From positions 310,001 to 374,000 of the forward strand of contig JBEWZL010000166.1 in NCBI GenBank assembly GCA_045837725.1: a DNA stretch of 64,000 bases. The letters run 5' to 3'. The notes under the pieces were generated by a model. The model saw only the letters and a list, made by a program, of their open reading frames with translations. It did no database searches and was not told the DNA's origin. Every line of letters begins with the position of its first letter. Position 1 is the stretch's first letter. Positions 1 to 64,000 of this stretch are shown piece by piece. The DNA comes from Vermamoeba vermiformis. Lineage: Eukaryota. Made by a program: the position numbers and the translations under genes.

Positions 1-656
1 GTGCTCCAACGTCTTCTTGTGAACAGATTCGTACATGAGCTGAACTTGTTGCAAGTGCTCCTTAGAACGGTTACCGAGAATGTTGATCAAGACAGAGTCA
101 TCGGTACCAACACCCTTCATAGCGTGGTAAAGGTCGTTCGCGTCTAAAATCATAATTTTAGACTTTCGAAGATCGTTGGAAATTTGAATTATGCAGTAAA
201 TTCAAAAAAATTGATCTTACCCTTAGAAGGATCGCCAGGGGTGTAGGGAATAACAGGGAAGCCAGGAACTAAACCATTAGGAGGAACCATGCCGCCCATG
301 GCACCAGGAGCACCCATAACTGGAACGGCGCCAGGAACAGTGCCGGGAGCGCCGGGTTGCATAGGGTAGGGCTGAGGAGGGTAACCAGGCTGTTGTGGGG
401 GATAGCCTTGAGGAGGATAGCCTTGTTGAGGAGGGTATCCAGGTTGAGGCGGATAAGGTTGAGGAGGATAGCCGCCAGGCTGTTGTGGAGGATATCCTTG
501 GGGAGGGTAGCCTTGAGGTGGAGGATAGCCTTGAGGAGGATAACCCTGTTGAGGAGGGTATCCGGGTTGTTGAGGCGGATATCCTTGTTGTGGAGGATAA
601 CCTTGTGGGGGGTAGCCTTGAGGAGGGTATCCGGGTTGTTGGGGTGGTTGCGACAT
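1..656 (-). CDS. Annexin (annexin VII/A7-like, Pro/Gly/Tyr/Gln-rich N-terminus); 3' part runs off the window
   Basis: ATG at 656. PQQGYP repeats are followed by intron 220..144, then [34 protein letters not shown], which is the annexin repeat signature (AMKGxGTD). Confidence 0.93.
360..650 (-). repeat. Coding low-complexity (P)PQ(Q)GY repeat of the annexin tail
   Basis: Repeated ggatagccttgagg/ggagggtatcc units translating to GYPPQ. Confidence 0.9.
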
Positions 657-1529
657 CGTAGCTCGTGTGGTATTGCAAATTGAATAAGGCGATAAACTAA
701 AAAAAAACTTTCGTGAATTTATGACCGGTGATTTTTGCGAGGTTTTTCGTTGGCTCGCCAAAACGAAAATGGAATTGCACGGTTGACAAGGAGAGAATTC
801 CACTAGCGTGCATTCTATCGTAAGGAGGTCAAGATCGCGCTAAAGATGAGTATTGGAGGTCACGTAAGTGAATTTTCTAAAATTATACTTTGTGCATCTG
901 CCGTAAATTGTTAATTTTGGTATACATTATTTTTTGCTAAAGTACTCTAATTATGACTCTTATTGGGAATTAATTTTTCTAATTTTTCGTTAGTACGGCT
1001 AGATTTGAAATTTTAGTTGAACAAACCGACATTTTCTCAGCTAAAATGTGGCTGATATTTTTGAACTTGATTCTGTTTAACTTGAGCCGGCACTTTAGCA
1101 CTTGTGGCGTACAACGTATAAAAATTCGTAATACCCGTCGTCAATTCGCAACGTTAGAAAATTATTTGCGACTGTCGGATTTTGCTAACTCGACGCGTGA
1201 ATTAACCTTTTAACGTCTAATGAACCAAGCAGTTGTAGTGAGAGTTAGATTGGCTTGACTTCAACTGAAGTGGCAATGTCAAAGAATGAAACGACATTTA
1301 CAGAGTTATTTACAATTTATTCAAGCTAATAAATACAAGGGTTATTATTTACGTTATTGTAGAGCTCTTAAGACTCGACAACCGCATTATTTTTTTCGAT
1401 GGCAAACCATAAATTATTGATTATTGGTATTTGTGGCTTTTCCTTATTATTCGTCTTTGTTTTGTTTTTGAGTAATGATCCAAAATTGCTATAATACATC
1501 AAGTTGACTTCCGACAACTAGCTGAGGTC

Positions 1530-2858
1530 TTATTTAGCCTCAGTACTGAGACAATCGTACAACAATGCGTCCAATTGCTCAGTGTTCTCAATGCCGAATT
1601 CGCTTAAAGAAAACGGAAAACCATTAGCAGCTTGATCATGGAAAACGATCTCGCTACCGTTGGGGCGTTGAGGAGTCACTTGTGTATCTTCGCTGACGAT
1701 CATAGCGTTGTTGGGAAGATGTGCGGCTTGGATCTCGACTTGGAGGAGTTGTACCAAGTCGGAGAGCTGTCCCAAAGCTTGAGGAGCCATTGATCTGACA
1801 AAATTGCGAACAGATGAGATACGTTCGCTGCTGTTGAGCTTCTGTAGGCTCGAGACGGCACTGGCAAGCTTGTCTTCGACGGGTTCTTCCTTCATCTTCT
1901 TTGCAGGCTTTTCATCTTCGACGATGAGCTCCTCGCGCTTTCTTTTGCCGAGGACCTTCTTAGGCAGCGATGCACTATCGCCGTTAGAGGAGACGAGTTG
2001 AAGCAACTGTTTGATGTCACTTCCCATCTCACTCATCATCTCGTAGATCTTCTCCGTCGGATTCTTTCGCTTCTGACCAGTCTTCTTCTTATTGATCTGA
2101 TCAGGCTTAGAGACAGTCTTGATGGGCTCAGAGTAGAGAATGAGCGAGTTGTGTAAGAGGGTGTTGGAAACGGGTTCAAGTGCGGCAAATCTGATTCGGA
2201 ATAACATGTCTTCCAATTGACTAGAGAGCACCTAATAGAAAGGGATACGAAGTTCAGAGACTAGTACGAACAATAGATATAAAAACGATAAACTAGGGTA
2301 AATTTGTTGACCCGTAAGACAAAAAAAGAGATGTATCAACCGGACAAAAATGTTAAGTACTCAGGTCTCGTCTACACCCATAAAAAGCAAAAGAGTCATA
2401 AAAACAAAAGGTGAGTAACAAAGAGATACGAAAGAAATATAAAAATAAATGAAAAGAATAGCTACCTGAATCTTGCATTCGACTTCGACTTGATCACCCC
2501 TCTCGCTAACCTTGGTTGTATATTCCAAAGGTTTCTCTTTCACGTAAGGGACCTCGTTACATACATCGCTGTCAAAGCAGAGTTTAGCTTCCAGCTTCAT
2601 GTTCTTGAAGTTTATTTTTTGACCGGCCATTACGACATCAGAGCCCAACCCAAGGGTCACTGTGAAGGCGGTCTTCTTAACCACGACGTGGTAGTTATAG
2701 AAAAGGCCGGATCGCGAGGCTTGATCAGTTCCTTGCGACTCTTGCCTGATGAGTTTGAAACTAGTCACTTTTTGGACGTAGAGTGGGTTGTAAAACTCAT
2801 TCGCGAGGTCTCCTTGCGTAGCATTTGACGCGGGGACTTTATTAGCGTTCGACAACAT
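1530..2858 (-). CDS. CudA-family transcription factor-like protein (2 exons, intron ~2465..2232)
   Basis: HVVVKKTAFTVTL...KPLEY...VECKIQV|LSSQLEDMLFRIRF...SEPIKTVSKPDQ resembles the conserved core of Dictyostelium CudA as I recall it. Basic NLS-like patches follow. Confidence 0.72.
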
Positions 2859-3121
2859 TTTATTTCTCAAGCGAGGGAAAGAGAGAGTTTTGTGTTGTTG
2901 TTGTTGGTTGAGAAGAGGCGAAAAGAAAAGTTGCTGAAAACGCGATAAAACTTTTGGGCAAAAAAACATGCGAAAAAATTGGGAACGAACTAAAATTGAT
3001 AAAATTAGCATGCACGTGGGAAGCGAACTGTCATATCAAATTTCCAACGATAGAGCTAGTCATTAGTACAATGTATTGTTTTATTTAGTCACAGTTATTC
3101 CCCGTCGAATGATAAGTCTAG

Positions 3122-6100
3122 ATGCAAGGATCGAAAGGCAACGACGACAGTAAGATCTTGCTTACTTTAATTGATTAAGGGCTCTCCTTAATTGCATAAT
3201 TCAATATACATCGTATATATAATTAATCAAGCAATGCGGCAATTATTTGACGCCAATGTGTATTTTAAAAAATAATGCAATTAATTATTATTCTTTTCGG
3301 GTTTCAGAAACAAGCCAAGCGGAGCGCTTTTCGTCGTTAAGAAAGCTATTTAACAAGACCGTACTGAAGCCGAAGCAAGATGTGTTGGCTGTTCCGAACA
3401 GTACCAGTATTGTAAGAAATAATGATGACAACGAGGAAGACATTGCTCGCTATGAAAAGAAAGATGAAGGAGAGCGATTAGAGAAAGAGCTGTCAGATAC
3501 ATTAAAAGATTGGACATATAACACCAAGTTGTCAGTTGCTGTGGCAGGCTCTAAAGGTGTCGGAAAATCATTGTTAATTAACACATTGTTGGAGACGACC
3601 TATGAAGACAAGCAAGCAGCTCAACAAATGTCAATAGAGGACGATGCACCGAAGAAGCCTTATAGGCCACGTTCGAGCTATGGATTCAGCTCTTCAACGG
3701 ATACTGCCAATGACCAGATGAATGAAAGCAGCGAGGATTCGTCAGATGTAAGTGCTCCGATCTCTGGTTCTTTTGTATACTGATTATGATTTTCTGTCTT
3801 AGTGGTTGAACAACGCGTCCTCGAACCCTTATCGTCCTCGTTCTAATGTAAAGAAGTATAATCAAGCCACTGCCTATGCATTCGAGGGGTCGTTTGACAC
3901 GTCTTCGCCAGCTAAGCCTGCGCAGGAAATTGCAAAACCAGCCAACAGGACCCCCGTGGGCGGTCTTGGAATACTTGATGTATATAAGGACCTTGACAAA
4001 AGACTCCCGCAGAGGACGGGATCCAGCACTTCTTATAGTAAAGTTACAGCAATGGAAGAAGACGACGAGACTGACGACGAGGACGACTTCCAAATGCAGA
4101 TTAATAAGCCTAGAAAGAGTACATACAAGCGAGCCACAGCATATATTTTTGATGACAACGCCTCGCTCCAAACAACTTCAGCCCCGAAGAAAGAGTTCGA
4201 ATTTGACGTGCCTCAAATCGACAAGACATTTGAAATGGACGATGAATTCGTGCAACATATTGACTGGGAGAAGGAGCGAAATAATAAGAACGAATACAAG
4301 GACTTCTTGACAACGAATCAACTGAAGCCCGACGACAGCAAGCCATTCTTGTTGCCTCAGGGCGAGGGTGGTGCACCTGCTTTCATGCTACGTTACGGCA
4401 AGATACCCTGAGGCTATCATTAGTTTCCCTAAAGACGGCGAGCTGAGGCTGGCACTGTGGGAGTTACACGAGATAGCCATCGGTACGAAGCGACCTCAGA
4501 GCGAAGAACATTTGGCTACTCTGCAACGCCGTTATCGAAGGCTTTTAGGCCTTGCAGAGACGGCTCCTGTGCCACTACCCGACATCGCCGCACCACAAGA
4601 CTTGCCTTTGTTGCCAGAGGTCAAAGCATTGTTAGGCAAAAACTATCGCTTTGCTGGTCGTGGTCGCGACCCTGAAGAGGACCGCATTTTCATTCGAGAA
4701 AAGCTCACTGAGGTCTCGAAGAAGTACGGCGATTACATGTGCAGACTGATGGTGCGCGTGCCTGCAGGATTACTTGAAGGCAACAAGGAACTGATCGAAG
4801 TGTCTGGCGTATATAGCTCTGATTTGAACACCAAACTTGCTCTTCAAAATGCGAACTTGCTCATGGTGGCAGTTGATAGAGTAAGTACATAAGATGTTCG
4901 TTTAACAATCAAATCTAATCTTCTCAGAAACGTGGTATTACGGGTGATCTTGCTGCTTTGGTTAAGAACTCTGGCTTGGCAGAGAAGTTACTGTCTGATC
5001 CAGAGCAACACAAGGCAATCTTCATGGAGCTCGAAGAAAAGAGCAAGGTCGTGCTGCCGCACGAGATGCTTGACTCAATGGACGATGACAAGTTCCAACA
5101 ATTCAAGGAAGGTTTAAGCGTGCAATGGAAGCAAGTCATCAGACAGTCAATTCCAACGGCCCTCAACAACCCTAGTGCCGCAACTCAAATGCCATCAAAG
5201 AACAACCCGTTTGCTGCGTTCACACCGGAGAATATTGACAAGTTGGTGAACGAGCAAACAGAAGTTGTGTCAGTCAAGCCAGTGCTCTTCTCGGCCATCC
5301 ACAACAAAGAGAGTTTCCCATCGGAAATGCTCGAGGGTTTGAACGTGCGTGAAGTTCTATCGAAGACGGCAGTCCCATCGATCATTTCTGAAGTTCCAAA
5401 CCGTGCTATTGCAAAGGCAGCTAAGCCAATCAAAGAGCTTAGCAACATGCTGTTAAATCAAATTCATCACGAAGCTCAGATGTTGAAGACAATGGAAGAT
5501 GAGAGCGTATCTGTTGCACCGAGCGGACCTGGAGCACCACCTCAAATGTTCTACGAGCAAAAGATCGAACGAATGATCACGGAGTTTGGATTGACAGTCG
5601 CCCAGTTTAAGACGGACTTAGCGCATAGAGCAACTACCATCGAGACTGGCCTCGTCGCTAAAACAAAGGAGTTTGTTAAGCAACAAAACGAAGCCGTCTC
5701 AAGAAACATTAGACGAAGCACGAGCTCAACGGGACTTAACAACAACAATAATAACCGAAGCACGTCGCCGTTGCAGCGAGAAGAGGACTTGATGGAGTTG
5801 GAGCGCTTCGAGCACTTGAACATTGAGGAGTCAACGCCCGTGCCTATTATCGACATAGCAACGAGTGTTTGGAGAGCACTGATTCAAGAGATTCCTACCA
5901 AGATTGACAGAGTGCTTCTACAATCCACTCAAATGTTGCGTGAAATTTCATCCGTGATAGTTGCGTACTTGTCCGATTCGTCGATGCAGCACGATGAAGA
6001 GAGGAAGACGAAGTTACGCAAGTTGGATGAATTCTTGCGCCTATCACACGAAAAGGTAGTGCAGAGATTGAACGTGCTGGATCAAGTCTTCAGACACGAC

Positions 6101-9100
6101 CCTTCAAATCTGATCCGAGAAGCGTGTGTGGCGGCTTTACCAGTACAAAAGCGCAACCAACAAGTGCTCGAGTACGGCGGAGATGAGGCGTTGAAAGCAT
6201 CAGCCAATGTTAAAAAGAAGTTTGGCGACGTCGTGACAATCGCTCTTGACCACCTCGGTCAGCTAGAAAAAGATCTCATCAAAGTAATAAGGACTGTTTT
6301 GTTGGCTCTGAAGTCACCTAATTTCAGCTTGGCCCCTTCAGCCGTCTCTACTCTCACTGGACCGACTCCTGCAGCTCAAAAGACACCTGCTCTCGGGTTC
6401 AACAATCAATCCTCTGTCGTCAACATTGCGGTGCCTGGTGATATCGAGAATAGGAAGCGAAAGCGCACGGCTTCAGTGACCAACAACGACTCAGTTGTGT
6501 TTGACTCGATGGTGTTGCCGCAAGTACCTGAGAACCGACCGATCCACGCTATTCCTACTCCTTTTGGTCCCAGCAACACATCGCTCATACAACAAGCTTT
6601 CATGAATAATAACACCAACATCACCCCGCGACAATCTTACACAACAGTATTCAATCGAGACATTTACTCGCAATTGTCTTCGATGATTGTGCCAGACCAC
6701 ACTCAGTTCTTACAGTCCTTCGTGGACAAAGGTTATAGAATTGATGAAGTCAAGTACGACGGCAATCAACAATTCCGAGCCTTAGCCCATCAGGTAAGCT
6801 ACTTATTTCGTAGATTTGATTACTTACGCACGGGTTAGATTTACGGAACTGAGCACTCTCATGCCATTGTCCGAATGTTAATTGCGAGCGAGATCTTGGC
6901 CAACCCTAATTTGTATGAAAAGTTCATCGACATACCGGGAGTAGGCTTGCAAGAATACGTGCAGGTACGTTAAGGCTATCAGCTGGTAGTGCCACTCGTA
7001 CTAACCTCATACACTAGATTATGTCTCGTGAAGGCATGAAGGGAGACCACCTCACCTTAACAGCATTCGTCAACTATTATGGTGTTGACTTGATGCTCTA
7101 CTCACCAGCAATTGAACATCCTGTGCTTATTCAGTCGCGCAAGAACGTGGCCAGCCCCAAAACACTGCAATTGCTAGTGCTCGCAGACCATTACCGATCG
7201 TTGGTCTCACTCAAGGAAGTGTTGCTAAGGAACAAGCTCGAAGCGTTCCGCACACAAACGATGATGAAGCTGATGCACAATCAGGAAAACGACACATCTG
7301 AGGACAGGTACGTCTTGTTTACGAACGACATCGAAAAAAGCCGAAATCGGCGTTCAACTATCCGACATGGTGTAGGGGTTCAGCATATCCGCCTGTCACG
7401 CGGGTGACCCGGGTTCGATTCCCGGTGTTGGAGATTTCTTTTTTTACTTCCCGTCCTACCTGCACCTTTTTTTTGTTGCCTAGCTACAACCTATTTTATG
7501 CAATTTCAATCATTACAAAACTAAACATTTAATTTTTGTAATCGAACTGCACTTGGATACATACTAACCGTGATTTTAACAGTGATGACGAAGGTGATCC
7601 TGAACGCCTTAAGCGCCAACCAAAGCGTGCTCGGGCTTCTGACGATCCTTTACAACGGGTTGAAGAGCGAAGGAAGAAGGACCGCGAGAAGAAGATGAAA
7701 TTGCGCGGTTTAGGTCCTGCTAGTTTGAGTCAGCTCTGTTTAGAACGAATAGTGCACGCTATTGATTACTTTGAATCATTTTCTGGCAAGCTCCCACAAG
7801 AATTGCTCTACGAGTTGCTAGCAAAGCTTGGTGAGAATAAGAAACTGTCAGACAAGACAATCGCCAAAGTGCTGGATCCGTCGTTGCAGCGTTTTGTATT
7901 GAAGGGCCCTTGTGCTTCAGTGACAGATCTCACAATGTTCCAGCTCAGTCGGCGTTGCAAAGGACTGCAAGAGCTGCATTTGGTCAGTTGTTTTACGATA
8001 TCAGATCGCAGCATGCAACAAGTCATTCCGAACTCCCCTGAACTCGAGCACATCGTCATCAATAACTGCCCTCAAATAGGAAACTTGGTACGTTCCATTG
8101 CTTATCTCCTCGTTACTAAAACTAATATTTCTTTTGTTCAATAGACAATCCAAGAGATAGCTCGTAATTGTCCCAAACTCACAAGCTTCACATTGATCCA
8201 ATCTATGCAAGTTACAGACATAGCCATTCAAGAGTTGACTCTTGCGTGCCCCTTACTCGTCAATCTCGTCATCAGCAGATGTCCGCGCATCACTGACGTG
8301 TCGTTAATGTACCCACCTCGTGGTCTTCAAGTGTTCACGCTTGCAGATTGTCCGCAAGTGACCGATGCAACGGCAATGGCTCTAGCACGAAACTGCGGTG
8401 CTTCTCTTCGCGCAGTACGATTTGGACGTCACGTGATTGACGCGTCAGTTGACAGTCAAACAGCGGGCAGTAACCCTGGAGGCACAATGAAGATCACTGA
8501 TCAAGGCATCTCGTTGATTGCAGCAGCTTCACCAGGTCTCGAGGCCATTACCCTGACCGCTCAAAATGGTGATTTGGCTGTAGCTGCACTAGGTCATCAT
8601 TGCAAGGGCCTGTTGACACTCGATGCTACTGGCAGTCAAGTCACTGACCGAGCTTTTGTTGGCGACAATGGCATGCCAGCACAGAACAATCAACAGCCGG
8701 CACAGCTCTTAAATAACCAGCAAGGAGCGTTCATGAACAATCAACCAGGCCTCGTGTTGAACAATCAAGTCGGACCGATGATGCCAGCCCAACCAATGCC
8801 TCAACCACAGATTGCCATCGAAGCTTCAGTCTTCCCTCATCTTCAAAAGCTCGTTCTGGCGCATTGTGTGGCAGTTACAGATCTGACGATCTCAGCTGTG
8901 GCGCGTCACTGTCCTGACTTGAAACACTTGAATGTTGCACACTGCGAGCGACTGACCGACGAGTCAATCATTCAAATAGCAGAACGATGCCCTCGCCTCT
9001 CTATTCTTGATGTCACCAAGTGCACAAACTTGACTGACCGGGCAATCACAGCAGTGGCTCGGTATTGCCGTGATTTGAAGAAAATCATCATGCCGAACTG

Positions 9101-9848
9101 CAGTCTCGTGTCAACACAGTCACTTGAAGAACTGGCCGCTAATTGTCGCGAGCTTGTGCACGTGAACTTGTCTCGCTGTGATGGCGCGACTGACGGGTAA
9201 GTCATATTGATACTACAATAGGATCGATGAATATACTAATATCATTATAGTACCCTCGTCAAGTTGGGCATGAACTGTCCCTTGCTGCAAATACTAGAGC
9301 TCGAGGATTGCACGAACATCACTGAGAATGGCATAGTCTTCGTGACTAGCAAGTGCACGCGCATTACGGTGCTCAAGATTGGTTATTGTGCCTCACTGAC
9401 TGACAACGGACTGTTCCAAATCAGTCAATCGTGCTCTCAAATACGCGAACTAGACCTCTCGCAATGTCAGCAAATTACAATCGCAGGCTTGCAACGAGCT
9501 CTGGATAACTTGCCCGTGCTTAGCAAGTTGAATGTGATGGGCTGTCGTGGTGTAACGCGCGTCGAAGGAGCACATCCACCTGCTTTCTTGTCGCATCCAC
9601 CGCTTGAAGAGATCAACTTGTCATGGTGCCAAAATATCGACGACCAAGCTATTCTCGATCTATCAATGGGCTGTCCGAACTTAATCAAGGTGGATTTGGC
9701 TTGGTGCAATAGATTTGCCGGAACTTCCTTACCAACACTCGTTCAGCAATGCACTTCGCTCAAATATATCAATCTGCGTGGCTGCACCAAAGTATCGCAA
9801 CTTACAATGCAGTACTTGTCCTCTGCTGGCGTGTTCATCTGGCGTTAG
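3122..9848 (+). CDS. Large multidomain protein: dynamin-like P-loop region, helical region, OTU-like domain lacking the catalytic Cys, and a C-terminal cysteine-containing (FBXL/AMN1-type) LRR array
   Basis: VAVAGSKGVGKSLLINTLL (Walker A); VKYDGNQQFRALAHQ|IYGTEHSHAIVR...DHYRSL (OTU-like); many LxxLxLxxCxxITD repeats. GT-AG introns join the ORF pieces (e.g. 3150-3306, 7308-7582). The ORF pieces overlap out of frame near 4370-4411 (possible indel). The start codon is inferred. Confidence 0.75.
7361..7433 (+). tRNA. tRNA-Asp(GTC), intronless, located inside an intron of the host gene
   Basis: Acceptor TCCGACA/TGTTGGA; anticodon stem TCCGC/GCGGG with loop CT-GTC-AC (7395-7397); T arm CCGGG-TTCGATT-CCCGG; followed by an oligo-T Pol III terminator. 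Confidence 0.95.
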
Positions 9849-10271
9849 AAGCGAATCCGATTCTTTCAGCATTTAATTGCGATACTCTCACTTGTAAATA
9901 TTATGATTTGTGTTTATAGTCTACCAGACATTTTGTAAAATTGTAAATAGCCTCAAAATATCTTTTCCAACGAGTACATCTTGTGTTTTTCCTAATTATT
10001 CGGTTCAGCCTTGCTCCTTCGTCTATTTATTGATAATGCATAAACTTTGAAAGTAGGTAATAGTAAAATTCGGTCTTATTTCACACTCTGTATTCTTGGT
10101 ATTGCTGTTCAAGTACGCAATTTTACTTGAAAAAAACGGTCAGGAATAAATACTGACGTCGAGCGAATTTTTAATTCATTCAACCAACAAGTCAATTAAG
10201 ACAACACACAAGACATTGTGCTAGAACTAATCTAGCGCTAGACATATCCCAATCTATCAACAGATTCGAAG

Positions 10272-11012
10272 ATGACCGAAAAGAGAGTTCACGGTCTTTT
10301 TGCTTTTTATCGCACCAAGGAAGGCGAAACTCCTCGCTTAATTGCATCTGCAATTGATACATCTGGATTTAGCCTTATTAAGCGTCCATTTGCTGCTGAA
10401 GGTAAGCAATAAATAATAATTTTTTCGCAAATCTCAAACAATTTCAAATAAATTCAATTTCGGTTGAAAATATAACAATGATAATATGATTAACAAAACA
10501 ATTATATAGGTGTCAGATTCTACGCTCGTGAAGTCGTTCAACGTACTCCCAGCGGATCTCGGGCTTCAGTCTCTAAAAATGAATACAAGTGCTTAAGCTT
10601 CGTCGATACTGATGGTATTGCTTGTGCTATCATCGTTAGTGAAGCCTATGATGAACGACCTGGCTATTCAGCTCTTGGCAAGACCTTCCAATTAATTCGC
10701 AAGTCCGAGATTTACAACAAGTTCCGCGCCACATGGCCCAAGGCTGATAAGGACATGAACTATAAGGAATTGGAAGGTGGTATGGCTGAAATCATGAAGC
10801 AATATATGGATCCCTTGAAGGCCGACAAACTTTTGGCGATCAAGTACGAGCTCGAAGAGACCAAGCAGATCATGTACAAGAACATTGACGACTTGCTCGC
10901 AGCCAACGAGAAGATTGAAGACTTGGTGCAAAAGTCCAACGACCTTGCTGAATTGTCCAAGGGCATGGCTCGTAAGGCTAAGGACCTCAACAGATGCTGC
11001 ATCATTTTGTAA
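10272..11012 (+). CDS. Ykt6-like longin R-SNARE with C-terminal CCaaX (2 exons)
   Basis: N-terminal longin domain, then DPLKADKLLAIKYELEETKQIMYKNIDDLL...EKIEDLVQKSNDL...KAKDLNRCCIIL. Intron ~10402-10509. Confidence 0.88.
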
Positions 11013-11114
11013 ATAGCGAACAATATTACCTGTAAATAGTTAAAATGTATTATAAAAGCGACAATAATTTGTCGTTCAAACAAAATAGTCTCTACCCCTC
11101 AAATCAAAGGTAAA

Positions 11115-11298
11115 ATGAGCGAGAAGTATTTACTTGCGCAGGCTCTAAGCTATTGTAACCCCTAGGTTAAAAGCAGGCGACCAGAAAGGCGTAACGAGGG
11201 AACACCTGATGCAGAAAAAGCGTAGAGGAAACATATGCTGTAATAAAAAGTGTATATCCAGCGCCAATCAACGTCCCGAGCCCGGCGCCGCACCATAA
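11115..11298 (+). CDS. Possible 47-aa microprotein (2 exons)
   Basis: ATG at 11115; a 40-nt GT-AG intron (11126-11165) gives MSEKLKAGDQKGVTREHLMQKKRRGNICCNKKCISSANQRPEPGAAP*. No family recognised. Confidence 0.3.
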
Positions 11299-11389
11299 AG
11301 GTTGTTATTATACTTTGTGCGTTATTACAATATTAATAATAAGTCGGTACAAATTTTTTTAACTACGACAAGATCCCGTACTTTTGAAT

Positions 11390-14300
11390 TTATTTCGTTC
11401 GCTTAGGCAAGATGTGATACACATGAGGTAAACTAATATCGATTAACCCTGCATTAATAGACTTGTTCCAAGTAAGTGCAGCCTGACTAGTGATATCAGT
11501 CATCAACAGACTCGCGTCGAATGCCACATCCGGTTGAAACACTTTAACGACGGTGAACTTGAGGCCACACTTATCTAGGCATTGATAGTAATATAAGTAT
11601 TGGGGCAAGTATAATAATAATAATAAATACGCACCAGTGAATGGATTAACGTGGATCTGCAACTTGGTTTCAAACGAGTAAGATTGCGCTTGTTCGTCCC
11701 ATTCAAAATTAGATGGATCCATGAGGTACAGTGAAGTAGTGCCGTCAGGATAAGTAAGCTGCAAATAACAGTGTTAGACTAATTCGTAGCGACATCGCGT
11801 GTCAAGTGCCTTACTTTGACCATCAGATCCATTGGCCGTTGACCCTCAAATGTACCACGCAATGTCACAGCGTGAGGTATTGACGAGACAAATTCAGCGG
11901 GCTTGTCGGCATTGTCACCAGGCCATGTGATTTGAGCACGTGACTGCTTCAAGTCCGTGACGCGAGGTACTTCAAGACTCATCCAATGCGCTGTCAACGC
12001 CTGTCGCAACATTAACAAAAATCAATTGTAAGAGTAGGAGACATACTTTGTCGAGTGCTGCGAGTTGATTAGAGATAGCAGCATTAGGCTCTTGATTTTT
12101 GTTTTGTTCGTACTGCGCGACCAGTGGTTTGATGTGCTCGAGCAGTGGACTCGACGCACTTAACGATCTATAATAGGCAATAAGTTAATAGGCATATAGT
12201 TATATATAACACTATTTGATAGTACCCGAGTAGCACTGTCAGCCTATCCATTAGTTTCTTATATTCATTCACATCGGAGCTCGCCGATGACACGTAAAAC
12301 TTGATGTGCGCACTGACTCGCATCGCACAAACTCTTGTCGCGTGTCACGTGATCAGTGCCCGTGAAGCTGTGATTCAACAAATAGCTCTTGTGCAGTACT
12401 TGTTGCAAATGATTCAGTGAAAATCGACCGCGGTTTTGGGCCTAGAAGGATGTTTGTCAGATTACTAAATTAGGAAATAAGCACTTCTAACTTACCGTAA
12501 CAAAGGTTTTGATGCACGACAAATAATTGAACAAAAAGTCAGCTGTAGCTTTGCGAGTATCATCAACCGTGCCTATGCGTTGTAAATCTCTGCAAAATTA
12601 CTATATTTAGTAAGAGTCACAATGCTGGGCATGTATCATCAAAGTGAACTTACCGCTGTGCCAATTGAATGATTTTGATGGCCTCGGCGCACTGATTGTT
12701 GTCACTCATCACACGTGCTGTCGCTATTCTTTGCAGAATTTCACTGAAAAAGCCATCGACGTCAACATGCACCGCAGCTATTACCATATTAGGACATTGC
12801 AAGAAGAGTTGAATATTTTTGATGACTTACTTGCCGAGGCAACTTTTGCTGAATAAAAATCTCCGGACTTCCTGGCATAGAATTCTACATTTGGAATGAA
12901 CTGCGGATATTTGTTCTTTAAATAGAAATAATGTTGTTCCGCGTAGTGCGGCAGAAGTGACAAAATTGATGAATTTCCGACTGCCGCATTGAACACTGAT
13001 ATTACGATGCCGATATCTGGATAGTGATCACGTGTTAATTAATTACCAAATAAGGAAAGTACTTCGCGTGTCAAAAGTGTCACTTACAGAACTGGTCATC
13101 GACAATAGGTTCACGGGACTTGTAACGCATGTCAAGGCGTAATAAGTCTTCAACGATGAGTTCTAAATAAGGAAATAATTAGGCACTAATCATTGCAATA
13201 ATTCTATGCCGCTGAAATTACCAGCCAAATACGGATGATTCGCGCCAACTTTTTTCAAACAAAAATATGACTTTAAAAGATCTTGAGGGTACCTATAATA
13301 ATAATATGTTAATAAAATAGTCATAGAGATATATTTCAATTGCTAAGTGCTTACTTTTGAATATTTCCTAATATGGCTTCAATCGTCAAGTTCAAACAAT
13401 TAACGTTTGATAACCGAGTAGTTTGTAATAATGCTCGTAATGAGTCCCGTACGACATGCGAGTGGTCGCTGAATAGCGTTAATACGCTTGTAAGCTACAA
13501 ATATAAACGTCGTTAATTTTGTTGTCAAATCTGGATCTTGTAACGAAATTTAATTTTACCTGCTCATCGTTCAATTGAATATTTGTACCCATATTCTTGA
13601 CACTATTTAAAGAGTTGATGCGAATACTATCAATTTCATCGTTGAACATGTCGACTAAGAACTCTAATGAAGTACGAGCAAACTCATCTGACTTTTGCGC
13701 CAATTTTCTGATCGAATCTAAATTGATATTAGTATTAAATAACCTCAATATATATATGCTTACCAATGGCGGCATTTCTAACTTCGAGAAACTCGTCCTC
13801 AAGGCCTAACAACAATAAAGTTAATAATTGGTATTTGTAACGGATCTTGTATCGATTTCGTACCATGAACGAAGGCACCAGCAGAAGTTGCATCGGAGAT
13901 ATTGATATATTTAGATTTAACTACGTCAATGTCACCCTAAATAATTTTATTATTAGAGGTACGAACAGATCTGAAGTATAAAAAAAACCTACCTCAGTAT
14001 AGCCTTGTATTCTCTCTTCGTCAAAATAATAATTTTTGCTTCTAAATGGCTTGTCGCCGACAAATTCAAGAATTCTTTTGCTGAGTGTTTGTAGCAACAT
14101 TTGCGAATTCATTTCTTTCATATCTCCGAGCAAATTAACCGCCTAATAATATAAAATGCGATTATTAGATGAAAATATATAATATTTTGCAATATAGTCG
14201 CGGATAAAGATTTTTGTTGACGAGATCCTGATCCTGAAAGATCAGACTTACGCGTTGCCTAACTTGCAATGAGAAATCATTGACCATGTTACAAATCTTC

Positions 14301-15748
14301 TGAAATGCATCATCTCCTAGCTGCACATCAACGAGCTGTCCATTTTCACCTTCTTTTTTGACCGTGTAATGGTTGTACTTGCTGCTGATAAAACTGAAAA
14401 AAATAATGTTAGATCTGCTGCAAATATATTATCGAATACTATTACTTTAATAGGTTCATCGCTGCCAATCGAACTTCTTCGACGTCATCTTGCAAAGCGA
14501 TTGCTGCTCGCGAATAAATGGTCAACCGATCAACGCGCACCATGCCATTAAGCGTTAATTTTGAAATATTCTACAAGGCTTTCTATTGCCGTCTATAAGA
14601 AAAATATTATTAGACCGGCGGCTATTACAATTAATATGACTTACTGTTCGGACTCGGTAATCACTATCTGACATTTTGACAGTCAAAGTGACCTCCAATA
14701 ATTTTTCCAATTTCGGAAATATTAACTTTTGTTCCGTTGTATTATTCGTGCTATAATGCTGTTCGAATAACTTAACGAGTAATATTATGCTTTTTTCTCT
14801 TATCAACGGATCATCGCTGCTCAATAAGCGAAAACTTGTGCTGAATAGATCTACTAATAAATTGGGCTCGATAATTGTGCTCTACGATTTAAAATTAGAG
14901 AAATTAATATGTTGGCATATATATATACCTTTACAATATTGATTAATGCTTGCGCAACAGTCGGTCTAATTTTGCCATTTTGTTCTTCTTTCAACTAAAT
15001 AATCAAGCGTGTTAATAATTACCTTGTTTTGTGATAAAAACAATACCTGTGTAATTAAATCTACTAATACATCTGTACGATGATTTTCGATCGCAGTTGC
15101 AAACGTCGTCAAAGCTCGAATGATAATCGCCTGAAATATTTTGTTAGAAAGTCAGATCCAACTTCACTCGTGGGTCGCAGTACCTTATTGTGGTGGTTAT
15201 CTTCTTTAATAAGTTGTTTTCGAAGTGAAATAATCAATTCTTCGTTCTCCTGATTATTATTGAAAGGAATAATGCCAACAATATTTACAAGGGCCTAAAA
15301 TCGTTTACATTAAAATCAGCGGTCGGATTTTGGCCTGCTAACACGTACCTTTGTTCTTATTTTACTATCTGAAGATAATATATGATCCTTGGTTGATTTA
15401 TACTGGAGACACAGCAATTAGAAAATATGAATTAATTTTTCATTAATTATAATACCGTCACAGAGGGCTCAAAATGTGCTACTTTGAATCTTTTGTTGGG
15501 TTCAAATTGTTCAATATTTCTCTGTAATTTCTACAGGTTAATACTTGTCAAACATAACAGACACTTAAAAATACCTGTGGATCTGAGGCTCGTGTTTCAA
15601 CCACGATCGAACTAAAGCAATATTATTAATATTCATCATAAGGAACAATGCTAAAGATTGAAATAGGCTCTTGTATTGCGGATCTTGTTAGATGTGTTTT
15701 GCAAACATACCCTTGTCCAACTACGGATCCATCCCAACTACGCTTCAT
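11390..15748 (-). CDS. INTS4: Integrator complex subunit 4 (HEAT repeats), many exons
   Basis: SAGAFVHG|LEDEFLEVRNAAI|ESIRKLAQKSDEFARTSLEFLVDMFNDEIDSIRI matches the conserved INTS4 segment. There is one apparent 1-nt indel near 14560. Confidence 0.85.
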
Positions 15749-15961
15749 TGCTATTTGTTCACCAAAAGGCGCGAGTGCACTGTTTTAGAAGTTAAGGAAA
15801 TTTAGTTGAGAATTTGACGGTCAAATTTCAAACATTTAAGGCCAAAATTTTCAGCCAAATAATTTCATACTAAATTTTGCAAGCCAAAGGGAAGCCACAC
15901 AGGAAAGAAGGCTAGAAACTCTGGAGAATTACAACTAGATATTTATATTTATGCCGTAACG

Positions 15962-18900
15962 ATGTCGCGAGTCTTATGTAACCAAGGTACTGTTTTTCCC
16001 GCAGACTTTTTGCTACTTTTTCTGATCGAACAGCGAATTCGGTTTATCATCTTTGTATTGCTCCTAATTGACCCCATTGGAGCCTATTGGCACCAAAATT
16101 GCCCTCAATACCCCCCTGATACCCCATATAACGCTCGGCAATGGAATCGACGGCCAAAGAAACTCGATTTGGGTTGATTTAGTCACGCGAATCCGATCGC
16201 AGAGCAAACGGGCCATTTGCCCAATATGCGTGAACGAACCCGGACTAATGGGTCTACAATTGGGCTAATTGGCCGAGATCGTACGAAATACGGCTCTGAT
16301 TTCCCTTCCGGTTCTCATCAATCGATCAAGTCGGGATCCAGCTTTGTTTCGATTCTAGAGCGTTCTGAGGTCGTACCAATAGCACTACAGAGTCATTCGA
16401 CTAGTCTTTTGAGCAATTCAGACTTGTTAGCACGCTTTTTTCGGAGCGTTTGCTGCGACGTTCTGAACTGCCAGATGCTACCTTGGAAGGGTCCGGGGGG
16501 CAGGGCATGGGGTTGCGCAATATGGGGATTATATACCTTAAATTTTCTTATTGATATTAGATTTCCTCCCTAGCGGGAGGCTTTTCATATTTATTTTTGT
16601 TTTACCTTCAGGATCGGACCTTTACCTTCATAAAAAGATTTTCTTTGTAATTCTAACCACCCTTATTTAGATTATAATTATCAACGCATTGAGCCTCCTC
16701 AACCAAGAAAATCCTCCGAGCAAATTCAACTTGACCACGGAGCCTACATCTCGGATGACTTTCATTACTTGAGAGATGAGACAAGAGAAGACCCTGAAGT
16801 TCTCAACTACTTGCAGCAAGAAAACCAATACTTCGAGGAGGTGTTCAGAAACTCCTGCTTGAGCCGTATTCAGGTACATCTAGTTTAAAAACAACTAAAG
16901 AAATTTCGTGTGTTAACTTTTTGATTCACTAGGACCAGCTGTTCGAGGAGATGCTCCAACGCGAGCAAATCAATAGTGAGACTCACTGCCCTTGGAAGAT
17001 ATCCTTTTCAGACCAGATCCAATTTTTTTGACTTTTAAGGAAACTGAGCCGTTTAAATAATTCTCGCAGTTTTAATTATTTCCCTTAACCGCTTCTTGCA
17101 CGTAGGAGAATACTACTATTATAAGAAAACTGTTGATGGTGACGACGATCAACCCTATTACTTCCGCCGAAAAGGTTAGTCTGATCTGGATCCACTTTCC
17201 AATTTTGAGGCTGATACTAATCCTATATAAATTTTAATAGGCGAGGATGGTCCTGAAGAGTTGCTTTTGGACCCCAATCAAGTTGGCGGCGATGTTCATT
17301 TCTTTGAGATCAGCCCCAATCATCGGTACATTGCGTACGGCTACGAGTACTGCGGTGACGAGAGGTACACTCTGACTATTCTGGACACCGAGACAAACAA
17401 GATCCTTGAAGAAGAGACTGTTGATAACTTAGGTAAGTCCGTTTTGGGTGGTGAATCTGGTGGATCGCGCTAACTTTGAAATATTTAGGAAGCGTCGAAG
17501 ATCCGTGGAATATTCTGCGGTGGTCTGCCAACTCGGATTATATCTTATATCTGAGGTTAGATAAGACCGGACGCGCGAAGAAATTGTGGCGCCATAAGAT
17601 CGGAACCGATCCGAACGTTTATGACGAGCTAATGTTCACTGAAGCCGATGAATCGTTCTCGCTGGCTCTTCATACCACTACGGATGAGAGGTACTTCATT
17701 TTAGAAGCTACTTCGGGCATTTCAAACCAACTTTTGTATTTGCCTACATCCAACCCGACTGGAGACTTGAAGAAACTTGTTCCGCACAAGAAGAATGTAA
17801 TGTCTTGGGTAGAGCACCACGGAGATTACTTCTACAGTAAGTTAAAATACTACCAAGCTTCGTGTAACAGCTTTTAACTTTTGGATGTAGTTGGTACGAG
17901 CGAGAACGCACCGAATTTTGCCATCTATCAAGTCAAAGTCGATGAAGTCGAGCAACGAGATAAATGGAGATCAGTTTTGCCGCATAACGATGAAGTTATG
18001 TTGATCAATATGGATGCGTTTGCCAATTACTTTGTGGTACGTTACACTCCAGAAACATACTAACTTCAATATATATTACGTATATATCATGTTCATACAG
18101 TACTAACTATGGCACAGATCTATGAACAAACTCACTGTCAAAAGAGAATCCGAGTGGTGCCTCTGGACAAATTCAACTCCGAAGCTGAAGTCGACTTTAC
18201 GAAGAATTCTTACTACATTAACTTCCCTGAAGTCGTATACTCGTTGATTCCTGGCAATGCAGACGTAAGCAGCCCACATCCAAAATTTCATCTTAGATGA
18301 AATTCAAGTTCGAGTTCTAATACTTTATTTGTTATAGGATAATCGAGGCTCGCTTATCTCTCGTTTAAAGTCTCATTTGGCCTTTGAATCATCGTCTTTG
18401 ACCGTCACTTACAGCAGTCTCGTTACTCCTCGTCAGATCATCGAGATTGACTTGGATACACGTGACCGCACTGTCTTGTGGGAACAAACAGTGCCTAATT
18501 ATAACCCTGACGAATATGCCTCTGCTCGTCTTTGGGCCCCTGCCAAGGACAGCAAACGAGTGCCGATCTCGATCGTGTACCGTAAAGACATGAAATTGCC
18601 TGGCAAGCCTAACCCAATGTTACTGTAAGTCATAATCATACTAACTAGTATAAGTGAAGCCATATTAACGATATACTACCTTTGTAGGGTTGGATACGGC
18701 GCTTACGGTCAGATTCGTGAATGCAAGTTTGGCATTGAAGAACTAAGCTTATTAGACCGCGGCTTCATCTTCGCCATTGCACACGTTAGAGGGGGCACTG
18801 AGATGGTAAGATATATAAGCTCAACTGTAATACTCTCGATACTCACATCCGGATTTAGGGCACGAAATGGTACGAGGAAGGCAAGTTGTTGAACAAGCCC

Positions 18901-20036
18901 AATACGATCAACGACTTTATTGCCTGTGCCGAGTACGTCATCAACATCCTCAAGATCACCACGCCTGAACAGCTCGTTATTTACGGTCGTAGTGCTGGCG
19001 GACTGTTAGTTTCAGCCGCAACGAATGCGCGACCAGATCTGTTCAAGGTATGTTGCAATTGTGTTGGATAGATTAATATTAATTCTCCTTGGGCAGGCTG
19101 TTATTGCTGAAGTTCCATTCGTCGATGTTATTCGAAGCATGTCCGATCCGTCCATTCCTTGGATAAGTAAGTCTTAATTACCTTATATAGACATAGTTTC
19201 ATGAAAATTATCAAGCAAATTAGTCGGGGTTTAAATTAAGTACGAAAGATGCTTTGAGAGGCCAAGTAAGGGTCAAAATTTCTCATTTTTTTGGATGCGT
19301 TTCTGAACTACGGCTAGTTTTCCTTTTTTGGTTATTTATTTAACTGCTAACTTGGCTGTTCTTCGCTGGTTCTTTTTTTTTAACAAGCATTACCATAATT
19401 GGTCGTTATGATTTATTTCGGTAGCGATTTCGCGGCACTATTTGTACGCACTTACCTTACCGAACGAATAAAACTAACGAAACCAAATAACGCAACGTTC
19501 AAGATCCGCTCCAAAGAGGCTATTTCATTTTATTTCCTATTTTAGTATTTACTCTAAAACAAGTTATTTTTTTCTAAACCTTTCCCAAAATTTCCTCCAG
19601 AATTCTAGAACTAACATTTTATCTCGCAGCATTTGATTTTGCCGAATGGGGTGACGCCAATAACCCACGCTATTATAACGTGATGAAATCGTATTGTCCG
19701 ATCACTAATCTGACGCACCAACAGTACCCGCACATGTTTGTCACTGCGGGACTTAATGACCCGCGTGTCTCGTACTGGGAGCCCGCCAAGTACGTCGCAA
19801 AACTCCGCACGATCAAGCGCGATCTCAAAGAGGACGCATTGGCTTCACCTCGTGGAGCAGTTCCCAGAGTCGAAAATGACACGTGTCAACCGGAGGTCTC
19901 GGCTACTGATTCGTTGTTGTTGTTTAAGACTAAAATGGAAGGTGGCCATTTCAGCAGTGGTGGTGTGAAAGGTCGCTTGGAAGAAGTGTCGCAGAAATGG
20001 GCTTTTTTGCTCGCAGCTGTTGACGACGCGATTTAA
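15962..20036 (+). CDS. Oligopeptidase B / prolyl oligopeptidase S9A
   Basis: DDFHYLRDETREDPEVLNYLQQEN; GYGAYG; AHVRGG; nucleophile motif YGRSAGGLL; AGLNDPRVSYWEPAKYVAKLR; GGHF. The first exon (15962-15986) is inferred. Confidence 0.92.
16999..17101 (+). other. U12-type (minor spliceosome) AT-AC intron
   Basis: 5' splice site ATATCCTTTT; branch site TTCCCTTAAC (17080-17089); ends GCAC. Removal restores the frame as HCPWK|VGEYYYYKKT. Confidence 0.9.
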
Positions 20037-20533
20037 GCAGATCTGGCGCTATACCTAGCTTCTGCATTCAATTGAGTATCGCACACGCAGATTAAGTTCG
20101 ACGGTGTCTCATTGAATTGCCATATTTGGAATGGTCTTAGTATTCACTAACTATTCTACTTGGTAGCAAAGTCGCGGCGACCAGATCCAACAAACAAAAC
20201 CAAAAAACAAATTTTATTTATTTGTGAATGTTTGTAAATACCTTGTAAATAAATCTCGACAATTGTACAGAACTCTCTTGTAAGATACAACGGTTGTCTT
20301 AACGTAAGTCTTTCTAACCTCAGTTAACGAAGTTCAATATCGAGCTTGCCGACGTGCCTCTGGTTGGTTGAACGGTAATGCGCGAAATTGCTTTGCGTAC
20401 GGTATTGACCAGTTGGAACAGAGGCATGAGTATCTGCAATGAGTGAGCCACTCGAAGGGGCATTAAACTTAGAAGATTTCTGGAAGTCCAGAGTGAGAGA
20501 AAAGTAGACTTCGAAATGATTAAGCACACTTAT

Positions 20534-23183
20534 TTATTTCTTCGATGTTGCGTTAGACTCGGCAATTAGCTTTTCAAACTCTTTGGTTTCTTTGACGCCA
20601 AATTTGTACATTTCATTGCGCAGTTGTTGAACTTGTTCTGCATTACCATATTTGGCAAACACTTTCATAGCCAAGTAAAATGATCGACTGTTCGGCCTCA
20701 GATCTTGTTCGAGAATACTTTTCAAGCAGATCTGAACTTTTTCTTCGGGGTTGGGCAAGTGCGATGCCAATTCTAGCAACAAATTCTTTGTTTCCAAATT
20801 AGGAACGGACCACGTGTTCTTGCCGATCTCCTTCGAGAACTGCTCGGCCTTGGCGTACTCTCCATGGTCTATAAACAGCCGCAACATGACATTGTAACAG
20901 TTGATGTCTGGACCAATCTCGTCACTCGTTCTCAGCCAGTCAAACAAAGTCAACGCTGCTGCAAGATTGCGCGAGGTCTCTAACGCTGATTTGCGGGCCA
21001 AAAGTTGAATTTCCCGCGATACATTGAGTTTTTGCGCTAGTGATTGCAATTGTTCTAGGGTGCCATTTTGAGCGTGTGTTCGCAGCAACAATGACCAAAT
21101 TAGGACATTAGGCCTGATGCCTGACTCGAAGCCGTCCTCTGCTACTTTGATCACGTGGTCGTATTGCCCGATTTGGAAGTGCATGCGCATGAGACTGTAC
21201 ACGCCGTGCTGACCCAGTTTGAAGTCGTGTGACTTCATCTCGTCCACGACATTGAGCACGTGGGCCACTTCACCATTGTTCACGTGCAAGTCAATAAGTG
21301 TCTCGTAAAGTCCTGCGTCAGGGACAATATTCCTGTTCAACAGCTCGCGGTGCAATCTGTCGACACTGGCGAGGTCCTGCATTTGACACGTGTCAAAGGG
21401 ATATTTATACGACAATGGTGATAGTACTTACGTTGAACTGATAAGTGTACATTCTAATTAGGGCCATAAAATCACTCAATTGTGGCGTCATGTCCGTTGA
21501 TTCTAAAATCGTGTTCAGCATCGCTTCGGCCTCACTCGCACGACCATTAGCTGCACATAATAAGGACATAATTAGTATATATATATACTACTACTCGAGC
21601 TGTAATATCTTACTTGCGTATATCTTCAGGAGATATTTATAAATCGAGTAATTATGGTGCAGATCCAGCCTCTTCAACTCATCGAAAACACTGATAGCAG
21701 CCTCCAAATTATTCCGCTGATAGAAAGACAAAAATAGACTATACACAGTGTAGCTGTCTGGCGTGAGATTGAAATACTGCTTCATTATCTGAAAGATTTC
21801 TATTATTGCTGCATGATCCGCTTGATGTAGTGCCAAACGAAGCAGTTCTCGTAATGACGACTCTGGTACTGTAGCTAAAATAGTTATATTTTCTTTAGTA
21901 ATAGTACTTATAATAAACTCGATGATCTCGGGTGGATCTGGTGAGTTCAAAATTTTTCGTTTGGACTTACAAACAGTGGCAGCAATATCTCGCAACAATT
22001 TGAGTCCTCCTTTCAAATCACTGTTCTTAATATAATACAACATGACTTGTGACGCGAGAATGATGTCGTTTTTAATCTTAGTGCCGTCAATTGATTTGAC
22101 AATCTGCGTTGCTTCGTCCATATGGTTCTAATCAATAATTCATTAATAATTAATATATATATATAATTTTATGCTATAATAATTGTTTTAGAGATAATTA
22201 TGGTTCACAATAGAAAAATTAAGCAGCAATGCACGCGTCGAGGGCATGTTTGACACGTCTTTAAATAGCTATGTATGATATATATACTGATTGTATATTA
22301 ATATATTGTTAATACTTGCCAGGTGCACGAACACAGGCAATATAGCGGCGTGAATATATCCATCTGGCTCGATGCCACGCCGTACCAAGTCGTGGTACAA
22401 CTCGATGGCTGCTTCATAGTCTAATTGCTTCTTACGCTCTCTAATCCGCTTAAGATAATCGACCTACGATGACATTATATCAATACAAGTGTCGGCTAAG
22501 AGAACCTTTTCGATGGTGCCATTACAGATCGGATCCAATAAAAAATGAAAAATTTTTCTTAATGAATTTGAATTTGAAATTAAATTTAGAAATGGTACCT
22601 TAATAGACATAGGACTATTTGATTGCTGATTTTGTGGGTTTACAGTGAAGCTGTTGTTGACGTAATTAGATCCCGGTGAATTGCTTGGCTTTTTTTGAAA
22701 CAATTTCAACGTGTTTGAGCTCTTATTAATACGAGTCTTTTTATAGGCCTCTTTAGGCTCCTGAGGAGCTGAATTTATTGCGAATTCATCGAGTGGAATG
22801 TCTTCAGGTGGCTCGGTAGAGTATTTCCTGATCGAGGCTGCAAATAAATTTTTCTTTGCTTTCAAGCCTTTTGATCGTTCAAATATCTACAAAAAAATCC
22901 ATACAATTAATTTTGTAATTTTTGAAATTATTAGGAGATATTCAGGCCAGGTGATATTTTTAATGAAATGAAAAAATCATATTCTGAGCATTGATTAGCG
23001 CATGCGGTGATCAAATGATTTAGAATTATATCAAAATTATTATTGAGAAAGTGGATGTATCTCAATTTCGATTAATGAAAGATCGGATCCTGGACCAAGA
23101 AACCGACTCCAATATCCATGGTAACTGTTTTATTTACTCACCTTGGCCAATGTTCTCGAATAACAAACAGCTTGATTCGCCAT
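20534..23183 (-). CDS. Pentatricopeptide repeat (PPR) protein, probably mitochondrial
   Basis: 35-aa PPR-like units (GIRPNVLIWSLLL, IGPDINCYNVMLR, DLRPNSRSFYLAM). Basic N-terminus MANQAVCYSRTLAK|IFERSKGLK...SIRKYSTE resembles a presequence. Confidence 0.85.
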
Positions 23184-24239
23184 GGATCTTCTTTGTGTTT
23201 TTGGATCGAAATTTTAAATAAACACGCTTTTGGAGTGAATTAACTTCTTTTACCTATCCAACGTCCTGACATAAAATAATCCTTGTGTGCGCTTAACCAA
23301 GCCCGAGTTGGTTGGCATTGTATTTTGGAGACAAATTGCGCGGCCGAGATCGATCATCTCATCAATCGTTAGCGGACGAACGGTTTCAGTTTCTAATCAT
23401 TACCTGTGCAGAATACTGCAACATTGCACGATATAAACCATCAGAGGTTGAGCGCGGTGACGATCCCGATCTTTAATCTGCTTGGTTTTTACTTTTCGCC
23501 GCAGGGATTAATCGTTCAGTGAACCAAGTTTCGAAAGGACAGTAATGGTGAATGTCATGTGCATTTCATCGAAGATTAATTTCGCCGGCAATCGCAAACT
23601 TTACTTCATTACTTAATTTACGCGCGACTTTTTTTCCCTTTTTTGGACAATTCGTTACGTTAGCAAATACTTACGTACAGGATTGGATCCATGATCGAAA
23701 AAAGGAAGTATAATGACCCGCTGATTATAGAGTAAAAGTACGGTTCCTCCATCTTCTGTTTTATCGTCAAAAAAACCGATTTAGTCGATCCGATACCGTT
23801 TCGGTAACGGACATTTAGAAAACCAAATTGAACATGTTCTAGCTGTCAAAATGATGCTTTACAAAAATTGACGTGCGTATTATTCCTTGTGGAACAAGTT
23901 TGAATTTTGACGGATCTGATAGATCGAAATAATCGAAAAGATTGATTCAAAGTTGATTCGATGACTAGCGATACTTGTATTTGAGCAAACCCTAAGCGTG
24001 ACTTTAGTGAAAGGTTAAATTTGACTCTCGAAAACGAATTTTGAATTGAGTATCAAAAATTAAATTTAATGTTTTATAAGTTTTGTGAATCTGTACAGGG
24101 TCATGGCTCAGACGACGCCATGTTAAATAATTTTACAGGTTAGCCTACTATTACATTTTCTTCGGGACGTGTCGCTATTTTTGAAAGTGGAATAAGTCTG
24201 ATCTTGAATTGGAATTGTTGCGCTCTTGAATGTGACAGT

Positions 24240-24727
24240 TTACAGCTCAGAAAAGTAGAGATACTTGGTCTTCAAAATACCTTCTACTTCAATTCGAGTC
24301 CTGTCAAACAAATGTGCATCGAGTTCTTTTGTTTTGAGTGCTTCTTCGATCTTTTTCAGTTGGATCAGTGAGATGTACAGCAAGGGCTCGACTGAACCAG
24401 TGCCCAAATATTTGTCGCAAATAGCTCGTGCAGCTTCTACTTGAGCGTCTTTATCTTCCCAGTTTGTCGTCTCGTAGTTGATCACATCTCTGTAAAACCA
24501 TAGATTTTCTTGGGCATACTCTTGTGTCAAGAAGGTTTCGAACTCTTTGTACAGTCGTTGGTCGTTGCACACGTCGTTGAAGCGACCACGTTTTTCGAGA
24601 GCTTCCTGCTTGCCCTTTCCCTTATTTGAATCTCGTCCACCCCTGATAAATTTTCGCAACGTTAGTAAGATACTCGAGTGAAGTTATGTTAGGTATTGAG
24701 CTTCATGACTTACTTTGAAAAGCACAT
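24240..24727 (-). CDS. Regulator of G-protein signalling (single RGS domain)
   Basis: FETFLTQEYAQENLWFY...ARAICDKYL...LFDRTRIEV; short first exon MCFSK. Confidence 0.88.
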
Positions 24728-25049
24728 CTCGGAGTATTGTAGATGTATTTAGTGACGTGAAGCCGGCTTCAATTCGAATTTACGAATACTGAAGCGATCC
24801 GTGGTCGTAACAACAAAATGGTTTCAAAAAATGCAATACCCTGACGGACCTTTTTATGTTCGGGTAATGCGTTAATAAATCGTTTTGTGTTCTTGGCGTG
24901 CACCGTTGTGTTTAAATACAAAATTTCATCTCCCGTAGATTTGACCCAACTTTTTTTTTGCTCGTCAAAATTTACTTCCATATTAGGAATTGGGAGCACA
25001 AACTAGAATTGTTGGATTTTTGACCGCGTATTTCATTGTTGATGCTCTA

Positions 25050-28000
25050 ATGAAGGTCTACTATACTTTGTACATATTTTTGTTTTGTTTTTTCTTGTTT
25101 GGCCAATGTAGCCATGTGGATGCCGTTACGAATACTGAAACAACGCACGCAAAGTTTTCAAGAGCCTTAGAGCATCTTATATCAACATCTGCGATTGGTT
25201 CAGAGAATCTCAAGAAGCGTTCGCAACTCGCGACTGACAGTGACAAGATTTGGATTTTCTTTGATTCCAAACTTCCTGATGGAACGCCTCCGGAATATCG
25301 CAACAAAGCATTATCCGATTTTAGAAATAATTATTTGACGAGTCGTGCTGCGAAAAGAAGAGCCAAGACGAATGCGGAAATATTAGACGATAATGATCTT
25401 CCAATATTCCCTTCATACCTCAGCGCCCTCAACCAAATTAAAGGATTGCAAATTCGATCGAAGTCAAATTGGTTAAATGCAGTATCTATTAATGTGACTG
25501 GCCCAGAGGTGTTGGAGCAGATTGCAGTCTTGCCCTTTGTCACTTTTATCGACCGCGTTGGCCAATTTAAACGTACTGTCGAATATAGTGAAGATATCGA
25601 AGCTGGTCATATTAATAATGACGATAAACGAGATGGTAAGTTAGTATAAAATAGCTCAAAAATTAATCAGATCCGCGTATGAGTCTGTCATCATACATAC
25701 GCTAACTGAATATTCTTAGTACACCAGTCAATTGGACTCGATTATGGCGATTCAAGGCCACAGCTAGACTTGGTTAAAGTCCCCGAAGCTCATCTGAGGA
25801 ATTTGACGGGGAAAGGAGTTGTCGTTATGATTATGGACAGTGGCTTTTATAAGGACCATGAATGCTTCCAAGACGCTGACATCATCGCTGAATGGGACTT
25901 TGTACAAGGTACGCAAAATTTGAAGCCTTACTAAGCGGAATTGAAATACGTACGGCATCCTGATCCAAAAACTCCGTTACACGAACTTAGACATGCTTAT
26001 GTATTCATATGACTTATATGGTGGTATTATAGAGGACGATAATGTTCAAGATAGAGACGGTGAAGGCCGAATGAGCCACGGAACTCAAGCTTGGTCGAAC
26101 ATGGGCGGCAGATGTCCCGGTACGTAACTTGAACCGATGCAGATAGCCATGTATTCATATTATATGAATAATAAGAGGGTCGTTGAAAGATTTACTTTGC
26201 CGGTCTACGAATTATAGATTCTAGTCTGATCCGTTCGATGAAATCAAAAGTTGAAAAATTATCGAGTTTTTCGTAATTTTGTTTTTAAGAATGTCGTTCA
26301 CATAATTTGTTAGTTTTGAATGAATATTCGTATCTTATATTATTTACGTTAGGTCACTTGTACGGCCCTGCTTATGAAGCAAGCTTTATTTTAGCCAAAA
26401 CTGAGGACATCCGCGTTGAAAATGTTGTGGAGGAAGATAGTAAGTAGAGTAACTTTAGAATCTTTGAAAGATATGATTTATTATCGACATTATCATAACA
26501 CAAATCTTACAACGCAAAGGCTGTTTAGAGGGATCCGGTGTGTATCGCACAGTTTCCGACAGCTTTTATTAATCTCTGATGATTGCGTTTTATTTACCGA
26601 TTAATTATATTATTATAGATGACGCTATTATTATAATTCGCCGTTCTATAATTACCACTTACTTAATGAAGGCAATCTTTAGATTGTTATGAAATTCTCT
26701 ATTAATTTGTAATTTCTCGCTTTAACGTGCCATCAGGTCAAAATTAACTATTATTCAAAAAAATCTTACTAATATACTAATTTACTATAGATTTTGTCGC
26801 TGCAATTGAATGGGGAGAAAGATTGGGCGCGGATGTGGTCAGCGCATCTCTTGGATACGATCAGTGGTATACTTGGAGTGATCTAAATGGTAATTATATT
26901 ATACCAGTATCTTATACTTTCAGGATTCATAAAATTTATTCGATTTACCTGCTCGTGATCTAAGGCTTTATGACTTTTCATTAATTTGAATTCAATCGAT
27001 TTAAATTTGAGCTCTTACACTCCCAATTTAATAAACTATAGTTGATATGCCCTAGTGACTCATAATATCGATATTTAGGCGTCAAGGCAGTGACTACAAG
27101 AGGAGTTAACATTGCCACTAAAAAAGGCCTTGTAGTGGTTGTGGCGCAAGGAAATTCGGGTAGTGGAAACAAAGTAAGTACTGTAGGTCATTTATATATC
27201 AGTATTGCCTATTTTTAAAGGCGAGGTAACGGTTTTGAGTACATCCAAACCCTTGCATAAATTTCAGCAATTCTTTATTCTTCCGTTTAAGTTAATATTC
27301 CCGATGATATTAGCATATTAGACAATAGGGAATATTAGTGCTTAATAAGCATCGCGCAGTGGATTGTACCCACTAGATCGTGAAATCTTAATTTTTCCGG
27401 CGCTGCTTTTAACTTGCAGATACTAATTATAACCAGCAATCAAAAGCTTATATTCTTTTTTTTAAATATCACGCAGTTATATTTAGTTTGTGACACTCGT
27501 CATCAAAATAGCATTAATTAATTTTGATAGATCCGCTGTGCACAAATGATGTGAGCGTATCCTGTGCACAAAATATTCGAGCTTTATCACGAGATACAAG
27601 TCGAATATTAATAGATAGATATCGATATTAATATCATTACTAGCACTCATATTCAGACCTTCTTTATCATTCATGATTGCTAATTTGCTTTGCATGATTT
27701 TTACGTGTGTTCGGTGGATCTTGCAAGATCCTCCGAAACACATCCAAATATACCTCTGTACTAATAACTGTGTCTTATTATAGGTCATGCCAGTACCTGC
27801 TGATGCATACCATGCAGTGGCGGTTGGTGCTGTCAATACCGGTGGAGATCTAGCGTCATTTAGCTCACTCGGACCCACATTTGACGGTACGTGCAGATCA
27901 GCTCCAGTGTTTTGTTTTGGTCACACAATATTAGCGTATAATATCGTTGAGATCTATAATATGCACACTAATCGTATTATCGAATAATCGATCACTGTTC

Positions 28001-29032
28001 GTAATGCGGGTGTGACAAAGTGATGCGGAGAGCGGGATCTAATCCAAAATTTTCACGCAGGTCGCATCAAGCCAGAAGTTGTAGCTCCAGGTGTTAGTAA
28101 TGTCGTGGCCTCTATTAACTCGCCGGAATCGTATAGCCGTAATAGCGGTACTTCATTCGCCACACCAATTGTTGCTGGAATTGCAGCGCTGATCGTGCAA
28201 GCACATCCAGACTGGACCAACTACATGGTACGTAATATCATATATTCTTATTATGTTGCAATGATACAGATCTATTTTGATTATGATCTTGTGCATCTCA
28301 TCCGGAGACGCATTTTGACACTTTGATTTTGACACTAGTCTATTTGTGACAGATCCGTGAAGCCCTAATGAAGAGCGCATCGCACAGCAGCACACCTGAT
28401 GTGAGGAGAGGTTGGGGTGTGGTCAACACGATTGCTGCCATTGACTACTCGTTCAGTGACAAAGGTATGAAATGTCATTGGATCTACTTGTCGGATTCCA
28501 TTCCGGTCTAACCGTGCTATTTCATTGTTAGCTTGTCTCGAGGGCTATTGCAAGTCATGTGACGCAGCACTTGGATGTGATTGCAAGGGTGATTTGTACA
28601 ACTTTTTCTGTGACGCACAACGCGTTGATTGTCGCTCGTTCTGTGAAGGCACGTGTGGCGATGACAATATTTGCAGATGCAGCAATAGAGTCGGTCGATG
28701 CGTTGTGAGTAAGTGTCACGTGATTTATTTGTCAGATCCACGCTCGAAACTGACCTTATGGCCCCATAGACATGCAAAGTAGCTGGCAGTGTCCGATCGA
28801 TTGGTTCAATGCAGGTGATGGCGTGTGTCACTGCGAGTGCGGCGCTGAAGATCCAGACTGCAAAAATCAAACATCGATTCACATGACCGTGCAACGAATG
28901 TACGGCTGTTCCGCAGGTCAGATCTGCAGTGCCGGTCATTGTGCGATCGCGAGCAATATGTCTAGTGTTGCTGTACGCACCTCAGTCTTGTGGGTTTTCT
29001 TTGCTTGGCTATTAGCCGCAGTATTAATGTAG
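25050..29032 (+). CDS. Secreted or surface S8 (subtilisin-like) protease with prodomain, Cys-rich C-terminus and hydrophobic tail
   Basis: Signal peptide; TGKGVVVMIMDSG (Asp), HGTQAWS (His), AQGNSG (oxyanion Asn), SGTSFATP (Ser); Cys-rich repeats; terminal hydrophobic segment. Confidence 0.9.
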
Positions 29033-29123
29033 ATAGAAATCGCTCATAGTGCATGAGCTATTCATGAAACAATAAAATATTCAGTGAAAAGAAGAACAGT
29101 GCTTTAATACGGAGTACTGATGA

Positions 29124-30496
29124 TCAATCGCTCCCGAAGTCCCTTCTGAATTCTGCTAACAGATCGAGTTCTTGTTGCGTGATCGAAGGCTTGATTTGGG
29201 TGAGAGCTAATTCCAAGTGTCGCTGCGATAATAATAGTCAGATAAGTGTATTAATGATAGATATGCCTAGTGTTTTACGTTTGTAATTTTGGGCACCAAC
29301 AACTTGTCTTGCGGTACATCGTTCAATTGCATGGGAGATCTCCCATTTGCGTCACCCGGAGAACACGGTGTGTAGTACTCTTTAACGTTGTTTGTGCCTT
29401 CTTCGAGTTGATCTGAAACGAGCTTGAAGTGCGTGGCATCCAACAACTATTTGGCACCGTTAAAAATTAGCCGGTTGGACCCCTTGACTTTTGATACTTA
29501 CAGTTCTGCAAATATTCATCGAAGCTTCGCGTACGAGGAGGGAAATTTCATTAGGACTGTAGTTGATGGTAGAATGACCTAATTTGGTAAAGTCTTCTTC
29601 AGTGAGATCGTTCGGCAGTGTCACCAAGTATTGCTTCAACAATGTGACACGCGTGTCAAGGTCAGGTAAATCGACCCATAGCCGTTGTTCAAATCGTCGT
29701 CGGACAGCGGGACATATGTTCCATGGCACGTCGCTGGCTGCTATAATATATACACCTTCCTTGCGTCGGTGAAAATGAACGAGAAATTGCACTTTGGCCC
29801 GGTTGTCAGGAACGGAACTTACTCCGTCGATTGATTCGATTTCATCAATGAATAGTATCGCCGGAGTATGGTCGTTAGCTCGAGTAAAGAAGTCTCGCAG
29901 CTTTCGCACTGCGTTTGCTTCTTTGGTGTACAGATCTGAACATTTAAGCGAAAAATAAGTGGCTTTGGCTTCAGACGCAATAACTTTTGCTAGCATGGAT
30001 TTATCTACGCCACGAGGCTTTAGAAATGTTAGAATTACGTTTAGAACTTAAAAAATAAGGAACTTACACCGTATAAGAGCGCTGCTCTGGGTAACCGATA
30101 TCTTCCAGTAAAGAGAAGAGGAAATTTAATGGGCAACAGGAAGTTCTCCATTAATCTATCTTTAACTTCTTTTGTACAATAGACTTCGCTCCATTGCACG
30201 TCTGGATAATATTGTAGATTTTCTAAATTGCGAAAATGGTCGATATTAATACTTTTAATTATTTTAGGCATCAGCTTACTTTTATAATGATATCTACAGG
30301 ATTTTCTGGCGTCATAATCAATATATTTGATTTTTTTGGCGTCCGATCTGCGTCTCCAAAAGTTGTCATTCGACAAAACCGTCCAAAATGCTTTGGCAGT
30401 TCTAGGAAGTATTTCTAGCAACGATTTATCATCACAAAACTCGCATATGAGTTCAATTAACTCCAAAGGAAGCGTTTGTTTGTGGTCGATCTCCAT
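29124..30496 (-). CDS. F-box + Vps4-like AAA ATPase, copy A (degenerate Walker A)
   Basis: LPLELIELICEFCDDKSLL...DNFWRRR (F-box); LPIKFPLLFTG; LYG|PRGVDKSMLAK; ILFIDEIE; AVRRRFEQR; ATHFK...TPCSPGD (Vps4 beta domain). Confidence 0.85.
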
Positions 30497-30564
30497 GACA
30501 CTTCAATCAAATTCGTTTTTCAAGCCGGGGACGCTTTTCTGGGAATGATTTTTATGCTACCAAG

Positions 30565-31962
30565 CTACTTTACAAAGTTTTCGGTGAACTCTTCAAACTT
30601 GGCTAATTCTTCTGGCGTAACTGTTGGTTTGACAGTATTAAGGGCCAGTTCAAAGTGCCTCTGTTAAAAATAAATATAATTCTCAATCGCTGAGTGCTTT
30701 CAATGAAAATAGAACGGACCTTTGTCATTTTAGGAACAAGTATCTTTGACGACGGAATGTCTTGCAATTTCATTGGAACCGGATCTGCTTCGTCAGCCGG
30801 GCACGGTGTTAAAAATTCAACGAGTTCTTCTGGATTTCCTTGTTTTTGAATTCTTTTAACGTATTTATAGTGCGTTGCAGCGGAGAACTGGCAATAGAAT
30901 TGAGTACAGATATTTTTTTGGAGTGGTGACTTGTGACACTTACGTCTTTAAGAGATATCATCGAAACCTCTCGGACAAGCATCGAAATATCATCGGAGCT
31001 GTAGTCCTTCGTAAAGTGGCCTAAATCTTTGACGTCATCTTCCGTGAGATCGTTGGGCAGTGTCGCCAAATGTTGTTTCAACATTTTGACACGCGTGTCA
31101 AGGTCAGGTAAACCGACCAATAGTCGTCGTTCAAATCGCTTTCTGGCACATTGGAACGAGCTTCCATGGCTTGTCGGTGGCGGCTACGACATAAATACCT
31201 TCTCTATGCATATCACATTGAACTATGAACTCCGTTTTAATTCGTCGATGTGACTCACTTTCACCATCAGGATGTCCATCGAGCAAGTCAATATCTTCAA
31301 AGTATAATATCGATGGTCCGTGTAGTTTTGCGTTTGTAAATACATCTCGTATTTTTCGTTCTGCATCTCCTTCCCACATGCTGAAGAGGGTTGAACACGA
31401 TTTTGAAAATAATGGAATTTTGGCCTCTGACGCTAGTGCTTTGACGAGCATATTTTTTTCTGGTCCTGTTGGCTGCATAGTGCATTAATTAATTAGCCTC
31501 GTGGGTTAGAACTTCGGTTTTTTTCTTACCCCGTACAAAAGTACTCGGAAGGGCAGTCTGGACGTCGTAAATAGTGATGGAAACTTGATAGGGAGGAGCA
31601 CGCATTCTCGTAATTGAAGTTTGACCTCGTCGTGGCCGATAATCTCGCTCCATTGCGCGTCTGGGTAATATTCGAGATTTTCTAATTTCGAATAATAGTT
31701 ATTTTAAAATAATTTTCGAGTTTATGGCACGCTTACTTTGGTAATTATACCTTATTGATTTATTAGCATCTTCTTTAATAAATTTAATATTTTTGGCGTC
31801 AGATCTTCTCTTCCAAAAATTGTCACTCGAAGTAATCTTCCAAAATACGTTGGCGACTTGAGGTAGGCTAACTAACAGTGCTATGTCGTCACAATACTCG
31901 CATATGGCTTCTATCAACTCTAAAGGAAATGATCCAAAGCTCGCAATGTGGTCTTTCTCCAT
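30565..31962 (-). CDS. F-box + Vps4-like AAA ATPase, copy B (1-nt frameshift near 31150: pseudogene or assembly error)
   Basis: FPLELIEAICEYCDD (F-box); LYG|PTGPEKNMLVK; ILYFEDID; ESESHRRIKTEFIVQ; LTPCPADEADP. The frame breaks after PWKLVP. Confidence 0.8.
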
Positions 31963-32474
31963 CACGATCAAAAAAACAAAAACTGCCGCAGTTCTTATGA
32001 ATAAAACAACTTCGATTAGTTATTAAAACAAGCGACAAAACAAAAGATTCTGTTCATCGTCGTAAGGCTCGCAGAAGTTTGGTCTGACAAGACAGTCTGC
32101 TTTTGACATGTGCCAAATGATGATACCGGCAGCAAACATAGTACATTGAACTTGACCAATGCAACCTCATCGGGGCGCTAGCTAGACACTTGAAGCTGTG
32201 GTGATCAGAGAACGAGTGATTGACAAAATAGGAATTTGCTCAAATTCGCGTAAATTCTGGAAACAAACTATACCACGAGTACAATTCACCGGCGCGTCTT
32301 ACCCAAAGACTCGCGAAATTTCAACTCCATTGCTCATCTACCCCGTAATTCACGAATAATTAAGTTTATTTGAACATCGCAACGTGGTTTCGAAGATAAA
32401 TAACCAGCAGCGTGCGATCATTTGAATCAACCAAAACAACAACACAACACAAAACCTCGTAATACTAATAAAAT

Positions 32475-33724
<1,250 letters not shown>

Positions 33725-33811
33725 ACGGCCAATCAGCACCCACCGACCTCTTGTTCATAGCATTTGTACATAGTTTGTAGTTAGTTTTATCTTAGATTTA
33801 ATACGTTTTGG

Positions 33812-35013
33812 CTATAAAACCAGCACTTCACTCTTCTTCAGATGCTTTACGCGTCTTTTCAAGGAAACTCTTTTATCAGTTTGAAATTTCTCGTCTAATG
33901 CTTTAGTGTCATCCATGTTAGGAATGATATTGTGGGCCAAAGCAACGATGGTTGCCAAGTGCCGCATGAGCTGCTGTCAAAAGTGACACGTGTCATTCGC
34001 TATTTCACTGCAAGCTGTTGACGTGCCACAACTTAGCCTTGTCGTTTAAGCTTTCTACCGTGGCAGTTGCCACAAGGCCAATGCTGAATAATGTGTCGGG
34101 CTTGTCGTAATTAGCTGAATAAAAAAAAGTAAGTTTTTTTGAAATTGAACGGATGTGGATCCTCCTGACCTTTTTCAACCACAAAGTCAAGTGTAATGAG
34201 ATATATGACACTGTCCGACTCTTTAACGACACTCATTAGACTAATATTGCTGACGATATTGCGACTCGCGTCCACGATATTAGGCTCGGTGCTGATCGAG
34301 CAATTTTGATTCCAATTCGCTAATAGTTCTTTGTACTGATTGAACGATTTGCTCCAGTTAATTCCTTGGTCTAGCCATGCCCTGGTAAAATAATATTTTT
34401 ATTAATTAATGTCTAAAAAATAAGCGGTACATCCGGCGCAATTTTTTTTTCAAAACCAAAAGATTTAGTTGATCATATTGAAATATATATTATAGTCATA
34501 ATATTGATCTTACTTCGGCAATGGCTTTGGTCGTTTCAATCCAGTAATCGTACTGACGCAATTGAATTTTCCGTTCTCGTTTCCTCGGCACCACACTATA
34601 ATATCGTTCTGCAATACAGCGCATTTGATTTTATCGTCGGTCAATATAAAAGGAGGCGTTTTTTTCAGCGTTACAAGCTGTGCAAAAGTCGTTTGGCGGA
34701 GCGTAATCCCATAAAAGGGAAATAATCGAATGCTATCTATTAAAAATTAACAATCTAGTATTTAATATTCATATTTTGTTGACTTACGTCGATAATATTG
34801 CTTCCAAGATTTATTTTCGGGTTTTAAGCTGAGATCAAGATTTTTTCTTGCGCATCTTCGTTTCCAAAAGCTTCCTTCATCGTTTAATATCCTTCTAAAT
34901 AGCTTTGATACTAAAGGCAATACCGTATACAATATCTTCTCTTCACACAAGTCGCAGATTAGCTCCCAAACTTCATTAGGCACGTTGGGCCAACCAAAGT
35001 CTTGAATCTCCAT
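33812..35013 (-). CDS. F-box protein with unrecognised C-terminal domain (about 5 exons)
   Basis: VPNEVWELICDLCEEKILYTVLPLVSKLFRRILNDEGSFWKRRC...KSWKQYY; downstream exons splice in frame to a stop at 33812. Confidence 0.7.
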
Positions 35014-35291
35014 GTCTAATACTACTACGCTATCTATAATAAATATTGATTGGCGTCATTGATAGATTCGTGGTATTGTTTCCAATCAATTAAGTAAAAT
35101 CAAAAATGTTTACGTGGCACAGAGATTTAAAATGCCAACCTTATGATCATATTATTATAACAAAGCATAATATCAAGGCGTAAGACCTATATGCTGTAGA
35201 CAAAAAAAAAGGTGATTGAGCCCGAGTGCACCTAATTGAAAGCCGAACGAAACGAGTTGATGATATTTTCATAGGAGATTAGTTCGAGCTT

Positions 35292-35360
35292 CATACGGAT
35301 GCAGCCCAGAGTTGAGTAGGAGTTGAGTTGAGTAGGAGTTTTTAGGACTGCATCCTTATG
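35292..35360. repeat. Small inverted-repeat element enclosing a GAGTTGAGTAG tandem repeat
   Basis: CATAcGGATGCAG (35292-35304) / CTGCATCCtTATG (35348-35360) flank gagttgagtag-gagtt-gagttgagtag-gagtt. Confidence 0.6.
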
Positions 35361-35594
35361 GCGCACAAGTGGGCATTTGAGCACCTCGAAAGCAAGTTGG
35401 CGCGGATCTGGCGATTATAGCGAAAACAAATCAGCCCCGATTTCGTTATGGTAACAAAGACCTCAGATTTTGGTTTTGATCAGGTTGCTGCGTCACCATT
35501 ATCCCAGAATTTGATATTACAGCGAGATTTTCAGCAGTTTTCATCGAAATCTCAGTGAAATCGCCGGTTGGACCTTGATTTTAGTTAGCTTATT

Positions 35595-38253
35595 TTACTT
35601 CTCTAGCGACTTTAGAATGACATAGATAGCGTATGCACCAGGATCTATTTATAAGAAATGCGTTACAAAAGATTCGAAAGTGAGATCAAAATCAGAAGAC
35701 GTTTTTTTGCTTACCTGCGTAGCCAAGCACTCTCTCGCGCAAGTAAGTCGATCGTCCTCTTCGGGCAATAAGTTGCTTAGTCTTTTCTGTGCCTTCGTGG
35801 GCCGCATCCGCCGCACTTTTTATGATTTCTTGGGTGTTATTTCCGTTTGCTTGTGATGCCTTGAGAGCCCTCAAAGCAGGTTCTACAAACGAAATATTAA
35901 CAATTAAATATAGACGTACCTCTCTTTGCTTATTTAATTTACCTAAAGCATCAATCATTGTTCGATCTCCTTCTTGCGCACCACCCAACTCTTTTATTCC
36001 TTGTAATCCCGCCTAATAAATTATATTAGGTAACTAGCGATCTTATAAATTTCATTCCACGCACTTCAAATGCTTTGGTCCACGAGGTAAGAGCGACATC
36101 CGTAAGTTGTTGCGAGGCACGAATCAAAAACAGCCTACTCAGATTAAATATGTATACTATAATATCATTACAATCTTACGCGTAAAGAGGTCCAGAAGTT
36201 CCTCCGAGGCACTGACGGAGCTTCAAGGCCAACTGCTTTAGGTAATTGGATGCGCTTGTCTTGCCGAGGCCGTTCAACCAAGCTAATACTTCTTTGCTGG
36301 CAGACTCGAGGTTGATCTAAAGAATAAATATAACCATAAGCAACTATCATCATATTGTTATGAGTGTCATGGAACTTACTCCCAAATCACCATCGCCAAC
36401 AATTTTGTCCTAAATAATAAGCGTGAGCGAGGTTTATACGCAATTAATACTATAATACCATATCAGTCAATAACTGCGAGTTTTGAATGAGTGCGTTGCA
36501 GATAGCTTTCGTGCCTTCAACTAACACGTTCCACGATTGATCGTCGATATTATTATCGGACACTTGGTCTGTCGATTGAGCCTTTTGAGCGCTAATTGGG
36601 AAGTAAATATCATCAGCTGACTTATGCGGCTTATGGAGCCAGTTGTGAGGCCAAGCAGGAGCTAGCGTCGGCAAGTCCAATCTGGAAATTTCGTTATTTT
36701 CAGTGAACTATGCAATTGGCCTCTGACACTTACAATTGACACGTGACACTTTCACTCAGAGGCAGTACCGAGATAGAAACACCAGCCATCTCCAAACTGG
36801 TCATTAACGGGGCAACAAATAATCGCTCGAGAGTGATGCCTGACTTGTTCAAGCGTTCAATCACGTGACGAGCGATCACTGACATTTCCATATTTGTAGT
36901 AGAGCCGAGATTGTTAACAAGAGCAACGGCGTGTTTGTTGTTATCTTTGAATACTAAGTGAGGCAAGATGTGGTCAATGAGCTGATCCACAACTTTGTCG
37001 GCTGTTTGAAGTTTTTGTTTTGATACGCCAGGCTCGCCATGAATACCTTAAATGTACGATTAGTATCCAATTAAGATTACTACCGCGCATTTTCATACCT
37101 AATCCGACCTCCATCTCATCGTTCTCAAGAGCAAAAGTGGCCTTGCCAACTGCAGGGATGATGCAAGGCGTCAGACCCACGCCCATAGTCTTCACGCCTG
37201 GACCACTATAATTAGTCATTGCAACGCTGAGTATTATCCGATTACCGTACCTTGAGCTACGTGACGAGCAACCTCGGTGACTTCTTCAAGTGTTTTTCCG
37301 CTCTTCGAAGCGGCTCCAGCCAGTTTGTGAACGAATACTGTGCCAGCAATTCCTCGTGCACCAATCAACGAGCGATTGTCGCTGTTGTCCAATAAAGCAA
37401 CATCGTCGGCTACTATAACCATCTCGACCTAGAAGGCAATAGGGTGCATAAGAGACTGGTACCATGTCAATCATAGTGACGCTTCAGGCAAACCTTAAAT
37501 CCTTCGGTACGAGCCACTTCAGCAGCCAATCCAAAATTAAGTTTGTCTCCTATTTGAACAATTAATACGTACATTACAATATCAACTAGTTAACTATTAT
37601 ACCCGTATAGTTCTTGACAATCAAAAGTGTTCCTTTCGGACCCGCGCATTGTCTAATGGCTTCAAGAACTGCGTCTTGAGTTGGAGAGGAAAATACATCA
37701 CCTATAGGCACATAATACACAGTTAATACTCTTATAATCAGTATTGAACGTGGGTAATCGTACCGCAAACAGCAGCACTAAGACATCCGTCACCAATGAA
37801 GCCACCTGAACCAAACAATTAAGATAAAATAAATATAGTGGTTTATTACCGTGAGCCGGCTCATGGCCACTTCCACCGCCGCTAAAGAGAGAGTTAGATC
37901 TGACGCTTTTCGTGTGTCATTTAATTGCAAGAATTAATTTCTATTTTTAAATTGAACTATACCATAAAAAACACATATTTGGTCGTTTTTACGAGTTGAA
38001 TTTAATATCTGAATTTTTCTGTAAATCAAAAATATTTTACCTAATTAATGTGACTTGCGATTGCTTGACTTGCTCGATATCAGCTCGAATTAATATTCTA
38101 TGCTCCTTAATAAGTTTAACATTATTATTCGTCATGGCAAATCCTTCCTAAACGCTTCTGTCAGATCGGATTCAAGTGGATCAGAGTCAGACGGCTTACA
38201 AGCATCTCATTGACCACATTATGCGGGTCGTTAAGTAACTTTTTCATCATCAT
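35595..38253 (-). CDS. Dihydroxyacetone kinase / triokinase (DAK1+DAK2 domains), many exons
   Basis: [82 protein letters not shown]. Confidence 0.95.
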
Positions 38254-38353
38254 TGTGGTAATTTACTGCCAAATTATTTGGAAAAACAAACCCAAAAAAA
38301 AGAAAATTGCTCGCGATCGAAAAACTAGCGTAATTTATGCAATTACAAAGCGA

Positions 38354-40964
38354 TTAATCGTCCTCCTCTTTGTCAAGATCGGAGTAAATCTTGCACTTTG
38401 GAGGCAAGTTCTGCGGCACCTCCGTCAAAGGATTTTTGGTTACGTTCAGCAACGTTAGCTTCGTCAATGCTGACAAATCAGGCAACGAACTCAGTTGATT
38501 GCCATATACGAAGATAGACTCTACATCGACCAGCTTATTCAACTCCGCAGGCAATGAATTCAACTTGTTACTCGCCACATCCACTCGCGTCAACTTTGTC
38601 AAGTTTCCGAAGCTTGATGGAATGCTAGTGATTTCATTTCTATCCAAGAAGAGCTCCTCCAAGTTCGTCAAATTGCCAATGGAATCAGGCACGGACTTCA
38701 ACTCGTTGCAACTCAAAGTCAACTTCTTCAAGTTGGTGAGATTGCCGATAGACTCGGGCAATGCTGTATTGCACGGAGTTAGACCAGACTTGCAGCCATT
38801 GATATGTTATTATCGACGTACCTTCTATTTTGTTTCCATGGAAGCCGAGCTCCTCGAGTGAAGTAAAGAGTCCGATAGCTTCGTCAAGAGTACCTGCGAG
38901 TCTATTGGCTTGCAGGTTAAGCTTCTTCAAGTTCTTAAATGAAGCCAATTCCACGGGCAACGAGGTGAGTCTGTTGTCGCACAACTCGACTTCGGTAATG
39001 TCCTCGAGCGTGAACAGCGTAGGGTGCAACTTTTGGGCCTTGCAGTGAGACATATTGATAACATTCTTCGCTCTAAAGTCCTCCAATTGCTTCTCCGATG
39101 GCTCCCAGTTCTCAACGCCAATCTCATCAGCAATGCGTTGCTTCTCTTGACGCTCTTCCTCTGCAGCCTTCCTCTCCTCGACAGCGGTTTTGAACTTGCC
39201 TGTCTTGTCGTGATCGACCATGTAGTACTCCACGTAGATATCTAAGCGCTTATCTCCTTTAAGTTTATCAAGAAGAGCTTGCAAATATTGCTCGTCGTTT
39301 GTAATCTCGTAAAGTGCGGCTTGACACGCGTCACGAAGTTGTTCGTTTTGCAAACCATCGTGCAATGCCTTGAGAGCCTCCTCGTTATCTACGAAAGAGC
39401 GTGTTAAAACAATGCTCAAGTACTATTTGCACGAACTAACATACCCTTGAAAGCGACCAAAGCCAAGCAAGCTTCAGAATACAACCTGTCCTTGCCGATG
39501 GACATGAAGATCTCGTCATCGCTGTCACTATCCTCGCCACCTTGCGGAGCATCATAAGCGCTTGAGAGCAAGTTCAACAAGAGTTTAACACCGCGAGGAT
39601 CACCGAGTTTTCCAATAGCCTCGAGGAATGTGCATTGGGAACATTTGAACCTGCACAACAAGTTAGACTTTGTTCGCGTAATAACTTTTTTGAGTGCTTA
39701 CGTCTTGAGGCAGTAATCTTTGCAAGAATTCAAAAGCACGTGGGTGTTTGATGCCAGCCAAAGCACTAGCGGCACCCTTGACAGTGCACACGCTCTGATG
39801 ATTTCTTAAGAGTTCTATTAACAGGTCTGCAATATATTCATCGGTGGCAGCACGTTTTTCCAACAACTCGAATGACTTGGTCTCTGGAGGTCCGTGGTAG
39901 TGGTGCCAGCAGACTGCGGCCAAGAACTCGCTTGCCTTCGGCGAGGGGTCATTAGCAAGTTTTGTCTCGACACAGCCAAGTGCGGTTTCGTAGTTGAGCT
40001 CTTGTACGATTGCAGCGGTTTCGTCATTGTACTGGATGTGCTTGGCAAAACTAGGGATCCATGCGTAGAATTTATGCTTCTTCTTGAGTTCATCTTCTTT
40101 CTCAGTCTCGTGACGCTCTTTGTAGTATTTTGCCATCAACTCGTACGCAGGCGAGAAATTAGGCTGGATGTTGATAACTTGCTCGAGCTTCTTGAACGCG
40201 ACATCGTGTTGGTCTTGGCCCCAAAGACACTCAGCAGCTTTGAACAGCCATTTGGCATTATTGTCGGCCTGTTTAGCGAGAACAGTCAGTATGCTTCTTA
40301 AATTTTAGTACGCGTTCACATTACATGAAAATAATGAGAATAATCCGGAGCAAACTATTTGATGCATATCTACTATATAAACGTGATCACTTACGGCAAA
40401 CGCATCGTCGTAAAGCTGGATGGCGCTCTTAAAATCCTTCATGTCAAAGTAGCAAGCTGCCAATTGCGTGCGGAACTGTTCTTTGTATTCTGCGTCAGCT
40501 TCGTCGTCTCCAAGTGAATCAATAGCTGCTTTGTAAGCCTTAACTGCCCGTTCAAAGCGCTCCTTCTTCCAAGCTTCCTCTTCTTCGTCAGATTTGGTTT
40601 TAGTAGGGCCGTAGCAGACAGAATTTTTCTTGTAGATAACACCAGAACCTTCTTTGCCTTGTCGGTGAGCCAATTTTGCAATTTTCAGATTTAAATTGAT
40701 GTAAGCACCAACGACGTCGTCTGGAAATCTGCCATCAGCTGCCCTCTTTTGCTCCACGAGCGCCACGCCCTCAAGGTAGGCCTCGACTGCGCCATCAGCG
40801 TCGCCAAGAAAGTTTTTGAATTGACCAAGCACGTCGTAATGGTCTGACGTAAGTTCTGCGGGTGCATCTTGTTTCAGTTTGTCTACTAAGGTTTGTAATT
40901 CTGCCAAAGCCTCTTTAGGCTTGCCAGTTTGAAAAGTATTGATGATAGCGTCGAGAGGGTCCAT
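38354..40964 (-). CDS. TPR + HEAT/PBS-like + LRR repeat protein
   Basis: TPR-like helices (LAACYFDMKDFKSAIQLYDDAF); HEAT-like units (AASALAGIKHPRAFEFL, LEAIGKLGDPRGVKLL); LRRs (LPESIGNLTNLKKLTLSCNEL). Confidence 0.8.
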
Positions 40965-41506
40965 TTGTGGCACTTACAATGATACACTGAAGCAGAATAA
41001 AGGCAGAACATCGGTGTGAACTAGTGTGCCCTGGTAGGTCTGTAATTAGCCTCCGTTGATATGAACTGCACTTTGTATTTCTTTAAGAAAATTATTTAAA
41101 ATTTTTATTTACCCTTCGCGAGCCAAATTGAATCAAGGGTAGGTTTTGGATTTGATCGTTGGAGGTCTAAAAATATCTCCGTACTCCTTGTTCGACCCTA
41201 CCAACATCTACGCCTCCATATCATTATTGATGAAGCGCGTAGCTTCAGCCTGTAACTTGATTATTCAGGATCGGGTCCTGCTCATCGGTGAGTGCTCCGG
41301 TTGGACAATAAAACCGAGTCTACAAGGACAAACATAGCAAGACCCTTCGCAGTAATTAAATAATATGGAGATGTATTGCCTTATTAAGTAAAAACAGCAC
41401 AATCAGTCCGTCAGGGAGATAAAAGTAATTTTGCCGTTGTTAGGCATTCGAATTTTTCTTTTTACGCTCTGGAACACGTTAGTTCATATTTTAAACTAAA
41501 CAAATA

Positions 41507-43285
41507 ATGCGTTGTTGCGGTGCTGGAGGTCCTCAACCCGATAAAGAAGAGGTTAGGGCGAATAAGAACATTAGCAAGCAATTGAAAAAAGATCAAGAAG
41601 ACTTCGAAAATGAAATGAAGTTATTGTTGTTAGGTAATTATTATGGATTAAAATCGCGTATATAATACGTATAATTTATTATTTGAAACAATGCGCAATT
41701 TTCTCAACGAATGCTGCGCATCGTTTTATTAAATTATTGGTTATTGTTCCTCAACCTCCCTGATGCTTCAAATCAATAATATTCATATTATTATAGGCGC
41801 TGGCGAATCTGGAAAGAGTACCATTGCTAAGCAAATGAAAATTATTCACATGAACGGTTTTACAGATGACGAGCGAAACAGTTACAAGTCTCTTATTTTT
41901 AACAATACCTTCCATGGTATGAAGACTATGGTTACTGCTGCTCGTGATTTGGGCATTGAGATTAAAGAAGACAAAAATAAGGTAATTGGGTTATCTCCAG
42001 ACTCCGAGATTGCATCGAGATTACGGTCACGACGTAGTCTTGAAGGCCTGAAAGTTCGTGTTTCTTATACTATTTGCTCGTAGGAACTTGCCAATACCAT
42101 TCTTACAAACGAGAAATACTTCACCGGCGAGATCACTCCAGCCATCGCAGCAGATATCACATCTCTGTGGGGTGACGCTGGAATTAAAGCCACCTTTGCA
42201 AGATCGTCCGAATATCAACTTGGCGATTCTGCCGAATAGTAAGTTAATCCGTATTTAATTGTAGTAGCCGTTTGGAATTGTTTTCGTTTCATCCGAAATC
42301 CCAACCAATTTTTTTGTGTGTCTCTAATTAAAGCGCACAACGGCATTAAATTAATTCATGAATTGCAAATTGCTCATTTATTGGTTATTCGAGTACATAT
42401 TTGTTGCAATTATCCGCGCAGTTTCTAGATGCCACTCTGTTTTGAAAACTCGTTACTGGACGTTAATTAACCCGCTCTTTTATTCCCGCAGCTACATCGA
42501 AAACGTGCAGCGTCTTTCCGAGTCTGGATATGTTCCTAACGATCAAGACGTGCTCAGATCACGTGTAATGACCACTGGTATTATTGAAACCGCTTTTGAA
42601 GTCAACAAAACCAGGTTCAGGTACGTATTTGCTTCATCTAATAATTACATTTCTATATACAACCGATACTCATCGCGAGTAAAGACTAAAAAGAGATATT
42701 TTACTCATATTGCTGATTTTAGACTTGTGGATGTCGGTGGACAACGTAGCGAGCGTAAGAAATGGATGCACTGCTTCACTGATGTCGCTGCCGTCTTGTT
42801 CTGCGTGGCGTTGAGCGAATACGATTTGAAGTTGATTGAAGACAACAAGACACCGCGTATGAACGAGTCGCTCAAGCTCTTTGGTGAGATTTGCAACTCA
42901 AGATGGTTCGTGGAGACTTCAATGATTCTCTTCTTGAACAAGTCCGATCTCTTCAAGGAGAAGATCGAGAAGGTTCCTCTTAACGTTGCTTTCGCTGATT
43001 ATACTGGTAAGTCTTCTGCTTTAAATTCGGGTGCTACATCTGACCTACTTTTATTCCTTTTTGGGCTTGTAATCTAATGCGTATTTATCTCTAGGCAAGC
43101 AAACCTTCGAGGATACCACTGAGTTCATTAAGAAGAAGTTTGTTGATATGAATAAGGACACTAAGAAGATCATTTACTGCCACATTACTTGCGCTACAGA
43201 TACGAACAACGTCAAGGTCGTGTTTGAAGCAGTCAAGGATACTGTGCTCCAGAAGGCCCTTAAGGACTCTGGTCTTGGCCTCTAG
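41507..43285 (+). CDS. Heterotrimeric G-protein alpha subunit
   Basis: [47 protein letters not shown]. Confidence 0.97.
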
Positions 43286-44177
43286 ACCCGCCAAGTACTA
43301 GCCTTTCTTCGTTTCAAAAAAGAAAATCAAATCTCGGCCAAAACGCGATCGCGTTGAGGTTTTGAGACGGAGAATGGCTTTAATTTAATTTATTTATTAA
43401 TAGTCTTATATTTTTAACAATATCTTCTCGGTTGTAGTCGTCATAAGGCAGATTACAACCAACTTGTAACGTTTGTGTGTACCATAAAATGATTTTATTA
43501 ATAAATCCTTCTGTTGCGCGATGCTTGGTGCTTGCTGTACAATACCAAGGAACTAGGGTATTACCGCGTTGTCGGAAACAAGATGCAAGATGTGGCGGTT
43601 AGTCGCAGCCCGAGCTAAAATACAACTAATTATCCCATAAATAACCCCAAAACCCGTTTAATTTCTTTTTTGATTATGTTATCACCTCCAGTTAATGCAG
43701 GCGAGTAGCAAAAGAGATTATTTACGAATATTTTTGTGATAATTATTGTAGTGAATTATTTTATATTTAAATGTAGCGAGATACACCCACTAGTCTCGAT
43801 AGGTATTCGAAACAGTGGCATCATTACTCCTCGCGTTGATACAGGAACTTTCGACAATCCACGTTGCATTACCGCCCAATTGCTTGAGCGATTAGACATG
43901 GAAACCTAATCGGACTAGTGTCAACCACACTAGTGTCAGTAATGTAGACGTGTGGCCGATTTCGTCCATTCCGTAATGGGTGAATGCGAGCGATGCTGAA
44001 ATCCGGTTTTGTTTTCCTTCACGGCCCTGACTGTTATGGGAACGCTGTGGTAAACCAAATTTTGGCACATAATCTATTGTATTGACTTTACATACGAGGT
44101 AGAGCACAGCTTCTTCGTGATTTTAGAACCAGCAACGAAGATCCAAGCTCGATCACGCACGAATCTACACCTAAAAG

Positions 44178-46898
<2,721 letters not shown>

Positions 46899-47110
46899 AA
46901 CGTAAAGAAAAAAAGTCATTAATAACAATTTCAAAGCAATGCTTTTGTATTAGGACGTAGTAATCGCTTCACCCTAACAGTCAAGAATCTTTTTCAAACT
47001 ACAAGATCTACAAATGTGGTTTATTACTAAACAGAAAGAATAGCTTCAGGCTTAATATTTTACTTCATTACGACGCAGTTCCTGTATGAAACAAAGTTCA
47101 ATACTTAGTA

Positions 47111-48340
47111 TTAAGGGACATTTGTAATAGATTCTATTACTTCAAATGCGTTGCGATAACCTGGTGCCGCAAAGTCAATGGTGCGATCAATCTCATTGAT
47201 GCGTAATACATTTGTGGACGGCTCTCGATCTAGCTTGCTGAGTGGTAAAGGTCCTTTGTTGGCGAGGATCCGCTGTGCCGTCTCTTTAACGAACCTTCCA
47301 ACAGATGCTGTGTCCTTCATTTTATGCACTGCTTTATCCATCGACGTCATATCGTTGATCTTCAGCAAAGTACCAATGTCACCACCTGTCACAGTGTCAA
47401 CGCAAGTGTCAATTTCTGAAATCACTTCATCTCGCGTCAGTTGAGTCCATTGAGGTCCTGTCTGCCACGAGCCTTTGTTTCTGAGCCATTTTGGCGATTG
47501 TGGAGTGTTTGGCGACTCCTTATCGACCTCTAATTTATTTCGAAGAAATTGTTTGGCTTCATCGTTGGAAAAACCTCCTATTGAGAGCTTCTTAGGGTGT
47601 TCAGGACCTATATTTCAGATATTAGTATCTAATTATCGTTAAAAATGTATTTTTTTGTAATGTACCTAGTAGTATATCAGGGATATGAGTCGGTACAAAA
47701 ACGACCTTAATCCGATCTGCATTTTTGATTGCCCATTGTTTGAATTCTACTAATTTTTCGATATTAACACCATCATGGATGTTATCAATGATTAAGACGG
47801 GAATTTTGCCGTGTTTTCGTTTGAATTTATCCGCGGAGAACAAAAGCAGATCTCGTTGTCTTTTTTCTCTTTCTTCGGCCGCTAATACATTCATTAATAC
47901 AAATGGATATAGATAATACTAACTTACGTATATACTTGGCCGTTATTGCCTCCCAAAGAGTTTTTGTTCTGTCCAAAACACTATTGTCCATGAAAAATCG
48001 GAGATCTGTTGAAGACGAGTAACGAACGCCTGGTTGCTGAGCACTTTCCCTAGCAAGAACAGTCTTTCCGCAACGCTCTGTACCCCATACAATAGTATAG
48101 GGATGAGACGAGGTGTCTTCAGGAGAAAATTCTTGTCGGATCTGCTTGACGTCGTCGGTGTTTCTCTGAACGTAATATTTCATCGTAGTTTCTAATGGAA
48201 TCGCATAGCCCTTTTGAGGACCTTCAAATAGCCTTTGAGAGTTCCAATAGATTTTAGCGCTCGCTGTTCCTGCGCCAACGCCTAATGAAATTAAGAACCC
48301 GCCTAAAATTATAAATGGTCGTGTTTGTTCGGTGCTGAAC
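47111..48340 (-). CDS. Membrane-anchored P-loop ATPase (ATPase_2/AAA-like); start not resolved
   Basis: Hydrophobic FIILGGFLISLGVGAG; Walker A VWGTERCGKT; Walker B VLIIDNI. Confidence 0.65.
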
Positions 48341-48724
48341 TTATTTAATGGAGATACTAATTTTATCTATCCGATCCCTAAGTTCCTTATTAACTTATAG
48401 ATCCCGAGGTGGATAATTATCCTTAAACTGTTACGTACTGCGTAATTATGTTAGTAAAAATGGACAACGGAGCATTGCTAGAATTTTCCTTACATTAATA
48501 AAAAAAAAGGTATGGATGCGCTCCAAACGCGTTTTGTCGTAATTGAACCTTGCCCGTGAATCAGATTCATCGGTCCACTTACAAAATATTTTCTTAAAGG
48601 TTAACCCTATGGTTCGTGTTAGTCCGGATGTGTTGCTTGTTAGCAAAAATACTAAAAGTATCGCGGGAAGATTCTCGGTAAAAATCTTTGCTGGCGACTG
48701 TTGTGCTAATTTGATGTAAATAAT

Positions 48725-51496
48725 ATGGACGATGAAGCACCGAAGGCAGTGCCTCTATCAAGGGCCTCTGTCGTTGATTTTCTGCAGTCTTTCTTCGAAT
48801 CTCTTGATCAAAAGCAGATTGCGCAGCTAAACAGCTTAGTTGAGGAAGATGTGCTCGATCTTAGCAAGGAATTTCGATCAAGAACATTTGCTATCGTTCA
48901 TTTATTGCTACAGAACCCATTAACTCAAATGTTTTCGACGGCTGTGCCAAATCTGCAACAAAGTAGGTTAAAAAAATTCCGAAAATAATTTTATCGCTTT
49001 AAATATGAATAATTAGCCTTATTATACGATAAATATTATTTATTAAATATTTTGGCCGTGGTAGATTTTTGCAAAGAAATTTCACAAAGAATAAATAGCT
49101 CATCTACGATTGTAATAGTGATGAACGAGCATGGCGATGGATTTTTATTCTTATTCGATGCGAGGACACCGAATTACTTGGACGACAATATGGATTGGGC
49201 CATTGAAAAGCGGATGAACCTCAAATTAATTTTGCAACAAAATTCTGCGATCCAAGAGCCCAATGTCAATACGCCACAAATACAAAATAACAACAATGTA
49301 AATAATACGACCAATAAGAATATTAGTCCTGCTGATTTGAAGGCAACAACTGTCAATAATACTACTAGCTCAATCGTGTCCAATCATTATAAGCTCAAAA
49401 ATGCCAAAACTGACCAAGGTAGATATAATAATAATAAATTAATATAAAATTATTTAATTAACGAATTTTTAAAGGTATACCAGCAATGCGGAGGCAGACT
49501 TGGAAATCAGTTCAAACAGGGTACGACTTGATTTTTATTTATTCGCTTATTTTAAAATGCTTATTTTTAATATTAAATTAATTAAATATAGCTGGCAAAG
49601 ACACGAGTACAAAATATTCGAGACAGAAGTGTATTATAAGACTGATAATTCTGGCGCGTTAGTTCTTTGTCAAAGACGCAATTTGAGTTCAACACCAGTA
49701 TTGCTCCATTATTTCAGGTAAATATAATTGAATACAAATATGACGTCGTTTAGGCACCAGCGTTAATTTCAAAAGAAAATAAAAATAAAAAAATTAAGTT
49801 TTTTTGTAACAGAAAAGCGGATCAGCGCAAAAGGAAAATTGACGAGATTGGAAGCCCTGTAGCATCACCTTCACTTAAAAGAATTAAGATTGATGCGGAG
49901 AGCGATGATGAAGTGCAAAATAATCATAATAACAATAATAATGCGAATTATTTTCAACAACAAGCAAATTCGTTCAATAATAGTAACGCCATTCAAATTG
50001 ACAATAATATCAATGTAAATAATTTAATAGAGCCGAATAATAATATAGTAATGAACGACAATATTGCGAATAATAATCAACTCAATGGCGGATCTGGGTA
50101 CGCTCTAACAAGCAGCGGCAGTCTTGTTGCAACGAATACTAGCAATAATAATAACAATAGTATTGGATATCAATATGCTGAAGTCAACGAGTCTGCTGAT
50201 ACGTTGGATCTGGGTGCTACGTTTGATAATTTTATTTTCTCCGAGTAAGTTTACTTTTCCAAATATGGAAATAGTCTTCCTTTTATAGTACTAATTATTC
50301 GTTTGCAGTATTGTTCCTGTATCGCCCGTGCAAAATATTCCGATGCACAATGGATTTGATAATCCACAGAGTTCAATGCAGATCCGAGGTTACGCACCGG
50401 ATGCAGGTCCGCACACTGACTCGACACGCGTCATATTGGTACTCGATGAAATGTCACGTGCTCGTGTCAGAGGCAAGTTCTACGCTATATTTGACGGGAA
50501 CGAAATTGAAGCAAAGGTACGTGAAGTGTCATTTTTTTTTGACACGTGAAGAATATTTTCATGACACGTGTCAAAGACTGACTTGTATCGTGTCAATTAG
50601 ATTATAGTGCCAGGTGTCGTTGAATTTAATGCCCCGCCACATGCAGCAGGAATAATTCATTTCTTTTTGTTGTTCAAAGACGAGGCTGGACACGTGTCAT
50701 ACAGCAACTTTGTGCCATTTTGCTATCAACCTACTGATGGTAAGAGCAACCAATAGTTAATAATAGTATAATAGGTGTCGGCTATAATAGATATATAATA
50801 TTATTTAACAGGCAAACTATCACTGGCTTATTATTTCTTGTCGAAAAACATCGCATTCGAAGTGATGCCGCGGTTCAGATTTTGGGTCAAAGAACTGGAT
50901 CTGAGCAACAATAACTTAGAGTAAGCCCTATTAATATAATCTATACTTATAATAATGATTATATCTAATTATTTCGATGCTTGTAGTTCGATAACGTTCT
51001 TGGAAGGATTTTCAAGTTTAGAGACTTTGATATTAGACAGCAATCATCTGAATTCTAATTCAACATTTCCTAAAATGGAAAATCTCAAAACACTGAGCAT
51101 CAACGGCAATTTGCTCGTCAATATCGATAAATTGTTGGATCAGCTCGTGGAGGCCTGCCCGTCGTTAGAGTTCTTGAGTACGCTGAAAAATCCATGCAAT
51201 CCGTTCTTTAGCGAAAGAAAGCATCGATATTATAATTATAGGCAAGTATTTATTTCCTTTTCCTTACAGTCAAATTTTTAGTTCGATCCTGGATTCGAAC
51301 GCTGGACAGTCGACTCTTCAATCTTTATGTTATTAACCTTTTGCATATTAGGATCTATATTTTAAGCAGATTGAAGCACTTGAAGCAATTAGACTCGAGT
51401 TTGGTTCAAGAGAGCGAGATGCGGCATGCAACTTGGATCGACGAGACGGACACAGACAATCAGCCAATTGAAGGACAATTGTGGCGTATGGAATAA
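48725..51496 (+). CDS. CAMTA-like CG-1 + IPT/TIG protein with C-terminal LRRs
   Basis: GDGFLFLFDARTPNYLDDNMDW...PVLLHYF (CG-1-like); IRGYAPDAGP...FDGNEIEAK|IIVPGVVEFNAPPHAAG (TIG); LDLSNNNL, LETLILDSNHL and the LRR cap NPCNP...YRIYILSRLKHLKQLD. Confidence 0.65.
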
Positions 51497-51607
51497 ATAT
51501 GCCCTTTTAAACAGCAAAAGGAAGTGTTCTTAATCATATATTTATATTTTATTTGTCTTGGTAGGTAAGAAAAAATTATCTTTGCAAGATTTCGATCTAA
51601 TATTTCA

Positions 51608-54212
51608 TTAGACAGAACCAGAGACGCTAGATGCCAAGATTTCGTGCTTGTCAAGCTTAATGGGGCAACCAGAAATAGGGAAACGTAAGCTCATTGGTGA
51701 GCTGCTGTCAGTCAGACACACCACCGCGACGACCGATCTTCGGGCCTTTTCAATCGCAAAATCGAATGTGCCAAACGGAGTTTCATAATCTGCGCAGATT
51801 CAAGTTGGTGAGTATTTGTCCTCGTGCTAATATGTTACGTTACTTACTGAATGGAATTCCTTGGGCATACACGAGATTTCCATCCGGAGTTTGTTCGATG
51901 GTGTCCGTACGATTGATATAGATGCTATGGTAAGACTTCTCTGCTTTGGAGGCGAGAATCACGTCTAAATGGAGGTGCAGATTTTTGAATACTTGTTGGC
52001 GGTTAAGTATCTCCTTTGTTCGCTTGATGTCCAGGCGAGAATGGATTCTGATTTTATAACGATTGTTTTCAACATCAACACTCGCATAGAATACTAAAAT
52101 CGGTCAGCAAAAAGTCAAATCAATTTTTGACTTACGTTTAGCAAGGAGTACTCGAGCAGCGGTGGTGAATCGAGCTTTAAACTTTTCCATGTAAGCCGTA
52201 GTGTCTTGTTCCATTGCACTGAGCATTTTTTTGTCGATAGTGTCAAGTGGAATGGTTTTACGTAACTCGGGCGAGAATCTTAAGTAGTCTGTAATGGATC
52301 CTGGTTGCGACAAATGCTGTTCCAATCGCTGGTCAATTGCTTTGGAGTCTGTGACCAAGTCGATCAAACGGTTTATCCAGTAGAAGATCGAAATTGACGA
52401 GTTGACTTGGGCTTCGAATCAAGCCGGTTCCAAGTGACACCAAGACGTCTGGCAGGGACCAAAGACGTGTCGCTTCTTGCAGGCCGATGTCTGCAGGGTT
52501 GTTGGCCTTGATTCCTCCGTCCACAAAGATGTCTTGGCCGTTGTTGATTGGGTTGAAGTACAACGGGGCCGCTGACGAAGCTGCTGCTGCAAAGTGCAAA
52601 GGAAAGCCAAAAACGTAAGCGTAAGAGTTTTTCTTATCACGTGTTGGCGTGTAAGAGACGAATAAGGCAGTTTTCTGTTTGCTCTCAAGTGATGACACTG
52701 CCGCCACTTTTGGAGCATTTGTCATTGCCAAATTTGCCAAGTTTGTGTCACCGAACTGTTTCTTTAATTCCTCAATCAGGGTCGTCTTCGAGTAGCGTGC
52801 GTTGCCACCAAGAGCGAAAATCTGTCGGAAAAAGTTGGAAGTGAAGACTTTGTTGATCAGCGCAGTGTACGAGTCAGCAATATCTTGCACCGATTTTCCA
52901 GATCCAATGGCAAGACTGATGATACCACCAACACTAGTGCCGATGATGTAGTCGAACAATTCATTTGTCCTTGAATCACGTAAGTATGCATTCTAGTGTC
53001 TTTATAACTGTTAGCTTACTGAGCGCCTGTGAGTTCTTCCAATTTTTTCAGCATCTGAATGAGCACGAGACCGCGAACACCACCGCCATCGAGAGACAGC
53101 ACTCTTGGTGCAGCGCCTGCGGGGACCTTGGCGTTGTCGTCTGTGCAGAAGGATTGGTAAGTTCAACTGCATACCAGCTACAATCGGATGCGCTTACCGA
53201 TGAACTTCACGTCTTTTTTGTGGTACGGGCAGTGAATCTTTGCGTGTCCCTTGACGCACTTGTCGCAAAAGTAGTGGCTGCAGTCGTACAACATAAGGAC
53301 GTGTTGTTCAAAATTTTCTTGCTTCTCCTTTGATGGCTTATACGGGGCCAGGCAGAGACCGCAGTTCTTCTCCCAGTACTTGTATTCAAGCTTGCCCGTC
53401 GGGAGTGAATTTGCAGCTTGCATGCGTAAGTTAAACAACTCTTTTGGTGACGCCTAATATGAGTTAGTAAAGCTTGCGTTGCGTTAGGTGATGCGTCACC
53501 GACCTTCAAAACGATTTCTAAATAAGCCAGGATAAATCGCCGCACTTCATGGGAGTCGTCGGTGACTTGAATATCGGCAGAGCTGTAAGTGAACGTTTTG
53601 ATTTTCTTGAACAAGAATCTTAGGATGCTCGTTTTCTTGGTTGGGTTCTCGTACGTATGACAAGCATGAACGTTTCGATCTTGCATGCAACATCCATCCT
53701 TGTCATAACGCTCGCAAGGTTGCAAGTCTTCAAAGTACGATAGGAGGTTGTCGAAGTAGCCACTGAATAAGACCTTTTGAACATTTTCTTTCTGTTTGGA
53801 ATCATTAGTAATGCGACACACGAGCTCAACGGATAAATCTTACTGTGACATCATCGAGATTGTGATCTTTTAAGTCTTCACTGATCGCCAAGCAGTACAT
53901 TTCGAGAGCGAGTTTTCTGGCGTTTTTGTATCGTTTGATTCTGCTCTGCACGTAGTCCTTTACCGTCTCTCCTGACGGCTCTGGCATTGACTTGAAGATT
54001 TCGTGAAATAGCTTCAAACTATTTTAAGATGTAAGAAACTAGTTGAGTATAATCTAGAGTGGCGCTTACGCTGCGTTTTTTTTCGTGGAATCGCTCGGAA
54101 CGTTGACCCGAAAAAAAATGTCGGAGATGTTTATGGGAAGATCGTTATTGAGAGCTTCGATGACACGCTCGGTGACACGTACCACATAATTGTGTTGTTT
54201 TTTGGGTTGGGT

Positions 54213-54260
<48 letters not shown>

Positions 54261-55468
54261 TTTGAAAAAAATTTTTTTTTTTGTTGAGGATTGGCAAAGT
54301 TCTGAATGATGATCAGGAACGGGAGATTTCGAGACTGTTGATTTTCGACGCTGTACAAAGCAAATTGTTGAATGCGAGTGATGTACTCTCTGTTGGCAAG
54401 AGCTTGTCGGTTAGTGAAGATGATGATGTTGCTGACAGCGTAGAACAGTTGCGGCAACTTCTTCGACACGTATTCGGTTCGTTTGACGTTGTACTCGTCG
54501 AACTTTTGCTGAGGAATAAGCAAGCTCTTCAGCTTTTGCTTGATCCTGTGCACAAATTTCAACGGAAGTCGGCCGTCAGCACCTTCACCGTCCAACAACA
54601 CTACTTTTTGCGAGTTCACGATGCCGTTATATTGATTGACGTTTCCCGTTGTAGGATGCTCCTGGGATGGCGCGGCAGTTGAAGGACCTCTGCGATAGTT
54701 TTGTTAAATATTCCGTTACGAGAATTTAATTTTGTGATCTTACGATTGTAGCAGTACTCGCTCATTGAAGTCCATTAATTCCGTTAAGAAATGACTCTTT
54801 CCGCATTGTGTAGGACCCACAAAGCTGATTCTAGGCAGGTAGCTTGACCGACTGGCTTCTTTTTTGTAAGTTGGCCAATTCTTTTGGGACAAGACGAGAT
54901 GCGGTTGATCTGCAATCTCTGGCACACGAATCACTTCATTCTAACGAAGCAAAATTAGAATTGAAGCATTTTTTAGTGTCAGACTTACAGGTTCCTCTTC
55001 TTCAAGGTTTTCCACTTGCGTGTTGATGTTCACAGGCTTGGCTGGCGAGTCCTTTTTCAAGTTTTCCAGGCACGTCCACAACTTACGCTTTACGTTCAAT
55101 AGTTTGATTCCCAAATGAGTGCCAAGGTCATCATACGTCAAGGCAAACAGTCCACGACCGTTAATTGATTGAGAAGCAAAGATTTTTGTCACATCTGAGC
55201 TGATGCCGTTTTTTTCCAGCCATTGAGAAACCTCTTCAGAGGACCAATTGTATGGGTTGGCTCTGCGGTTCTGAAATTCAGTTCTTTTTTCAACGAATAC
55301 CTTCCAATTAGGGTGCGAGGGAGATAAGTTGAGAACATTGGCTACATCCACGTCCGGCAGCTCGAACAGTTCGTTAGGAGATGCAATTCCGTTTTCGTTG
55401 AGGACTTCTATGGGAATACCGCATGCTTTAGCAATAGCTTCTAACTCTGAAAGATCGTAAGCTTCCAT
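51608..55468 (-). CDS. SAM + GBP-like P-loop GTPase + RING-like zinc finger + patatin phospholipase
   Basis: [11 protein letters not shown]...[19 protein letters not shown] (SAM); [12 protein letters not shown] and LLDGEG; CGLC...CSHYFCDKC...[35 protein letters not shown]. Sequence quality is poor at 54130-54290. Confidence 0.82.
54214..54283. repeat. Long poly(T) tract, probably a low-quality assembly segment
   Basis: About 45 consecutive T plus further T runs interrupt an otherwise coding exon. Confidence 0.8.
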
Positions 55469-55945
55469 GGTAATGAGTGGAAGAACAAATGATGAATGAA
55501 GTAAATTGAATTGAAACCGCTATTCTTTTATTGTCTTGAGTCAAACTTAGTCAAATCAGCACGCTACTCGGTGAATTTAGCTCCTTATTTGGTTATGTTA
55601 CACAGAAAAAAGAATTGAAGTTGGAGCGGAGATTCACCGCTTGCTGTATTCAATCAAATATTTGAATCATGCTAAACTCAGTGTATTCAAATATGACAAT
55701 AATACGGTCTCGTTGGACGGATAGATCATATTAACCCCGGATCTTAGTCTATCCAAAAAATTGTTCCGTTCCAGATCGGTGACAGTTTGAAGGATTTATT
55801 AATGTAGTAATTGTACAAGGTTGATAGATAAGTTAAGAACCGTTATCATGCAATAATATCGGCTCATTATTAATTAATATAATACAACATAATTCTCTTT
55901 TTTTTTTCTTAGAAGGAGCATTATTCGTATGTACTAAAAAGTGTT

Positions 55946-58509
55946 CTATTTGTCAATCATAGCCGTAGAAAATTTAGCTTTTCTTTCGGGCGTTGAATTG
56001 ACGTGCTTTTTGTACAGCGAGAAGATCTCTTTGCTTTCTTGCCACGCATCCAGATTGAACGTGATTGGGCCTCCAGATTGCAGGACTGTCGTTAGCAGAT
56101 CACTAGCACCCTATTAATAATAAATATAATTAATAATAGGCTCGGTCTTAAAGTTACGGTTTAAATTTTCAGATGCCGATCGAAAAATGAATTTCGATCA
56201 AATACGATCTAATATGTTAGTAAATATATAATAGGTATTCTTACTTGTAGCAGATCATCATCGACTTTATCTTGTTTGAGTTCATTCAACAGATCTCCGT
56301 GTTCGATGCACTCGAAAGCGGTGTAATCGGTCATAACGCTGCACAATATCATTAGCGACTATACTAGTCATATTTATATATGATGATGACGTACTCGTTG
56401 TTGTATCCGCGGACTAGCAGCCAGTGCTTGAATGGTTTAGGCAGCTGAGCAAAGTTCGCGACAAGTAGGGCCACCTAACGGATCAAAAATTTTAATTTCA
56501 AGACTCTCACTAATACTAATAGATATATCTATAATAATAATTATAATACTAATGAATATAAGATCGTAAATATTAAATTAAAGAAAAATTCAATGCGAGA
56601 CCAATTATTAATAAAATTTTTTGATTGCTGGTGTTATTCAAAAAATCGTTAATATGTATTAATCGAACGATATAAAAATCGTTATTATACGAGTATTATT
56701 AATGAAAATTTGCAATAAGAGTGCTATTGTAGTAATTATAAGGTACCTTAATAGCCATAATGCGTCCCCAGCCCGTGACAGCAATAGACATGTCCCACAG
56801 TTCCGGCAGTGGTTCTTGAATGTTCGAGTACAAAAAGCGACAGCTAAATATAGTAAAAAACGACATTAGACGTCTAAAGTATTGCAAAAATTAACGCAAA
56901 GATTCCACGGAACAAAATTGAACGTTGCAAAAAAATATCGTTAAAAATTACACCAAGATCGAGATTAAAAGGATTAAATTTCCAAATATGGTAATATTAG
57001 CGGAGTGCGTACCTATACCAAGTAAATTCTTCGCATCGACCGAGATCCATGACCATATCAATCAAGTCATCGCGGTACGTGGTCGGAATATTGTTCAATA
57101 GGCCAAGCAACATTAATCCGAGCTTGACTGGTGTTTTGTGCGCGGATTTAAAGGCTAAATATGGAAAAGACCGTTAGTGATATTGACCTCTAGTCATTGC
57201 AAGAAATTTTTGCCAAAATTGGATTAATTAATATTATATTAAATGGCGCAAAATGCATTATTTAGATAATAAGCAATATATTTTCAATATTTTAACTATT
57301 TTTAAGGCTGAAATTAATTTTTAAAAATTATTGGCGGTTCTCCCACAATGTGGAACGATTTTTTCAGCCATAAAACTAGTAATTAACGAGCATTATTATA
57401 TATAGATGCGTACCTAATGTGCAAGCCAATTTCGCGTAAATTTTAAGGCCATTTGCATCGAGTTTTTGAACCCAAGGCAATAAATCAGTAATAAATTTGA
57501 AAATCCATCCAATCACTGGCATCGTCCATTGAACTGTTTTGCCGCTATAATTATAATAGTATATTAATATTAGACCATAAATGCGCGTTAAATCGTCGAG
57601 GGAACAATTAACGAACAATTTTAAATTATTTTTGAATTTTTGACGGCTAGATCTCGCACCAATAACCAAAGATCTATCAGCATGGTATTATATAGAGCCA
57701 TATTATTAATTTTGATATTGAATAAAATGGCCAAAATAATTTACAAAAATCTTCGTTTCAATAAAAAACTGGATCTAGCCCAAGTACTCTTAGCCGAAAA
57801 ATAATCTTATAATTATTATATATTACGTACTCTGCTAATTTAAGAGGCTCAGATAAGCCGCTAGTTAATAAATTGTATAGTGCTTCGAGATTGCCATCTT
57901 GTTTTGAAACAAATTCCTTCACTTGAGATTCTACTTTGGTTGAAATTGCTGCTACTTTATTCTCTTCTTTAGCACCATGGAACCTATATTCATATAAGAC
58001 ATTAAGTGGATGCCTGGGAGGTGAGTTTGCAATCCGATCGAACAAAAATAATTTTCGTTAGTGAGCTCGAAATTTGATCGTTACGCATATAATCGATATT
58101 ATTAGCGTATGTTTTCATTATAATAATTATTATTTGATTTAATTAGGCCGATTAAAATTAAAAATTAATTTTTTTCTACCAGTAATTGCCATCTTCAGCA
58201 CCAGGTGCATATTTAATGTCTTGTCCTTTGCTTTCGTCGTCTTCTAATGCGGGTATTTCGATATGATAATTTTCATTGATATAGCTTTGAACTGCAGCTG
58301 CATCTGCATCTGATAATTTACCTCCAATAAGCTACGAAGCAAATATGATTAATAATTAGATCTTTATCGCTATAATATAATACAACACGCACTTTTTGTA
58401 ATAATTGATATGCTGCGATTTTAGGACGCTTTCCTTCAAGTGATTTTTGAACCGCATCGAGGATGGGCTGTTTGTTTTTTACAATCGACGAGATATCAAA
58501 GAACTCCAT
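55946..58509 (-). CDS. Hypothetical alpha-helical protein, multi-exon, bacterial-like motifs
   Basis: Spliced exons give IKYAPGAEDG...PVKLGLMLLG...LGRCEEFTWY...VTGWGRIMAIK...HWLLVRGYNN|SVMTDYTAFEC...GASDLL...GGP. Confidence 0.65.
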
Positions 58510-59273
58510 TCGATAAATATACCTCTATAGTTGTTATCGAATAGAATCAAACGCGATAACTCCGACACGCCAAAAACGATTAATTAAAATTTTATGGCGC
58601 TGAGATTGCCGCCAGATTTTTTGAACATTTGAGCCTGAGTGGCTGTAAATAAGTTTGAAAGACATAGACCTAGGCTCAAGAGCTGTACATTCGGAGCCTC
58701 CGACCTTTTCTTTGCGGGTCGGAGGAAGACTGCTCGGGACTCTCTCTTACTTCGTAATGGATTAATTACTTCGCTCTTCAAAGGGACCTTTTGAGATAAG
58801 ACATTGAATAGGATACTCTTACGAATAGTACCTCTAGGGATCGATGCTCGACAAACCGTTAGGGTCTAACCAAAGAATTTTTCCGAGCATCTCCAATTGG
58901 ATCTGCTGTACGAGCGATTTGAAACGACCAAAGGGCAAGGGACTGTATGTGTACTTGTCTGGTAGGATTGTGAGTTTGAATCCCCGCGTTCCTCGGAACA
59001 TTCTCGGAGATAAACAGCCAGGCGAAGCCAAACAAATAAATATTCCGACCAACAACGAACACAACAGCAATACATTCGTCATAATGAATACTTATTATAA
59101 TTAAATATATACTTGGTCTTGTAAAGCTGAAGATTGTATTTGCAAGTTCAATATCACGAGACCGATCGAGTAAGTGAACTCTGCTCTCGCTCGAAAATAA
59201 CTCAAATTAATCCAATAATTAATAAAATATTATAAGCGTATAATTTTAATTATAATTTTTTAATTAACAGACG

Positions 59274-62200
59274 ATGTCGAATACGAGCCCCATTAATCCA
59301 ACCAAATTAATTGAGCGCGGGCTTTCTGTCGCCGTCAAGGCATGGATATTAGTACCAGTATTAGTCAGGTAAATTCATATATTAATTTTTCAAACCGCGG
59401 TTGGATCCGATCCATTTTTTTTAATTCAATCCGTTCACAACTAATTTTTGCAATGATTTTACGGGCAATAATATAGAATTAATGTTACTATAATATATTA
59501 ACTAACTATTTTTGTTGATTTAGCCTTGCAACGACTCTGCTGGTCATTTTTACGGATCCCGATTACTCGCTACTCAAAGCAATACCGCAGATAATAATGA
59601 TGTTCTGCTTATGGGGCTTATGCTCAAAGTTATTTAAAGCCGATCAAAAGTTCTTGTGGATCTTGGTCAACTACGTAACCATGGCGATCAGGTTCGTACA
59701 ACAAAAAAAACCCCTTGATTAGGAATTTAACAAATATATTTGGTATTATCGTTACATTTTTTATTGTTTCGTAATAATAACGAGTGTATTAACGTACTCG
59801 GTACGGATGCAAAGTTTAATCGCCAAATAAGGCAATATTTTTGAAAACGGTTCTAAAGCGGTCAGTTAATTCCAAATTTTATTCTAGAATTTATCTCAAT
59901 AGAGGAAGTCGCTTCGTATTCTTAGTGCCAGTTATTCCGTTCAATTTGCTGGCCTACTCTTGGGGCTTCATGTCGTGGGCTCATTTTTTCCTAACCATGT
60001 CAATGCCTTTTTTGTGCGCAGCTATTCATGAATGGTACGTAACACTAATTTTATATTACATTCCAAATATGGCATTCTTTTTCGAGCGATTAAAACATAA
60101 TTTTTTAAAAATTAAAATTCAACTGCGAAGGTGCTACTTTGCAACAATTTTATACGGTTAGGTTAAATATTATATTACTGCCCTAATAACTATAATACGT
60201 TAATATAGGACCCACCCACATCCGATTAGTATCGAAGTGTTGGTTTGCTTGTTGATTTTTGAGGCGTTTTATTACTTGTTTGGATGGACCTTGGAGATGT
60301 ATTCGATTCAGCTCGAACAGTCTAACAAAGCACGTGATCAGTTTTTAGCGAGTGTATCGCACGAGATTAGGACACCTATGGTACGTTCTGCCAATATTGG
60401 CCTTAATACTTCGGGTGACACGTGTCAACCATAATGTCAAAAATGATTGCTGATCTGACTAACAATTCTCAGAACGGAATTATTGGCATGTCGTCGCTAT
60501 TGGCCGATTCAGAACTAGAGCCATATCAAAGACTATACGTCAAGAACATTCAAGCCTGTTCGAAAACATTGCTGGATCTGATCAACGATGTCTTGCTCAT
60601 TTCACGCATAGTAGCTAACAAGGCGATCAATCTCGAAATTAATCCGTTCAAAGTACCAGATATCATTTACAATATCAACACGATGCTTGGTAAGTCATCT
60701 GGATCTGCTATTTCCTTATAAGGCAATTTCCTAATCTTGCCGTAGAAATCCAAGCGGAGACGCAGGGAGTTGAAATTGGATTTATTATTGATCCACGAGT
60801 GATTGAAAGTGAAGTATTAAGTGATCCTAGTCGCCTGAAACAAGTCTTGATTAATCTCGTCCACAACGCCATCAAATTCACGACCGACGGATTTATTCTG
60901 GTGACAGTTTACCTCACGAAAAAATCATACAGAACGAAGGACGGGTCCAAGTAAGTATTACCATAAATGGAAATATTCGTTGTTAATGTCTTCTCATAGG
61001 CGGAATTTCTCGTTGGTGTTCAGGATTGAAGACAATGGCATTGGCATACCTGCGGATAAACTACCCAAACTCTTTGAGCCATTTTTCCAAGTCAAACCAA
61101 CGAATTCACCGCTGCAAGGCACAGGCCTAGGTCTATCAATTAGCAAACTATGGTATGTGTAGGCTTTATTCTTGTCGTTACATCGATGCGTGAAAAAATG
61201 AGTGACACGTGTCATACGCAAAAATCCGTTATCGATTTTTTTCAGTTAACGACGGTGAAAAAATGACACGTGTCACACAATGATCCGGATCAGATGTCGA
61301 CAAATGACAAGTGTCATCAGCGGGTCATAACGCTGCGCGCTGTCGTATTCAGTGACACGTGTCAAAGTTATTAATCAAGATTTCCTTTTTAGGATTGACA
61401 AGATGGAAGGAGCGATTGACGTGCAAAGTAGCGTCAACAAAGGCACGGTGTTCACGGTCTCAATTCCGTTTAATAGTCTCGACGAGAACAACACGAACAT
61501 TATGAACGAAGGAGGAAACAGCGCGTTGTTCATGAAAAGATTGCGCGCCAGTGAAAAGAAGATCTTAGTATTGCAAAAATTCGATACGTTGCAGTACAAA
61601 ATATTGCGCGAATTGTTGGACAAGGACAACGAGATCGGATTCGTCGAAAAAATCAATTTGCAGACACTAGAAAAGACCACGCTGAAACAACAGATCCAAA
61701 AGGGTTCATTTACATTTTTGGACAACGAATCATTGATTTTACGCGAGCTTAAAAATCACGAGACCAAATACGATTTGATCATTTTGGACTACGAAAGTAT
61801 CTCGACACCATTCGAAGAATTCATGAAAGAATTGAACACTACTAAGCCAATTATACTCATCTCGAGCCTCATGCATTCAGGCAAAATAGGATCAAGCCAT
61901 ATAACCAGATTGAATAAGCCATTGTTGTTGCACGATCTGCTCGACAAGATCAGCGAGCAGTTGGATCTCGGTGTCGAATCAAGAGCGAGGTCCAAAACGA
62001 CATCTATTGATAGTATAATGCCTATTATTATTGTCGATCCTAATGTCGGTGAAGCGCCGAAGATTTTGGTCGCGGAAGACAACGAAGTCAATCAACTTGT
62101 CATCGATAAATTGCTGGCCAAAATAGGATTCAAGGCCGAAATCACTAATAATGGACAAGAAGCCGTCGAGGCTTATAAGAAAGACACCTCAATCTTATAC

Positions 62201-62634
62201 GTAAGTGTTTTGCTATCGTATGGCCAATCCTTGAAAATGACAACCAAGACGGATCCATTTTTTTATTTATTTCAGAAAATTAACAATATACTAACTTTAT
62301 GAATATATAGAATAGTACTTATGGATATTCAAATGCCAGTATTGTCAGGCTACGAGGTATGAAAGCCCAAATATTTGCGCGATCCGGATCTGATCCACGT
62401 AACTTTTAGGCTACGCAACAAATGCGCGAATATGAAAAACAACAAGGTCTAGAGAAAATTCCAATTATAGCACTATCAGCGGGAGTATTCAACGATGATC
62501 GAGAACGGTGCGTTGAATGTGGCATGAACGATTTCTTGGCCAAGCCCGTGCTCAAGCCAGACTTGGAGAAGTTATTGAAGAAGTATATTAAGGACGATAG
62601 TATTAAGGCTAACGAAAAGGCTAAAATATTGTGA
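59274..62634 (+). CDS. Multi-TM hybrid histidine kinase (HisKA-HATPase-degenerate REC-REC)
   Basis: FLASVSHEIRTPM|NGIIG; RLKQVLINLVHNAIKFT; IEDNGIGI; LFEPFFQ; GTGLGLSIS; ILVAEDNEVNQ...MDIQMP...MNDFLAKP. Confidence 0.95.
61203..61364. repeat. Intronic cluster of TGACACGTGTCA palindromes (3 exact, 1 variant)
   Basis: Exact copies at 61203, 61264 and 61353; variant TGACAAGTGTCA at 61305. Confidence 0.9.
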
Positions 62635-62749
62635 GTTATTTTGTATTACTAGACCAAAATATGTAAATAGTCAAAAATGCGAATATTTGGATCCGGATCT
62701 CGTGACATGCCACGTAAGATTAACTAAGCTTTTTATATACCGTGCATTG

Positions 62750-64000
62750 TTAAGCCATTACGACCAACGCCATCAAAGCGAGAACAATATAGAGCGTCAC
62801 TTGTCCTAGTAAAGAATTGGCTGAAGAAACGAGTCTGGATGTGGGCGTTCGTCCAGTCGAGGACGGAGCTGTACTTGGCTCATTAGCCGTTGACGGGCTG
62901 TCAGTGCTTGGTTCGGAACTGCTGCTTGGCGAGCTCGAGGATGACGGGCTGTTGCTGCTGGTAGGTGGTTGGACAACTTGACAGCCATTCTGACCGAGCC
63001 CACTGCCTTCGTAACCTTCATTGCACGCGCATGTGAACGAGCCATTAGTGTTCGTGCACGTTGCGAATGGACTGCACGGCGTGAGAGTGGTGCACTCATT
63101 GATGTCTAAATATGGTAATATAAGCACGTGATCGAGTTTGGAGGCTTGTCTTACCGTTGCAAGTATTTGTTTGATTGTTGAACTGGTAACCTTCTTCACA
63201 AGCGCAAGAATAAGAGCCGTTGGTGTTCAAACAACTGAAATGCTCGCCGCAAGGGCTGTCAAGGCACTCGTCAATATCTGTGTTCAAACCGCAATTAGTC
63301 CTCTGAAATTTCGAAAAAAAAAACGGATTTGTGTAGCGGAACAAATTTACCGCAATTAGTCTCTGAAATCGTTTTAATAAAAAAGACGGATTTGTAGATG
63401 AATTTACCACAAATAGCATTTAGTATTATTATTTGTTTGTTCTATTTACCATCGCAAGTCAGAGTTTCATTATTGAACGCGAATCCAGCATCGCAAGTGC
63501 AAGTGTACGAGCCAATGCTGTTCTCGCATGTAGCTTGTGTACCACAAAAGCCGTACTGACATTCGTCAACGTCTAAATATAGTTTGTTAATAACGCAATC
63601 TTTAAGATCTTTTTTAATGCTTAAAAATCTTTTTAGTTATAATTCTAGGTAATTTCGGAATAGTTGAGCTGAAGCTATATGGCTTACCAACGCATGGGGT
63701 AGTTCCGTTTACTGAATAATAACCGCTGTCGCAAGAAATATATTGCAGGTTGTCCGTATAGAAAACGGGACCGTTGCTCACAAATCGGATGGCGGCAATA
63801 GGATAAACCGAAGCAAAGCCCATAGAAGTGTAAGAATTAGTGCCAGATACGTGCGGAATCGTGGAGCATTGCATCAGCTGCGAGTTTTTGTTGTAGATTT
63901 CGATCCAGGCGGCTCCGTCAAAGAGCTCGGCGTTAGTGCGTACTACGAATGCTGAGATAGGAGGATCGAATTGATAAAGGCAATATGAAGCGCGATCACT
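62750..64000 (-). CDS. Cell-surface protein with calcium-binding EGF repeats, Ser/Thr/Pro stalk and GPI/TM tail; 5' part outside the window
   Basis: DVDEC, DIDEC and DINEC...CTNTNGSFTCACNEGYEG; S/T/P-rich linker; hydrophobic C-terminus. Confidence 0.9.

Follow-up and report, generated by a model that had tools for sequence, protein, structure and literature searches.

Comparison of sequences across the window (the whole 64,000-nucleotide stretch of DNA that was analysed) indicates that two tandem genes, copies A and B, represent a conserved and selected family of Vps4 paralogues that swapped the ESCRT-III-binding MIT domain for an F-box, and that the nucleotide site of both window copies has degraded. 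Vps4 is the sole ATPase powering all ESCRT-III membrane scission, and its domain plan of MIT domain, AAA domain, beta domain, and C-terminal helix is regarded as nearly invariant across eukaryotes. The F-box, in turn, is a module that plugs proteins into ubiquitin ligases.

Gene structure and conservation of the fusion

Both genes are located on the minus strand and comprise five exons each in gene models built from the sequence. Copy A (30496-29124) encodes 384 amino acids in an intact reading frame, and copy B (31962-30565) is its 5' neighbour in transcription order, with only 68 nt between exon 5 of copy B and the ATG of copy A. The bounds given in the original prediction (29124-31962) coincide exactly with the stop of copy A at 29124 and the ATG of copy B at 31962. 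Each gene has 4 introns of 50-59 nt, all GT..AG and at homologous positions in the two copies, and both follow the same order of an F-box exon, a Vps4-type AAA domain, the beta domain, and the C-terminal helix. As the original prediction had proposed, gene models and family-level profiles place an F-box where Vps4 has its MIT domain in two tandem paralogues. The F-box exon, with its phase-1 3' border, replaces both the MIT domain and the linker, and the aligned AAA domain begins 3 residues past the end of this exon. The same exon type heads a third, neighbouring gene (gene C), the body of which is not AAA. The features of the locus are as follows:

31737..31962, minus strand: copy B exon 1, F-box-like domain plus a conserved KS-x-R-Y-x-Y tail, phase-1 intron at its end (gene model)
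31530..31681, minus strand: copy B exon 2, first part of the large AAA subdomain, YYPDAQW ... LPIKFPSLFT ... LLYG (gene model, alignment)
30944..31472, minus strand: copy B exon 3, Walker A PTGPEKN, pore loop 1 SMWEGD, Walker B ILYFEDID, and RRIKTEF (Pfam AAA, E=5.2e-18), continuing with sensor-1 AATDKPW, RKRFE, and the start of the lid (alignment)
31147..31150, no strand: surplus single base that shifts the frame of copy B, between PWKLVP and ARKRFE (frame change in the window)
30720..30887, minus strand: copy B exon 4, remainder of the lid and Vps4 beta domain, ATHYK ... TPCPADE ... ILVPKMTK (Pfam Vps4_C, E=2.6e-4)
30565..30660, minus strand: copy B exon 5, C-terminal helix and TAG stop (Pfam Vps4_C, E=3.4e-8)
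30280..30496, minus strand: copy A exon 1, F-box-like domain (Pfam F-box-like, E=0.014; AlphaFold2; Foldseek)
30068..30222, minus strand: copy A exon 2, AAA start, YYPDVQW ... LPIKFPLLFT ... LLYG (gene model, alignment)
29502..30017, minus strand: copy A exon 3, Walker A PRGVDKS, pore loop 1 without Trp, and Walker B ILFIDEIE (Pfam AAA, E=3.3e-19), continuing with a shortened pore loop 2, sensor-1 AASDVPW, and RRRFE (alignment)
29279..29446, minus strand: copy A exon 4, Vps4 beta domain, ATHFK ... TPCSPGD ... LLVPKITN (Pfam Vps4_C, E=8e-7)
29124..29222, minus strand: copy A exon 5, C-terminal helix and TGA stop (Pfam Vps4_C, E=4.7e-4)
34789..35013, minus strand: gene C exon 1, same F-box subtype and same phase-1 intron position (tblastn with copy A, E=3e-7)

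A metagenome scan with the exon-1 alignment retrieved one further locus, L001, which shares with copies A and B the arrangement of F-box and AAA exons as well as the position and phase of two introns. L001 is an independent metagenome contig, and the F-box–Vps4 fusion is thus conserved beyond the window. A gene resembling gene C is located directly upstream of the F-box–Vps4 gene on this contig. None of the 231 pattern matches from a metagenome scan with copy A exon 3 was confirmed, and a word-index search of longer proteins with the exon-1 alignment, which is weak evidence, matched none. The N-terminus of the copy A/B type was absent from all 120 AAA matches listed, and a full-length F-box–Vps4 protein was found nowhere in the protein libraries searched, which include a V. 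vermiformis transcriptome. The architecture had been unfamiliar to the author of the original prediction, and the combination of an F-box with a Vps4-derived body does appear to be undescribed within these libraries and the portions of the literature that our searches covered.

The fusion could conceivably arise from faulty gene models, with the F-box exon belonging to a small gene of its own or being a relic, and the AAA exons transcribed alone. No transcript of the fusion was recovered. Two RNA runs labelled as the same species (X11 and X13, ~1.85 billion letters read from each) gave 0 reads on the stretch, a result that, with no control gene alongside, says nothing about expression. The library proteins with this F-box exon type are, moreover, all short single-exon calls, but such proteins are expected from single-exon gene calling on short contigs. 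Exon 2 of copy B has zero in-frame ATG codons, so that its start codon must come from exon 1. Copy A and L001 likewise have no ATG near the start of exon 2, and their sole Met before Walker A sits so deep inside the AAA domain that the start would have to be supplied by exon 1. Further arguments against an artefact are the GT..AG introns at the same site and phase in copies A, B, and L001 at ~45-54% protein identity and a V. vermiformis transcript of a sister F-box family (P0139) in which the F-box exon is spliced to a downstream exon. We therefore regard a modelling error as very improbable. Intron 1 of copy A (57 nt) is in frame, and the reading with this intron retained is also open.

The N-terminal exon as an F-box

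The proposed N-terminal F-box held up at the level of family profiles, PDB matches, and L001 but is weak in single-sequence Pfam scans of the two window copies. Against the Pfam F-box-like model (PF12937, cut-off 24.3 bits), exon 1 of copy A stays below the cut-off at 15.6 bits (E=0.014), and exon 1 of copy B alone gave zero Pfam matches in a single-sequence scan. Exon 1 of gene C scores 24.1 bits (E=3e-5; cut-off 24.3), that of the metagenome relative L001 scores 26.0 bits and thus above the cut-off, and protein P0122 reaches 24.6 bits against a Pfam F-box cut-off of 24.3. Exon 1 of copy B shares 61% identity with that of copy A and 54% with that of L001.

A profile built from the three N-terminal exons of the window retrieved 42 proteins at E<=1e-3 from 1.84 billion searched, and among the resulting 45 sequences (3 from the window plus the 42 retrieved) Pfam recognised F-box-like in 32 and F-box (PF00646) in 15. 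Searched against the PDB, the family profile matched 45 sequences at E<=1, mostly F-box proteins solved with Skp1, including FBXO31 (1.2e-7), FBXO44 (1.7e-7), FBXW7 (1.9e-7), and Skp2 (4.9e-4), with the best F-box chains down to 1e-8. For copy A exon 1, AlphaFold2 predicts a compact helical F-box fold (pLDDT 84.8; helices 11-19, 23-32, 35-41, and 44-54) from an alignment (A3) that itself includes F-box proteins. The Foldseek leaders for this model in the PDB are the F-boxes of Fbw7, Fbs, FBXO31, FBXO3, and Skp2, and these matches in Skp1 complexes have TM(query) values of 0.5-0.63 with E values of at least 0.057 throughout, none of them significant. The family profile, its PDB matches, and the score of L001 above threshold together make the F-box call convincing despite weak single-sequence scores. 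The assignment can thus be considered solid for the family, while for copies A and B it follows by transitive homology only and convinces only together with the family evidence.

Descent from Vps4 in a cellular locus

The body of both proteins points to descent from Vps4. Pfam recognises the AAA domain (E=3e-19 in copy A and 5e-18 in copy B) as well as both halves of Vps4_C in exons 4 and 5 of each copy (E from 3e-8 to 5e-4), and zero Pfam matches to an MIT domain were found in any exon of copies A and B. Residues 79-384 of copy A can be aligned over their full length with Vps4 proteins (up to 41.7% identity, E=8e-79), whereas CDC48, PEX1, and FtsH-type proteins align with the AAA core only (E of at least 2e-31). 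Copy A exon 3 finds its best matches in Vps4/SKD1 (1.8e-32) among PDB proteins that have a single AAA domain, and all 12 matches of exon 4, the beta domain, at E<=1 are to Vps4/SKD1 (best 3.7e-5), in an alignment that spans ATHFK...TPCSPGD...LLVP. The beta domain is likewise present in copy B.

The Vps4 hallmarks named in the original prediction recur in the spliced proteins, namely LPIKFPLLFT in copy A and LPIKFPSLFT in copy B, RRIKTEF in copy B only, RRRFE in copy A and RKRFE in copy B, ATHFK...TPCSPGD in copy A and ATHYK...TPCPADE in copy B, and the beta domain and C-terminal helix. A phylogeny against Vps4, katanin, and spastin had also been suggested. In our tree, copies A, B, and L001 form a single clade (SH-aLRT 99) that joins Vps4 with a support of 100 against 13 other AAA proteins, a set that does not include katanin, spastin, or fidgetin. 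The branch leading to the clade is long (stem 1.23 and tips ~1.2-1.5 changes per column). Judged by sequence, the three group with Vps4, in a tree that does not place their clade relative to the Vps4 crown. With the MIT domain absent, descent is the sole link of copies A and B to ESCRT.

The locus itself is cellular. An actin gene (32581-33724) adjoins the two copies, introns are present, and 136 of 141 residues of a G-alpha exon at the locus are identical to a Vermamoeba vermiformis transcript, which together point to a Vermamoeba-like amoeba rather than a virus as the host. Two scans of viral contigs, one with copy A exon 3 and one with the exon-1 alignment as query, returned nothing. A viral origin is rejected in view of the introns, the adjoining actin gene, and the Vermamoeba-like G-alpha, and the viral Vps4 that had been offered as one possible partner is left without support.

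Reading frame of copy B and selection

In the window, the frame of copy B is interrupted by one extra base at ~31147-31150, which puts RKRFE and everything downstream in another frame. The contigs of DNA run X1, however, carry a 1-base deletion at either 31148 (contig depth 273.2) or 31150 (depth 285.1), and these contigs without the surplus base sum to the full depth of 558.3 and restore the frame. Since the surplus base is missing from all X1 contigs, copy B is probably intact, and the base itself probably arose either as an artefact of assembling two alleles or as a difference between strains. The remaining indels in X1 are all intronic. In the water-metagenome run X5, one contig (depth 3.4x) has 2- and 3-base deletions in exon 4 of copy A, which may stem from a broken relative or be erroneous.

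Degenerate catalytic motifs, the frameshift of copy B in the window, and transcripts that were not found are what one would expect of pseudogenes decaying after a duplication of Vps4, but several observations argue against this. Copy A is intact, the frameshift of copy B is missing from X1, the other X1 indels spare the exons, and the blocks LPDLDTRV and TLPNDLTE are identical in both copies. Among copies A, B, and L001, dN is ~0.37 and dS 1.65-2.4, and the resulting dN/dS of ~0.16-0.22, a check foreseen in the original prediction, speaks against neutral decay. Differences in runs X1 and X5 tell the same story, with 16 synonymous and 9 non-synonymous coding changes among the 40 of 129 differences listed (10 and 4 in copy A, 6 and 5 in copy B, within the same 40), a synonymous excess with a binomial p of 6e-6 among those listed. 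The sequences thus support purifying selection on both copies instead of decay, and we find the pseudogene scenario barely plausible. For copy B in particular, it was rejected on the basis of the X1 contigs that lack the base at 31147-31150.

Nucleotide site and pore loops

The degenerate ATPase motifs that had been reported, in Walker A of both copies and Walker B of copy B, are present in the spliced proteins, and further changes that had not been listed affect sensor 1 of both copies and the pore loops of copy A. Walker A, interrupted in both copies by intron 2 after its first G, has drifted from GPPGTGKS to GPRGVDKS in copy A and GPTGPEKN in copy B, exactly as described before, with the glycine preceding the P-loop lysine now acidic (D in copy A, E in copy B). 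Walker B reads ILYFEDID in copy B, again as described, and ILFIDEIE in copy A; the acids of the former are swapped (FEDID versus IDEID), whereas copy A keeps the DE together with the RRR arginine fingers. The sensor-1 Asn is replaced by Asp in copies A, B, and L001. Copy A has lost the Trp of pore loop 1 and most of pore loop 2, while copy B keeps both. L001, by comparison, has a canonical Walker A (GPCGTGKS) and both pore loops but EE in Walker B where DE is expected.

Changes of this kind in sensor 1, the P-loop, and Walker B should cripple hydrolysis in AAA ATPases in general. As the P-loop lysine and two Walker B acids are retained in copies A and B, both may still bind nucleotide. The canonical Walker A of L001 suggests that the degenerate P-loops of copies A and B are probably derived and that "dead" does not describe every member of the F-box–Vps4 family.

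Alternatively, the proteins could belong to a AAA remodeller that is still active, or still binds ATP, and is recruited to Skp1/SCF by an F-box in place of the MIT domain, where it would unfold or extract ubiquitylated substrates or remodel the ligase, with copies A and B as weakened or regulatory subunits in a ring around an ATP-competent paralogue. This would fit the canonical Walker A and the two pore loops of L001, the pore-loop-1 Trp and RRIKTEF of copy B, and the Walker B DE and RRR arginine fingers of copy A, and the complementary losses of the two copies (pore loops in A, Walker B order in B) would suit mixed rings. It is at odds with the Asp for Asn at sensor 1 in all three members, the acidic substitution of the P-loop glycine in copies A and B, and the change of the Walker B DE to EE in L001 and ED in copy B, and we consider such a remodeller unlikely.

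Possible roles of the F-box–Vps4 proteins

Based on their sequences, we tentatively favour the interpretation, to which we would not commit firmly, that copies A and B belong to a lineage-specific F-box family of Vermamoeba-like amoebae with a Vps4-derived body and act as non-motor, Skp1-bound SCF adaptors. They would no longer be motors that disassemble ESCRT-III but most likely Skp1-bound adaptors that serve as SCF substrate receptors, with the Vps4-like module as a binding platform. The beta domain is the Vta1-binding element of Vps4. Given that arginine fingers, beta domain, and C-terminal helix are kept, Vps4-type ATPase rings or Vta1 would be the likeliest partners, though the partner is a guess. 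As an outcome, ESCRT ATPase activity may come under the control of a ubiquitin ligase, and the direction of this control is equally a guess.

The original prediction went further and envisaged an SCF-tethered dead Vps4 decoy, an idea that we treat as no more than a reasonable hypothesis. In a more explicit form, crippled SCF-tethered protomers would use the arginine fingers, beta domain, and C-terminal helix that they retain to enter Vps4 rings or bind Vta1. They would thereby cap or poison the ESCRT ATPase and direct ubiquitylation to it or to its cargo. We regard this chain of events as unlikely.

The F-box may also bind Skp1 without an SCF ligase, in which case the proteins would serve as adaptors in trafficking rather than as parts of a ligase. 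Yeast Rcy1, an F-box protein of endosomal recycling, works with Skp1 in this manner, outside an SCF ligase. Joining a family-level F-box to a module of endosomal-ATPase descent would be in line with such a role, for which PMC2175155 offers a precedent in the form of an F-box protein in endocytic recycling. Similarity to Rcy1 is confined to the F-box, however, and sequence features do not separate SCF-dependent from SCF-independent F-boxes. A trafficking role outside SCF seems decidedly unlikely to us.

Relation to known systems and significance

The two proteins combine traits of several known systems. They share with Vps4/SKD1 the large and small AAA subdomains, the Vps4-specific beta domain, and the C-terminal helix, at ~41% identity for copy A, but differ in the F-box that takes the place of MIT domain and linker, the D or E at the Walker A glycine, the sensor-1 Asp, the altered Walker B of copy B, and the lost pore loops of copy A. 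Like FBXW7, FBXO31, and Skp2, they begin with an N-terminal helical motif of ~45 residues that starts with L-P-x-E-L/I, yet their body is a Vps4-derived AAA cassette and not the WD40, LRR, or FBA domain of the usual F-box protein. Walker B Glu to Gln mutants of Vps4 are dead for hydrolysis and used as dominant-negative substrate traps. By analogy to these, the body of copies A and B presumably assembles but would not hydrolyse ATP; the mutants, however, are artificial and retain the MIT domain along with an unaltered P-loop, whereas copies A and B are natural and carry multiple changes plus an F-box.

If our interpretation is correct, these proteins would be a natural AAA pseudo-ATPase reused as a binding module and could link SCF ligases directly to the ESCRT ATPase, a connection that would make them regulators of a new kind. 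The amoeba hosts many intracellular parasites, and a decoy of the kind outlined above would, if it existed, be a built-in switch on membrane scission that is possibly directed against them. Even on a modest reading, the family would add a new substrate-binding module to the F-box repertoire.

Gene models and genomic context

The window is eukaryotic nuclear DNA with genes split by GT..AG introns of about 50 to 60 nt. The original prediction had placed two adjacent fusions of an F-box with a Vps4-type ATPase at 29124–31962, and our gene models run exactly over this interval, from the stop codon of copy A to the ATG of copy B. These two genes and their upstream neighbors are arranged as follows:

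Copy A, minus strand: exons 30496–30280, 30222–30068, 30017–29502, 29446–29279, and 29222–29124
Copy B, minus strand: exons 31962–31737, 31681–31530, 31472–30944, 30887–30720, and 30660–30565
32581–33724, plus strand: actin gene with introns, between gene C and copy B and on the strand opposite to both
34005–35013, minus strand: gene C, encoding a small F-box protein

Copy A encodes an intact product of 384 aa, and its introns (57, 50, 55, and 56 nt) are homologous in position to those of copy B (55, 57, 56, and 59 nt). Just 68 nt (30497–30564) separate the copy B stop from the copy A ATG, and about 150 nt lie between the F-box-Vps4 gene of a metagenome contig, L001, and the gene before it, so that the genes are either co-transcribed or set apart by very short spacers. 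We take the actin gene to deviate from the usual actin sequence at a few places (e.g., RPRYTG). Further along, a G-protein alpha exon (42355–43074, plus strand) matches a Vermamoeba vermiformis transcript (EukProt) at 136 of 141 residues outside an intron that stays in frame over about 34 codons. With this match, and with gene-C family members among V. vermiformis transcripts, the source organism is placed in Vermamoeba or near it (Amoebozoa). Pieces from a water-metagenome run (X5) reach 90% to 100% identity in 22 of 30 bins. No relative came up in two scans of viral contigs.

Downstream of copy A, ORF fragments at 27787–28326 (plus strand) contain GTSFATPIVAG, presumably the serine motif of subtilisin-type proteases, and are followed by cysteine-rich ORFs (28525–29032). 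Pfam matches in the large ORFs 8145–9197, 38688–39422, 20537–21427, 45773–46795, and 61331–62299 comprise two LRR, a PPR, an NSUN2-like pre-PUA, and a weak response-regulator receiver domain, while the 639-aa ORF 4919–6835 has no Pfam match.

A predicted F-box replaces the MIT domain

Whether the N-terminus scores as an F-box depends on the level of comparison, since single-sequence evidence is weak whereas that from the family is strong. Exon 1 of copy A stays below the Pfam F-box cut-off of 24.3 bits (15.6 bits, E = 0.014), and a single-sequence scan of copy B exon 1 gave no Pfam F-box match. The same domain as in copy A is found in exon 1 of gene C (35013–34789, minus strand; tblastn E = 3e-7), which scores 24.1 bits and ends in an intron of the same site and phase as in copies A and B, and the L001 F-box exon passes the threshold at 26.0 bits. 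A profile built from the 3 window exons retrieved 42 proteins at E ≤ 1e-3 among 1.84 billion representative proteins; in these 45 sequences together, Pfam recognizes F-box-like in 32 and F-box in 15, and 2 carry WD40 or MORN bodies. Another profile, built from 29 short members, retrieved 45 PDB sequences at E ≤ 1, mostly F-box proteins solved with Skp1 (FBXO31, FBXO44, FBXW7, FBXO6, FBXO3, FBXW8, GID2, beta-TrCP, Skp2, and Cdc4), although 4 entries (E ≥ 0.0065) are named as non-F-box proteins and the top match is named merely "expressed sequence." Modelled with AlphaFold2, exon 1 of copy A (pLDDT 84.8) folds into four short helices. F-box domains head the Foldseek list of PDB matches to this model, with TM(query) of 0.5 to 0.63, none of the 68 matches reaching E ≤ 0.001.

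The remainder of both proteins is of Vps4 type. Pfam detects AAA in copies A (3.3e-19) and B (5.2e-18), matches each half of Vps4_C in the two copies, and finds no MIT domain in either. Vps4 proteins align end to end with copy A residues 79–384 (at most 41.7% identity, E = 8e-79), whereas CDC48, PEX1, and FtsH-type proteins of the same hit list align to the AAA core only (E ≥ 2e-31). All 12 PDB matches of the copy A beta-domain exon at E ≤ 1 are Vps4/SKD1 (best 3.7e-5), with an alignment spanning ATHFK...TPCSPGD...LLVP, and Vps4/SKD1 also rank best among single-AAA-domain PDB proteins for exon 3 (1.8e-32). In a quick maximum-likelihood tree of 38 hand-picked rows (the 3 F-box genes, 22 of 63 Vps4-type and 13 of 57 other AAA hits, with no katanin, spastin, or fidgetin), copy A, copy B, and L001 form one clade on a long stem (SH-aLRT 99). 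This clade groups with Vps4 against other AAA proteins with support of 100, its branching relative to the Vps4 crown not being settled. The F-box in place of MIT on a Vps4-type body is supported, in copies A and B through homology to family members.

The fusion recurs in a metagenome relative

Among short single-exon library proteins from the exon-1 profile search, P0121, P0122, and P0124 are 74%, 50%, and 49% identical to copy A exon 1, and L001 (3034 nt) is the contig of P0122. It carries two genes of interest:

1051–2030, plus strand: gene-C-like F-box gene, directly upstream of the F-box-Vps4 gene
2181–2406: F-box exon of the F-box-Vps4 gene, followed by an intron of the same site and phase as in copies A and B

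Exon 2 of L001 is homologous to that of both copies, its Walker A is likewise split by an intron between G and P, and the AAA exon reaches the contig end; identity to copies A and B is 44% to 45% over the AAA part and 47% to 54% over the F-box. By these alignments, the F-box-Vps4 fusion is conserved. No usable start codon exists in exon 2 of copy B, nor near the exon 2 start in copy A and L001, implying that translation of the AAA body has to begin in exon 1, and P0139, a transcript-derived V. vermiformis protein of a sister family, has its F-box exon spliced to a downstream exon. We consider it very unlikely that the fusion is an artefact of the gene models.

Later exons of gene C (LFPFYGITLRQTTF...) matched no Pfam family, and its relatives are the V. 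vermiformis transcripts P0139 and P0140 and the metagenome proteins P0123, P0125, and P0136. Since a gene of this kind lies upstream of F-box-Vps4 both on L001, where the two are direct neighbors, and in the window, where the actin gene intervenes, the F-box exon may have come from gene C.

The architecture was absent from the 120 AAA matches listed, from an exon-1 search against longer proteins and, as a full-length protein, from the 42 F-box-profile hits; the portion of the literature covered by our search held no published description. Judged from sequence, F-box-Vps4 is a new domain architecture made of two known modules.

Catalytic motifs are degenerate, yet the genes are under selection

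Motifs of canonical Vps4 and the three F-box-Vps4 genes
Walker A: canonical GPPGTGKS; copy A GPRGVDKS; copy B GPTGPEKN; L001 GPCGTGKS
Walker B: canonical IIFIDEID; copy A ILFIDEIE; copy B ILYFEDID; L001 IILLEEVD
Sensor 1: canonical Asn; copy A, copy B, and L001 Asp
Pore-loop-1 Trp: present in canonical, copy B, and L001; lost from copy A
Pore loop 2: present in canonical, copy B, and L001; copy A lacks 4 residues and the RRIKTE motif
Arginine-finger triplet: canonical and copy A RRR; copy B and L001 RKR

The alignment of Walker A, Walker B, and sensor 1 upholds the degenerate ATPase motifs claimed for both window copies, whose losses are partly complementary. From what is generally known of AAA ATPases, these changes would cripple hydrolysis. 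The sensor-1 change and the absence of MIT are common to all three genes, whereas P-loop damage is confined to copies A and B. The canonical P-loop of L001 would fit an ATP-binding remodeller recruited to SCF, a reading that we regard as unlikely.

The window sequence of copy B carries a single surplus base at about 31147–31150, which puts PWKLVP and ARKRFE in different frames. Two contigs of a DNA run (X1) lack one base each, at 31148 or 31150, their depths of 273.2 and 285.1 adding up to the full 558.3, and either deletion restores the frame; the remaining X1 indels (30243, 30913, and 30924) are intronic. With both X1 alleles free of it, the surplus base is probably an assembly artefact from two merged alleles, or else a strain difference. 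The site resembles two alleles with an adjacent TG/GT swap fused into one consensus, and similar collapsed-allele errors may exist elsewhere in the window. Over 29050–32050, X1 contains two alleles of about equal depth (~285 each) whose divergence from the window reaches 4% to 6% in some 300-nt pieces, which indicates a strongly heterozygous or polyploid genome.

Of 129 single-letter differences, 40 were listed; 15 of these fall outside coding sequence, copy A has 10 synonymous against 4 non-synonymous changes, and copy B has 6 against 5. Synonymous changes exceed the share of ~22% expected by chance (binomial p = 6e-6), and pN/pS is ~0.11 and ~0.23 for copies A and B, respectively. Pairwise comparison of both copies and L001 gives dN of ~0.37, a saturated dS of 1.65 to 2.4, and dN/dS of ~0.16 to 0.22, pointing to constraint rather than decay; the rough equidistance of the three implies an old A/B duplication. 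Copy A is intact, copy B probably so, and both are under selection, with the caveat of an X5 contig at a depth of 3.4 that has 2- and 3-base deletions inside copy A exon 4, and neutral decay is highly improbable.

Proposed role

The original observation is confirmed, and its interpretation is supported in part, namely for the architecture, the damaged motifs, and selection. It had cast the fusions as decoys, and the proposal of Vps4-ring or Vta1 partners would correspond to this idea. A Skp1 role independent of SCF, such as the one reportedly played by the yeast F-box protein Rcy1 in recycling, seems rather improbable. What we find is a conserved family under selection in which an F-box is coupled to a Vps4 cassette, MIT being absent and the catalytic motifs damaged. 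Its members would not be motors of ESCRT-III disassembly; we tentatively read them as Skp1-bound adaptors, probably SCF substrate receptors, in which the Vps4-like body would serve as binding platform and, with arginine fingers, beta domain, and C-terminal helix still in place, Vps4-type rings or Vta1 would be the likely partners.
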